A DNA stretch of 64,000 nt, from the NCBI GenBank assembly GCA_963693365.1, contig CAVNZM010000019.1, forward strand, positions 133,272 to 197,271. The letters are read 5' to 3'. The stretch is from Amoebidium appalachense. Its lineage: Eukaryota; Protista; Ichthyosporea. Below the pieces are notes generated by a model. The model did no database searches. It was not told the origin of the DNA and saw only the letters and a program-made list of their open reading frames with translations. The position numbers were made by a program, and so were the translations under genes. Below are positions 1 to 64,000 of this stretch, piece after piece; position 1 is the first letter of the stretch; each line of letters opens with the position of its first letter.

Positions 1-226
1 CAAAAGGGGGTTGGGAGGGCTGTGCATGCACGCAGTCGTCTTTGGGCGGTATTGCGCGTGCAGGTTTTGTGTTGGCGGGGAACGAGTGCATGTTGGCTGG
101 GGGCGAGTGCATGTCGAATTCGCCGAAGACGGGAACGCCCATGAGCGCTGCCTCGCTGGCCGGTGTTGTCGCTTGGAAGAGCTTGTCGCGCAGGCGCCAC
201 AGGTTAACGTTTGGCTTGTGGTTCAT
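1..226 (-). CDS. 5' part of hypothetical protein (inverted copy of 12247-13263), runs off the window
   Basis: Reverse complement of 12247-12472, with ATG at 224-226. Confidence 0.55.
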   Translation of the reverse strand, partial: MNHKPNVNLWRLRDKLFQATTPASEAALMGVPVFGEFDMHSPPANMHSFPANTKPARAIPPKDDCVHAQPSQPPF

Positions 227-822
227 AGCTGCATGTTTGCAAGACTGGCAGCATCCGAAGCCGTGATGGGGTTATATGGGTCCTATAGCCAATTAGACTG
301 GTCCCAGTGGCTTTGCCAGGGTGCGCAATTGTCCTTCGGCGCAGTAGATTTGCAACTGAAATGAAACGAAATGAATAATCTATAGAATAATCAACTGTTG
401 TGAAAGCCACACAACGAGAGGGAACTCGGTCAAATTGATTTAAACAAAACAGACATCCTATTGTATATAGGGTTTTTGTTTCAGGGATCTCGATTCGGTT
501 GTAACCCTGACCGCGAGTCACATTTCCGAACTCTGAGTAGAAACTAAAACAACAGCCTGTTCAATAGGAAAACAATGGCAAAAATGTTCTTATTAAACGG
601 TTTTAATATTTTTTTTTATATTTCGGTTTTGTTTTCAAATTGGCGTGCTTGGAGTGTTGTAAATCACGACGTTCACATCACATCAATACTGTATCATAAC
701 CAGTCAATTTTAAAATAACACAAATGCTGTAACTGAGCCAATCAGACGCTGCATGCCTTGGCTACAGACCCTTCGGTCATCTTCCACAGGAATACAAGAC
801 CCTCTATCCGATTGGTCATCAC

Positions 823-905
823 GCTGATTGGTCAAAATTCCAAACGTCTGATTGGTCGGTACGTCTGATTGGTCAACGCGTCTGATTGGTCAGCGCGCTA
901 TTGGT
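823..905. promoter_or_regulatory. Array of CCAAT boxes (CTGATTGGTC x4 plus variants) upstream of the F-box gene; mirrored near 11555-11650
   Basis: Repeated CTGATTGGTC at about 17-25 bp spacing, less than 170 bp before ATG 987. Confidence 0.6.
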
Positions 906-986
906 GGCCGGCTCTCAGGGAGGGGTATACCACAGCTCAGCTTTCAAACTTCACTCTCCAAACGAACTCACGGCGCGTTCATCACA

Positions 987-2453
987 ATGGGCGCCGATCA
1001 GTCCACCCTTTCTCCCAGCGCGCAACAGCTGGTCTTGGGCAACCACTACCTGCTTCTGTACATCTGCTCCTTCCTGGATGCACGCTCACGTCGCAGCATT
1101 GCGCTCACCTGCCGAGCGCTTCGCCACGTACACGAGGCAGAGCTGGCGCGCCCGAACAGCCACATGCGCGTTGACCTATCCAAGGGTCCGAAGTCAATCG
1201 AGTTTGCCACACGTGTCCGTGCCACCCACGTCCTTGCCACCACTGCTGACTACAAGCGCCTTGCCGAGCTTCCGCCCATGCGCTTCGTTCTCCACATGGT
1301 TCTTGATGAGTACCGGGACCTGGCCAACCACCATGCAAAGGCTGCCCATAACCACCGCTACACCAGCACGGAGCCCATCTACCCAGACCTGTTTCCCAAC
1401 CTCAAGGTCGCAGAGGTCAACTCCTTCAAGTGCCGCACCCCCCTTGTCGCCCCCTTCGCCTTGCTGGGCCGCGCTATCCAGAACCTGACGAGTCTGACCC
1501 TTGCCTTCTCTGCCACTCCCAGGCCCACACCTGGTGTAGTCATGGATCTCACTGCGCTCGAAAACCTGGCCCATCTGCACGTCCACCTGTGCACGCGTGT
1601 GAACCCCTCTAACATCTACGCCATCCCCAGCACGGCGCTGCATGTGCCTGCGGGCCTTGTGAAACTGCATCTGGACTACCGCTTCCGCTCCATGTGCGGC
1701 CACCAGTACGGCTACGGCAGCGGCGGCTCCGCTCCCGGTATCCACAACATCCACAACATCGAGTCCTGCGTCAACATGCGCAATGTGCACGTGTGCGTCT
1801 TTGGCATGGTGGTGTTCGACACCATCAGTCGCGCCCACCGTGTCGAGCTGCTGTGCTCACAGGCCCGCGGCACGCTGCGCGGGTGCACCAGCGTCCAGAT
1901 CGGCAAGGAGGTGCGCGACATCGAGATCACCACCGTTGCGGACGGCCCCAGTGACTACCCAGGCAACCGGCTGCTTGTGGCCGGCGCCCGCGAGTTCGAG
2001 TGCTTCCATCCCGCCCACAACTGGGCGCTGCAGGACGTCCATGTGCTGGAGATCATGCACGTGCCCCACAGCCCGCGCGCGCTGGTGGCCATCGCGCAGG
2101 CCGTCAACCTGCGCTCGCTGACCGTCACGGCGCCCATGTTCAGCGACAAGGAGCTCGTCTACCACATGCCCCCGACCATCGAGATGGTGAACTTCAGGCA
2201 CGTGCGCCTGGTCGTGCTCGCAGACCCCAGCGGGCTCATCCGCCCGCTTGTGTTTTCCAGCGACTGCGACCTGGTCCTCTACAACCACTGGCTCCTCCGT
2301 GCGGCCGGGTTCCTGATGGACTCGAAGTGGGACCGGTTCATGACACGGCTGCTGCACATCACGCAGTGCGACATGCCGTGGGCGCTCGGGCGGAAGCTGC
2401 AGTACATGGGCGACAAGTCGTACAGGCACCTGCCGTTCCCCGAGGGGGTGTAG
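987..2453 (+). CDS. F-box-like protein with degenerate leucine-rich repeats and possible N-myristoylation (MGADQS)
   Basis: LGNHYLLLYICSFLDARSRRSIALTCRALR is F-box-like. NLTSLTL, NLAHLHV and NLRSLTV are LRR-like. Strong GC3 coding bias. Confidence 0.65.
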   Translation: MGADQSTLSPSAQQLVLGNHYLLLYICSFLDARSRRSIALTCRALRHVHEAELARPNSHMRVDLSKGPKSIEFATRVRATHVLATTADYKRLAELPPMRFVLHMVLDEYRDLANHHAKAAHNHRYTSTEPIYPDLFPNLKVAEVNSFKCRTPLVAPFALLGRAIQNLTSLTLAFSATPRPTPGVVMDLTALENLAHLHVHLCTRVNPSNIYAIPSTALHVPAGLVKLHLDYRFRSMCGHQYGYGSGGSAPGIHNIHNIESCVNMRNVHVCVFGMVVFDTISRAHRVELLCSQARGTLRGCTSVQIGKEVRDIEITTVADGPSDYPGNRLLVAGAREFECFHPAHNWALQDVHVLEIMHVPHSPRALVAIAQAVNLRSLTVTAPMFSDKELVYHMPPTIEMVNFRHVRLVVLADPSGLIRPLVFSSDCDLVLYNHWLLRAAGFLMDSKWDRFMTRLLHITQCDMPWALGRKLQYMGDKSYRHLPFPEGV

Positions 2454-2498
2454 GGGGGGAGGGGGGGGGGTACGTTGAGTCGGTGGAGTTGATAATCC

Positions 2499-2562
2499 GA
2501 ACCGCTTAGAAGTGCTTGGAACCGCTTACGAATGTGCAGTTGGAACCGCTTAGAAGTGCTTG
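2499..2562. repeat. Three short direct repeats GAACCGCTTA(GAAGTGCTTGG)
   Basis: Seen directly; absent at the equivalent position of the right arm. Confidence 0.75.
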
Positions 2563-2574
2563 GGGTCGGGCTGT

Positions 2575-3207
2575 TTAGAGCCCTAGACACTTAGTCATGT
2601 GATTGTAGTCGAATCTGTGAGCCTTGATGGTCACCTTGTTTGCACTTAGTTTCTTTGTACTTACTGGTTTCATCATGAATATGTGCCTCAGAACTTTGCC
2701 AAATACACAAAGGTTCATGTGAACCTCCATGTCTGATCCTTGTCGTCTCACCCATTCGGAATACAGTGCAAAGAGAGACGATGTTTTTACGGGGGATCCT
2801 GGGGGGAACTTGTGCCTGTTGTTTTCGTCTTTCAAAAATTCAATAAAAAACTGCTTCACCAGGTCGTATCCCTTGCTGTGTCGTAGATTGGAGTCTTTTT
2901 TCCACGGCCTTGTTATCCACTCGCCTATCCGATCATCGATGAGTATGCGCACCCCCCGTGACTTCCCGTCGTCCAAGGCAGACTTGTATGCACGCCACGG
3001 GGAGTGGCCGTACAAATAAAGTGTTGGGCGGTGGTTGGGGTATGTGCTCTGTCTTGCAAGGATTTGTTGTAGGCCGTCTACGAATCGGGAGATGTGGACC
3101 ACCAGTATCACATCGGTTGCAGTCAGCACACAGTCCTCCCCGAGCTTTGTGGTTTCCGGTTGGTATAAAAGGCGTGTTACGATTTCAGACCCATCACTTT
3201 CAGTCAT
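2575..3207 (-). CDS. Stand-alone protein with D5/primase-helicase-type C-terminal winged-helix domain
   Basis: VKQFFIEF...TSSLFALYSEWVRRQG...VFGKVLRHIF resembles the C-termini of neighbouring helicases (GLFQLYQDWHR...SFGIAIKKIL). Intact in both arms. Confidence 0.6.
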   Translation of the reverse strand: MTESDGSEIVTRLLYQPETTKLGEDCVLTATDVILVVHISRFVDGLQQILARQSTYPNHRPTLYLYGHSPWRAYKSALDDGKSRGVRILIDDRIGEWITRPWKKDSNLRHSKGYDLVKQFFIEFLKDENNRHKFPPGSPVKTSSLFALYSEWVRRQGSDMEVHMNLCVFGKVLRHIFMMKPVSTKKLSANKVTIKAHRFDYNHMTKCLGL

Positions 3208-3302
3208 CTTAGAATAGTGAACAAAAAGATTGGAGGGTGGGCCTTTTATAGTTTTGAGTAGGTGGGGGTGGGGCATTGATTATTTTCTGTGCTACAAGGA
3301 AG

Positions 3303-4476
3303 GATGCAGGCGGCCATGACATTGTTTTCCGGTGGTGTATCGACACAGGAGCTGGACCAGGTAGTTGCACGGACCCTGCGTCTGTTTGATGCTTTTGAGA
3401 ACACCGAGATGAGGGGTCTCCCGTTCATGCCTGCATCCTGCGACCTCCGGCTGTGGAAGAAATCGGAGGTGGAGGAGTTTATTGGGTCCCACGTTGCCCA
3501 CATACAGGGAACAAAACTGTATGTGATGAAGGCATTTTGCCCCATACGTCTCAGCTATGCTTTCAAGTTGGTCAGCAAGGAGGAGCTGTCCATTTCACTC
3601 TCTGGATACTCCTTCCCCCAACCACCCGAGAAGGTGGGAAAGGGAACAAAGGCCCTTCCGCCCATCAACGGCACCGATGTTCTTCGTTCATCCGCCATTC
3701 CCAAGTACATGGGCATACTGTTCGACCCCTCTGACCCTGACCCTCGCACCGGTGCAAAGGCAGCCGCCACGTCTGGGATGTACCGTATGTACAACCCGTT
3801 CCGGGGGCTGCCCATCGTGTTCAACCCACAGTACCCGCTCAACTTTGACTTGACCGGTCCATTCAACAGGCATGGGTTGGAGATTCTGTGCAATGGGCGT
3901 GCGGAGGAGTACGGGTACCTGCGGATGTGGGTTGCCCACATGTTCCAACACCCCAAGAGCAAGCCCGGCACCGCCCTGCTTTTTCAGTCTGAGCAGGGAG
4001 CGGGGAAGAACGTGTGGTGGCAGGCACTCATGGATATACTGAGCCCGGAGTACTGTGCTTACATCATCCACAAGGAACACATCGCAGGCAAGTTTAATCA
4101 GCACCTGGCAAACAAACTTCTGGTTGTGTGCGACGAGGTGGTCTGGGGTGGTTCTCACGAACTCAACAACATCATGAAGGCCCGCATCACACAGTCAACC
4201 ATAAAACTGAAAAAGAAGGGGTGTAATGCAGTCAACATCAATTCCTACGAGAGGTACGTCGTACTGTCGAACAAAGAGTGCCCTGTCGGACAAATCGAGC
4301 AGTCATGCCGCATGTATGCCTGCTTCAAGACAAACACCGCTCGTGTCGGGGACCGCCAGTACTTTGATTTCTTGGTGTCCCACCTCAAGCAGCCTGCCGT
4401 TTTGGAGGCCATATACCATGAGTTCATGACTGTTGAGAATGTACCTGGGTCTATAAGGCACATCACATGTATATAA
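3303..4476 (+). CDS. SF3 helicase (D5/DUF5906-like), C-terminally truncated copy
   Basis: Walker A QSEQGAGKN, Walker B LLVVCDE and motif C VLSN present. The SCRRY motif is changed to SCRMY. It lacks the about 115-aa winged-helix tail of 7633-9144. Confidence 0.8.
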
Positions 4477-4535
4477 GCAGTTACTGGATGGGGTCTGCAG
4501 CGCCATCTGATTTTTTATTTTCTAACCCATTGAGT

Positions 4536-6071
4536 ATGGATGTGTTACTAGCCATCAGTCGCAGTATTGATGCCACACAGGTCAACCAGCACAGCCTCCA
4601 AAAATTTATGGCATTCGAGTACTTAGGACCTGACGCTTATCAGGGGTTGTGCATGCATCCATCCATTTGCAGTCACAGAACATGGACACTGCCTGAGGTA
4701 GAGGCGTTCATCGGGGCAAATATAGCTCACATAAACGGAACCACTATGTTCATACTAAAAACGTATGACCACGAGAACAATGTTCATGTTCATAAAATAG
4801 TCAATAAACAAGAAGCATTTGCAACTTTATCCATTTACAGTTTCCCCCAACCATCTCTCAAAGTAGGAAAAGCACTCAAGGCACAACCACCAATCAACGG
4901 AACAGACATTTTGCGGAGCAATGCCATTCCTGTATATACCAGGATCATTTTCGACCCATCAGATCCCCACCCCAAAACTGGCAAGCGAAACGAGCGCAAC
5001 ATAGGACCCATATACAGGCCTTATAACATGTATAGAGGTTTACGAATTAAATACGACCCCCACTACGAGCTCAAACCTGACATACTTGAACCATTTTTGA
5101 GTCATGCCAAACATGTACTTTGCAACGGCCGTGAGGTAGAGTATTCGTATCTCAACCTTTGGATTGCCCATCTCTTTCAGTACCCAGCCAGTAAACCGGG
5201 GACTGCACTTCTCTTTGTGTCTGAACAGGGGACTGGAAAGAATGTCTGGTGGCAGGCAGTGATGGACATAATAACACCAGAGTACTATGCCTATGTTATT
5301 CACCGTGAACACATGTCAGGCAAGTTCAATCAACATCTTGCCAACAAGCTATTGGTTGTGTGTGACGAAGTGACATGGGGCGGTTCACATGAGACAAACA
5401 ACCTTATGAAGGCACGCATTACACAACCAACGATGATGCTGGAGAAAAAAGGGTGTGATGCATATAACACTGCTGCATACGAGAGGTATGTTGTGTTGAG
5501 CAACGAGGACTGGCCGGTGAGGGTGGAAACCAGTGATAGAAGATGGGCATGCTTTGGAGTGAGTCCGGAGCGTATTGGTGACCACGTGTACTTCGAACAG
5601 TTTGTTTCCTATTTACGGCAACCACAGGTGCACTCTGCCATATACCACTACTTCATGAACGAAGAGAATGTACCAGAAACGATGCCACGACCACCCGAAA
5701 ACGACACCAAGGATATACTCAAAGGAATCAGCCGGAGCGACGAGGCGCAGTTTTTGCGGGATTTGGTCAGACAGGAGAATGGCTGTGAAGGTCTCGAATT
5801 TTACAAGAACGGCGAACCTTGCAACCCAGAGAACCAGTATTTCACACCCACTGGACTCTTCCAACTTTATCAAAATTGGCATAGGATCAACGCACGTGAC
5901 AGCAAATTGCCAAGTCTCAGGTCCTTTGGAATGGCGATGAAGAAGATACTGGGTACAGTTGCAACCGTCAACACGGTCAAAGTCTGCACATTTTCGCACC
6001 ACCATCCCCTGCCAGATTCAGGGCGTGTAGGATGTTATAGATTATGCGGAAAGAAAATTCTGAAATTCTAA
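4536..6071 (+). CDS. SF3 helicase (D5/DUF5906-like), diverged paralogue
   Basis: SEQGTGKN, LLVVCDE, LSN, SDRRW and a C-terminal winged helix; no recognisable primase domain. Confidence 0.88.
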   Translation: MDVLLAISRSIDATQVNQHSLQKFMAFEYLGPDAYQGLCMHPSICSHRTWTLPEVEAFIGANIAHINGTTMFILKTYDHENNVHVHKIVNKQEAFATLSIYSFPQPSLKVGKALKAQPPINGTDILRSNAIPVYTRIIFDPSDPHPKTGKRNERNIGPIYRPYNMYRGLRIKYDPHYELKPDILEPFLSHAKHVLCNGREVEYSYLNLWIAHLFQYPASKPGTALLFVSEQGTGKNVWWQAVMDIITPEYYAYVIHREHMSGKFNQHLANKLLVVCDEVTWGGSHETNNLMKARITQPTMMLEKKGCDAYNTAAYERYVVLSNEDWPVRVETSDRRWACFGVSPERIGDHVYFEQFVSYLRQPQVHSAIYHYFMNEENVPETMPRPPENDTKDILKGISRSDEAQFLRDLVRQENGCEGLEFYKNGEPCNPENQYFTPTGLFQLYQNWHRINARDSKLPSLRSFGMAMKKILGTVATVNTVKVCTFSHHHPLPDSGRVGCYRLCGKKILKF

Positions 6072-6075
6072 AGTA

Positions 6076-6340
6076 TCTGTTGTTTCTCACCAGTTTATAT
6101 ATAAACAATCGAGTGAAATGATTAATATTCAAGATTTAACAGAATCAAAAATCAGTGTTTATTGATTTTCCGTATTTGATATCACAAACTATGCAGATTA
6201 TGCAAATAGGAATTTCTGAAATTCTATTTTATTGTATTCTTTCTGTTGTTTCTCATCAGTTTATATATAAACAATCGAGTGAAATGCTTAAATTTCAAGA
6301 TTTAACAGAATCAAAATTCGGTGTTTATTGATATCCCGTA
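6076..6340. repeat. About 95-bp AT-rich direct repeat x2 containing palindrome GTTTATATATAAAC
   Basis: TCTGTTGTTTCTCAYCAGTTTATATATAAACAATCGAGTGAAATG... at about 6076 and 6242. Confidence 0.85.
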
Positions 6341-6625
6341 TTTCATTCCCCTGCAATCCCATGCAGTTCCCATGCAGTGCAGGGGAACTGCAGGGGATAA
6401 TGATTGGTCGAGAGCGCACCCGGTGCGCTCTTAGCCAATGGGATTGGCTTATTTTATTTTTTGCAGGGGAACAGGGGATGCAGGGGAACTTTTTTCCATA
6501 CCGACCCGGAAAAATAAAGCGATCTGATTGGTCGAGGAGGCTGTTTGTGATTTTGTGTGCCGGGGCCTAAAGTTCCCATGCATCCCCTGTTCCCATGCAG
6601 CTTTTTTTTCTGCCTAACTTGTGTA

Positions 6626-7108
6626 ATGGACACACTGACTCTCCAAAATGTTTACACTTGTAATTGGGAGGGCTGTGGGCGGCCTTTTCATAATATCCAT
6701 GCTTTCAAACGACACACTCTTGTGCACACAGGTGAAAAACCATTCTGCTGTGGGTGGCCTCGGTGCGACAGACGGTTTTCACAAAAATCAACTTTGGAAA
6801 ATCATTACAGATTACACACGGGAGATCATCGCTATGTTTGCGATGTTGCTGGATGTGGCAAGCACTTCAACTACCCAGGAAAGCTGAAGATGCATCGACA
6901 AGCCCATGAGAATATTCGCCCGTTCGCTTGTCCCTGGCCGGAATGCGACGCGTGTTTTGTAGCAAAATGCCACTTGCAGGTCCATCTGCGAGTCCACACC
7001 GACGAGCGCCCGTTCCAGTGTACAACATGCGGCCGTACCTTCCGACAGAGTAGTGGACTCAGGTACCATCAGCTTCATAAACATCAGCCAAATGTTCAAA
7101 CAGAATAA
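6626..7108 (+). CDS. C2H2 zinc-finger protein, five tandem fingers
   Basis: Five CxxxxC/CxxC...HxxxH fingers with linkers TGEKPF, TGDHRY, ENIRPF and TDERPF; AATAAA overlaps the stop. Confidence 0.93.
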   Translation: MDTLTLQNVYTCNWEGCGRPFHNIHAFKRHTLVHTGEKPFCCGWPRCDRRFSQKSTLENHYRLHTGDHRYVCDVAGCGKHFNYPGKLKMHRQAHENIRPFACPWPECDACFVAKCHLQVHLRVHTDERPFQCTTCGRTFRQSSGLRYHQLHKHQPNVQTE

Positions 7109-7632
7109 TAAAGCTGTGCTTGTTCTTGGGGGGAGGGAGGGAGGGCAAGATCATGGATGCAGGGATGCTCGTGATGTTCCCTGCACTTCTCACTCCCCTG
7201 CAGTGAATGGGAACTTCAGGCATCATAATAATTTAATTCTCAAAACACAAATATACAGGGATTTGTGTTTGTTTAAACACGAAATTTTGTAAAAGAATGC
7301 CGAATGTTCTATAGCAGAGGACGCTCCGATTCCGGAAATGCGCTATTTCAGAATTCCCGGAGAGTAAATTGTTCGTATTCGGTTAAGCAGAATATACAGA
7401 TAATCCAAGACCTCCCCATTTTACGAAATCTATTTATATCCACCAATCAAATGCGAGTATTTGACCCTTTTTCTCCCCCCAGCGATCTCTATTTTACTGT
7501 ATATTCTGACTATCTGAATACAAAAAAGAAAAGAAAGAATATGATTGGCTCGATGGGGTCACGTGACCCCCACCAACCAATCAGAATTCCGAATACATTC
7601 TGAATATGTATTCGTATAATAGTCAGAACCGA

Positions 7633-9144
7633 CTAGTGTTTGAATACAGCAGACCTATTGAGACAGTAGCAGGAGACGTTTTCAGATGCCATAGGTGGAT
7701 GGCTGTCCCACCGTGTGGTATGTACACTCCGCACACACTTCCTCTCCCCGAGTATCTTTTTGATGGCGATTCCGAAACTCCTGAGGCTGGGCATGTTGCG
7801 GTCCCTTGCATTGAGACGGTGCCAATCTTGGTACAACTGGAAGAGGCCACTTGATGCGACGTATGCGTTGTCCTGAATGAAGGTCATATTCTCACATCCA
7901 TTCTGATGGTCCAAGAGGTCTCGCAGGAACTGTGCCTCGTCACATCGGCTTATGCCTCTCAGTGTCTGCTTCACGTCGTTCTCAATTGGGCGTGGCATAG
8001 TCCCAGGTACGTTCTGAACTGCCATGAACTCGTGATAGATGGCCTCCAAAACGGCAGGCTGCTTGAGATGGGAAACCAGGAAATCAAAATACTGGTGGTC
8101 TCCGATGCGGGCGGAGCTTGCCCTAAAGCAGGCATATCTGCGGCATGACTGCTCGATTCGGACAGGCCACTCTTCGTTCGACAGCATGACATACCTCTCG
8201 TAGCAGTCAATGTTAACCGCATCACACCCTTTCTTTTCCAGCATCATAGTTGACTGTGTGATGCGGGCCTTCATAATGTTGTTGAGTTCGTGAGAACCAC
8301 CCCAGACCACCTCGTCGCACACAACCAGAAGTTTGTTTGCCAGGTGCTGATTAAACTTACCTGCGATGTGTTCCTTGTGGATGATATAAGCACAGTACTC
8401 CGGGCTCAGTATGTCCATGAGTGCCTGCCACCACACGTTCTTCCCCGCTCCCTGCTCAGACTGAAAAAGCAGGGCGGTGCCGGGCTTGCTCTTGGGATGC
8501 TGGAACATGTGAGCAACCCACATCCGCAGGTATTCATACTCCTCCGCACGCCCGTTGCACAGAATCTCCAACCCATGTCTGTTGAACGGACCGGTCAAAT
8601 CAAAATTGAGGGGGTACTGTGGGTTGAACACAATGGGCAGCCCCCGGAACGGGTTGTACATACGGTACATCCCAGACGTGGCGGCCGCCTTTGCACCGGT
8701 GCGAGGGTCAGGGTCAGAGGGGTCGAACAGTATGCCCATGTACTTGGGAATGGCGGATGAACGAAGAACATCGGTGCCGTTGATGGGCGGAAGGGCCTTT
8801 GTTCCCTTTCCCACCTTCTCGGGTGGTTGGGGGAAGGAGTATCCAGAGAGTGAAATGGACAGCTCCTCCTTGCTGACCAACTTGAAAGCATAGCTGAGAC
8901 GTATGGGGCAAAATGCCTTCATCACATACAGTTTTGTCCCTTGAATATGCGCAACATGTGATCCAATAAACTCTTCCACCTCCGATTTCTTCCACAGCCG
9001 GAGGTCACAGGATGCAGGCATGAACGGGAGACCCCTCATCTCCGTGTTCTCAAAAGCATCAAACAGACGCAGGGTCCGTGCAACTACCTGGTCGAGCTCC
9101 TGTGTCGACACATTTCCGGAAAACGATGTCATTGCTGCCTGCAT
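7633..9144 (-). CDS. SF3 helicase (D5/DUF5906-like), full-length copy
   Basis: QSEQGAGKN, LLVVCDE, LSN, SCRRY and a C-terminal winged helix. Confidence 0.88.
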   Translation of the reverse strand: MQAAMTSFSGNVSTQELDQVVARTLRLFDAFENTEMRGLPFMPASCDLRLWKKSEVEEFIGSHVAHIQGTKLYVMKAFCPIRLSYAFKLVSKEELSISLSGYSFPQPPEKVGKGTKALPPINGTDVLRSSAIPKYMGILFDPSDPDPRTGAKAAATSGMYRMYNPFRGLPIVFNPQYPLNFDLTGPFNRHGLEILCNGRAEEYEYLRMWVAHMFQHPKSKPGTALLFQSEQGAGKNVWWQALMDILSPEYCAYIIHKEHIAGKFNQHLANKLLVVCDEVVWGGSHELNNIMKARITQSTMMLEKKGCDAVNIDCYERYVMLSNEEWPVRIEQSCRRYACFRASSARIGDHQYFDFLVSHLKQPAVLEAIYHEFMAVQNVPGTMPRPIENDVKQTLRGISRCDEAQFLRDLLDHQNGCENMTFIQDNAYVASSGLFQLYQDWHRLNARDRNMPSLRSFGIAIKKILGERKCVRSVHTTRWDSHPPMASENVSCYCLNRSAVFKH

Positions 9145-9240
9145 CCTTGCCTATAGCACAGAAAATATTTTTTTGCCCACACACACCTACTCAAAACTAT
9201 AAAAGGCCCACCCTCCAATCTTTTTGTTCACTATTCTAAG

Positions 9241-9873
9241 ATGACTGAAAGTGATGGGTCTGAAATCGTAACACGCCTTTTATACCAACCGGAAACCACA
9301 AAGCTCGGGGAGGACTGTGTGCTGACGGGAACCGACGTGATACTGGTGGTCCACATCTCCCGATTCGTAGACGGCCTACAAACAATCCTTGCAAGACAGA
9401 GCACATACCCCAACCACCGCCCAACACTTTATTTGTACGGCCACTCCCCGTGGCGTGCATACAAGTCTGCCTTGGACGACGGGAAGTCACGGGGGGTGCG
9501 CATACTTATTGATGATAGGATAGGCAAGTGGATAACAAGGCCGTGGACAAAAGACTCCAATCTACGACACAGCAAGGGATACGAGCTGGTGAAGCAGTTT
9601 TTTATTGAATTTTTGAAAGACGAAAACAACAGACACAAGTTCCCCCCGGGATCCCCCGTAAAAACATCATCTCTCTATGCACTGTATTCCGATTGGGTGA
9701 GACAACAAGGGTCAGACATGGAGGTTCACATGAACCTATGTGTATTTGGCAAAGTTCTAAGGCAAATATTCATGATGAAACCAGTAAGTACAAAGAAACT
9801 AAGTGCAAACAAGGTGACCATCAAGGCTCACAGATTCGACTACAATCACATGACTAAGTGTCTAGGGCTCTAA
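9241..9873 (+). CDS. Stand-alone winged-helix protein (copy of 2575-3207)
   Basis: Near-identical translation to the left-arm copy. Confidence 0.6.
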   Translation: MTESDGSEIVTRLLYQPETTKLGEDCVLTGTDVILVVHISRFVDGLQTILARQSTYPNHRPTLYLYGHSPWRAYKSALDDGKSRGVRILIDDRIGKWITRPWTKDSNLRHSKGYELVKQFFIEFLKDENNRHKFPPGSPVKTSSLYALYSDWVRQQGSDMEVHMNLCVFGKVLRQIFMMKPVSTKKLSANKVTIKAHRFDYNHMTKCLGL

Positions 9874-9993
9874 ATTGACCAATCAGAGGAATGTTCAGCC
9901 AACTGAACATTCGTCACGTGACCTTGATGACCCTGACCATCAAGGCCCACAGATTCGACTACATTCACATGACTAAGTGTCTAAAGCTCTAAA
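9815..9993. repeat. 60-bp direct duplication (9815-9874 / 9934-9993) bracketing a 59-bp palindromic insert
   Basis: TGACCATCAAGGC.CACAGATTCGACTACA...GCTCTAAA occurs twice here; the left arm has one copy and no insert. Confidence 0.85.
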
Positions 9994-10005
9994 CAGCCCC
10001 CCCCC

Positions 10006-11472
10006 CTACACGCCCTCGGGGAACGGCAGGTGCCTGTACGACTTGTCGCCCATGTACTGCAGCTTCCGCCCGAGCGCCCACGGCATGTCGCACTGCGTGA
10101 TGTGCAGCAGCCGCGTCATGAACCGGTCCCACTTCGAGTCCATCAGGAACCCGGCCGCACGGAGGAGCCAGTGGTTGTAGAGGACCAGGTCGCAGTCACT
10201 GGAAAACACAAGCGGGCGGATGAGCCCGCTGGGGTCGGCGAGCACGACCAGGCGCACGTGCCTGAAGTTGACCATCTCGATGGTCGGGGGCATGTGGTAG
10301 ACGAGCTCCTTGTCGCTGAACATGGGCGCCGTGACGGTCAGCGAGCGCAGGTTGACGGCCTGCGCGATGGCCACCAGCGCGCGCGGGCTGTGGGGCACGT
10401 GCATGATCTCCAGCACATGGACGTCCTGCAGCGCCCAGTTGTGGGCGGGATGGAAGCACTCGAACTCGCGGGCGCCGGCCACAAGCAGCCGGTTGCCTGG
10501 GTAGTCACTGGGGCCGTCCGCAACGGTGGTGATCTCGATGTCGCGCACCTCCTTGCCGATCTGGACGCTGGTGCACCCGCGCAGCGTGCCGCGGGCCTGT
10601 GAGCACAGCAGCTCGACACGGTGGGCGCGATTGATGGTGTCGAACACCACCATGCCAAAGACGCACACGTGCACATTGCGCATGTTGACGCAGGACTCGA
10701 TGTTGTGGATGTTGTGGATACCGGGAGCGGAGCCGCCGCTGCCGTAGCCGTACTGGTGGCCGCACATGGAGCGGAAGCGGTAGTCCAGATGCAGTTTCAC
10801 AAGGCCCGCAGGCACATGCAGCGCCGTGCTGGGGATGGCGTAGATGTTAGAGGGGTTCACACGCGTGCACAGGTGGACGTGCAGATGGGCCAGGTTTTCG
10901 AGCGCAGTGAGATCCATGACTACACCAGGTGTGGGCCTGGGAGTGGCAGAGAAGGCAAGGGTCAGACTCGTCAGGTTCTGGATAGCGCGGCCCAGCAAGG
11001 CGAAGGGGGCGACAAGGGGGGTGCGGCACTTGAAGGAGTTGACCTCTGCGACCTTGAGGTTGGGAAACAGGTCTGGGTAGATGGGCTCCGTGCTGGTGTA
11101 GCGGTGGTTATGGGCAGCCTTTGCATGGTGGTTGGCCAGGTCCCGGTACTCATCAAGAACCATGTGGAGAACGAAGCGCATGGGCGGAAGCTCGGCAAGG
11201 CGCTTGTAGTCAGCAGTGGTGGCAAGGACGTGGGTGGCACGGACGCGCGTGGCAAACTCGATTGACTTCGGACCCTTGGATAGGTCGACGCGCATGTGGC
11301 TGTTCGGGCGCGCCAGCTCTGCCTCGTGTACGTGGCGAAGCGCTCGGCAGGTGAGCGCAATGCTGCGACGTGAGCGTGCATCCAGGAAGGAGCAGATGTA
11401 CAGAAGCAGGTAGTGGTTGCCCAAGACCAGCTGTTGCGCGCTGGGAGAAAGGGTGGACTGATCGGCGCCCAT
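10006..11472 (-). CDS. F-box-like/LRR protein (copy of 987-2453)
   Basis: Virtually identical translation from MGADQS onward. Confidence 0.65.
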   Translation of the reverse strand: MGADQSTLSPSAQQLVLGNHYLLLYICSFLDARSRRSIALTCRALRHVHEAELARPNSHMRVDLSKGPKSIEFATRVRATHVLATTADYKRLAELPPMRFVLHMVLDEYRDLANHHAKAAHNHRYTSTEPIYPDLFPNLKVAEVNSFKCRTPLVAPFALLGRAIQNLTSLTLAFSATPRPTPGVVMDLTALENLAHLHVHLCTRVNPSNIYAIPSTALHVPAGLVKLHLDYRFRSMCGHQYGYGSGGSAPGIHNIHNIESCVNMRNVHVCVFGMVVFDTINRAHRVELLCSQARGTLRGCTSVQIGKEVRDIEITTVADGPSDYPGNRLLVAGAREFECFHPAHNWALQDVHVLEIMHVPHSPRALVAIAQAVNLRSLTVTAPMFSDKELVYHMPPTIEMVNFRHVRLVVLADPSGLIRPLVFSSDCDLVLYNHWLLRAAGFLMDSKWDRFMTRLLHITQCDMPWALGRKLQYMGDKSYRHLPFPEGV

Positions 11473-12246
11473 TGTGATGAACGCGCCGTGAAGTTCGTAT
11501 GGAGAGTGAAGTTTGAAAGCTGTGCTCTGGTATACCCCTCCCTGAGAGCCAACACCAATAGCGTGCTGACCAATCAGACGCGTTGACCAATCAGACGTAC
11601 CGACCAATCAGACGTTTGGAGTGCCGACCAATCAGCGTGATGTCCAATCGGATAGAGGGTCTTGTATTCCTGTGGAAGATGACCGAAGGATCTGTAGCCA
11701 AGGCATGCAGCGTCTGATTGGCTCAGTTACAGCATTTGTGTTATTTTAAAATTGACTGGTTATGATACAGTATTGATGTGATGTGAACGTCGCGATTTAC
11801 AACACTCCAAGCACGCCAATTTGAAAACAAAACCGAAATATTAATTAGAAAACAATACAGAAATATTTAAACCCGATTTATACGAACATTTTTGCCATTG
11901 TTTTCCTATTGAACAGGTTGTTGTTTTAGTTTCTACTCAGAGTTCGGAAAAGCGACTCGCGGTCAGGGTTATAACCGAAAGGGGATCCCTGAAACAAAAA
12001 CCCTATATACATAGGATGTCTGTTTCGTTAAATCAAATTGACGGAGTTCGAACCTCCCATTCTTGTGGCTTTCACAACAGTTACTTCTTCTATAGCTTAT
12101 GCATTTCGTTTCATTTCAGTTGCAATTTATTGCGCCGAAGGACACTTTCGCACCCTGGCAAAGCCACTGGACCAATCAAATTGGCTATAGGACCCATATA
12201 ACACCATCACTGCTTCGGATGCTGCCAGTCTTGCAAACCTGCAGCT

Positions 12247-13263
12247 ATGAACCACAAGCCAAACGTTAACCTGTGGCGCCTGCGCGACAAGCTCTTCCAA
12301 GCGACAACACCGGCCAGCGAGGCAGCGCTCATGGGCGTTCCCGTCTTCGGCGAATTCGACATGCACTCGCCCCCAGCCAACATGCACTCGTTCCCCGCCA
12401 ACACAAAACCTGCACGCGCAATACCGCCCAAAGACGACTGCGTGCATGCACAGCCCTCCCAACCCCCTTTTGCAGTTGTGCACGCACCGCCCCTGTGCAG
12501 CAAGGACGTGCGAGTGTACCCGTTGCAGACAACATGGCCACCACCACCGGGCAAGATTCCGCTACGCAGGATTCTCCCGTACAAGACTTCAGGTGCTGCG
12601 GCCAGCGACGTGGAACAAAAGCAACGGGATGTATTTTATTGGAAGGCAGGGGCGAATCCAAGTAGACGTGGACGGTACTTACGCAAAAACAAGATGGGGG
12701 CCTCCAAAAAACTCACCTCCCCGCGCCTACCAGTGGCAGTCAACGCCGAACCCAACGCGCCCTGGCGACCACTCTCTTTTCCGGATTTGGACACGGAAGA
12801 GACCACAGAGGCAGCGGATAGGGAGAACGCAGCAGCGCCCCCAAGCAGCCAGGTGTGCGAAGCAGCAGCGCCCCCAAGCAGCCAGGTGTGCGAAGCAGCA
12901 CGCGAGCCGCTCGTGTACGAGGACCACAGTTCCGTCGACGTCGACGACCAGGTGGCCTTCACGGGGCAGATGGTATCCACGAGCAGCCCCCAGTCGGAGA
13001 CAACGGGAGAGCAGTGCGAGATCTGGGTGTCTGTCGATCGATCTCCGCACCCCCCATACATCTACTACAACGTGAAGCATGTCATAGTGCAAGTAACAAA
13101 CAAGGGTTCTAAAATACACATCGCATACGAGGAGGCCTCCTCCAACCAGCTGTGGCAACTGCAATTTAAGGACAACAAGAAGCCTTTGCATGTAGTCATA
13201 GGAGGCAATGGAGAAAACACTGTTGCGGTGAATGAGGTGTGGGTGTGCATTCGACCAGGATAG
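12247..13263 (+). CDS. Hypothetical protein with 11-aa tandem duplication (AAAPPSSQVCE x2)
   Basis: 338-aa ATG ORF whose 5' part is conserved in the left arm. Confidence 0.6.
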   Translation: MNHKPNVNLWRLRDKLFQATTPASEAALMGVPVFGEFDMHSPPANMHSFPANTKPARAIPPKDDCVHAQPSQPPFAVVHAPPLCSKDVRVYPLQTTWPPPPGKIPLRRILPYKTSGAAASDVEQKQRDVFYWKAGANPSRRGRYLRKNKMGASKKLTSPRLPVAVNAEPNAPWRPLSFPDLDTEETTEAADRENAAAPPSSQVCEAAAPPSSQVCEAAREPLVYEDHSSVDVDDQVAFTGQMVSTSSPQSETTGEQCEIWVSVDRSPHPPYIYYNVKHVIVQVTNKGSKIHIAYEEASSNQLWQLQFKDNKKPLHVVIGGNGENTVAVNEVWVCIRPG

Positions 13264-13591
13264 TGGTGTGGGGTGTTTGCTGGGTGGGTGAATGTGTATG
13301 GGAGAGAGGAATGCTATACCCATAGAAAATATAGACAGGGCAGTGTGTACAAGTACCACAATGTGATATGCTATGATATGCCCCAACCCATACATGTGCA
13401 AATGTGCAAACCAGCGCAAATATCCCATCGTTTGTTTCTTACGATGTCTTCTCATAAGCACGATTTGGTGCAAACATCATCTATGTATCTGAACCCTAAC
13501 ATGTAAGCGAGACTTCACGACAGCAAGATTGAATAAAACAAAAGTCAATACATAACCACACTTGGACGTATCTGAAACATGCATGTGCGTA

Positions 13592-13606
13592 TGTGTGTGT
13601 GGTGTG

Positions 13607-13666
<60 letters not shown>

Positions 13667-13718
13667 TGTGTGTGTGTGTGGTGTGTGTGGTGTGTGTGGT
13701 GTGTGTGTGTGTGTGTGT

Positions 13719-13759
<41 letters not shown>

Positions 13760-13770
13760 CTGTGTGTGTG
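13592..13770. repeat. (TG)n microsatellite
   Basis: Direct observation. Confidence 0.97.
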
Positions 13771-13794
13771 TACAGATGTACAGATGCCAAGTCT

Positions 13795-14973
13795 TCACGA
13801 TTTATTTTGCGGGGTGCCCGGGGTGGCCGGCACCCACACATTTTGCCACCCAGAGGGGAAAAGCATCCACAACCACTCACCCTGGGGGGAGTTGGGATCT
13901 TCAACTTCTAAATTCTTGCATACAGTATCTTTAACAGGCGGTGTGAGCGGGCTTGGGGATGGGTATGGGCTTGGTGGAAGAGATGTGCATGGTGGGGGTT
14001 GGGGAGAGAAATGGGTGTTTGTGTGGGCTTGTGGGGCAGGAACAAGTCTTCGGGGGGCCAAACCCGGTCGCAGCTGTCGTCTACGGCCAACAAGCCTCCT
14101 CGCGCAGCCGTCCACACCATGCTGATGCTGCAGGACGAGTGTGTGGCAGTCGGCACACACGAGCACGGTGGCAGGGCGTGCAAAGACGTGCACGCAGTGT
14201 GGACAAGGACAGGAATGGAAGCGGAGGGGGAGGTCGGCGGCCACGTAGGCCTGGGGTGTGCCGGGCGAAGCTGGGCGGCGGCGGCAGCTGCACAAGGGGC
14301 AGTATTCGAGGGCGGGGGTGTACATGTCAGTGACAAGGTGGCGCAGGCGACCCGCACACATGTGAGCGAGAAAGGCCTCCGCATTGCGGTAGTGTGTGCA
14401 TGCACAGACGGGGGAGGCACATTCGGGCACGGGAGCGGGGAAGCCAACGTGCCACATGGCACATGCAGGGTTGTGCGGGGCCATGCGGTGGGCGGTGGGG
14501 AGGGGGTCTGGGATGTCGGGTATGCACGTGCATGGGACGGGTATGGTGGTCAGCAGGGAGTAGACGGCATTCCAAGCCCGCCGACGCTGTGTGTTGATAT
14601 AGTTGTGGGTGCGACGGGCGATGCGGAAGGCACAGTGGGTGCCGCTACGGCATGTGTCGCAGCAGCCGGGGAGGCCGGGCATGGGAGAAGAGTGAGTCGA
14701 CAGCGAGGTGAAGCACGAACTACACAGACGGGGAACACTTGTTGCCGCAAGGGTCAGGCAGTGGTCGCAGCCACAAACAAAATGGGTGATGGCGGGGAAG
14801 TGTTTTGATTTCGTCTTGAGATGCGGGGTGTTGTGGTAACCGCAGACGGCACACGCGTCGGAAGAGCCGTCACAGACGCGAAGGTCTGTGCAACGAGTGC
14901 ATTCACACCCTTCAACGGGCTTTGGGGGTGAAGGGAGGGGAGGGGGGAGTGGGTGGGGGAGTGGGGCGTTCAT
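13795..14973 (-). CDS. Cys/His-rich putative multi-zinc-binding protein
   Basis: Many CxC and CxxC pairs (CECTRC, CAVC, CGCDHC, CSSC, CPLC, CPCPHC, CADC) with an internally repeated module; Pro-rich ends. Confidence 0.6.
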   Translation of the reverse strand: MNAPLPHPLPPPLPSPPKPVEGCECTRCTDLRVCDGSSDACAVCGYHNTPHLKTKSKHFPAITHFVCGCDHCLTLAATSVPRLCSSCFTSLSTHSSPMPGLPGCCDTCRSGTHCAFRIARRTHNYINTQRRRAWNAVYSLLTTIPVPCTCIPDIPDPLPTAHRMAPHNPACAMWHVGFPAPVPECASPVCACTHYRNAEAFLAHMCAGRLRHLVTDMYTPALEYCPLCSCRRRPASPGTPQAYVAADLPLRFHSCPCPHCVHVFARPATVLVCADCHTLVLQHQHGVDGCARRLVGRRRQLRPGLAPRRLVPAPQAHTNTHFSPQPPPCTSLPPSPYPSPSPLTPPVKDTVCKNLEVEDPNSPQGEWLWMLFPSGWQNVWVPATPGTPQNKS

Positions 14974-15455
14974 GTTTTGCAAGGGTGGGTGAAGAGAAAT
15001 CGCTGTGAGCGAAAGGTGAACAAACGAAACCGATTGAGGTGAGAGTTGATGTCCATGTGACACCGTTTGCCTGTCACCCAATCTTCAATTAAAAAATGTC
15101 ATTGCATCATGGAAATCTCCCACAAGCGACAAAAACAGTGGGGTTTATTGAAACAATATTTACAGGGCAAGCCGCGCCACGGAATGCGATTTAATCAGAC
15201 AAGATCGATAAACCCCCCTTTCTCCTCAGCGATCAAAGGGTGATTATCAGATGTCAAACGATCTGATTGGTCAGCTTTTTATCACGTGACATGATAAGAT
15301 TATTACACATTTGATAGGTAGGCATGGGCCATCGGGCCTGTCAAATACAAACAAGGTTGCAAAAGCTCACGCGCGAGACAACGCGCAATGTTTAGCGGCT
15401 ATTGTTGATGATTATGTAGGTGTATATAAAGACTGAAATCCCAACAGAAGAGGCC

Positions 15456-15767
15456 ATGGCGCAAACACAAAATCACAAACCGGCTGCGCTTACGATGCCG
15501 AAGCTAAACGGAGCAAAGCCCAAACCCACCAGTACAAGCGCGCCCAAACCGGCTGCGCTTACGATGCCGAAGCTAAACGGAGCAAAGCCCAAACCCACCA
15601 GTACAAGCGCACTCAAGCCAGCTAAAAAAAAGTATGTATCCCAGGACAAGTGCCCTAACAACTCCAAATCGTGCAAGCTTGCACGGCGCTGCCCCGTGTG
15701 CACAGGACTCGTGCGACGCATCCATCCGTACATGTCCGCCCAACCTAAAGACTCCGATCCATCCTGA
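15456..15767 (+). CDS. Small basic protein with 23-aa tandem repeat and Cys cluster
   Basis: TATATAAA at 15423; 69-bp tandem repeat at 15476-15611; CPNNSKSCKLARRCPVC. Confidence 0.55.
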   Translation: MAQTQNHKPAALTMPKLNGAKPKPTSTSAPKPAALTMPKLNGAKPKPTSTSALKPAKKKYVSQDKCPNNSKSCKLARRCPVCTGLVRRIHPYMSAQPKDSDPS

Positions 15768-16434
15768 AGCACGCGCACACTTCGTGTCCGGCCGGGGTGT
15801 CCTGGCGCTCCGGCATGGCATAGAAGAAGGACTTGGGCTCCAGGGGCAACTGGCGTATGCCGGCAAAGTCCTTCTCGAGGGAGCGACCCAGCTTCCTCAG
15901 GTCGCGCAGCTGGGGGTCCTTGTGGGTGCTGCTGGCTGGGACGCCGTGTGGATGGGGTACGTCAACATCCAGAGCCTCAAGGGCGCGCGAGAGAAACGTG
16001 TAGAGGTGCAACGTGTTGATGTCGAGCGCAGACGCTATCGAAACGCCCGTGTCTATATTGATGCGCTGGGCAAGCACCTTGAAAACCAGCGCCTCGGCGT
16101 GCGGGGCGCAGATGTTGCGGGTCTTGAAGCGTGAAGTGACTTGCACATTGGCCACCTTTTCAAGGATGGTCACCAGGCTGTGGACGTCAAGCACGGATGT
16201 CGAGCTGAGTGTGGCCACCAGGAAACCGACAAAGGTAGCGCGAATGTGGCGGGTGGCATCCAGAGGGGTGGTGGAAGGGGGCGCGCCGCGGGTCTTCTCA
16301 TAGAGCCGGGTTTCGTGCAAGTGCAGCTCCTTGTTGCGGGCGCTGTTAAACCATCCCAGAAAATCGAGGGCCAGGGGGGACTCGTACAAGACCTGGGTGG
16401 TCAGGTGAAGAAACGCAGCGGGCGAGACCAGCAT
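15745..16434 (-). CDS. Hypothetical protein (may extend 5' across a frameshift)
   Basis: 229-aa ORF with GC3 bias. Confidence 0.5.
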   Translation of the reverse strand: MLVSPAAFLHLTTQVLYESPLALDFLGWFNSARNKELHLHETRLYEKTRGAPPSTTPLDATRHIRATFVGFLVATLSSTSVLDVHSLVTILEKVANVQVTSRFKTRNICAPHAEALVFKVLAQRINIDTGVSIASALDINTLHLYTFLSRALEALDVDVPHPHGVPASSTHKDPQLRDLRKLGRSLEKDFAGIRQLPLEPKSFFYAMPERQDTPAGHEVCACFRMDRSL

Positions 16435-16667
16435 GAAGTTGCCCTCCTTGTAGTAGTGCGGGGAACCCTGTAGGAATCACCAAGTATCAGCATGGATTGA
16501 GTATGGCGGGGGTGGGTCCCCCTTAATCGGTTCCGAGAACACGGGGAAGAGATAGTCAAGGACACTGAGAAAGAACATGCCCACGCAAAACGCCACCGTA
16601 GCCACGACCACTATGGTGCCCGGATCCACCATTTAGTAGGGGTGTCGATAAAGTGTCGGTGGAAGCT

Positions 16668-16673
16668 TCAAAA

Positions 16674-16743
<70 letters not shown>

Positions 16744-17555
16744 GTGTGTGTTAAGCCTTGTGTGTGGGGGGGGGGGGGGGGGGGCCCTCCTACCGCTTCT
16801 GTGCCTGGTACATCACGGGCGTTTGCGATTTTGGCCTGATCGAGACGGTCGCGTATCTCATCGATGTCCCTGAAGCCGAGAAGCGCACAGATGCTACCAG
16901 CGTCGAGGTAGGAGAGCTGCTCTTTGCTAGCTGCAAAAGGGAGCGTGCAGCTGATGAACGGTACAAGGCACAACGGGCTAAGTCTGTCGAGCGCCTCGCC
17001 CAACATCTGTGAAACAGGCAGGGGTGCAAGATGGCGCCTCCAATCACCAGCAGTGGCGAGGGCTTTGATTTCACCAGGTGGCTTTTTGGTCATTGAGATG
17101 TTAGCGCGCGAGCGCTTCCATTGTCTCGTATCGGAATCCTGGTTCTCGGCAGACCTGAGCCGGCCAAACCATGTTGTTGCTGGCGTGGTTGTGGTGGGTG
17201 GCAGCGTGGGGGCGTGAGAGGAGACCGCTTGCAGATGCAGACGTGCGGGAACAGGACGCGCCGGAGAGGGGGGGATTGTCTCGCCGCAGACCATGTCGAA
17301 GTCGAAGACGTGGTGCTGGCCGTGGCTCTTAGCCGTCGTCGGGGTGGGCGCATGGAGCATGGAGCCGTCACCTAGTTGGTTGTCAAAAGCAGCAAAATCG
17401 TCGGACGTCAGCGGAATGAAGTCGGTACTCTGTATGATGTCCAGGTCGGGTTGTGGGGTGGGTGGAAACGTGAAGGTGCTGAATACGGCCGGCTGGGAGA
17501 CAGGCGCAGCGCCAGGAGCGCCGATGTCCATCGCGGTGTGCAGTGTCTGTGACAT
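16668..17555 (-). CDS. Hypothetical protein with acidic/Pro-rich N-terminus; 3' end uncertain because it runs into a microsatellite
   Basis: Long ORF. YLDAGSICALLGFRD is weakly Bro-N-like. FDFDM...IPPSP resembles 39763-40508. Confidence 0.5.
16676..16750. repeat. (TG)n microsatellite followed by poly-G
   Basis: Direct observation. Confidence 0.95.
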
Positions 17556-18427
17556 GTACATTTTGTATGTGTCACCTGAGTGTCTGTGGTTGTAGAATGA
17601 TGGCAGAGGCCTACGAGATGTTGACTTAAATAGCTGGCTGCGCCACCTGGTGAGCCAATTGAGAACATGTTTTTTTATTGGTTATTGAATGACCAATCGA
17701 AACAACCGGTGATACAATTGGATGCTGCATTTGTTCCTGGAGTGCACGCGATTGGCAGTAACGCTTGATTGGCTTTTTGGTGATCTCAGTATTGGGAGTG
17801 AGTGCAAAAGGACTGAAGCCATTTCGGAGCCCTTGACTGCCTAAATGTTTACAAATATACCATGAACTCTTTGGCGCAGCAATCCATTTTCTCTCTCGCG
17901 ATTTTGCTTGAATTAAATCGTGTTTTACGCATCTACGCATCTATCCCCCCACCAAATAACGGCTTCCAAGAGAACATTTGGAAATCCAGGTTAGGCCAAT
18001 CAAATTCTACCGAAAACCGATTGGATGAAGTCTCAGCCCCAAGAGAACAATTTGCATATTGATGAACCCATGATGGAAAGTCTCACGCTTATGCACCCAC
18101 CATGAAAAATACAATTCAAGATTTTTTGCATTTATTGTAATTACAATTGAGAGCTTATGTTGCACAGGTTATTCCCACGTACAGCGCAGAACTACATGAT
18201 GCAGATGGCCCATCATCCCCAGCGCCAACCAAGTCTATTTAAGTAAGCGGATGACGTCAAAATGACGTCAACGCATATGATGACATATCTACTCTGATAA
18301 CAAAGAACACCCGCCGGCAGGCGCGCTGGCGCTGCGCTCTAGCGCTGCACAGCCTGACACAATTCCGAGCAAGCACACACACACACACAACTCAATTCTA
18401 ATTTATAATAGCGCTATCATCGGTAAG

Positions 18428-18569
<142 letters not shown>

Positions 18570-18738
18570 CGAGTTGCGTCATCACTTTTGGTTTTTGGTC
18601 AGGGTTAGCCATGACATATTGGTTGGACTTTTTTAATTGGGTCTGGTTGCACCGAGTTGTGTCATCACTTTTGGTTTTTGGTCAGGGTTACACTAACGCA
18701 ACACAGCCTGACACAACCGAGCCACCAGCGCTACACAA

Positions 18739-18782
<44 letters not shown>

Positions 18783-18881
18783 GAAAGCTACACTACTACG
18801 AAGCTACGAAAGCTACGCTACACACAACTCTAGCGCTATACACTAACACCCCCAATCAACCAGCGCTACACAACTCTCACT

Positions 18882-20486
18882 TCACTCACTATCACTGTCC
18901 GCAATCACCACAACATCAACGGGGCCCTCGGGCTTCTGCAGGCGGGCGACCTTGCGCTTCCGCCCCAGCCGCCCGCGCTGCACATACACGTCCAGCTGGG
19001 TCTGCCCCTTGAGCTGCTCGCCGCGCTCGACCAGGGGGTCGTTGAGGCTGACGGTGCGCCCGAGCTCCAGCGGCTCGATGTCGGGGAACTTGTCCTGGAT
19101 GGCCTCCAGCCACGACGCCAGCTCGACGTGCACCTCGTACTCGGCAGCGCCCGTGTCCGCGTTGTTGATGGTCGACTGGCGCAGCACCGGCGCCTTGCAG
19201 TACTCGACGTACCAGCGCGTGTAGTTGTAGACAAAGGTGTACAGCTGCTGCGTGGTCATGTCGGTCGAGTACTTGGGCTCCTCGCCGGTCCACAGCCGGA
19301 TGCGCTCCTTCATGGCCTTCTGCAGCCCGGTGGTGGCGATGATGTTGGAAATCTCCCCCGACTGGAACACAAAGCACACGCCCGTGGTGGCCATGATCAT
19401 GCCCGTGTACGTGCTGGCGCAGCGCACGCCTTCGCCGTACAGCGTGTCCACGCACACATACGCGAACGCGCGCGTCAGGCGCTTGAACTTATGGTTGTCC
19501 GTGTACGTGCCGCCGGTTGTGAGAGGCATGCGGGTCGGGAGGGTGAGTGGTTCGAGCTTCACGCGGGCGAGAGCGGCAGCGAGGGTGGCGAGCGCCTCAG
19601 CCTGGGCGGCCTCCGCGGCCTCCTTGGCGCCCATGGCCTGCGTCGCGCTCGGCGGCAGCCTCGGCAGCAAGGGCTTCGGCCGCAGCAAGGGTGGCGCGCA
19701 GGGCGGAGAGGGCTTCCCGTCCTTGGTTCGGTGGCAGCCATGACGGGCAAAGGCTTCTGGCAACATCAAGGCCAGCCCACACTCGGACTGTGTGGCCCAG
19801 GATGCCAGGGTTGGCGAGCCCGAGGCCATGCGGAACCCCTCTGGACTCAACAGGTGATCTTGTCCCGGACGACCTCCAATGCTCTGATGAAACAGAAGTT
19901 AAGCGATGACGTCACAAAGCCAATCAAAACTTTCCCGCTCGGAGCTGAAAGTGATGACGTCACAACGCCAATCAAAACTCAACCTGAAAAGTTTTGACGC
20001 CAACACTTTGGAGTTATGGTACAGACAAAGTGATGACGCAAAAATGACGAAATGACTTTTCAGCCCTGATCGTAAAAGTGACACTTTCGGTGAGCTTTGT
20101 CATGATCCCCATAACCAATGAGACTCTCCGGTAGAGCCGGGAATTAACCAAAACTTAACGAATTCTGAGATGTTCTCACTCACCTCCATCTCAACAACAC
20201 GGTAGTTGCCAGCCGGGACAAAGCCAGGAACACCATTCTGCCCCTTGAACATGACCCTCACGAAGTCATTGTAGCTCCGGTACCCCAGCAAGCGGAACAC
20301 AGCACGCCCGGAGATGGTCTCGGCGCTGTCCAGCAGGAACGGGTTGAGGAAGCGCAGCACCTTGACCACCACGTCGTCGCCCACGGTGCCCAGCAGGCGC
20401 TCGAGCTCGGGAGAGATGGGAGGGAAGCCGGCCTCTTTGGCACCGGCAATGTTGAGGCGCTCGTAGATGGCATAGGTGGAAGCCAT
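18882..20486 (-). CDS. AntA/MSV199-like DNA-binding protein, two exons: complement(join(18882..19883,20184..20486)), with local indels near 19600-19830
   Basis: Donor GAG|GTGAGT and acceptor TTAAC...TTTCATCAG. Splicing gives SGRAVFRLLGY..DF...Y..VEME-SIGGRPGQDHLLSPEGFR. The paralogue at 23621 has an intron at the same codon. Confidence 0.72.
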
Positions 20487-20883
20487 GGTCGCTGGTGGAA
20501 GAGTTGGGGCTTTGGGTTTGGGGGTTGAGTGCTGTGTGTGTACCGTAAAGGTGCTGGCTGTCCAGCGCTTGCTGTGATTATATAGGGAGGCGTCCGGCGC
20601 TTCATTGGTTGTACGCTTCATTGGTTGTAGGAGGAGAGGAATGGAATCCAGCATTCGATTGGAGCGGATTGCAAGAGAATACTGGTCCCAGATGATTGGG
20701 TCGATTTGTTCGGCGCTACGTGCACTTTTTACACATATGCTGCATGCCATTCCCCTGACCAATCGAATGCTGCATTCCACCCCCCCCCCCAATGAAGCGC
20801 TGCTTTACGGTGCTCACACACCCGTCACAACCCCTAGTGCCAACTTTTCAATTCTAATTGATAATAGCGCTATCATCGGTAAG

Positions 20884-20987
<104 letters not shown>

Positions 20988-21053
20988 ATAGCGCTAGAGT
21001 TGTGTAGCGCTGAAAGCGAATTATGAAGGCGCTCCCATCAGCGAGTTGGTTTG

Positions 21054-21448
21054 CACTCACCGACTATCCAATCAAATCACTGCAATGACTTCATCGGCGC
21101 TTTCATTATTCAAACTGTCGGGATGCGCGCGATTTGATTGGTGAGTTGAAGAGTTGCTACAGAAACCGACTTTCCATACCCCCACACACCACACACACCA
21201 TACACCTACATGTATACGTATGTTACAGTATCATTCTTGTATATGTAGGTATCCTTATAAATATAAATATAAATATATATATATATATTATACTAAAATA
21301 AAAGACATATGAACTTCATTTTTGTAAATATTTATTTATATATTTATAATAAATGAACATTGAAGTAGTATCACTACATGATCCTTTTGGAAGTAGGTTA
21401 GAAGAATATGAAAAGGTCAGTGTATACAAATAAAAATTAGAATACAAA

Positions 21449-21489
<41 letters not shown>

Positions 21490-22082
21490 GTGTATATAAG
21501 TATACATATGTATAAAAATATGTACGCTTGTATGTATATGTGTATGATATATATAGATGTATGTGTGTGTGGTGTGTGGGGGTATGGAAAGTCGGTTTCT
21601 GTAGCAACTCTTCAACTCACCAATCAAATCGCGCGCATCCCGACAGTTTGAATAATGAAAGCGCCGATAAAGTCATTCCAGTGATTTGATTGGATAGTCG
21701 GTGAGTGGCATCACACTTGAATATGGTAGAAAAAACCAAAAAAGCAAACATAGTTACTTTTACTCCATCATTTTTTTTTTTACCCGATATTTTTATCGAT
21801 AAGGTAAAAAAAAAAAAAACCCCTTTTTCCCCTTTTTATATTTATCTAATAGCGCTATGATTGGTAAGTGTGATTGCCACTCACCGACTATCCAATCAAA
21901 TCACTGGAATGACTTCATCGGCGCTTTCATTATTCAAACTGTCGGGATGCGCGCGATTTGATTGGTGAGTTGAAGAGTTGCTACAGAAACCGACTTTCCA
22001 TACCCCCACACACCACACACCATACACCTACATGTATACGTATGTTACAGTATCATTCTTGTATATGTAGGTATCTATATAA

Positions 22083-22123
<41 letters not shown>

Positions 22124-22280
22124 CTAAAATAAAAGACATATGAACTTCACTTTTGTAAATATTTATTTATATATTTATAATAAATGAACATTGAAGTAGT
22201 ATCACTACATGATCCTTTTGGAAGTAGGTTAGAAGAATATGAAAAGGTCAGTGTATACAAATAAAAATTAGAATACAAAG

Positions 22281-22325
<45 letters not shown>

Positions 22326-22581
22326 GTGTATATAAGTATACATATGTAATAAAAATATGTACGCTTGTATGTATATGTGTATGATATATATAGATGTATG
22401 TGTGTGTGGTGTGTGGGGGTATGGAAAGTCGGTTTCTGTAGCAACTCTTCAACTCACCAATCAAATCGCGCGCATCCCGACAGTTTGAATAATGAAAGCG
22501 CCGATGAAGTCATTCCAGTGATTTGATTGGATAGTCGGTGAGTCGCATCACACTTACCAATCGTAGCGCTATTAGATAAAT
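21054..22581. repeat. Two tandem units (21054-21707, 21840-22581), each an inverted repeat with about 145-180-bp arms around an AT-rich (AT)n spacer
   Basis: Arm CACTCACCGACTATCCAATCAAATCACTG...CCATACCCCCACACACC appears forward at 21054 and 21878. It appears reversed ending at 21707 and about 22543. The spacers are near-identical. Confidence 0.92.
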
Positions 22582-22835
22582 ATGAGATTAAAGGGTAAAC
22601 ATTAGGCTTTTTATTACTTTCTACCTTATCGATGACATCATCGGTGCGCTCTGTATGACTATCTATATTGAAGACATAGTCATATTTATCATCATACACA
22701 CATATATATAAACATATACTTTTATTTTAAATATAAACATTAGTATGGATGTAAAAGTACACTATGTATGCCGATGTTATACTATGTAGAGACAGGTACA
22801 TGTATATATCCCCATACCCACCCCCCCCCCCCCCC

Positions 22836-23220
<385 letters not shown>

Positions 23221-23620
23221 ACTTACGGATGATAGCGCTATTATATATTAGCATGGAAAAGTTGGCACTTTGGAGTTACATTGGGGTTGTGACAGGTGTG
23301 TGAGCACCGTAAAGCGGTGCTTCATTGGGTGTAGAAGGAATGCAGCATTCGATTGGAGAGGAGAATGGCATGCAGCACATGTGTAAAAAGTGCATGTAGC
23401 GCCGAACAAGCCGAACAAATCGACCCAATCATCTGGGACCAGTATTCTTTGCAATCCTCTCCAATCGAATGCTGGATTCCATTCCTCTCCTCCCACAACC
23501 AATGAAGCGCCGGCAGCCCCCTATATAAACGCGGCCCGCGCTTGGCAGCCAGTACCTTTACGGTACACACACAGCACACAACCCCCAAACTCCAAATCGC
23601 GAACTCTTCCACCAGCAAAC

Positions 23621-24933
23621 ATGGCTTCCACCTATGCCATCTACGAGCGCCTCAACATTGCTGGCGCCCGCGAGGCCGGTTTCCCCCCATCTCCCCCGAG
23701 CTTGAGCAGCTGCTGGGCACCGTGGGAGATGACGTGGTGGCCAAGGTGCTGCGCTTCCTCGACCCGTTCCTGGTGGAAACTACCGAGACCATCTCCGGGC
23801 GCGCTATCTACCAGCTGCTGGGGTATGGTCGCTATGACGACTTCACAAGAACCATGTTCAAGGGGCGCAATGGGATCCATCCTGAGGTTCCGGTGGGGCA
23901 CTACCATGTCATTGAGATGGAGGTAAGCCTAAGGGTGATTCTGTTGTGATAAGCGCATCGCGTGACATCATCATTTCCCGGCACGGTGCCGGAAAAAGAT
24001 TGATTGGTTGTAAGCGCATCGCGTGACATCATCTTTTCCCGGCACCGTGCCGGAAAAAGATTGATTGGTTGTAAGCGCATCGTGTGACGTCATCGCTACC
24101 CCGGAAAAGTTTGAGTGGTTGCCGGTATCGATAGCTAACGCGTGTGGTTGATTTTGCAGAGCGGCAACCGAGGCCGCCCGGGACAGGATCACTTGTTGAC
24201 ACCCAGGGGCTTTCGCATTGCTGCTGCTAGGTCGACAGGTCTCCTGGGCAGTGTTGTCTGTGTGTGGGCCACTGGGGTCATAGAGGCCTTTGCCCATCTG
24301 GCCAACACCCACAAGGACGAGGCCGTTGCCGCCCTGCATGCCACCCTCACTGTCGCAGAGGCCCGCGCATGCGAAGCCGAGGCCCGGGCAGCCCTGTTGT
24401 CGGCCACCCTGGAGAAGACCGACGAGTGGTACGAGAAGACCGCGGAGCTCCTGGACTCCGCCAACGAGCGCCTTGCCATCTATGAGGGCGACAACGAGCA
24501 CCCCCAGCGCATCGTGTCCCTGCGCCCCGGCACCTCGCCCAACAGCCGCTGCATGGAGACGGACTACGGGCGGGAGCTGGCGCGCAAGGTGTTCCACGAC
24601 GCTGCCGTGCTGCTGTGGCGCTCCCACGAGGGGTTCGAGCACCTGTACGACCCCGCCTATTGGAACTGGCTCATCAAGTCGCACATGAACGTGGATCCCG
24701 ACCAGGCTGTGTACCGCTCGCACATCAACCTGTACACGGCACTCTGCAAGGCGGCCTACACCTTCCACGGTGTGCCCAAGGTCACCCACCTGACCTACAA
24801 CCAGCTCTATGCCGTGCTTCGTGTTTTTGCGCGCATGGGCGTCTGCCTGGTGCAGAAGGCCGAGCTGGAGCTTGTGTTTGGTGACCAGCTGGACAAGTAC
24901 GCACAGACCACCCTGGACAAGTTTATGGCCTAA
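23621..24933 (+). CDS. AntA/MSV199-like DNA-binding protein, two exons: join(23621..23922,24160..24933), with one frameshift in the C-run near 23685
   Basis: MASTYAIYERLNIAGA start as in the 20486 gene. Donor GAG|GTAAGC, branch GCTAAC and acceptor TTTTGCAG. Exon 2 begins SGNRGRPGQDHLLTPRGFR. TATATAAA at 23522. Confidence 0.75.
23950..24095. repeat. Intronic 61-bp tandem repeat (about 2.4 copies) with palindrome CCGGCAC.GTGCCGG, TGATTGG and GTGACRTCATC
   Basis: AAGCGCATCG at 23951, 24012 and 24073. Confidence 0.88.
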
Positions 24934-25149
24934 GAGATATGCATTGTGGGAAGGCATTGCACATATGCGTTTTTGATGTATTGTATGATATGGCTTCTAA
25001 ATGATATGATATGTTGCTAATTTTCTTTCATGCATATGTCTAGAACCTGGTTGTAAAAGGCACGACTAAAGCCAAAAATAGGGAGAATGGGAGCGCATGG
25101 CGTTACTATGTTAACACAGACATACACAGACATACACACAACACTTAAA

Positions 25150-25305
25150 CGCCATACACACTCACACACACACACATACACACGCGCCACACACATCACA
25201 CACCCACCCACACACAACACAAACGCACATCACACATACACACACCACACATACACACGCGCACACACAGCACACACCACACACACACACCCACACACCC
25301 ACACA

Positions 25306-25354
<49 letters not shown>

Positions 25355-25455
25355 ACGCGCACACACACACACACACCCACACACACACACACCCACACCA
25401 CACACACACACACACACCCCCCCCCACCCCCACCCCACACACCCACACAATCCCA

Positions 25456-25493
<38 letters not shown>

Positions 25494-25612
25494 CCCACAC
25501 ACACACAACACTTAAACACACATACACACACGCACACACACACGCACACACCCACACACACACACACTTAAACACACATACACACACACACGCACACACA
25601 CACGCACACACA
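25150..25612. repeat. Impure (CA)n microsatellite
   Basis: Direct observation. Confidence 0.92.
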
Positions 25613-25718
25613 TGAGACAGCTAGGACAGAGACTCTGCACACACACTTATTGTGAGCGCTCAGCGCTCGTTTATTTTCTATGCCGACGCGAGTTGACAAA
25701 CTCGACGCCGGACCAGTC

Positions 25719-26075
25719 CTAGTTGGCATCAGCATCCACAGGCGTAGGCTTGACGCGCTTGGAGGGCTTCTTGCTGGGCGGCGGGCGGACGTCCTCGGTG
25801 GCATCGCGCTTCTCGGGCTTGCCCTTGGGTGGCGCAGTCAGCCTGGCCTGCAGCTGCATGATGCGGTAGAGCACCTCCAGACTCTCCTTGTAGTCGCGGT
25901 AGGAGCCGTGCTTGAGGTCCTCGCCGAAGCCGGTCAGCGAGAGGGGTGGGAGAGCAGGCGGCGGGGCCAGGCTGGGCAGGCTGGGGAGGTCCGGCAGCGG
26001 TGGTAGAGTTGAGAAGTCGAAGAGGGGGCAGCCGGGGGTGTTGAGCGAGGGCGCGGGAGTAGTTTGGGCGGCCAT
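25719..26075 (-). CDS. Small Pro-rich protein with basic C-terminus (possible NLS)
   Basis: 118-aa ORF with strong GC3 bias; PPSKKPSKRVK; AATAAA downstream on the minus strand. Confidence 0.6.
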   Translation of the reverse strand: MAAQTTPAPSLNTPGCPLFDFSTLPPLPDLPSLPSLAPPPALPPLSLTGFGEDLKHGSYRDYKESLEVLYRIMQLQARLTAPPKGKPEKRDATEDVRPPPSKKPSKRVKPTPVDADAN

Positions 26076-26167
26076 GTTGAACTTGCTGCTCGGAGCGCGG
26101 CTGTTGCGGCTGATGTTGCAGGTTTCATTGGATGTGCAGACTGACGACTGAGCGGCCGAGCGCGCGC

Positions 26168-26374
26168 TTATGTACCCGGCGGCAGGTAGCGGTAGGTGCG
26201 AAAGATGACCTCCTTTCCGCTCGAATTGTCGATGACCGGCTCGCGAGGTGCCATGGCCTCCACATTGCTGATCCAGAAGGTGTCGTCATTTTCCGGAACA
26301 CCCAGCTCCCTCCACACGGAGTAGGCAATAAACGCAAGCAGAAGCACCGTCCAGACCCGGTTGCCAGACTCCAT
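26168..26374 (-). CDS. Small protein with N-terminal hydrophobic segment
   Basis: VWTVLLLAFIAYSVW. Confidence 0.35.
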   Translation of the reverse strand: MESGNRVWTVLLLAFIAYSVWRELGVPENDDTFWISNVEAMAPREPVIDNSSGKEVIFRTYRYLPPGT

Positions 26375-26492
26375 GCATGCACAGCGGGATTATTTGGCCT
26401 CTGCGGGTTGCATACGTGCGTTTTGGGAGCGGGAGTAGGAAGGTTCGCGAAGGTGTTGCATCGTCATTTCTTGGTAGGATGAGGTTGGAAAA

Positions 26493-26647
26493 GGGCGTCA
26501 GCGAACAAGCGCCACCTTACGCACTGGAAGCTGGAAAATTCCAGAAAGCACAGGCTGGCTGTGATTGGAGGGCGTCAGCGAATAAGCGCCACCTTACGCA
26601 CTGGAAGCTGGAAAATTCCAGAAAGCACAGGCTGGCTGTGATTGGAG
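26493..26647. repeat. 77-bp tandem repeat in the KilA-N gene upstream region (CTGGAAAATTCCAG palindrome plus TGATTGG); repeated near 28432-28550
   Basis: GGGCGTCAGCG at 26493 and 26570; TATATAAA near 26724 and 28619. Confidence 0.8.
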
Positions 26648-26797
26648 ACGTAAGGAACGAATGGGCGGAGGGCGCATGACCAGGGATCGTGCGTGTCAAT
26701 TCTTGTGTGAGCCACCCCGCTACTATATAAACCTAATGTGCGCCTGGATGCTTCATTCTGCTATCAAGTACCGAACGAACAAACAACCTACGCAAAC

Positions 26798-28195
26798 ATG
26801 GAGTTCGACATGAACGTCGCTGTGCCCAAGGACGAGGTGGTCGCTGCCTCCCCACACCCGGCAACCCCTGCCTACCCCGCGTTCAAGGAGGTGCGCGCCC
26901 CGCCCGCCATGGACTTCGGCGACAAGGTGCTGACCGTGACCACCACCTACCCCAACGGGCACGTCTACTTCAACGGCACCATGCTGTGCAACGTGGGGCG
27001 CGAGTACAACACCGAGAAGGCGGGGGATGGCGCGGAGAAGAAGGTGGATGTGGAGCAAGAACATGGTGAAAACGTAAGATACAAAAAAAAAAGACTTTCC
27101 TTTGGCCAACTGCGCATCGATGACGTCATCGACACCACCAACTCCAAGAAGAAGTCCGGGGACCCAGCGCTGCGCGGCACCTTCGTTCACATCGCGCTGT
27201 TCCCGGCGCTTGCCCGCTACGTCTCCACCGACTTTGCCGTGCACACGGACGCACTGCTCTCGCGCATGTTCACGGGCGACTACACGGTGCTGGCGGACGT
27301 CATCGACATCTGCGACAGCTACAACGGGGCCACCACCAGCAAGATGGCCATCGACATGGACGAGGTGCGCGCTGCCCGGGCGGACACGGGTGAGCAGATG
27401 CTGGGCATGCTGACGTCGTTCTTCGACAGCAAGTTCATGCCGCTGCTCAAGGAGAAGAACGACACCATCAAGGATAAGAACCTCACCATCGACCTGCTGA
27501 ACATGGCCGTGCGTGAGAGCAAGGAGCTGGTGATGCAGCACAAGGAGCTGGACAAGCAGAAGACGCTGATGCTGCAGCAGGCCACACAGATCAACGTGGC
27601 CCTCATGGAGCAGTTCGAGAGCGACCCCAACACCCTCAACAAGCGCGTGTTGCCCAGCAGCCCCGACGGCTGCACGCTGGACGGGTACCCCCACCTGCGC
27701 GTGCGCCTGCTCAACCTCGGCAACAGCATCGTGGCGGCACTGTTCAAGGGCAGCACGGTGGGCCCGACCACTCTGTACCAGCAGTTTGTCGAGGGGATAC
27801 TCAACGTACAGGTGCTGGGACACGTCGTCGAGGACAGCGTGAACACGGTGATGGCGAGGTCGGTGCTGGCGGGCGCCATCAAGCTGCGAGCGGGGGCCTC
27901 GTGGGGCCGCAAGGTGAAGTACTGCACCGAGATCACCGCACGGATGGCCTACACGGTGGTGTACAACACGGAGGCATGGTTTGCCGAGAAGATGCCCGAG
28001 ATCAGCCAGACGTGCAGTTTCTACCGTACTAGGGTTCTGTTTGAAAAGGAGTTTCCGGGCATCAAGCCCCTAGACATAGAGGAAGAGCTTGAGCTCGTCC
28101 CCAAACCACGTACTAGACGTGTGAGGCGCACTGCTGTGCCCAAGAAATTCGACAGACGTGCGCAGTGCGCAGAGGCAGAGAAACAAAGCATGTAG
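26798..28195 (+). CDS. KilA-N domain protein with coiled coil and shared C-terminal domain
   Basis: NGHVYFNGTMLC...LRGTFVHIALFPALARYVSTDFAV matches the KilA-N pattern. Confidence 0.82.
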   Translation: MEFDMNVAVPKDEVVAASPHPATPAYPAFKEVRAPPAMDFGDKVLTVTTTYPNGHVYFNGTMLCNVGREYNTEKAGDGAEKKVDVEQEHGENVRYKKKRLSFGQLRIDDVIDTTNSKKKSGDPALRGTFVHIALFPALARYVSTDFAVHTDALLSRMFTGDYTVLADVIDICDSYNGATTSKMAIDMDEVRAARADTGEQMLGMLTSFFDSKFMPLLKEKNDTIKDKNLTIDLLNMAVRESKELVMQHKELDKQKTLMLQQATQINVALMEQFESDPNTLNKRVLPSSPDGCTLDGYPHLRVRLLNLGNSIVAALFKGSTVGPTTLYQQFVEGILNVQVLGHVVEDSVNTVMARSVLAGAIKLRAGASWGRKVKYCTEITARMAYTVVYNTEAWFAEKMPEISQTCSFYRTRVLFEKEFPGIKPLDIEEELELVPKPRTRRVRRTAVPKKFDRRAQCAEAEKQSM

Positions 28196-28692
28196 TGGGG
28201 GGAAGGGGGATCCAGACATTCATTTGTGTTCATGTTTACCTAAAACTTGCATCAATACATAGACATTTGGCAATATAAGAAGGACAATATATGACTGTAA
28301 AAAGGCAAATAAAGACTTTGCAAAAAACAATTAAAAACGCACTACATTATTCTTTTGCTGCGGGGCCGGCGTTTTGAGCGGGAGAGGGGCGCGAGGCATC
28401 GTCAGAGGATAGGTCCGACCGCCACCCGCATAGGAAGCTGGAAAATCCAGAAAGCACGCTGGCTGTGATTGGAGGGCGCAGCGAACAAGCGCCACCTTAC
28501 GCACTGGAAGCTGGAAATTCCAGAAAGCGCAGGCTGGCTGTGATTGGAGACGTAAGGAACGAATGGGCGGAGGCAATGCGCCAATGCGCAACAACCTACT
28601 TGTGAGCCACCCCGCCACTATATAAAGCCAATGTGCGCCTGGATGCTTCATTCTGCTTTCAAGTACCGATCGAACAAACAACCTACGCAAAC

Positions 28693-30231
28693 ATGGAGTT
28701 CGACATGAACGTCGCTGCGCCCAAGGAGGAGGTGGTCGCTGCCTCCCTACAGCCGGCAACCCCTGCCTACCCTGCGTTCAAGGAGGTGCGCGCCCCGCCC
28801 GCCATGGACTTCGGCGGCAAGGTGCTGACCGTGACCACCACCTACCCCAACGGGCACGTCTACTTCAACGGCACCATGCTGTGCAACGTGGGGCGCGAGT
28901 ACAACACCGAGAAGGCGGATAGGGATGGGGCCGAGAAGCAGGTGGCGTAGTGGAAGGTGCGCCATGCTGGGCTCATCAACAAGGTCCTGACCAAGATCAA
29001 CGAACCAATCAGAGGAATCCTGTCAAATGCCAGGATTCCTCCCATTGGTCAACTGCGCATCGATGACGTCATCGACACCTCGAATGCCAAGAAGAAGACC
29101 GGCGACCCAGCGCTGCGCGGCACCTTCGTTCACATCGCGCTGTTCCCGGCGCTTGCCCGCTACGTCTCGACGGACTTTGCCGTGCACACGGACGCACTGC
29201 TCTCGCGCATGTTCACGGGCGACTACACGGTGCTGGCGGACGTCATCGACATCTGCGACAACTACAACGGGGCCACCACCAGCAAGATGGCCATCGACAT
29301 GGATGAGGTGCGCGCTGCCCGGGCGGACCCTTCGAACGGCTTCCTCGATGCCATGCGCAGCTTCTTCGACAGCACCGTCAAGCCTATCATCGAGGAGAAG
29401 GACAACACCATTCGCGAGCTCAAGCGCACCTTCACCGAGATGCAGGAAGGCCAGGCCCAGGCCCTTGCTCTTGTGAAGGATGGTTATGAAAAGCAGATCG
29501 CCGTGTACGACGCCACCATGCGCGAGAAGGACACCATGCTACGCGAGAGGTCCCTCATGCTGGCACAAGCTAACCAGACCATTGCCCAGGCCAACCAGAC
29601 CATCGCTGAGCGCTCCCGTGTCAACCAGGCCCTGATGGAGCAGTTCGACTCCGATCCCAATACCATCAACCCACGCGTGCTCCCCACCGATGCAGACAAG
29701 TCCACGCTCAACGGCTACCCGCACCTCCGTGCACGCCTGAGCAACCTGCCCATCAGCATCGTCGGTGCGCTGTTTAACGGCGAGACCAAGGGGGCCATTG
29801 AGCTGGTGCAGGAGTTCACTAACAGCGTGCTCAACGTGGACGTGCTGGTGGCGTGCACCCGGCGCACTGTAAACACGCTCACAGCGCGCGGTGCCATCCA
29901 GAACGCCATCAAACTGCGTGCCGAGGCGTGGGGCACGCCTGTCCGCTACTGCACGGAGATCACGGCACGCCAGGCGTTCACGGTCATAAGCAACACGGAG
30001 ATGTGGATGGGTGACAACATGCCACACATTCTAGCGACCCATGGTTACGGCAACCTGCGTGCCATGATGGAGCGCCAGTTTCCGGGCATCAAGCCGCTGA
30101 CGGTCGAGGGTGTGACGCTTGAGGTAGTCCCCAGGCCGAAAAGGGCTAGGGCAGCGGGGGGGAGGCGTAACCGTGGGCGCAAACAGTCTGGGTCCCGCAG
30201 ATCAACACAAGATGCCAGTGTCTGCATGTAG
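28693..30231 (+). pseudogene. Tandem paralogue KilA-N gene with in-frame TAG at 28948-28950
   Basis: ORFs 28633-28950 and 28957-30231 are in the same frame (KQVA*WKVRH); promoter and 5' part duplicate the 26798 gene. Confidence 0.75.
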
Positions 30232-30758
30232 TGTTGAAACGTGCGTTGTTCAGGGGGGGGGGGGGGGTAGTGTTGTACTGAAGTTTGTCTGGTTCGTGTG
30301 TAGTGTGTGTGTGTGTGGGGGGGGGGGGTTCTAGGCTGCGACAATGATATTTGTTAAGATGTTTTTTCTTGGTCATACATTCGAGAAGGTAAATAGTTTT
30401 TAGAGGAAAGTTTATTCATGTCCAATTTGTAGATGGTTCTGTTAGTTCTGTTAGATATAGCAATTACACGGATGTAAAGTAATAGTCCTCTTGTAACTGT
30501 GAATATGAAATCTTAATATATGAAATAATCCAAATACATACACTGAATTTATGTCAACGAATTGAATTGAATAAAGTACAATTCAACATTCAAAATTCTG
30601 ATGTATATTCACAACAACCAACAATCAAAGCAAAGAGACAAGCCCATGTGAACATGTCCAACCCCATCATCTGGCCAAGCACATCACAACGGTAGGTTCA
30701 CGGCTATATATGTACGCAGCACATTCATATGTTATGATATATGTCTTTCTCAAGCCAT

Positions 30759-32431
30759 TCAATCGAATTCATTTGGTGGAGTGGCATTTGCAAGTTTCGT
30801 GTAGTCGACCAAGTAAGCCTTGTTTCGCGGGTGTGGATATTCGCCGTTTAGGCGCACAGGATAATGTCCATTCGGGGGGGAAACCGAACGCCCCAACACG
30901 TGCTTGAGCGCGGCGCCGAGTTTTTTCTGGCCGGGAATCCTTCTGTCGATGTTGTTTGCAGCGGCCCAGCGCCGCAGCAGCGCAACAAACGTCGTGGTTG
31001 TCATGTACATACCCTCGTAGTCATCCCAATCCTCGCACACCTCCTCGCGCCTCCCCATGTCGTGGAAGAACTCATACTCAACCGGAAGGGGGTCTGTGAG
31101 GTCCTGAAGCCTGCGCTTGAGTCCGGTCATAGGCGGCAGGATGCGTACACGATCATTGAGGTCGATCCGCATGAGGTAGTGGTAGAGATGCTCTAGCCCC
31201 GATGCATCTCCCTCGGTGTAGGCGGCTGCCAGCTCGTTGAAGTAGTCGTGATCCCCAACCCTGGCAGGGGATACCTCCATGCACGCGTAGCGGCGGTCTG
31301 TCCGGGACACGGGAATGGGGTGCTCCTCGTTGCTGAGCAGGATCCAGCGCTCACACGACTTGATGGTAGTAACGGGCAGTCCCTTTCTCTCCATGGACAT
31401 CCTGTCGTCCGTGATGAGTGTCTTGAGGTGGTTGGGGATGCGGTGACTCTTGCCATAGGTGACCTATGGAAACAGGACGTGTTAGCATGATCTGCTTCAT
31501 ATGAATCTACACCCCCACCCCCCAAACAACATATGCATGCGCTTCCAGTGTGTGCATCCGAGCATGGCGCGCGTGTGTGTAGCGCTTCTAAAGAGATGGG
31601 TCTTGGGCGCTTCTTCATGTGTGTGTGTGCGCTAATCCAATTAGCACACAGGCTTCTCACCTCGTTACACAGGACCAGCAGCTTGAACGAATAGCCCTCA
31701 TTGAACCTCGTGTCGATCCGGTGCTCGTTCTCGACGGTGCCAACCAGGTGCATGCCTAGCATCTGCTTGATGATCGTGCAGAACACATCCTTGCCTGTGC
31801 CCTCAATGGAGCGCAGCAGCAACCCGCACTGGGGCTTGCGCTCCGGCACCTGGACAAGGTGAGCGAGCCACTGCATCAGGAAGTCGAACAAGCGCTCGTC
31901 GCGGTTGCAGATGATGTACTTGGTGTGGTAGAGGAAGCGCTGCAGTTTCTCTTCCTCGATTTCAAAGTTCTCGCGGTAGCGAAAGCGAAAACCTGGAAAC
32001 ATGTTGAAAACGCGGTTGAGGCTGTGCAAGTAGATGTCCCTGCGCACACCGGTTCTTGGCTCGGGGTCGGAGGGGTCGAAGACAAGATGGGCATAGGTGA
32101 GCCGGCGGCCACTGGAGAGGTAAAGGGTGCCGCGCAGGGGTGGCTGGGGGTCCCCGTCTTCGTTTGGGGGCTGTGGAAACTCAAAGGCCTCGAGAAATAC
32201 GCGGACCTGGTCACGTGTCTTGAGCTCAAACGTAACAGGGAGGCCGTCGATGTTGCGCGTTTTGTGGATGAATGCATTGGGGGTTGCTACATAGGCAATG
32301 TGCTTGCTGATGTAGTCGCACACCTCTTGTTCGCTCCATGCATGTCTGCTCCTGCACACATCGGGATGGAGAAAATCATCGGCGTTGTCACCAAGGTCGT
32401 GTGTCGCCTCAAACCTGGCAAAGTAATCCAT
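30759..32431 (-). CDS. SF3 helicase (D5/DUF5906-like), two exons: complement(join(30759..31463,31661..32431)), 491 aa
   Basis: Walker A RSIEGTGKD. Intron 31464-31660 has GAG|GTGAGA, branch GCTAAC and TTTCCATAG. Splicing gives LLVLCNE-VTYGKSHRIPNHLKTLIT, collinear with the paralogue LLVVCDEVVWGGSHELNNIMKARIT. Confidence 0.88.
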
Positions 32432-32760
32432 CTTGGACACATACACTCCACACAGCAAACTGCGTGTGTGAGCTGTGCTGTTTGTGACGGTTCTTGAACT
32501 CTGACAGAACTTTTGAAAAGTGTGCCGGAATTCTATTGGTGAATTGAAGAGCAGGTAGGAATCCGACAGCCCATTGGTCCGAAAATTTGGCCTGATGCGA
32601 TTGGCCAGAAAATCGAGCCAATCGTTTCTCGCATTCCTTTCTGCTCTCACTCAGATCACCAAGTGACCAGCTGGAACCGCGAGCTTATAACAAGCAACAA
32701 CTGAGCGTGTGTCTAACACGTCCTTCCTCTGTCCCCCTCCTGTACCTCAAACCCACCAAC

Positions 32761-33084
32761 ATGCCGAAAATCATCATACTGCGCTGGCGCTGGCGCATTG
32801 TCTTCCAAGGCAGCGCCTCCCCCTGGCACAGCGGCACAGTTGTAATGCCAGCTCCACAGGCCACCCCCCCTGTTCTCCTCCCACCACCAGCCCGTGTTTT
32901 ACGTCGTCAGAGGCCGTTCACGCGTCCATGCACCAAGACCGTGGCCATATGGCGCCCAGTGCCCCTGCCCGACCCCACCCCGGACCAGCGCGAGTGCAAC
33001 AAGGAGAACATCCCCCCAGGTGGCCCGGGATGTGCGTGTGTTCACTGTCTGCACGAAGCACAGCAGACACAGGCCAACCAATAA
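32761..33084 (+). CDS. Small Pro-rich protein with KEN-box-like motif
   Basis: TATA-like at 32685, NKENIPP, and AATAAA at the stop. Confidence 0.45.
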   Translation: MPKIIILRWRWRIVFQGSASPWHSGTVVMPAPQATPPVLLPPPARVLRRQRPFTRPCTKTVAIWRPVPLPDPTPDQRECNKENIPPGGPGCACVHCLHEAQQTQANQ

Positions 33085-33192
33085 ACGCAGCCAGACTGTG
33101 TGTGGCAAAGACACTGATTTGAATAGACACAAACCATGCCCACCCACACCCCTCTGTGGTGTTGTAGATAATGATGACCTATCGCATGCACG

Positions 33193-33939
33193 ATGGGGCT
33201 TAGCGAGGCAAACTACTATGCTGGTCTGGTGTCGTTTGGGACGTTAATGCTTTTACTGTATGAACTTCGCATGCCCCGCTTTCAGTACCGGGACTTTCTT
33301 GACCTCATGGTGGTTCTTGATTCGCTGGCCTTTCTGGTGTTCTATATTGCAAGCACACATGAAGGATGCTCTGCCTACAATGCGTATCTTGCTGCTGACC
33401 TTCTGTGGTGCTTCAAGGACGCGTGCAAGTATGCATACATCATAGACCACGCATGTTCGCTGTCCCAGTTGCATGTTGCATGGCTCGACCTTGCTGTGTT
33501 TTTGACTTCCTCGGTGCTCTATCTGGTCTTTGTTATATACACATATGTTCTGCCGACACAGTGCCATGTACCTCCACATCACAATGCTGTCTCCCTTGTA
33601 GTTCTGTACTGCTTTTGGACGACAGTGTGTATTGCCTCGGTGGCCATGCTGTTTGCGCGCTTCTCATATCTGTGGTCTAATCGCCACCTGCTTATTGGTG
33701 AGAGGTCTCGTGGACTCTGCTGGCAGGTGCTGGTGGGCTCCACAGCGACAGCGCTTGCAACAATGGCCACTGCAGCGGCCACATCGTTTTCAGTTTCGAG
33801 AACCATTGGGACGTCCGTTATTGACTGTGCGAATCTACTGTTTGTGTTTTCACAACTGATGCTCTTTGTGGGCCACGACCGTGGTGATCTTGCCGAGCTC
33901 AAGGCGCGTGAGCCATTCCAGTCACAAGCTCGCTGCTGA
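33193..33939 (+). CDS. Seven-transmembrane, GPCR-like protein
   Basis: Seven hydrophobic segments by eye; Cys at the start of TM3 (HEGC) and after TM4 (TQC). Confidence 0.6.
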   Translation: MGLSEANYYAGLVSFGTLMLLLYELRMPRFQYRDFLDLMVVLDSLAFLVFYIASTHEGCSAYNAYLAADLLWCFKDACKYAYIIDHACSLSQLHVAWLDLAVFLTSSVLYLVFVIYTYVLPTQCHVPPHHNAVSLVVLYCFWTTVCIASVAMLFARFSYLWSNRHLLIGERSRGLCWQVLVGSTATALATMATAAATSFSVSRTIGTSVIDCANLLFVFSQLMLFVGHDRGDLAELKAREPFQSQARC

Positions 33940-34032
33940 TTGGGCGGCCTCATGCTTAAAAGGCCGCGCTCCTGTCTGCCCAGTGTCAGATCAACAACCA
34001 CAAACACACATGCGAGTTGCACAAGTTTCATC

Positions 34033-34728
34033 ATGGAAGCCATCGAAGTCATGCTTCTGCACCACGCTGCCGCTATGGCTAGAACCATGCCACCAGCATT
34101 TACGGTAGCCGTCTACGGCCCCGCACCCAAGGCCTATGCGGTGATGGCGTCAATCCTCAAAGCCTGTGACCCGTTTTGCGAGGGGCGCGAAGACGTGTCC
34201 AAGTGCCACGTGATGGCCTCGGCCATTGCCCCCTTCATCGTAGACCCAATGACCATCAACACAGAGTGGGACATTGCGGCGCAGCTGCGCACTCAGGCGC
34301 TCCTGAAGGTCACCTCCCTGCTCCGTCTAGGAACACACTTCAGTGTTGTGCTGGGGGGTTCCGGTGTGCTTGGCCTGGCCGCTGGGGCCAACGAGATTGT
34401 AGATTGCCAGGTCACCTACGCGGGCTTCGGTATGCTGCTAGCATCGGCGACAACCCCGTACACAAGCACCATGTGGTGGCTGTGCTCGCAGGCGGGGTTT
34501 CTCTTTATTCTGCACAAGTTTGCGGTCCTGGCCAGCCTGGAGCGGCTGGCGCGCGAGAAGGTGGAGGCGGAACTGACGGCAACCCAGGTGCGGCTGGCAG
34601 CAGTGGAGGACCAGATGCACCGCCACCCAGTCACTGTGGCAGGGGCGTTCACGATTGTGGGGCGGGCCGCACAGCTGGGTCGCGAGCTGACTGCCAAGCA
34701 GGTGGAATCTATCCGCACGAAGCTGTGA
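34033..34728 (+). CDS. Hypothetical protein, possibly a degenerate AntA/MSV199-like domain plus coiled coil
   Basis: GTHFSVVLGG...VDCQVTYAGFGMLL followed by a heptad-like helix. Confidence 0.45.
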   Translation: MEAIEVMLLHHAAAMARTMPPAFTVAVYGPAPKAYAVMASILKACDPFCEGREDVSKCHVMASAIAPFIVDPMTINTEWDIAAQLRTQALLKVTSLLRLGTHFSVVLGGSGVLGLAAGANEIVDCQVTYAGFGMLLASATTPYTSTMWWLCSQAGFLFILHKFAVLASLERLAREKVEAELTATQVRLAAVEDQMHRHPVTVAGAFTIVGRAAQLGRELTAKQVESIRTKL

Positions 34729-34917
34729 TGCCGTGAAGCCCAAGCCCAAGAGCTTCCTGCAGGACGTCAACGAACGTGGGCAGCTCTACCACAGACGTGT
34801 GTACTCGGTAGGAGACTTGGGGGCAGCGGATGGTTTGATTCGTTCATGTGCCGGCCTGGAGCCGTGCGCCCTGTAGAGAGCCCCGTGTGACCAAATAAAA
34901 TCCGTGCATACAGGGAA

Positions 34918-35271
34918 ATGCGTTGGGCCCGCCCACTGACCCTTGACGAGGTGCTGTGCGATCGCGTTGCACTTCGCTCTTTCCGGGTGTTTCTGGGGCG
35001 GGAGTATGCGGGAGAAAACATAGACTTTCTGGACATGCTCATGCGCTACAAGGCGGACCCTTGTATGTCCCTGGCCTTGCTCATTCATGACTGGTACCTT
35101 GCGCGTGATGCCCCTTACCCCCTCAACATCTCCGAGCATGCACGCAAGCGCACTGTTGTCCCGCTTGGCCGCCTGCATGCCGATGTGTTCAACGACGCAG
35201 AGCGCGAGGTGCGGGCGCTGCTGCAGGGGGAAAAGCTTCCGCGCTTCGTGCGCGAGTACGCCCCCTCGTGA
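34918..35271 (+). CDS. Stand-alone RGS (regulator of G-protein signalling) domain protein
   Basis: LDEVL.D...FRVFLGREYAGENIDFL...IHDWYLARDAPYPLNIS...VFNDAEREVRALL...LPRF is a complete RGS box, including EN and the LNI Asn. Confidence 0.92.
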   Translation: MRWARPLTLDEVLCDRVALRSFRVFLGREYAGENIDFLDMLMRYKADPCMSLALLIHDWYLARDAPYPLNISEHARKRTVVPLGRLHADVFNDAEREVRALLQGEKLPRFVREYAPS

Positions 35272-36082
35272 GCGCAGGAAGGGCGGTGAAGGTGTGCAAC
35301 ACCAGCCCTCCGAGCAGAACTACCACCAAGCCCTGGGCGACAAACAGTGCGTATGCAATGCACCCGTGCCAGAAGAAGTCGATTGTGGTGGCCGACCAGA
35401 TGATCTGGTCAAGGGCAACGGCCACCGCACTAACCACCGAATAGCAGGTAGCGCACACGAGCACGCCCCGCACAATGCCGGTATCTGGGATAGCCGTGTG
35501 CCGTATGGCACGGTCCACGTAGACGCACGCCGCAACCAGAAGAACTGCAATCACGTACTGTGTGCCCATGTGAAAGTCCGAGTATGTCTCATAAGAGCAG
35601 GTGTCATAGCACGTACAAACCCCCACCAAACCCAGGACGAATGCCGGTGCCATGACGACGAGCGGGGCCCAGGTGGCCACGCCGGGTGGCTGTTTGACAC
35701 CACAAAGGAGGATGTCCTTGTTCCCTGTGATGTGGCAGGATATGCGAAGCAGCAGTCCCAGGGGCGAGAGGAGCATGAGCAGCTTTGTCACCCAATACAA
35801 CACCCACAGACGACAGTCACACGCGGTGTGTGGTGCTGTCGCATAGACCACCCACTGGTACATGTGCGCCGCTATGCAGATGGCCGGCAGATGAAACAGG
35901 TACACCGAGTTTACCGTGGCGCTAAGATACCTCCCCCTCACCTTGGGGCCAAAGCGTTTGTGGATGCATACGTGCAGCGCGAAAGCTATCCCCGTGATCG
36001 CCGAAGCGTACACAAACAGCAGCAGCCTGAATATGGACGCAACATGCTCTAGTGTCTGCTTGCTCAGCTCGGTTGTCGGCAT
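35189..36082 (-). CDS. Seven-transmembrane protein resembling the 7TM part of 7TM-RGS receptors
   Basis: Seven hydrophobic segments, Cys before TM3 and after TM4, and D.GI before TM6. It converges on and overlaps the RGS ORF. Confidence 0.6.
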   Translation of the reverse strand: MPTTELSKQTLEHVASIFRLLLFVYASAITGIAFALHVCIHKRFGPKVRGRYLSATVNSVYLFHLPAICIAAHMYQWVVYATAPHTACDCRLWVLYWVTKLLMLLSPLGLLLRISCHITGNKDILLCGVKQPPGVATWAPLVVMAPAFVLGLVGVCTCYDTCSYETYSDFHMGTQYVIAVLLVAACVYVDRAIRHTAIPDTGIVRGVLVCATCYSVVSAVAVALDQIIWSATTIDFFWHGCIAYALFVAQGLVVVLLGGLVLHTFTALPALTRGRTRARSAEAFPPAAAPAPRALRR

Positions 36083-36264
36083 GTACTACCGCGCAGAACA
36101 ATTAGTGTGGCGTATGCTAATGCGTAACCTTGTGCCAACCTAACCCCCCCCCCCCAACCCCGCCATCTGCACATACAGACGTACCACAACCAGGACAGTA
36201 ATTAATTCGATGCACGTGTGACACGGAGGTGAGTGCACGGAAACAGGCCTGCCCTAAATTATCT

Positions 36265-37092
36265 ATGCCAAGTCTTGACATGGACCGCGAGGAGACGAGC
36301 TCGTACGACACCACGGGGGGCCTCTGTCTCGGTTGGTACCCCCCGCTGCCAACCTTCTGGCATGCCGCGTCCGACCAGCCACCCGAGGAGGAGCTTGCGG
36401 AGGCCACCATTATGTTCAGAAACAACCTGGAGGCGTTTGCTGGCATTCCCCGCAACAGACACATCACGCGCAACTACGCCACGTTCAAGACAAACTTGTT
36501 CCTGGACAGCCTACCGGAGAAGTGCGAGTTCAGCCGGGCTAACTTTACGGGCAAGAAGCGCATGCGCTGCTACGAGAACGCGCTCAGTTATTCAACGGCA
36601 TCCATGGCGCGCCCGTGTCACATTGATGCAACCTTCATTAATATGGTGGCTGCACTGTGTGAGGGCCGTGAGGCATTCTCCCCCCGCACACAGCACGTTG
36701 TCGGCCTGGGTGGTCAGGCCACGGTAGCGCCGGAGCTGATTCCGGTGGCAGCCGCGGACCTCTTGGATACTTTGCAGTTTCGTGAGGAAGAGGCCAGCGC
36801 GTCACACCTGCTCCACCTGTGCCGACAGGCAGCGCTCTGGATGGGACGTATGAGTATCATCCATGCGCTCAAGGACGACGTGGACAACATGGCATTTATG
36901 GTTATAACAGTTTCGGCTATTCTAAGTCAGTACTCTCTCGGGCCACTCCTTTTTGGAAACGTGTTTAGGCGCTGCATTGAGCTGGGCGCGGCAGAGAATC
37001 CACCCAGCTATGAGCTGCTGGCGCGCTGGCTGCTGGAGGCTGTGTACTCCAACATGCGCAACGCGGCTGTGGTGCTTGACCTGATCTCGTGA
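36265..37092 (+). CDS. Fic/Fido-fold protein with degenerate catalytic motif
   Basis: PRTQHVVG...APELIP...AALWMGRMSIIHALKDDVDN follows the Fido layout, with HALKDDVDN in place of HPFxDGNGR. Confidence 0.55.
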   Translation: MPSLDMDREETSSYDTTGGLCLGWYPPLPTFWHAASDQPPEEELAEATIMFRNNLEAFAGIPRNRHITRNYATFKTNLFLDSLPEKCEFSRANFTGKKRMRCYENALSYSTASMARPCHIDATFINMVAALCEGREAFSPRTQHVVGLGGQATVAPELIPVAAADLLDTLQFREEEASASHLLHLCRQAALWMGRMSIIHALKDDVDNMAFMVITVSAILSQYSLGPLLFGNVFRRCIELGAAENPPSYELLARWLLEAVYSNMRNAAVVLDLIS

Positions 37093-37621
37093 GCCATGAT
37101 CAAAGTTGGGGGGGGGGGGGGGGGGGGGGGGGGGCTGGCCGTGGGCCAAAGCTTGCATCTTCATGTATGCATATATGGGCATATAGCCAGATCCAACCTG
37201 GTCTTAGTAGATCACCATGTACCAAAGTTGGAATATGTGTCAAGATATTCAGTCAGGTTTTATTGCTTGAAATCTGCAGCTGGGTGGCTCAGGATATAAA
37301 TTTTCTGTAACGAAAACTTTACTCATGCTAGTTGATATAACCCAAACCAAATCCCATGTATCGCTATACAGAGCAAATATTAACACGAAAGAGAAACATA
37401 AATCTATCAGATAAGGGGTCATAAGGGCTGGTGGTGGCAAAATGTGTGTTTTTACGTGAGCATTATACGTGAGGTTACGTGAGCGCTACAAGCGCACGTC
37501 AGTCACTGACGTCACCAAGGCTGAGCCATGGCCCATTTTTAATTTGTTATAAATTGGGCCAATCGGACCGCGTTTTCGAACAATAAATTCGGCCAATCGG
37601 ATCGCGTCGCGCGATTCCACA

Positions 37622-38481
37622 TCAATTTTCGGTGCTCCGTATCAGCGCAGTAGCTGCAAGAACCTTGAGGGATGTTGAGCCATTTCTGAGCGCACGCACA
37701 CCAAAGTCGGCTGGCGCTTCACGCCAAAACGTGTCCAAGGCTGAAGAACGGAAGAGCCGTGTATCTGCTCTCAACACAAAGTCCGCGAAAAACTCGTTGA
37801 ATGCCACTGGTACGGTGTGTGGTGCCTGTTCCATGTATTTTTCCGACAGCTGTCGATGCAGGCGCCCTATGGCCTCTGTAATAGCGCCCCCCCCACAGGC
37901 CTGCATCCCACCCAGTCGCGCATGTTATTCAATATGTGATACAACGCTATCACGCGTGCCACAGATGTGCCTGCCCCCCTGCCATTAAATTGGTGTATGA
38001 CATCCCCCCACGACATACACTCATCGACTGGAAGACCCAGGGCAGTCAGAACGGTGATGCAGCAAGGCTCCGTGTTGATTTCCAGTACGAGCTGAGAGCA
38101 CACCTTCTGCCACGCGGGTATCTGGAATAGTCGCTCTGCAGTCATGTACGCCTCGCTCCCATAGGGGGGGCGCAGCAGCTGTTTCATCTCACTGGTACAG
38201 TCTAGGAACACGGTACCAGGGATACCAAATTTGCAGCACAGCCACATCCCGCGATCAAACAGGGCCAGTGTGTTGAGCATGGCGTGGTTTGTAGCACGTT
38301 CACAGTGGTGCCCGACATGGGCCAAAATGGAGTATTCGACAAACCCATCCAGGTACTCTAGGAATATGTCGATATCGCAAGCATCACCGATTGCGCTGGG
38401 TTTGGGAAGGTTGAGTGTCTGTGGGGCTGATTCGTACTGAAGAGGCGCAGCCTGCAAGTGCAGAGGGTCATAAAACGACAT
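37622..38481 (-). CDS. Hypothetical protein, probably one gene split at the G-run near 37890
   Basis: Overlapping ORFs 37867-38481 and 37622-37906. Confidence 0.45.
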
Positions 38482-38744
38482 CTCTCGGTTTTGGAAGGCT
38501 TGTGCTACTTGGTGATGTAACGGATCTGTTCCACGATCCCATCACAAACCCACAGAATATGTACGTGCCATGTTGCCAAGTGGAAAGCCTGAAAATACCT
38601 TTCACAGGAGTGGAATGTTCAGAATCCTACAACCAATCAATATTGTGGGCGCTGATTGGTTCCCAAGCGCCAATCAACAGCGCGCCTCGCCAGAGTTAGT
38701 CCTGCAGCTGTACTGGCACTGCCCTGTCCCATGATAGCGGAACA

Positions 38745-39308
38745 TCAGAGAATTACCCAGATATCAATATACACAAGGGGCTGTTGATGGGCCACTGTGG
38801 CCAAATCGTGTGCACTGTAGAATGTGCCGCCATCAGCGCGAAACACACCAGAACCATCGAAATCCACATATCTGTTTGTGCCTATTTGAACTGTATATGC
38901 CATTGCTTGGTGTGCATGTACCTTCAGGGCGCCTATCATGCAAAGCGTATCAGATCCCCCCTTTTCAAGCGCCTGTCTAAGTGCCTCAGGGCCACAGCAT
39001 GTGAAAACGTGTACATAGGCATGTCCCTGTGTGTAAAACAAAGGGAATACGGGTAGTATATCACGTGGTGTAAGGTCTTTTTTAACCCGTGACCCACCAG
39101 TTGATTTGTTTTCTAGAATCTCCCAACCACCAAGCGCGTCTGAAGACACTCTCGCGATGACTGTGACCTCTGGTAGGTCATTGAATATGGGTGTGTACAC
39201 CACCTGCATACAATCCAAGAAACCTATCATGCCAGACACTTCTACAGCACGATTCTGTGTCATGTGTATAGAAATTTCTGTCAAGTCTACAAGCCTCTGA
39301 TGCTCCAT
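38745..39308 (-). CDS. Hypothetical protein
   Basis: ORF of about 187 aa with globular composition. Confidence 0.5.
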   Translation of the reverse strand: MEHQRLVDLTEISIHMTQNRAVEVSGMIGFLDCMQVVYTPIFNDLPEVTVIARVSSDALGGWEILENKSTGGSRVKKDLTPRDILPVFPLFYTQGHAYVHVFTCCGPEALRQALEKGGSDTLCMIGALKVHAHQAMAYTVQIGTNRYVDFDGSGVFRADGGTFYSAHDLATVAHQQPLVYIDIWVIL

Positions 39309-39762
39309 CACATATGCATCAGACAACGAAAAAAATGGTTACCCAAATTAAGGAGTCGCCACACATTCTAAGGAACCAATCATTTCCAGCCAACCAAATG
39401 TGGGCATGTGAACTGTCAGGGTTCGAATCCAAAGACTCAGCTGCTATCTGGCGCGCTACAAGAAGATTGAACGCTCTCTTGCGCGCTACATGGTCTGTTT
39501 ATATTAAGAACATAAATGCTGATATTCATTGAGCATAAAGTATATAGTGAATTTGCACTTATTTAATGGCTAGTAACAATAATCACCACTGATTGTTAAT
39601 CGCTTATCAGCGGAACCGATTATTGCACACCCTGGGACCCTGAGCGCCTTATCAAAACGGTCGAAGACAATGGTAGCGCAGTTCATATATTCGGCCTTTT
39701 CTGCTTTGGGCTCATTTGTACACTGCAGCACATAGAGTAAGTTAGCGGTGACACCCCCCAAT

Positions 39763-40508
39763 ATGACGACCCGAAAACATAAACACAGCAACAGATCTGT
39801 TTCGCGGCTACACAGACCCCCTCTCAGGCCGATTATACCCAAACCCGCCAAACATACGGTCACAGAAGAAATAGCGCTAACCAAAGGCCTAGCATCTGCG
39901 AGCGGCAAGCAGGAACGTCCCTTCGTTGGTCACAACCAACCTCGCGGGCTCCTCAACCACACACCCATCAACCCCCCACCAGCGGCATCCGTGCCCAACT
40001 ACATCCTCGAGTTCGATGCTTTGTTCGATGAGATTCTCGTCAGCGACACTTCCCCTCACACCCCCGTGTCATCCACTCGAAGTGCCTTTTCCTTCGACTT
40101 CACAGATGTCGGCCTGCAAAGATGTGTGTTCGACAACACACTCCCCCCCTCACCACTGTGCCACCCAAGGCACTTGAAACCCCCTTTCCGGACCCAAGGA
40201 AGGCACGGGTCGACAGCATGCTCCCTCCCCTCCGAGTCATTCGCAAGAGCAGCCCACACCCCTTCCGAGCCCCTCTAAAAATTACCGACGAAGAGATCAT
40301 CCCCTTTGAACTTACCGACGAAGCGGTAAGGGAGGCGCTCGAGGCGCTCGGCGGCAGTACAACCACCCCCAAACCATATTTTTTACAAATCAACGGTACC
40401 AGCATCGAGTTGGAGACCTTTTTATTTGAGTCTACAAGCCTCTCCTTCGGTGAGGACGACGAGGCACACATCATGTCACTGACAGACGAACTCAAACGTA
40501 TAAGTTGA
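39763..40508 (+). CDS. Hypothetical protein (frameshifted near 40145), distant relative of 16668-17555
   Basis: ORFs 39748-40278 and 40122-40508 overlap at a C-run. Confidence 0.4.
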
Positions 40509-40780
40509 ATCCAAACGAGATTCTGACTAAATTTGTTATTTCACCATTTCCAGGCTGTACCTTTACGTTGTAAATATGTAATACCCCGCGTAACTTTTAG
40601 TTTCAATGTTATTTTAGTTTAAACGTTAATCGGCCTAATTTGCCCCTTTTATTCCCACTGAAAAAATGACGTTTGGAATATCACTTGTGACCTTTACCCC
40701 AACTTTGAAAACTTCACGGTTGTATTATTATAGCGTTTATTCCACTTGTAAATCCCCGAACCTGAATCCAACGAATAAAA

Positions 40781-41695
40781 TCAAAAGACCCCTGTGAAGT
40801 CATTTGCCGTGTTATGTGTGGCAATTACCTGGCGTAACATAAGCTCTGCTATAAGGGGGGGAACAGCATTCCCAATAAACCTGTGCATAATCTCTTTTGA
40901 GAAAGGCAAATTTGTTACATATCCTTTGGGGAAAGTTTGGATGCTTTCCACCTCCTCTAAGGTAAGACAACGTACATAATTCATGTCCTTGTCGTATATA
41001 TAGAAAGGCCTCGAGGTAATAGTGTAACATGCACGAAGGGCGACACTCTTCTTTCTTTGGGTGTTTGCATAAACTGGGTTTTTTAAGCGTCCTGGTGAAA
41101 AACTTGCATTCGACACGAAGTACTCGGTAGAGGGAAGGGATAGATATTCCGCAATGGTCGGGGCGCTCGAAAGAGGAATGTACAAGGGGTCCCATCCCTT
41201 GTGTACAATCAGGCGTTTGCGTGTCTGGCAGAGTCCGTGTTGCTCCATGTTAACAAGCCTGTATGTACACCCCCGTTGCTGCAAAACACGTATTATGGCC
41301 TGGTTGCGGACTTGCTCAAGTGAATAGCTTTGACAAGGCAGCAGGTCCATTAGTGTGAGAACGTACTCGAGCATTGTGGTTGCGCTCTCTTGGTCGCCCT
41401 TGCCCGCTCGCATCACTGACACTTCCTGGCAGGGCGGGCTGGCATGAACATGTAGGTGGTCGGTGGGTTGAAGAGGTGGCAGTGCTTCTGTTAACAATTT
41501 AACCAGCTCTTCGTGTGGTTGTTCCCCAATCTTAACCTGCAGGTGTTTGGCTTCGGGGTGGTGGTGTCTGTGTGCCTGAAGGGCCTCTTGCCAACAGTCG
41601 ACTGCAACTGCTACCACCGCGCCAGCTTTAGCAGCCCCATGCGAAAACCCACCTACCCCACAGAATAGGTCAATCAGGTATACAACCATATACAT
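40781..41695 (-). CDS. DNA (cytosine-5) methyltransferase, prokaryotic/viral-type catalytic domain only
   Basis: Motif I DLFCGVGG, IV SPPCQ, VI LEQV, VIII QTRKR, IX IQTFP and X IGNAVPP. Confidence 0.93.
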   Translation of the reverse strand: MYMVVYLIDLFCGVGGFSHGAAKAGAVVAVAVDCWQEALQAHRHHHPEAKHLQVKIGEQPHEELVKLLTEALPPLQPTDHLHVHASPPCQEVSVMRAGKGDQESATTMLEYVLTLMDLLPCQSYSLEQVRNQAIIRVLQQRGCTYRLVNMEQHGLCQTRKRLIVHKGWDPLYIPLSSAPTIAEYLSLPSTEYFVSNASFSPGRLKNPVYANTQRKKSVALRACYTITSRPFYIYDKDMNYVRCLTLEEVESIQTFPKGYVTNLPFSKEIMHRFIGNAVPPLIAELMLRQVIATHNTANDFTGVF

Positions 41696-41741
41696 AGTCA
41701 CAGAAAATAAGAAACCGACCCCCCCCCCCCTTCCCCACCCG

Positions 41742-42245
41742 TCATCGCCCGCTCTTTTTCCACATGTGCAGCCCCGGCCCAAGCTCCCGCACCGCCCGAT
41801 CTATCAGGTCGTGGTCGCGGCCTGTGTACAGTTCGGTCTCGTGTGACCCAGACCGGCGCACGTGCGGAGGTCCAGAGCCGTGTCGTGTGTGGTAGGCCGC
41901 GGCAACCTCGCGCGCAAGCGCGTTGCGCGCAGACCGGGTGGCGGTCACGCCCACAACATGTAAATACTCCTCGACCGACATAAGATGTGGCAGGCGCGCA
42001 GCTGTGATGTGCGCACCCCTCAATGGTGTGGGGCCCATCACCACAGCAAGGCGCTCCTTATACTGCTCGAGAAGATCGCCGTTGGTCAGCCCGACCTCGT
42101 CCATCATCTGCTTCCACAGGATGAGATTTTTCAGGCGGGTGTACTGTAAGTCCGCCTGTTCACGGGCGCTGCGCTGGCTCCTGCTGGGCTCGTTGACATA
42201 GGTTTCAGTCCGCACAAGCTGTGGGCGGGGCACATCATCAGCCAT
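41742..42245 (-). CDS. Hypothetical protein resembling C-terminal domains of viral Bro/antirepressor-type proteins
   Basis: AREVAAAYHTRHGSGP...LYTGRDHDLI pattern. Confidence 0.45.
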   Translation of the reverse strand: MADDVPRPQLVRTETYVNEPSRSQRSAREQADLQYTRLKNLILWKQMMDEVGLTNGDLLEQYKERLAVVMGPTPLRGAHITAARLPHLMSVEEYLHVVGVTATRSARNALAREVAAAYHTRHGSGPPHVRRSGSHETELYTGRDHDLIDRAVRELGPGLHMWKKSGR

Positions 42246-42524
42246 TGTGAGCTGTCCCAGGGGCAGCGCCCCCTCTTATAGTTTCCGAATGCGTGGCTGA
42301 CATTTTCTGTGTTGGATGTCATGGAGCAAGTTGCAACGTACATGGGTCCGAAGTTGTGTCTCCCCCAGGAGATCATGGAAAGGCTAAACCGACCAGAGTT
42401 AGGTTGGGACCCCGGCAACCCTGCGGCAGCTATGGACGTGCTTTATGTGCTTTCTAACCCGGTACCCGTAGACAAATTTGCTCCACCCGGGAGGAGCTAA
42501 CCAGCATAATCTAACCCCTACTAA

Positions 42525-44596
42525 ATGAGCATAGCCCAACAAAATATTCAGCGCCAGCTGCATGCCCTGGAAGCCCTTGGCCAGCGCGACCAGCGCTACC
42601 CACCCGGGCAGCCCCCTAATCAGCGCGATCTTATGGTCCTTGGGCAGCGCGACGGGGGGGGGGCAGGGCCGTGTTCGGCGCGATCTCAATGTCATGGGGA
42701 ACCCCCCGCAATCTTCCGAGGAGACCCGCTATGACAGTGTTGCCCTGTGCAATGCCGGTGCGCCGACCTCTGTTCTTTCCCAAGACACAAACCTAGATGT
42801 TCGGGACTCCTGTACATTGGAGCACATGACCGTCCACGACCTGTGCACTATCGGGCCTTCTACGGACACGTTGCACATGCGCCTGGAAATAGGGGGGGAG
42901 GTGTATTCGAAGGAAATCAAACTGGACCACGGCCCATATGAATTAAATGATCTTGTCAAGATGCTGGAGACTACATTGAATCACAGCAGACCGTGTGCTA
43001 AAAACCTCGGCCTATCCAACGCTGTTCCTACGGTTGTTGGGCACGGCTATGCGCTGCGTGGGAGCGCCCTTGTAGGCAACGCGCCAATGTATGTACGCTA
43101 TGACCTAGAAGGCCCCATGGCATTAGTTGCTCAGTTAAGGCGTATGCAGTACCAAGACCCGAATGCCATTCTTGTCGTGGGCGGACTTGTTGGGGACCAC
43201 AGACACCACCATACCCGAAAAATCTGCCGCGGCTGTTGTGTATCGCTTTACGTCACAAACACTTCCAGATGTTGAACTGATTGATGAACCGGGTTCGTCG
43301 CTGCTCATTTTTCCGCACAAGGCATCGTATGGCGAAAGGCTCTTACTTTACGAGCCCAATGCCGTCCTCGATCCGACCAGTCTGGTCAAGGGCACAATTC
43401 CAAGGGATGTTTATGAGTACGACTTCTTGTATGCACTGAAAGAAACCGAGGTTCTTCCTGACTCGGACTTTCAGCACCGGGACCACTGGGCGCTATGGCC
43501 AGCCCCAGTATGGCAGGCCTTGCAGGTGGCGCTGGCCATCTCCTCACGGGACGAAACCCTGGTATCAAGGGCTCTTTTCTACATGGTCGAGTCTCAGGTT
43601 TTTATACGCGTCGTTGTCAGCCACACAAACTACGAACAGAACGGGGTCCTATTCGGTTCAACAGAGGCTGACCCCTATATCAAAGCAAACTTCTTGGTTA
43701 CCAACGTACACGGCCTCACTATTCCATTCAACATCCCCACAGATCTGCGGCCAAACCTGTTTGAACCGGACAAGTTCCTTTCATCCATTTACCAAGACCC
43801 ACTCGACGACGCCGACGCGGAACCGTACCCGTTGTATCACTTTTCTGTGCGGAGTGTCCAGCAGCTTTCTGATGCCATTGTCAATGTCAATCCCCCACCA
43901 CCCTTTTCTACGTATGAGCGTCTCGACAGCTACGATGATATCATGATCGAGACCGTAGAACTGGCCGCAGTATATCTACAGGTTTTCCCCCGTGAGGTCG
44001 ACCTCGGTGCCTGGCGCAGACTCCTCTTCAACATCCAGATGGACCCCCATAACTACACTCACATGTTTCGCGGACGGATTGTGATATCATTGAGACCCTT
44101 TTTTGCGTATTTCAAAGCCAGCGCGAGGCTGTCCTACGCGCTACTCTTCAGCACCAGAAGCATCACCTTCTCGTTCTCCGGCCCTGCTGCCCGGTCTCTG
44201 GGGCTGCAGAACAACGTGTGCAGCAAGGACCCCTTTGTCGATCGTCCTGTGCTCCTGGTCCCTCCCTGGGGGCAGCAGGGTACAATATCGCCTGGGCCGT
44301 TCGGGCACGCCACCAGCATGCTGCAGGCAATCCCGTACACCCGTGAGACACCGCCCAAGCGACTGTTTGTGCACCTGGACGTCAACAACACCCGGGTCAA
44401 GGGCAACGTGCGGGGGCTGCGCGCGCTGGCCGTGGTCCCGACACAGAAGGCGGTGAACGATGTGTACGAGCCCGTCATGCCGATCTACACGTCGTTGGTG
44501 GGCTGTGGTTCCATCCGCACCATCGGGGTGTCGATCGAGGACGAGCATGGCACGCCCATAACGGGGGAGTACACTGTCATGCTGCGGTTGAAATAA
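42525..44596 (+). CDS. Penton-like (single jelly-roll) minor capsid protein with large insertion; frameshifts at G-runs near 42660 and 43193
   Basis: N-part IKLDHGPYELNDLVKMLETTLN. C-part LFVHLDV...LAVVP...YEPVMPIYTSL...IRTIGVSIEDEHGTPI...VMLRLK is typical of Bamfordvirae pentons. AATAAA at the stop. Confidence 0.58.
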
Positions 44597-44615
44597 AGTC
44601 TGTGCCCACGACTAA

Positions 44616-45575
44616 ATGATGCGCCTGTTGATGTCGGCCATGCTGTGTGCGTCCACGGCGCAGTGCAAGAGGTCGCAGTGCCCGGCCGGGTCCGCGCTCC
44701 TGTTCTATCGCACGTTCAAAAACGTCGCGGACGGACCCTACGCGGTCGAGTTGTTGCGCAAGGACGTGCCCAACGTGACCATGGCGACCGGCGATGCCAG
44801 GAACATGATGGCACACCAGGGCAGCCTGCGCATGAAACTCCCGGCCGGGTGCGTCGGCACCCAGGAGTGCTCGTTCCAGTGGAAGGTGGGCCTCGACCGG
44901 ACTTTGGAGGCCATGTACGCATACAGCGTCAAGTTCGAAAGCACGTACGACTTTGCCAAGGGCGGCAAGCTGCCTGGGCTGTGCGGCAACACGTGCCCGA
45001 CGGGCGGCCGCGACTCATCGATGGGCTTCAGCGCGCGCAACATGTGGCGCACGAACGGCGAGCTCGTGAGCTACCTGTACCTCCACGGCAAGAAGGAGAG
45101 AATGGGGCGGGATGTGGTGTGGATGAACGCCACGAGCGGCAAACCGCTGCGGCTGCCAACGGACCAGTGGGCGTTTCTTTATTTCTGGGTCCGACTCAAC
45201 ACAATCGGGAAGAACGACGGGCGGCTTGTTGGATTCTACAACGGCGAGGTCGCTGTCAACATCAAGATCGACTGGCGCAAGAGCGAGGACGTGTTCATCG
45301 ACACGTTCTACTTTTCCAACTTCTACGGGGGCGGGGACAGCAGCTGGGCGCCGGACAGGGACATGTACATCCGGTTCAACGACCTCCAGGTGTGCACACG
45401 GGACGGATTTGGGTGGCTGAAGTACTACCAGGCACCCCCTAAGAGCAACACCACGACGGCAGAAGGGGTCGGGAAGGACGTTGTGTCACAGACAGTGCCG
45501 GGCCTGCCAGGGCTCACGAAGCCAGCCCCCGCACGGCCATACGGGGCGTGCGTAATCCCCATACCCGAGCCCTAG
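44616..45575 (+). CDS. Secreted polysaccharide lyase family 14 (chlorovirus vAL-1-like)
   Basis: Signal-like N-terminus; FAKGGKLPGL, GFSARNMWR, YLY and FSNFYGGGDSSWAP. Confidence 0.85.
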   Translation: MMRLLMSAMLCASTAQCKRSQCPAGSALLFYRTFKNVADGPYAVELLRKDVPNVTMATGDARNMMAHQGSLRMKLPAGCVGTQECSFQWKVGLDRTLEAMYAYSVKFESTYDFAKGGKLPGLCGNTCPTGGRDSSMGFSARNMWRTNGELVSYLYLHGKKERMGRDVVWMNATSGKPLRLPTDQWAFLYFWVRLNTIGKNDGRLVGFYNGEVAVNIKIDWRKSEDVFIDTFYFSNFYGGGDSSWAPDRDMYIRFNDLQVCTRDGFGWLKYYQAPPKSNTTTAEGVGKDVVSQTVPGLPGLTKPAPARPYGACVIPIPEP

Positions 45576-45576
45576 T

Positions 45577-46116
45577 TTAGTCTACGCCAAAAGGTTTGTA
45601 CTTCTTGAATGCCTTGCTGCGCCCATTGACGTAAAGGGAGTCCGGCTGCCGCAGCACGACGCCCTCGCCGCCCGCGCCGGTGATACGGTTGAACATCCGG
45701 TACAGCGCACGGTTGTTCCTGACGCGTATATGACGAACCACCCGGATGGTCTTTGCCCGGAGTCGGGGCGGACCACCGATTCGGGTTGCAAAGGGCACCC
45801 GCTTTGCGGGCATGTCGAACACCATAAAGCGCACCTTTGGCCACCATTTGTTCTGTATGTTCCGAACTATGCCCACAATCCGCGGCCGGGTGCCGTAGCC
45901 CGCGAACAGCTCGCCGTCCAGCACACGCTTGGGAAACCCTCTTGTAAACCAGAGGGGGGCAGGGATCCGCTTGCCGTGGCGTGTCCACAGGCTTCGGCCG
46001 TCCCACACGCAGCGGATGCCGTCGTATTTCTCTGAGGCATACCAGCCGGTCATATCCTCCAGCGGTTGGTTGTGGCTGTCGGTGCGCAGTCGGCGGCCCA
46101 GCATTGGCTTCATCAC
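45577..46116 (-). CDS. ATP-dependent DNA ligase, adenylation domain only
   Basis: SEKYDGIR, LDGELF, FMVFD, GEGVVLR and KKYK; it stops before an OB domain. Confidence 0.85.
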   Translation of the reverse strand: MMKPMLGRRLRTDSHNQPLEDMTGWYASEKYDGIRCVWDGRSLWTRHGKRIPAPLWFTRGFPKRVLDGELFAGYGTRPRIVGIVRNIQNKWWPKVRFMVFDMPAKRVPFATRIGGPPRLRAKTIRVVRHIRVRNNRALYRMFNRITGAGGEGVVLRQPDSLYVNGRSKAFKKYKPFGVD

Positions 46117-46126
46117 TGACAGGGGG

Positions 46127-46834
46127 CTACAAAGGGGCCACCGTGCGGTTGTGAATGTGCTGTTCCAGCAAGCGGCTGGTCTCGGTGAGCGCGGGGTAGA
46201 AGGCGTCCTGCAGGTGCTCCGTCATGACGCGCTTGCGGTTGGATTTGCGGCACAGCGCCAGGGCTTCGGTTAGGACGCACTCGGTGAAGGATTGGATTAT
46301 GCACGCGCAGGCGATGCCACTGATGACACTGACGCGCCACTTGACGGTAGGGTCAAGAGCGAGAAGGGTGTTGCGAAACCGTGATGGGGGGAACACCAAC
46401 TTGCACCTGCGCGTAATGGTGGTGCGCGTGCCGACAGTCAGGTTGTTGTCCTCGTACAGGGCGAGGCTCTCCTGAATGCGCGTCAACATGCCACGCACCA
46501 CGCTGTCCGAAAGGAACACGCGGGCGGCCCCGACCACGTGCCTGAGCTTGACGGTGACGTGGCGTGCGTCGCCCAGCATGTGTACGATGCACATGCCGAT
46601 CTTTTCCTGTAGTGCGGTCTGGAACATGTTGAGGTAGTCCAGGGCGTGTTTGTTTATGGCAAGCGTAGACATGCGTTTGAGCAGGCGGTATGTGTAGGCA
46701 TTGTAGGACTTGCACTTTTCCCGGGGCAAAAGCGCGTCAGGGGACGGAAACGCCGTGTCGGGGTAGTAGCACGGTAGCACCTCGGGCAGGCAGTTCAGCA
46801 CGCCGTTGTTCTGCGCATGGCATGGTATCTCCAT
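46127..46834 (-). CDS. Histone doublet H2B-H2A
   Basis: SYNAYTYRLLKR...INKHALDYLNMF...TVKLRHVVGAARVFL is H2B-like. It is followed by TITRRCKLVFPPSRF...RVS...NRKRVMTEHLQ, which is H2A-like. Confidence 0.85.
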   Translation of the reverse strand: MEIPCHAQNNGVLNCLPEVLPCYYPDTAFPSPDALLPREKCKSYNAYTYRLLKRMSTLAINKHALDYLNMFQTALQEKIGMCIVHMLGDARHVTVKLRHVVGAARVFLSDSVVRGMLTRIQESLALYEDNNLTVGTRTTITRRCKLVFPPSRFRNTLLALDPTVKWRVSVISGIACACIIQSFTECVLTEALALCRKSNRKRVMTEHLQDAFYPALTETSRLLEQHIHNRTVAPL

Positions 46835-46900
46835 GTTGGTGCGAGAGATTTATTTGTGGCCCACATTCACGCTTCAGCCACGCAATCCGCCCGCTATGTA

Positions 46901-47353
46901 ATGTCGTCGATGAGACTCTACGCCGCAGAGAGGGAGGGCTACACGAGGGACGTGCTTCGCTCACGGACGTATGTGGACATCCCCGCCAACATTGTGGGAA
47001 CACGGGACGATACATGCGCGAGGTACCCGCTGTGCACGCCCGAGACCATGGATGAGTGGCAGCAGTACAGATACTGTGGGGAGGGTGCTCATGAAACCGG
47101 CAGCCTTGCAATGGAGGTAGACATGTGGAGCGACATCCGCCGTCAGGAGGACCTGGTGAACACGATGTCGGCAAGGCTCGGTGGCCCGTTCATCAGGTAT
47201 CCCGTACAGGAAAGCATCTGCTCCTTCGGTAGCCCGTCACCCGACACCCCGCGCTGGTTTGCCGACCGTATGGACAGGTACATCAACCTGCCGTCCGAAG
47301 CTCCGGTTGGTCTTTATGTCTCACACCCCGAGATGCAATTGATCTTTCTTTAG
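46901..47353 (+). CDS. Hypothetical protein
   Basis: ORF of about 150 aa divergent from the histone gene. Confidence 0.5.
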   Translation: MSSMRLYAAEREGYTRDVLRSRTYVDIPANIVGTRDDTCARYPLCTPETMDEWQQYRYCGEGAHETGSLAMEVDMWSDIRRQEDLVNTMSARLGGPFIRYPVQESICSFGSPSPDTPRWFADRMDRYINLPSEAPVGLYVSHPEMQLIFL

Positions 47354-47410
47354 CCTCCCCCGCCCGCAACCCAAAAACACGAATAAATATTTTCTATACC
47401 AAAAGGTAAA

Positions 47411-47767
47411 ATGGGTGAAACCAAGTCCAAGAAGAAGGTCGGTATCCGCAAGCAGTGGAAGCTCCTGTGCGAGTACGCCGTCGCCCACGACGGGGACATC
47501 GACAAGATGGGTCTTGACGACCCGCTCTTTGAAGGCGGACCCACAGTCGGACAGTTCCTGTTGCGCCACTACCTGAACCGCTGCATCGCTCCGTTCATGA
47601 AGGCCCAGGCTAAGGCCCAAAAAGCCGAGGCCGAGTCTGCCTCTGCCCAAGCCGCCCCCGCCCCCCCAGCAACCGAGGAAGCCGCCCCTGCCCCCCCCGA
47701 CCAATGCGACACCCGACACCAGTGCGGAGAAGCGCCAGGCCCAGGCGGACCCGCCCGGCGCTCCTAA
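47411..47767 (+). CDS. Hypothetical protein with basic N-terminus and Ala/Pro-rich tail (3' end uncertain)
   Basis: AAAATG start context, GC3 bias and a likely frameshift at the C-run near 47695. Confidence 0.5.
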   Translation: MGETKSKKKVGIRKQWKLLCEYAVAHDGDIDKMGLDDPLFEGGPTVGQFLLRHYLNRCIAPFMKAQAKAQKAEAESASAQAAPAPPATEEAAPAPPDQCDTRHQCGEAPGPGGPARRS

Positions 47768-47949
47768 AAAAAAGGCCCGCAAGATAGCACCGAAACCACC
47801 AGCTGGTATAGTGGTTCATGCGTAATCGTGTGAAGCGCCCGGTGGGTGGCAAAAACGGCAATAAACAACCAACCCCAACACGCCGAATCCGTACAAACAC
47901 CGCTTGCCCAAAGGGTATAAATAACCCATTCGCACGGGCAGTTTCCTAA

Positions 47950-48527
47950 ATGGCTCTCTACCCCGACTACCCCAACCCCAACCACATCGCCCCCCCCTGC
48001 CCGACCAACGCGTTTCTCCGGGCACTGTTGTGTCCGTGAACCCCGTCAACCTGACGCAAAGTGTGTGCCACTACTGCTGCCACCCGTTCACGGGGCCGCT
48101 GGTTGCCATACCAATACGATTCAAAGCGGAAAAGGAACTGTTTTATTGTACACCCAACGTGTTTTGTTCTTTCGCGTGCGCGCGGGCACATCTGAAGGTG
48201 ATGCCCGGATACGTCAAGGCCCGTGCCCCCTCTTTGCTGTCGATGATGTTCCGAAGAATGGGGGGAAGCTGGAACACGTGGCCGAACCCCGCCCCTCCGC
48301 GGTCTGTGCTCAAGCTGTTTGGGGGCAACATGGACATCGAGGAGTTCCGTGCGGCTTCACAGAAAGGGGCGCATCCCGTGCAGCTGTCCAGCTGCCCGTT
48401 CGTGCTGGAGGAGCTCTACGTGGTGTCCCGACACGCCATCAAGGAGGGCCCCAGGCGCCCCGCTCCGCTTCCCGCACCCCCACGGCAGACGGAGGCCAGC
48501 ATCATGGGGTTCCTGACGGCACGGTGA
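47950..48527 (+). CDS. VLTF2: Viral late transcription factor 2-like (A1L family) zinc-finger protein; probable frameshift near 47992
   Basis: CHYCCHPF...IP...FCSFACARA...PAPPRSVLKLFGGNMDIEEFR; TATAAATA at 47916. Confidence 0.88.
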
Positions 48528-48713
48528 CAACGTTAGAAGGGGTCAACATCGAGCTCCCCAACCGGATTGACCTTGATGAGACCCCAGTTGTGGTCGGACG
48601 GCACACGGATGTAGCGTGGATCGCGCCAGAAGCTGCACTGCCGCGGCATCCACCTCCTGCGAGCCTTCACACATGCGCTGTACCCACGCCTAGCTGAACG
48701 TCCCCATGGCTGC

Positions 48714-49205
48714 CTACGTCTCGTCGCTCGGGGCATTTGTGTCTGGAACGAATAAACCCAGAAGGTTATCGCTTGGGATTTCATAATGTGGCTGAATCCA
48801 TGGGACAAGCAACCCCAGCCCCTCCAGGGGCACAAACCCCCTCTTTAGAACCAGCCCCGACCCGAGAATAACGTGCACGTGCTCTCCCCTCGCCAGCGTG
48901 TTCGCGATTTCAAGAAGCTTGACGGTATCGAGCTCAAAGGCGGTGCCCTCGAAACGTTCGCTGACCCGCCGCAGGGCCTGGAGCGCGCGCAGCAGCAGGT
49001 CGTCCCCGTTAAGGTGTAGGTGTATCACGGACGGGCTGTTGATGAACCGGTGGGTCTCCCAGCGGTACACGGCACTGCGGGCCATCTCGACGTACATGCG
49101 GCCTTCTAGGTGCGCCGGCAGACGTGCGTCACATCCGTGACTCCGGTAGAAGGCGACGGCAGCCTGGTAGGCCAGCGAGGTCTCAGAAGAGCGGAGTGTC
49201 ATCAC
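48714..49205 (-). CDS. Hypothetical protein
   Basis: 163-aa ORF in a co-oriented block. Confidence 0.45.
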   Translation of the reverse strand: MMTLRSSETSLAYQAAVAFYRSHGCDARLPAHLEGRMYVEMARSAVYRWETHRFINSPSVIHLHLNGDDLLLRALQALRRVSERFEGTAFELDTVKLLEIANTLARGEHVHVILGSGLVLKRGFVPLEGLGLLVPWIQPHYEIPSDNLLGLFVPDTNAPSDET

Positions 49206-49743
49206 TGAGCTTGGTCAGCAGCTCCTTGTACTTTATACGCGACGGCGGCTGCGGCATGACCTTGGCGAGCTTGCTGTCGATGAGGGCCTCCAGCTGGCGA
49301 TCGCGCTCGCGCCTGCGCTGCTCGCGCTCCTCGCCCTGCTGGTCACGGGTGGCCTGCAGGGACGTGGTGTGCTTCTCGAGCATCTCGCGCTGCTGCTGCA
49401 CCTGCTGCTCGAGGGCGGCGATGTGCTCGCGGGCCTTCTCGTACTCCTCGAGGCGCTTGTCGAGCTTCTCGTAGTTGGTGCGTGCCTGCTCCCAGTACTC
49501 GGCCTTCATCTTCTCCATGCGGTCGGCAAGCTCGGTTTTGGACACGATCTGCTGCTCCAGCTTCTCCTGCGTCTCCTTGACCCAGCGCTCCAGCTCCTTG
49601 TTGCGGCGGTCGTAGGCCTCGAGGTCGGTGTTCTTCTGCAGGATGGCGCGGCGGTACTCCTCCTGTGCGGCCTTGAACTCCTCCTGTGCGGCCTCGAACT
49701 TCTTCTCCATCATCTTGGCATCCAGAATAGCTCCGATGTCCAT
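49183..49743 (-). CDS. Coiled-coil protein
   Basis: E/K/R/Q-rich heptads and strong GC3 bias. Confidence 0.7.
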   Translation of the reverse strand: MDIGAILDAKMMEKKFEAAQEEFKAAQEEYRRAILQKNTDLEAYDRRNKELERWVKETQEKLEQQIVSKTELADRMEKMKAEYWEQARTNYEKLDKRLEEYEKAREHIAALEQQVQQQREMLEKHTTSLQATRDQQGEEREQRRRERDRQLEALIDSKLAKVMPQPPSRIKYKELLTKLSDDTPLF

Positions 49744-49778
49744 TAGTAGAGGGACACAGAAAATAAAAGTGCAGGTTT

Positions 49779-50483
49779 TCAGTCCTCGTTGCCGTACGAC
49801 TGGAACTTCCTGTCGCCCGCCCGGAAGCGGATGGACGGCTCGGCCCGCCAGTAGTAGAGCTTGTCCTCGGGGCGATTTGACTTGTGGGTGCGGTCCAGGA
49901 CCAGGATGCCGTAGTTCTGGGTGTACTCATTCAGCAGCTCGTTGAACTCCCTGAAGGACTCGATGAAGCCGAAGAAGCTCTCCCACAGCTTCCGGCGTTC
50001 CAGCTGGCTGTCCTCGGCGAACACGAAGAGACAGTTGATGTTGTTGCGGTACTCGGGCGGGATGCTCTTTGCGTACTGGATGCTCATGAGGTAGAACCAG
50101 TTGAAGTGGCGGCCGTTGAAGAAGATCTGGCGGATGGTGGGGTCGTTCTTGAGCTGCTTGTCGTAGATGACGTCCTCGGCAATGCAGAAGATGTTTGGGG
50201 AGGTGCGCTTGGTCCAGCCCTTGACCCTGTCCTTCTGGCGCTCATAGAGCTGGCGCAGCTCGGTGGGGCGGAACTCGTTGTAGATGAACGCCTTGTTGAG
50301 GAAGCGGCCCCAGAACTGGTTGCCGTCCTCGGTGGCGCTCATGGCGATGCCGGCGCTCAGGTACTTGCGCTTGTGGTAGAGGACGTTGGCCATGGCGATG
50401 CTCTTGCCGCTGCCGCGGGGCCCGACAAAGACGCACACGGCCTCGGGAGGGATGGTGTTTGGGTAGAACGGCTGGAGCTTCAT
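49779..50483 (-). CDS. A32: A32-like genome packaging ATPase
   Basis: GPRGSGKS, ATEDGN.FW, IAEDV, FFNGRH, SIQY and PPEYRNNI. Confidence 0.95.
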   Translation of the reverse strand: MKLQPFYPNTIPPEAVCVFVGPRGSGKSIAMANVLYHKRKYLSAGIAMSATEDGNQFWGRFLNKAFIYNEFRPTELRQLYERQKDRVKGWTKRTSPNIFCIAEDVIYDKQLKNDPTIRQIFFNGRHFNWFYLMSIQYAKSIPPEYRNNINCLFVFAEDSQLERRKLWESFFGFIESFREFNELLNEYTQNYGILVLDRTHKSNRPEDKLYYWRAEPSIRFRAGDRKFQSYGNED

Positions 50484-51130
50484 GTCTGCAGTAGGGCGAG
50501 AAATCATCTGGGCGAGGCACAAGTCAAGCAAAGGCACAAGAGAACGGCAAGCGTGAGGTAACCCGGCAAACGGGTGGGGGTATTATCTATCCCCACTGTG
50601 ATGACCTCACCATCCCCTCCCACGCACCGTGGCCCCAGCCCCCCCCTGCCCCTCGCCCTGAAGGGGGTGAATAGAATTGGCGCGGGCCACCTACCAAGAG
50701 CTCCGCAAACGGGCGCGCCGCCCCCGCGCCCGCCCCGCCCCCCGTTTAGCACCCCCGCACCATCATTTCGGCTGCACCGGCAACAAGCCCGCCGGCAAGC
50801 GCGACAAAACCCGTGATCCTACCAACTGCCGCTGGCGCCCCTTAGACAGGGACCATGCCACGCCATGGAGGCCACGTAAGACACTTGTCCGTGAGCACGC
50901 GTGACATGCGGCGCACTGGAACAAGGACCACGACGTCCCAACTCCTCATCAGAGTGCAATATCTGATAAGCATGTGGTGTGTGTGTGTGTGTGTGTTGTG
51001 GGGGGGGGGTTACAACTTCTTTCCCTTCTGCTTCCTGTGTTTTTTCGGTCTCTGTTTATTTTGAAAAGCTGTCAGCCTCCACACAAAACACCTTCTTCAT
51101 CCGTGCCATACCCGTGGCCAATAAAAGCTT

Positions 51131-51697
51131 TCAGCTACACTGCACGCGCTTCTCCCTGATGGCCGCCGTGATGCCGTCCAGGTCGATATCATCGGACAGC
51201 TCAATCGGCCTGTTCGGATGCAGGAGCGCGTTGGCCAGCAGCACCACAAACGCCCGGTGCCCCACGTTGTACGGCCTCGACCGGTCGAGCGCCACAATAA
51301 ACACGGCCTCGTCCGACTCCTTCTTGACCACGAACGACATGAGCGACCCCTCGTTCTCCACAAACGCAATAACCACGGCTCCGGCCTCGACCTTGCTCAC
51401 GAGCCTCTGCAGCTCCATGAGCTCGCCGGGGCTGTCGGAGATCAGCAGCTTGGAGAACAGGCTGAACTGGATGCCCGTGAAGCTGTTGAGCGCGCGCAGC
51501 AGGAACTTGCCCAGCGAGTAGCTGTTCTCCACCAGCAGGCTCTTGAGCGAGATCATGGTCTCCTCGCGGTCCGGCCGCGGCATGCTCTCGAGCGCGGCGG
51601 CGGCGTCAACCGAGTCGTACACGCACTCGTACCAGCTCTTGTATCCGGTCACGGGGAGGGCATACTGGTGCCATTCGACATAGAAGCGCATCGGCAT
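51131..51697 (-). CDS. Hypothetical protein (start uncertain)
   Basis: Strong GC3 bias downstream of the homopolymer tract; AATAAA downstream. Confidence 0.55.
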   Translation of the reverse strand: MPMRFYVEWHQYALPVTGYKSWYECVYDSVDAAAALESMPRPDREETMISLKSLLVENSYSLGKFLLRALNSFTGIQFSLFSKLLISDSPGELMELQRLVSKVEAGAVVIAFVENEGSLMSFVVKKESDEAVFIVALDRSRPYNVGHRAFVVLLANALLHPNRPIELSDDIDLDGITAAIREKRVQCS

Positions 51698-51721
51698 TGA
51701 GTAGGGGGCAGATAATTGTGA

Positions 51722-51724
<3 letters not shown>

Positions 51725-51771
<47 letters not shown>

Positions 51772-51782
51772 CCCCCCCCCCC
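51725..51782. repeat. Poly-C/poly-G tract of about 58 nt
   Basis: Direct observation. Confidence 0.95.
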
Positions 51783-52170
51783 AGCGAAAGGCGGAGCCGT
51801 GGAGGCGCCTGTCGTGCTCCAGCGTTATCACTTGAATGGTGGAGGGTTGATGTGTTCCATGTTGGCGCTGGAATGGACTGGCCATCACCAGTGGGTGTTG
51901 TCTCTTTTATACACACGATTTGCTGGTTCGCCTGCATTGCAGGAGCGTCCGGGACCGGGTTTTTTTTTTTGGGTGCTGTTAGCACCCCCTAAGAAAACTC
52001 ACACCCGTACCCGTTTTTGTTTTGGTACCCGAGTTCCCTGGACGACCCTGTTCTCTAATAAAAGGTACCCCAACCTGACACAGCCAGTCACGAACACGGC
52101 ACGGAGAACACCTCCAGCCGCGACCGGTTACGACCAAGACAGACATGAGAACACGAACTCCCTGAAATTA

Positions 52171-53007
52171 TCACAGCTTGCTGGCAGCTCGCTCCAATTG
52201 TTCGGCCTGCAGCTGCTGCTGCCACAAGCTGAACAGCAGCGAGTCCGTCTTGCGTGTGCATGCCAGGAGCCCATTGACCCGACACGACACGTTGGTCCCG
52301 CCCACGCCCACGCAGCCATTGCTGAAGCACAGCGTCTTGCCGTTGCTGCCCTTGTGGGCGTTGATGAGGTTGCCGGCCAGCGTTGCCTCGGTCGTGTGAC
52401 CGGACGCCTTGTCACTGTGGAACAGCTTCATGAAACGCGTTGCCTCCCTCTTGGCAGCATCACGGTCGATGGGTATGGGGGGGAGTAGATGATCCTTCTT
52501 GAGCCCGTCAAAGTAGAATGAGCCAAACAGGGAGTGGAGCCAATCCTTGCAAAACTTTGCCTTGTCGGCCGCAAAGGCCAGTCGATGGAGACAGTTCTCA
52601 CCCCATTGAACCTTCCCGCTTAAAAGCTCCACCAGGACCCCATCCAAATTTTTCCGGAGTGAAACCGCCAGGTCGACAACTTCCTTCTTCCGACCCTTCC
52701 GGGTCATGGTTTTCTTGTAACGATTCTTGGCGGCCTGTGCGTTAGCCCGAGTCTTGGCTTTAATGTTGGGTCGGTCAAGGATGCAGCGCTCGTCCTTGCA
52801 CTTGGCAGCATGGGTGGCGTGGGCGGTCCAGGTTCCCGCAACGTACCCACACGCCGACCTTGTGAGACCCAGCGCCGACAACCATGAATCCGTGGGGACG
52901 CACTCTGGGTGTGTCTTACGGCGCTTGTTGATGTGTCGCACCAGCTGGTAGCGATGGCTCTCAAAGCCACACGCACAGGCGGCCTGGTTCCATGACTGGA
53001 GTGGCAT
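52171..53007 (-). CDS. Zinc-finger-like protein with J-domain-like segment
   Basis: CACG...HINK, CG...HAAKC; AKREATRFMKLFHSDK resembles J-domain helix II-HPD. Confidence 0.55.
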   Translation of the reverse strand: MPLQSWNQAACACGFESHRYQLVRHINKRRKTHPECVPTDSWLSALGLTRSACGYVAGTWTAHATHAAKCKDERCILDRPNIKAKTRANAQAAKNRYKKTMTRKGRKKEVVDLAVSLRKNLDGVLVELLSGKVQWGENCLHRLAFAADKAKFCKDWLHSLFGSFYFDGLKKDHLLPPIPIDRDAAKREATRFMKLFHSDKASGHTTEATLAGNLINAHKGSNGKTLCFSNGCVGVGGTNVSCRVNGLLACTRKTDSLLFSLWQQQLQAEQLERAASKL

Positions 53008-53360
53008 GATGTAAAGCTGCGACAATAAAAGGAGAATAGGGTTGACGTGTCGCCCCGTTCTGTTGCGATTGGGGAGAAAAAGATGAATTGGGGTATGGTT
53101 TTCTGATTGATTTTAGGAGAAGGAGTGGAATCGATTAACCTGTTCTCTATGAAAACGTGGACCAGATGGTGACAGAATTCGGCGACTTCTCTCTGGTTTG
53201 GTAAGAAAAGGGTTGTGTTGATCAGAAGTGTTGATCTGGAGAATATGTTACGCTTATATACCTGCACCCCCCCGATCTTGTTCTGGTGGAAGAACTGTCC
53301 TCGGAACTGACCTTGGTATCTTCTTTATGCTGGCGTAACCAGTACACGCGCTCATTAGCG

Positions 53361-53654
53361 CTAGCCTCTGACCAAGGAGTGTCCTAGGCAAGCGCCAAGG
53401 TCGACCAGCCCTAGGCCCGTGTAACCAAAAGCAATTGTGTTGTCAGGTAGATTTATGAAGTAAAAACAAGCACCATGTCTTGCCGCAGAAGTTTGGACTG
53501 TATTTAGACCGCTTATGATATGGTATCGTGCGTCGAATGAGGGGTTGAGGGCATCCAGGTCAGCCCGGATGGCCTCTACGTATTTTCTATACTGGCGCTC
53601 AAGCTCACGTTTTCTCCTCAGAACCTCCAAATCCATGATCGTGTCTAAGTCCAT
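53361..53654 (-). pseudogene. Possible T5orf172/GIY-YIG fragment
   Basis: ACFYFINLPDNTIAFGYTG resembles ACVYALHIDGYIKIGHTG of the upstream gene. Confidence 0.35.
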
Positions 53655-53734
53655 AGCGAATGCAGAAATGAACAAATAAACAGATATTGATCGCTTTTAT
53701 AGGTTGAGTGCCCTGTCATCCACAGAAAACCAGA

Positions 53735-55072
53735 TCACACCAGCCGAATATCATCCTCTCCGTAAACTTCCTTGAACGCATTTGAGACGCGTACATAGTC
53801 CGCGGCAAACATCTCCCGCTTGTTCCCAACTGCACACCTCACCGGCTTCAGTTGGTTCTGCACCAGTTTCTCGAACTGCTCGGCCTCCTTCTTGTTGCGG
53901 TGGGGCATGCACAGGATGATAAGCTCCTTCATGTCGTGAGACCAGAGGTCATACTTGTAGCGTTCGAATAGAGAGTTCCCTGTGTGTCCAATCTTGATGT
54001 AGCCGTCGATGTGCAGTGCGTACACACACGCCCCTGCCGCCGCCTTGAGAGACCACTCGAAGTTCAGCTGCCGCCAGGCCACAAAGTGCACATCCAGTCC
54101 CTTGAGCTCGGCCTTCATCTCGCGCACAGCCTTGACCATGGCAAGCGTGGAGTCGATGCCCCGCTGTATTGTGTCCTGTTTGGCTTTCTCGGTACGCTCA
54201 GCCTCCTCGGCGCGCTTGACAGCGGCGAGCGCTTCGGGGTTGTCATTGGTACAGAAATCGCGATGTACAGTAACCACAAAGTGGTGCAGCTGCTTCATGG
54301 CCGTGTCAAAATCAACCCCGGGTTTGAACCAGCGATCCGGATCGAGCATGGCATCCAGTGTGCTTCGTTTGACCACTGCCGACTCTGCGTCCTCTTCTCG
54401 CTCACGCTTCCGGGACCCCTCGTCCATGTCGATGGTCACGGACCGAGTCCTGCATCCATCACCTCGTCCCTGGTCGGCAATGCGAATCAACTCGGGGAAG
54501 AAGTCCATCTGGCCCAGGTGCGACTTTACCATCACCCCGTCCCAGAACTGGCGCAGGTCGGGAAAGCAGTAGCGCAGAAAGGGGGCGGTCAGCTCGAACG
54601 CCATCCAGGTGCCACGAAACATCTCGAGGGTGGGTGTCAGGACATGAGTTGCGAACCCTTTTATATCGGGCTGGACTTGGGGGATCCTCTTAATTTTTGA
54701 GTGTTCAGAACGAACCAGCCAATCAGAGGAAAGTAGGGGCACCCCTTCTTTCCCCCCTACATTCCTTGTTTCCAACAATCTGGCAATTTCCGAAACAGTT
54801 TTTTCGTTGTCCTTCTTCCAATCCACAGGGCTCTTCTTCACGCCCGCCTCCTCAGCCCCCTTGCCCGCCGAGTACCCGGCGTTGAAAAACACGTGCCCGT
54901 CGAACTTGCTGAGCCACGTGAGCACCCTCTGCCCGTCGGGCGCGTAGAACGGGCGCACCCCGGGCCAGTCGGGCACGGACGAGGTGTCGACACGCGCCTC
55001 ATTGCCAGGAGCGGGCTTCCAGGTGGGCCCGATGACGGGAGTGGAATAGGGCGGGGGGTTGTACCGTGCCAT
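53735..55072 (-). CDS. KilA-N plus T5orf172 (GIY-YIG-like) domain protein
   Basis: DGHVFFNA...PVDW...RGTWMAFEL (KilA-N); CVYAL...IKIGHT...R...FEKLV...REMF (T5orf172); TATAAAA upstream. Confidence 0.8.
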   Translation of the reverse strand: MARYNPPPYSTPVIGPTWKPAPGNEARVDTSSVPDWPGVRPFYAPDGQRVLTWLSKFDGHVFFNAGYSAGKGAEEAGVKKSPVDWKKDNEKTVSEIARLLETRNVGGKEGVPLLSSDWLVRSEHSKIKRIPQVQPDIKGFATHVLTPTLEMFRGTWMAFELTAPFLRYCFPDLRQFWDGVMVKSHLGQMDFFPELIRIADQGRGDGCRTRSVTIDMDEGSRKREREEDAESAVVKRSTLDAMLDPDRWFKPGVDFDTAMKQLHHFVVTVHRDFCTNDNPEALAAVKRAEEAERTEKAKQDTIQRGIDSTLAMVKAVREMKAELKGLDVHFVAWRQLNFEWSLKAAAGACVYALHIDGYIKIGHTGNSLFERYKYDLWSHDMKELIILCMPHRNKKEAEQFEKLVQNQLKPVRCAVGNKREMFAADYVRVSNAFKEVYGEDDIRLV

Positions 55073-55326
55073 GGCGGAGGTGGTTTAGACTGGCGTTTGT
55101 CGCCCTTTTATACCTTCGAGGAGGGTGGTGGTCGTGTACCGGACACGAGGCAAGAAAACAAACCCCCCAAAGCCCGAGGAGGAGAGCAGCGTGGGTGCTA
55201 CTGTCCTCACTGAGGGAGAGTAGCTCGTGGAGGTATTGTCCTCAACCCGAGGAGAGGCGCTCGTGAGCGCAGGTCCTCCTTTGGGGTCTACATAGAGGAG
55301 TAGGACCATCCCTACTGTCCCTTTCT

Positions 55327-55584
55327 CTACAAACCCCCCTTTGTGATTTCCAGCGCCAGGATCAGCAGCAGCAGCAGCACGATGAAGTCAAGGCGCCTGA
55401 GCACGGGGTCACGCGAGAACCAGCGCCCCCCGGGCTGGGTAGCCCCACGTAGGTAGCCTATGCCTGGACCACCGTGTGTGCGCGCCACGCGGCCTGGATG
55501 CCGCTGCACGTCGGTGGTGATGGGCGGGAACAGGGCGTCCAGGGGGTTGTCGACGTTGAAGTTGACCGAGTTGTACAGACTCAT
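55327..55584 (-). CDS. Small protein with C-terminal transmembrane helix
   Basis: RLDFIVLLLLLILALEI. Confidence 0.55.
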   Translation of the reverse strand: MSLYNSVNFNVDNPLDALFPPITTDVQRHPGRVARTHGGPGIGYLRGATQPGGRWFSRDPVLRRLDFIVLLLLLILALEITKGGL

Positions 55585-55586
55585 TG

Positions 55587-56474
55587 CTACAAGCGCCGTG
55601 CAAAATCTGCGAGAGTGCCCGAAGCCACATGGACAATGACCTCGTTTTGCCGGCCCTGGATCCACACGCCCTCCGCGACCTGCTGCGGGGGCGGCATACC
55701 GCGGTCAAGCAGCTGGCCCTGCACGCGCACGGTCTCGCTGCGCAGCCAGGTCACGGTGGGGGATGGGTGGGTGGTGGCGGCCTCGTCGAGCATCTCCTGC
55801 AGCCGGCGCAGGTTGGTCTGCACCTCGAGCTGGAAGCGGCTGCCCTGGTTGCAGATGCTGCAGAACTCGTCAAACAGCCGCGAAAGCGCAATGTGCGCCT
55901 CGACGGACACGTTTGAGTAGGGGTCTGCGGCGTGCAGGCGCTGCAGCTGCTCGGAAATGCGGCTGACCAGGTCCGCCAGCATCCGGTCAACGAGCACCAT
56001 GGCGTCGTGCTCGATGACGGCGGCCATCTTGGTGCGCGTCAGGTTCTCGGTGCGCAGACGCACACACAGCGCAAACACAAACCCGGTGCACTGGTCCAGG
56101 CGTGCGAGCTCGGCTGCGCTGAAGGGGGTGTTGGCAAACGGGTCACGGAGGTTGCCGGTCTTGCTGATGTAGTCGGCCAGGGTGGCCGCATCGCATCCGT
56201 ACACGTGGCCAGCGCGCGTGTACTTGAAGCAGTCCCGGGCCAGCGGCTCCAGAGAGAAAGGGTCGGTGTCGTTGGTGAGGTTGGGTGGGCGCCTGCGCAG
56301 GAAGTCGAAGACACGGAACACGCGCCGGAAGAGCAGGCGCAGGCCCGGCACGGCCTGTACAATCGAAACCAGTTCTGCGTGCCTCTTGTGCGTGGGCAGG
56401 GCAAAGCCTCCGTAGCGCCTGGCGATGTAGCAGATCATTTCCTTTCGCACGTTCACCAGCCTCCCCTCCACCAT
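55587..56474 (-). CDS. U-box/RING-like domain protein of a type seen in large DNA viruses
   Basis: NDTDPFSLEPL...HVYGCDAATLADYI...RDPFANTPF. Confidence 0.6.
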   Translation of the reverse strand: MVEGRLVNVRKEMICYIARRYGGFALPTHKRHAELVSIVQAVPGLRLLFRRVFRVFDFLRRRPPNLTNDTDPFSLEPLARDCFKYTRAGHVYGCDAATLADYISKTGNLRDPFANTPFSAAELARLDQCTGFVFALCVRLRTENLTRTKMAAVIEHDAMVLVDRMLADLVSRISEQLQRLHAADPYSNVSVEAHIALSRLFDEFCSICNQGSRFQLEVQTNLRRLQEMLDEAATTHPSPTVTWLRSETVRVQGQLLDRGMPPPQQVAEGVWIQGRQNEVIVHVASGTLADFARRL

Positions 56475-56497
56475 ACCAGCACGCGTCAATAATCGGG

Positions 56498-56719
56498 TCA
56501 CAACCTCGAACCTACAAACACGTCGATATCGTGACGAGAGAACGGCTTGTTTCTGTAGCGGCGTGTCACTTGGGCCTCCAGTCTGCGAGTGGTGGCGTTG
56601 TCCACGTTGCTGCGGCTTTTATACTTACGCATCACGGCGCTGAAAATGCGCTGGAGGTTGCGGTTGCCAGTCAGGCGGAGGAGGCCGAACCGTTTGAGCT
56701 TGCGCTTGGCGAATGGCAT
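56498..56719 (-). CDS. Small highly basic protein
   Basis: 73 aa, K/R-rich. Confidence 0.4.
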   Translation of the reverse strand: MPFAKRKLKRFGLLRLTGNRNLQRIFSAVMRKYKSRSNVDNATTRRLEAQVTRRYRNKPFSRHDIDVFVGSRL

Positions 56720-59700
56720 AGTGCCAGGTGAAATTATTTACGGGCGTGGACATCTGCGACTGCGGGTTGGGGAACGGCGAGGGCGGGGGCGGTATCAGGT
56801 AGGCATGGCTCAGCGGGGGCCTGGCGGAAATTGCCTGCGCCTGTGTGTTAAACCGGAGCTGCTCGGGGGATGGCATGTGCGGGAAGGGAGTCCCGGGCGA
56901 ACCCAACGTGTTCGTGGATGGGACAAAGGACAGTGGCTGCAGCGGGATTGCGGGCCGTGGCAGGATACGCCTCGGTCCGGGATGAGCTCTCCCTGGAGAC
57001 CACATCTGGCTGTAGGCTGTACCCAAAACGCTTTGACCTTCCGGGGGCTGCTCAGTGCGCGACCGCTTGGCCCCACCGCCCGGGCCGGAGACCTCATCCT
57101 GGTCTTCAGACCGCGTACGCTTCCGGGGAGATCGAGGAGGCGGTGCAGGCGTCGGCGGGTCCAAACTCATGGGGGTCATGGGGTTGTAAGAGTCCAAACT
57201 CGCGGGGGTCAGGGGGTTGTAAGAATCCAGGTCCATAGGGACCTGAGGGTTCAAGTACTCGCGCTGGTGGATGGCCTGGTTCGGGTCGGGCGCAGATTGG
57301 GGCGGGTCGGGGACCTTTTCCTTTTCCTTCTCCTTCGCGGCTTCTTTTGCTCTTGTGCTGACACGCTTGTCGTATATGGCCGCAAACATAGGGTTTATGT
57401 TGTCCGTAGCACTCACGCGGCCCGCTTTGCTCCGCAGATGGTCCAGATCATCGCGGACTTTCATGCTCTCGTGCAGTTCGGCCTTCAGTTTCTCGTTGAG
57501 GGCCGCCAGCACTTTATCCGCCCTGTCTCGGGCGGCCTGGAGGACCGCGGGATTGGACGTGAGGACCTCTGGAAGCACAGGGGTGGCTGGGGCCTGGGGC
57601 TTCACAGGCTTCTGCTTGGCAGGACGCTGTGTGGCTACCAGCTCCTTCCGCTGCCAGGCCTTTGGGTCCGTGCTGAACAGCTGCCATCGGGGATCTCCGG
57701 TGGTGGGGGCGGTGCGCGTGTACGCACGCGCCAGGTCGGTGGTGGCGTGCCCCCTGTTGAGGGCATCGATGACGGCCGTGCGTCCCGTTTCGGTCAGCCG
57801 CCACAGGGCGCCGGCGTGGCTGATAAAGCACGCGGGGTTCTCCAGTATGCTGTTGCGCAGGCGGCGCAGCTGGGACCGTGGCCAGTTCGGGTTATCGGGC
57901 CACTTGAGGGGTTTGTCCTGGGGGTTTGTGATCTTGACAACGCGAGTGTAGATGGTGCCTTCTGGTGCAAAGAAGCCCATGCGGTCCTTGCGGATGTTGG
58001 CGTTGCGGGTGATGTTGATGGGCAGACCATAGCCGCACTTCTTCATCCAGTTGACGATGTAGTCCGGGTTCCGCTCGATCAGTGAGCAGCCGTCCTGGAT
58101 CAGCTTGCGAAGGTGGTAGTAGGTCTTGGGGTAGTGGGAGCGCACGTGCTGCTTGACAAAGCCGATGGCCAACTCGGCGACGTTGTACTTGGAGTTGTAG
58201 GGGGGGAGCCACTGGAAGCGCCAATGCTTGCTCACGGCGAGCTGCCTGATGTCCGGCAAGTTTTCCTTGGTGTTGTGCACGGGGGCGTTGTCCATGCACA
58301 GGATTGCGCCGTTCGTGCGTGGGTCGGCCCCCAGGACGTACTCCAAGAACACGTAGAACGCACGACCGTCAAGCTCGTCAGGCACCAGGCTTTCGTTGGA
58401 AAGCTCGGCTTGGGGCTCGCGGCCGTGGGGGGCGAGAGGCCGGTAGTTGAACAGCGGGTCGTCGGACGGCCGAGGACTGAGAATCAGGTAGTTGACCACG
58501 GCCCGCATGTTTCCATCGTTGTCCGCCTTGGGGAACCCCACGGAAATCAGCAGCTTTGTGCCGATGCCGCGCAGCTTGGGCTTGGGGGTTTTGTGATGCG
58601 AGCCGCGGTGCCCCCACACGCGGCCAGGGGTCTCATCCAGGTACACGGAGGCCTCGTCGATGAAAAGCAGATTCTGGCGGTTGTCCTGCAGGTGTGGCAA
58701 GCGCTCGACCTCAAAGTACTGGGTGGCGGCAGCCACGGACCTTACAAAGGTGTTTGTCGGGTCGCCCTCCCCACGGCGGTACGTCAGCCCAAGCCGCTTG
58801 CGCCACTTGTTGAGCGTGGACACCGACACGTTCATGCGCTCGGATTCGGGCAGGCCAGGCAGTGCGTTGTAGGCGGCCATGAGCTTCTCGCTGGTCAGGT
58901 TGGGTACCTTGGTCGTGAGCTCGTAGAGCACGATCTTCTGTGTGTCCGTCAGCTTGGTGGATTTCTCATGGGCCCTTGCGAGGTTGGTGCCGTGCCGGCT
59001 GCTGAACTCGCCGTGCTTGAGGGCACGTGCTATTACCCGCCGCACGGTCTGCGTGCTGACCTTGAGCCTCTGTGCGGTGTCCGTGAGCCTCTCGTCCCGC
59101 AGGTGCGCAAGCAGGATGGCATCGCGGATGTCCTGCGTGTATGCCTTCCCACGGCCCAGGCGTCCTACGGGCTGTTCGGCAGTTCTCAGCGTGTGCACTT
59201 CGACGTCTGCGGGCAGGGGCTGTGCGAGGGGTTCCTCCCCGTACCAACGCCCCCCGGCACCAGCAGCAGGCGGGCGCCCCCGGGGCCCACCACCCACAGG
59301 GCCTCCTCTGCCCCCAGGGCGACCTTGTTGTCGGGGAGGAGCCTCAGCGTGAAGGAGCCTTTCGATGCCACGGTGCTTCGGGATGGCAGGGGTTCATAGA
59401 CCACGGAGCGGACAGGCGAAGGGCTGTCAGGCGCGTCGACGTTGAGAAGATCACCTGTGGACTCCAAGGGCATCAGCCGCTGGCGCTCCAGCTGGTACAG
59501 CGCCAGAGGGGGGTTTCCCCCGGGCTGGGGTGGGTAGAACCCCGCGACCGTGGCCTTAGACTTGTACACAACGGGCCTGCCCGTGTGCTCGATGACGTGC
59601 ATCGCCACGAGCATTGCGCGCGGGACAAAGCGGTCGAGCCTGACGACCAGGTACGTCATCGGCCGGAAGTGCTTGGAGATGTGCGGATCCACAAACACGA

Positions 59701-61035
59701 TCCCGCACACCGAGTCCGTAATGTCGGATGTTGTGTTGACGGCGGTGCCCGGCGACCGGGGCCTCCCGGCGGTGTACAGGCCCGCAAGCTGCTCCCGCTT
59801 CCGGTCGGCCCAGGCGGCGATGGCCGTGCGAGCGTTGTCCGGGCTCACGCCCAGCGCATGTGCAACCGTGGCAAGTTCCTGGGCGGTGGAGTCGGCAGTG
59901 GTGGGTGTGGGCGCCTCTGCTCTTCGGCGGGTCGAAACGGCATTGGCAACAAGACGGCTGCGGGCGTCATCGAAACGGGTTTCTGAGAGCTCAGGCCGGC
60001 CGAGATCGGCGTAGAAGCGTTTGTGCATCTCCCTTTCATCATCGATGCTGGTGGCTCCGGGGGGGCGTGTGACCCGAGGTGAATACGCTTACCATCTCGA
60101 AGGTCAAGATCCTGGTCATCGGCAAGGGCCCGCAGGATGTGCTGGACACGGCCGTAGTACTCCTGCCCTGAAAGGTCGCGCGCAACACTCATGGTCAGTT
60201 CCTTGAGGGCCTGCCGCATGGTCGCACGATCGGTACCGGCTGCGCGCAGCTCCTTGGCCAGCTTTGCACGCTCGGCGATGAGTGTCTGGAGCGCGTGCTT
60301 GTAGGGGTAGGCCCGTTCGTCGTCCTCGCGGTGGACTCCTTCCACAAACTCAGGCCGTGGCAGCCCGGGCACCATCAGGGCGAGCGCCTCGAGCATGTTG
60401 GGCTCTCCGGGATCATCGGAGTCTTCCGGCGCTTTGCCCTCCTTTGCTTTCTGGGAATCCCTTACGTTTTTTCCAGCTATGCGCTGGGCCTCCGCAAGGG
60501 CGGCATACGCCATTCGGATGCGCTCGGGATGGTCCGGTGTCGTGGGGTGGCGTGCCTTCCGATTTTCCACCTCCTTGGCGAAAAGCGCGTGGCCCCTAGA
60601 GTCCGTGACACCCTCGAGCTTGACCAGGCGCGGCGTGCTTGTGCGAACATACGCCTTGCTCAGTATCCCCTGAACGTTCTCGGCAGTTACACGGGCATCA
60701 TCGAGGGGTTCTTGGGTCAGGTCCTTGCCTGCAAGCTCCTCCCACCAGGTCTCGGATCGGGACGGTGGGGTTTGCGTAGGCGGGGCGGGTGCGTACATGG
60801 GATCACGGACGCGGAATCGCAGGTTCAGATTGCCATCCCTGGCCTGCCTATCGGTGCCGGTGTTGTATGACGGGTGACGCGGGTCCTGCACCAGCTGTGC
60901 GAGGGGGAAAGGGTCATCGGCTCGGGATTCTAGAAAGAAGCGGCCAGGATTCTCGGCACTTGGCCAGGCATCGGCCACGACTTTATTGGACTGAGTGTCC
61001 ACCACAACATACCCCGGTCTACGGGACCGGTCCAT
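56625..61035 (-). CDS. Large IS630/Tc1-mariner-family DDE transposase/integrase fusion (about 1,470 aa if two homopolymer frameshifts near 60062 and 59252 are corrected)
   Basis: HTH YTQDIR...TAQRLKVSTQTVRR, a second HTH, LFIDEA, CMDNAPVH and WLPPYNSKYNVAE (D-38-E). Upstream ORFs join at C/G runs. Confidence 0.8.
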
Positions 61036-61054
61036 GCCCCAGGCGTGGAAAATC

Positions 61055-61840
61055 TCACAATGGGCACAGATGGAAGGCTAGGACGCCTAAGTCACTGACG
61101 GCGTACTCGAATCGGATGAGCTTGTTACTGGACATGTGTATCCTGACGTTGCTGTTCACGCACGCGCCCTTGCAGAACGCGCTGAGATACTTGACCATGA
61201 ACTGCGCCTTGACCTTCTCGATCGGGACCTTCTTGAACTCCACACCCGTGGCTTTTCCCCTTCTGATCTTCAGCGCGTCCTCTCCCTTTTCGGGGATGTC
61301 TATCCTGCACTTCCCCAGCGCGCCCAGCGCACGCAGCCGGAGCGTGCGATCCGCGACAGTGATCTTCACGACATTGGACACGGCCTGGATGTCCCTCAGG
61401 TAGCGCGCAAGCTCCTGGGCGTCGATGACAAAGACACAGTCGTAATCGAGCGATGGGGCGTCGAGGATTTGCCGCACCTCCTTGACCAGGGTCATGTTGT
61501 ACACGATGCAGCTGCTGTCATCGGTGGTCTCCATCTTGACCTGCAGGGTGTCGTCCGTGGCGGTGAATGCGATGCTGTTGAAGCGGTGGGCGGTGGCGTT
61601 CTTGACGATCTTGTACAGGTTCTGGATCTCGAACGTGGCGGTCACATCGTTGGGTACGTCGAAGATCTCAAACTTGTCGGGGTGCAGCTTCATGTAGACG
61701 TAGGCCTTCTTTGCATTGTCAACTGCGGGCAGAACAAAGCCCTCCTTCCCACTGAACAGCACGGTCACCTCGCCGAGGATGTCCTTGACGCTGTCGATGG
61801 CGCATTTGAACGTGTTGACTTGCACGGTCTTGACGAGCAT
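61055..61840 (-). CDS. PCNA: PCNA sliding clamp
   Basis: FKCAIDSVKDIL...AVDNAKKAYVYMKL...F.VKYLSAFCK...EYAVSDLGVLAFHLCP; 261 aa. Confidence 0.95.
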   Translation of the reverse strand: MLVKTVQVNTFKCAIDSVKDILGEVTVLFSGKEGFVLPAVDNAKKAYVYMKLHPDKFEIFDVPNDVTATFEIQNLYKIVKNATAHRFNSIAFTATDDTLQVKMETTDDSSCIVYNMTLVKEVRQILDAPSLDYDCVFVIDAQELARYLRDIQAVSNVVKITVADRTLRLRALGALGKCRIDIPEKGEDALKIRRGKATGVEFKKVPIEKVKAQFMVKYLSAFCKGACVNSNVRIHMSSNKLIRFEYAVSDLGVLAFHLCPL

Positions 61841-61943
61841 GGTGGGGGACTGACGCTGAACGTGCCGGCAACGCTGTTTTTATACCCTTGGGGGCCCGGG
61901 GGTTGGGGCTTTTTTCTATACAACCGGTATGAATTCTGGATCC

Positions 61944-62759
61944 ATGGACCGCACGCTGCTGTACATGGGCATCATCGCAGCTGGCTTCTACTACTACAAC
62001 AAGAGGGCGTCGGCATGGCCAACAGCACCTACGTTCCAGCCTGAGGACAGTGACCCGGGGCAACAGCCCGGAGGCAACAACGACCCTGGCATGCAGTGGG
62101 GGCTGCAAACCTCCGACAGCCCATTTGACCGAGACCTGGCACTTGCATACCGGGACAGTGCTAGGGGGTTCGACGACGATACCGTCGCCATGGGCAACCA
62201 GGAGTACTTTGGAGACGAGGAGGACGAGTACGTGCTCGGCTACGACGAGTACGCCACGGCCGACGGCGGGGGCACGGTCGTCAACACGGGCAACGGGCCA
62301 GTTACGGTACCGCAGGCGCCTCCTTCGACGCGGGCTGTGCAGCAGGCTTCGGTGGTTCCCTCAGGCACACCGTCAGCGCTCATCGGCGCGCCCGCACGTC
62401 CGGCTGTGCACCCCAACCTTGTGCAGACCGTGCATCGGGCAGGGCCAAACGTCAGCAACTCCACCATGGACGCGATCTCACAGATCCGGGGCACGGGCCT
62501 CTTCACGGGCAGCGAGATGCGGCCGCGTGAGAGGCTGAGCGTGGCGAAGCTGACGCCGCAGGAGGTGCTTGCCGCCACGACACGTCCCCGCAACGTGGCG
62601 GCACCCGCCGTGTACAAGAAGAACGGCAACCTTCAGCTACGACCCGACCCAGCGATCCACAGCGCCGGGTTGGACAACCTCCCGTCCATCAGCACACAGC
62701 GCGACCTCAGGCAGCGCGAGTCGTTCTCAAACGAGCTGGCGTCGACACTGCTTTTTTGA
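61944..62759 (+). CDS. Minor capsid protein P11-like
   Basis: N-terminal hydrophobic segment, low-complexity middle and C-terminal KNGNLQLRPDPAI motif; AATAAA after the stop. Confidence 0.6.
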   Translation: MDRTLLYMGIIAAGFYYYNKRASAWPTAPTFQPEDSDPGQQPGGNNDPGMQWGLQTSDSPFDRDLALAYRDSARGFDDDTVAMGNQEYFGDEEDEYVLGYDEYATADGGGTVVNTGNGPVTVPQAPPSTRAVQQASVVPSGTPSALIGAPARPAVHPNLVQTVHRAGPNVSNSTMDAISQIRGTGLFTGSEMRPRERLSVAKLTPQEVLAATTRPRNVAAPAVYKKNGNLQLRPDPAIHSAGLDNLPSISTQRDLRQRESFSNELASTLLF

Positions 62760-63108
62760 ACGAAATAAAGGGGGGGATGAAACCCCCCCCCCCCCCCCTT
62801 CCCCAAGATGCACCGACCGTGTTCTCCCCCCGAGCAGCCCGATCAGCCCGCACCATGTTCTTCTCGAACCAGAGAGAACAGGACGGCGGGCGCGACCCTT
62901 TGGCCCGCGAATTCGTAGAGAAAACGGTCCTCAGCCCCACCATGTCTCCCGCGGACAAAGAGAACACCGTGGCACCCGTTGCAATGTCTCCGAAATTTCT
63001 AGAGAACAGGGTCGTGGGGTTGACCCTGTTCGCCCTGTCCAGGACCGCTTTTATTGAATAAAGGAGCCCCTCCCGGAATATAGGCAAGCAAAATATTCGA
63101 TCAGTGGA

Positions 63109-64000
63109 TTGCATGATTATCATCGGCGCTGTAAGCAAATGTTGCGTTGCAAAGAACTGGTGTGCATGGAGCAGGCACTCGTGCCCCACTCCATCTCATT
63201 CGACACGGGCACCCTGAACCTCGAGGATGCGGCAGCGTGCGTGGCCCAAGTCCTCCCCTACTCCGTTCCGGTTGAGGGGCCGTGCGCGGGGCTGACGCTG
63301 GGCGCGGCGGTGGGGGTCCTGAACAGCGCGCTGACGGTCAAGGACGATAACGTGTTGTCCACGGTGAATGAAATCAACGCAACATTGAGAAGCCATCAAG
63401 CTAGTCTGGCTCTCAAGGCTGAGAAGACTGCACTGGCAGCGCTTGCCGAGGTGGTTAATACAAAAGCAGATGAAGTTAGTGTGGCGGAGCGCCTAGACCA
63501 GAAAGCAGATAAGATCACGATCGACACAACTCTCGATGGCATCACGCAGGAGTTTGGTGACCGGTGCACAAACATCGAACAGCAAGTCCTTCTAAAAGAA
63601 GAGAAGAGTGTTGTGGCCCAGCTCAGAACTGAGTTCAGCAACCGGACGGCCTATGTTGATGGTGAATTGGAGACTAAAGAGACCAAGTTGGTCGTTGCAC
63701 AGCTCAGAGAGGACTTCACGGATCGTACCGCCTATGTAAATGCTGAACTCGCCACCAAGGAGACCAAGGCCATTGTTGCCCAACTCCGAAGCGATTTCAC
63801 CGACAGGACCACCTACGTTGATGCACAATTGCTCAGCAAGGCCAGTGTGAACACCGTGCAAGCGCTGCAAACCACAGTAGACACGCACAGCACCGCCCTG
63901 GTCGCAAAGGCCGAGAAATCATTTGTCGACGAGTCTCTTGCTGAAAGCGGACAAGGTGGTGGTTGACCAGCTGCGCGTCGATTTCACAGAAAGGACCACC
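63109..64000 (+). CDS. Fibre-like coiled-coil repeat protein, partial
   Basis: 27-aa repeats K(E/A)xKxVVxQLRxxFxxRTxYV x3; a fourth copy appears in a shifted frame at the window end. Confidence 0.6.

Follow-up and report, generated by a model that had tools for sequence, protein, structure and literature searches.

Two convergent genes in a 64,000-nt window (the whole stretch of DNA that was analysed), one encoding a stand-alone RGS box and the other a protein with seven hydrophobic segments (TM2), are likely to be the two halves of one 7TM-RGS protein. On the reading that we prefer (probability about 0.55), a giant-virus-type element would carry the RGS and the seven-helix protein as separate, convergent, overlapping genes, both derived from a single captured 7TM-RGS, with the freed RGS predicted to brake host G-alpha independently of signals.

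The two genes belong to an island of five ORFs. Four of these had been named in a preliminary description of this DNA and all were recovered in place: TM1 (33193-33939, forward strand, 248 aa), a predicted 7TM protein with its N-terminus outside; the RGS ORF (34918-35271, forward strand, 117 aa); TM2 (35189-36082, reverse strand, 297 aa), a 7TM protein; and a helical protein that had been called Fic-like (the 'Fic' ORF; 36265-37092, forward strand, 275 aa). The tail-to-tail overlap of the RGS gene with a 7TM gene was confirmed as an 83-nt antisense overlap with TM2 (35189-35271), and no cis fusion of TM2 and RGS is possible because the genes lie on opposite strands and overlap tail to tail, an arrangement also seen in a second copy (see below). 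No second RGS was found within the 64,000-nt window. A further forward-strand ORF, the middle ORF (33952-34728, 258 aa), sits within the island and starts 12 nt past the TM1 stop; it had been omitted from the preliminary description. As read, the island ORFs do lack introns, as had been reported. The neighbouring D5-like primase-helicase gene (30759-32431, reverse strand) does not: its two exons are separated by a canonical 197-nt GT-AG intron (31464-31660). Splicing of TM1 to the middle ORF was considered and set aside, as none of 11 in-frame GT-AG pairs was compelling and the best-looking donor (33909) was altered in run X12.

The RGS ORF matched Pfam PF00615 at 50.7 bits (cut-off 23.9; E 2.8e-13), with residues 9-112 aligned to profile positions 2-110 of 117, and 26 PDB RGS chains matched at E ≤ 0.001. 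N70 lies in the alpha5-alpha6 loop and pairs in the alignment with the Asn of the VNID of RGS5; an Asn in this loop is a feature of the RGS domain. E33 (in YAGEN) corresponds to Glu320 of AtRGS1, aligned by count via the common YAGE, and Glu320 is needed for GAP activity (PMC12017998). With the PF00615 match above cut-off over the whole box and the GAP-required Glu kept, the earlier call of a complete stand-alone RGS box stands; judged from its residues, the ORF is a complete RGS box for which GAP activity is predicted. By eye, NISxH and HxDxFNxAxxE are common to the RGS ORF and plant RGS boxes, the C-terminal part (EKLPRF) looks animal-like and not plant-like, and the Asp of the animal 'EKDS' is replaced by Glu. 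The ORF stops five residues past the box and has no Ser-rich C-terminal tail; a second copy (see below) lacks the stop at that place. Small animal R4-type RGS proteins (RGS5, RGS2 and RGS16) are likewise stand-alone boxes and gave the best PDB sequence matches, but the 117-aa ORF lacks their N-terminal membrane-targeting extension and has plant-like motifs in its N-terminal two thirds.

Both TM1 and TM2 proved to be 7TM-like and to have an N-out/C-in charge bias, in agreement with the earlier claim of two distinct ORFs with seven hydrophobic segments. The seven segments of TM2 had Kyte-Doolittle means of 1.45-2.33, and TM1 had five segments above 1.2 and two weaker ones (1.18 and 0.90). Under an N-out 7TM model with helix bounds set by hand, the K+R count outside/inside was 2/17 for TM2 and 1/11 for TM1. 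Each protein has Cys at the upper end of helix 3 (C88 and C90 in TM2, C59 in TM1) and a further Cys in its second outside loop (C162 in TM2, C124 in TM1), an arrangement that matches the GPCR-type disulfide pattern. The two proteins showed no mutual similarity.

TM2 contained all eight short motifs taken from the receptor domain of plant 7TM-RGS proteins, in order and with similar spacing, whereas TM1 contained none. Offsets between TM2 and AtRGS1, by count, ran from +2 to +17 residues across ~190 residues, and the motifs included the polar words HMGTQ, SCHI, AIRH and IHK. None of 20,000 shuffles reached five of the eight motifs in whatever order, a figure that overstates the significance because the motifs were picked post hoc with both sequences in view. 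On these motifs, TM2 and the receptor part of plant-type 7TM-RGS proteins are likely to be homologues. A phmmer search of 1.84 billion representative proteins with TM2 gave no match at E ≤ 0.001, and a word-indexed search of a 5.8-billion set, among near-length candidates, gave no homologue. The split 7TM-RGS suggested in the preliminary description draws on the ordered TM2 motifs and on a diverged collinear copy, but not on a significant HMMER homologue of TM2. The predicted TM2 model comprised seven long helices at low confidence (pLDDT 50); with this single-sequence model, 37 of 49 Foldseek matches listed were GPCRs, all at E of at least 0.53 and none at E ≤ 0.001, and a VIA search returned generic four-helix bundles. 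The single-sequence models were too poor in quality for fold calls, so that missing Fido or GPCR fold matches are no evidence.

A second copy of RGS, TM2 and 'Fic' was found, collinear at ~83 % identity, on one contig and in independent samples. A 2117-nt contig in X19 carried the diverged 3' part of RGS, a piece of TM2 and 'Fic' with the order kept, and the second TM2 was in frame at both ends mapped. Changed codons were synonymous in 10/21 cases for RGS (p 0.03), in 6/6 for RGS residues 93-110 (p 3.5e-4) and in 21/28 for 'Fic' (p 3e-9), among the differences listed (33/88 places in 'Fic' and 32 of 39-40 in the RGS region) and against a neutral expectation that ignores transition bias. The 'Fic' ORF is under strong purifying selection. 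Within the overlap, third positions accounted for 8/12 of the copy-to-copy changes in the RGS frame and 5/16 in the TM2 frame, the latter count taking in places just past the RGS stop; RGS is therefore the selected frame. The diverged collinear copy and the mostly synonymous changes together argue that the layout is under selection and is not an artefact, with the synteny evidence consisting of this second copy, drawn from the same few samples.

According to the AtRGS1 model (PMC3718340, in part), the 7TM portion of a host-type receptor would keep RGS at the membrane, and ligand would pull the receptor off G-alpha and release the brake. Such a ligand switch would be unable to remove the viral RGS, which is joined to no 7TM part and has neither the linker nor the phosphorylated tail. 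Host G-alpha would then remain GDP-bound during infection, and the role left to TM2 (perhaps also to TM1) would be that of a decoy for the ligand or for host receptor partners. 7TM-RGS proteins also occur in chytrids, filastereans and ichthyosporeans (PMC3971589). The present gene geometry is the one to be expected after the RGS half had been inverted. An invertible RGS segment was rejected, there being no convincing flanking inverted repeats and no strand-change joint among those listed.

The finding of RGS and TM2 together in both copies would also fit reassembly in trans, in which TM2 binds RGS non-covalently to form a ligand-controlled viral brake on host G-alpha, a sensor and not a constitutive silencer. 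TM2 keeps the outside-loop motif HMGTQ and the Cys that a sensor would need; the coupling linker of the plant proteins (PMC12017998) is nevertheless missing, the 28-residue tail of TM2 is unconstrained antisense sequence across the RGS 3' end, and the open frame extends just nine codons upstream of the RGS ATG, which makes a sensor of this kind unlikely.

Combined with the remaining island genes, the preferred reading of a captured and split 7TM-RGS extends to a broader proposal, which we put forward at somewhat short of even odds: the first virus-encoded RGS, freed when a captured 7TM-RGS was split by inversion of the RGS, with both parts kept in a five-gene signalling island (including a second 7TM protein, a degenerate opsin-like protein and a pseudo-Fic) that would silence or reroute the host G-alpha cycle during infection. 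No viral RGS was found described in the literature searched, and a review from 2023 on cellular genes in giant viruses contains no mention of RGS or heterotrimeric.

Of the other members of this island, TM1 had no relatives in Pfam, PDB or IMG/VR, and diverged in-frame copies of it were present in run X12. Type-1 (microbial) rhodopsins have seven helices and a retinal-binding Lys in helix G. The middle ORF had no Pfam match and a weak likeness to helices C-E of these proteins, rhodopsins forming the top four of 10 PDB rows (E 0.009-1.2) over this sub-region only; its ELTAK (residues 245-249) resembles DVTAK by eye, and its helix F region is polar. A diverged X12 contig covered the middle ORF piecewise, with an in-frame 6-nt deletion variant. 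Assignment of this ORF to the class III cyclases, on motifs, gave no match and was dropped. The Fido-like call for the 'Fic' ORF was not upheld, there being no match to Pfam, NCBIfam Fic, PHROGs Fic or PDB, and the proposed role as a GTPase modifier is not supported, the catalytic motif HPFx[D/E]GN[G/K]R (PMC2686095) being absent: residues 200-208 read HALKDDVDN, a degenerate form that fails both the strict and the relaxed patterns. The layout is Fido-like by eye only, a His-x-x-x-Asp following a helix and the C-terminal half being all-helical, but in contrast to Fido proteins (PMC2686095) the ORF lacks the motif's Pro, Phe, Gly-Asn and Arg, and no profile or fold was matched; the Fido fold has an eight-helix core and a beta-hairpin, and the predicted model (pLDDT 35.6) gave no informative fold match, being a single-sequence model of too poor quality. 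The 'Fic' product is probably a non-AMPylating helical partner.

TM1, TM2 and 'Fic' all lack a significant HMMER or fold match, and descent alone can preserve gene order in one ~83 % copy, as would be expected if the RGS, a pair of unrelated membrane proteins and a helical protein had been captured independently and grouped by chance or linkage in a variable island, with no common pathway and with the TM2 likeness convergent. The polar TM2 motifs are, however, ordered and spaced, and lie beside an RGS with plant-like motifs, so that independent capture appears improbable.

Relatives of the island were sought more widely. The 5.8-billion set yielded no homologue of RGS or 'Fic' among near-length candidates, a restriction under which a fused 7TM-RGS could not surface for RGS. 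IMG/VR scans with RGS, 'Fic', the middle ORF, A32, PCNA, TM2 and TM1 gave no relative of any island gene, nor of A32 or PCNA, and the synteny in other viral genomes that the preliminary description had asked after was accordingly not seen there. The sole IMG/VR locus matched was a phage, by chance. Three loci from a metagenome scan were also discarded, one being a phage polymerase region, one having no ORF at the match and the third giving the same match. Neither 'Fic' nor the ligase found a match in GTDB, and plasmid tblastn gave nothing useful.

The viral character of the flanking genes was borne out on both sides of the island. The D5 gene matched DUF5906 (E 6e-20), and the right flank (40781-61840) held NCLDV-type genes for a C5 DNA methylase, a PL14 lyase, a short DNA ligase and T5orf172, together with an H2B-H2A doublet (46127-46834), an A32-like ATPase (49779-50507; Pox_A32 E 0.003, below the cut-off) and PCNA (61055-61840; E 2e-19). 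KilA-N was also present in the window. Neither a major capsid protein nor a family-B polymerase was found among the 47 ORFs scanned in the window, and no host chromosome junction was found within it. Microsatellites, duplications and a DDE transposase were present; the microsatellites, transposase and intron point to a nuclear setting, and the NCLDV-type element is probably endogenous. It is doubtful that the island is a silent relic of an old integrated element, or a set of adjoining host genes, with its selection stemming from past viral or present host function: the microsatellites, duplications and transposase, the occurrence of the island in data sets of 2011-2024 and the silence in culture of most Amoebidium giant-virus insertion genes (PMC11244446, in part) would suit such an origin, but each of the five ORFs reads as intact and free of introns, the flanks are NCLDV-type on both sides and no host-type gene was recognised among the 47 ORFs.

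Known viral systems offer a contrast. Viruses switch G-protein signalling on via stolen GPCRs; those of herpesviruses (KSHV-GPCR, herpesvirus saimiri) resemble the island in being virus-borne 7TM proteins, with rewiring of host G-protein signalling predicted here, and poxviruses also carry viral GPCRs. Unlike these chemokine-receptor-like activators, the island has no chemokine-receptor likeness and inhibition via GAP is predicted. If true, a viral GAP that switches G-protein signalling off would represent the opposite strategy, and G-alpha signalling in a protist or algal host would be either a weapon against infection or something that the virus needs quiet.

Plant 7TM-RGS proteins (AtRGS1 and orthologues; PMC3386157 and PMC3718340, each in part) share with the island the ordered TM2 motifs, the RGS YAGE with its GAP Glu, NISxH and the predicted receptor-GAP logic. 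The island differs in comprising two opposite-strand genes and not one polypeptide, in having no linker or phosphorylated C-terminal tail, in its viral context and in a TM2 similarity under HMMER significance. A comparable separation of the RGS from the 7TM part is described in Setaria italica (PMC3386157). Transposons split a 7TM-RGS gene there, leaving a free, soluble RGS next to a 7TM remnant that is decaying and has been suggested to be a pseudogene; TM2, by contrast, is intact, antisense and in two diverged copies in a virus-type element. If true, the island would be a natural experiment on 7TM-RGS, with each half alone and function in trans, and would bear on whether protist hosts share plant-type 7TM domains.

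The giant endogenous viral elements known in Amoebidium (PMC11244446) are similarly intron-poor and gene-dense, encode A32, D5, PCNA and DNA methylases, occur as several diverged insertions per genome and include a captured catalytic domain without its partner domains, there a KDM4-like JmjC. The main text of that paper does not mention RGS, G protein, receptor or Fic, and two of its supplementary files contain no RGS, Fic, 7tm or GPCR. No histones are reported in those insertions (PMC11244446), in contrast to the window, with its H2B-H2A doublet.

Reading of the window placed four ORFs where the preliminary description had put them, namely TM1 (33193-33939, +), the RGS gene (34918-35271, +), TM2 (35189-36082, -) and the Fic-like gene (36265-37092, +). 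The RGS gene was confirmed as a complete stand-alone box: its 117-aa product matched Pfam PF00615 with an E-value of 2.8e-13, exceeding the cut-off, and 26 RGS sequences in the PDB, RGS5 being the best (6.6e-9). The ORF starts just ahead of the first helix and stops five residues past the last, and only nine open codons precede its ATG; it is thus no truncated piece of a larger reading frame. The linker and tail are missing from this copy. The protein possesses NISxH, HxDxFNxAxxE and YAGE, the last including the Glu (E33) that matches Glu320 of AtRGS1, the Arabidopsis 7TM-RGS receptor, which is GAP-required according to PMC12017998.

Both membrane proteins had been credited with seven hydrophobic segments. 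This held for TM2 (297 aa), with seven clear segments, and in part for TM1 (248 aa), with five clear and two weak. In a seven-helix layout with the N-terminus outside, Lys plus Arg were distributed 17/2 (inside/outside) in TM2 and 11/1 in TM1; no relationship between the two proteins was detectable by comparison. None of the searches run returned a significant TM2 homologue. A likeness to AtRGS1 was checked on the 19 plant 7TM-RGS rows aligned in supplementary figure S3 of PMC3386157. TM2 contains, in order, IHK (40), CRLW (90), PLGLLL (107), SCHI (115), PLVVMAP (140), HMGTQ (171), AIRH (192) and RGVLV (205), for which the plant rows have IHK, CYLW, PLGFGLL, SCRI (SCHI in Selaginella), PLVLLP/PLVLMP, HMGTQ (Prunus), AIRH/AVRH and RGILV/KGILV. 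Counted by hand, the motif offsets between TM2 and AtRGS1 were +2 to +17, and 10 of 24 residues were identical in a gap-free alignment of TM2 107-130 with AtRGS1 94-117. TM1 scored 0/8 for the same motifs, and none of 20,000 sequence shuffles reached five or more; since the motifs were picked after both sequences had been seen, this evidence is strong but not formal. On these motifs TM2 is probably homologous (about 0.8) to the receptor part of a plant-type 7TM-RGS protein. The RGS motifs would fit the same source, though the last helix is animal-like in the PDB sequence comparison. Together, the ordered TM2 motifs and the RGS motifs uphold the earlier idea of a split 7TM-RGS as the likely core of the island. 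PMC3971589 also places 7TM-RGS proteins in chytrids, filastereans and ichthyosporeans, so that a donor other than a plant is possible.

In Arabidopsis, as described in PMC3718340, the 7TM part anchors the RGS, which holds a self-activating G-alpha off until the ligand sets off phosphorylation and endocytosis and the brake is lifted. The viral RGS and TM2 are encoded on opposite strands, so neither read-through nor cis-splicing can join the halves. The viral RGS would then be a brake beyond reach of the host's switch, and TM1 and TM2 may serve as decoys or sensors. Inversion of the RGS half would be expected to leave the convergent arrangement; neither breakpoints nor repeats were found around RGS. 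A comparable split in Setaria arose by transposon insertion (PMC3386157), but there the 7TM part decayed, whereas both halves are intact in the window. Nothing relevant on a viral RGS or a giant-virus G-protein module was found in literature searches covering result lists and the opening lines of abstracts, nor in the available part of PMC12716839, and RGS or heterotrimeric had no occurrences in that of a giant-virus review (PMC10583209); this absence is not proof, as most subscription papers lay outside the search scope.

The island is a real, selected, virus-type gene set. It was present in 20 of the 24 sequencing runs listed (18 with at least half its words); four named studies and nine rows with no study given contributed, and dates ran from 2011 to 2024. 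In X12, X13, X19 and X20, contigs carried a diverged version alongside the window's own. An X19 contig of 2117 nt matched the RGS 3' part, a portion of TM2 and then the Fic-like gene, in the window's order, with differences at 40/232 and 88/546 positions of the RGS part and the Fic-like gene, respectively, and a 2070-nt X12 contig matched piecewise along TM1 and the middle ORF. Unmapped contig ends, read by hand, were in frame (identical residues: RGS 7/10, TM2 4/9), and another TM1-like X12 contig kept the frame either side of a 49-nt match. This diverged collinear copy excludes assembly error and makes the layout old enough for about 17 % divergence. Among the differences listed, which are samples of the total, third positions accounted for 17/28 in RGS (p 0.003) and 23/33 in the Fic-like gene (p 2e-5); hand-scored synonymous changes made up 10/21 and 21/28 of the changed codons, against an expectation of about a quarter, and 6/6 at RGS residues 93-110. 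In the overlap RGS is the constrained frame, and the TM2 tail is therefore a passenger. The RGS stop (35269-35271) is missing from the second copy. As a conserved module the island is judged from this single sister copy, which is thin evidence. At 35086-35317 the contig depth of window-type and diverged versions was about 1457/231, 462/66, 6/49 and 5/62 in X12, X13, X19 and X20; matches on the D5 side had depth 63-68 in X19/X20. The flipped ratio could arise if haplotypes have recombined or the element has been amplified, but depth is not copy number.

The Fic-like gene is real and conserved, but its proposed identity was not sustained: the Fido motif is missing, no profile matched and the predicted structure was uninformative. 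From its sequence the protein should not be filed as Fic, and may be a catalytically dead Fido fold. A fifth ORF, omitted from the preliminary description, lies between TM1 and RGS (33952-34728, +; 258 aa). Its top PDB rows were microbial rhodopsins, helices C-E (E 0.026 and 0.009, two sub-regions), and Pfam gave no support for rhodopsin. Coming only after several searches, the likeness is a weak, rather doubtful lead, by which the ORF might be a degenerate opsin. An ELTAK word lies close to its C-terminus.

As stated earlier, the flanking genes are viral-type. Matches in a Pfam scan of 47 window ORFs included KilA-N, a D5-type helicase domain, C5 methylase, PL14 lyase, a short ligase, T5orf172, PCNA and DDE transposase, with A32 below the cut-off; the scan gave no capsid or polymerase match and no clear host gene. 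The C-terminus of a 477-aa ORF (43163-44596, +), which had no match in Pfam or PHROGs, resembles a penton/minor capsid protein. The D5-like primase-helicase gene adjoining the island on the left contains a 197-nt intron (31464-31660, -; GTGAGA...CCATAG, branch-like CTAAC at -22) at the exact junction of two tblastn pieces; the remaining D5 copies of the window are without it. Being canonical GT-AG, it indicates that the element relies on the spliceosome, at least at this gene. The likeliest setting is an NCLDV-type element within a eukaryote genome, the nearest described being the Amoebidium insertions (PMC11244446), taken as a comparison only. An H2B-H2A histone doublet (46127-46834, -) matches H2B-H2A fusions (best PDB E 5e-6); as histones are reported absent from those insertions (PMC11244446), it points to another host or virus or to an overlooked divergent gene.

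Also inside the viral-type region is a transposase of the DDE_3 (Tc1/IS630) type, which has a long tail of low complexity (56625-58880, -). Microsatellites cluster at 13.6-25.5 kb. Positions 1-4454 and 7997-12472 are inverted copies (94 %) of a 4.45-kb block with an F-box-like, an unknown and a D5 gene, and they enclose a further D5 and a C2H2 zinc-finger gene. Two KilA-N genes lie in tandem at 26510-30231 (85 % across some 1 kb), and the second of them is split between two ORFs. CCAAT-box-like words occur either side of the island (32600-32622 and 37549-37607), two within a 25-nt direct repeat, and similar words are found in other intergenic gaps.
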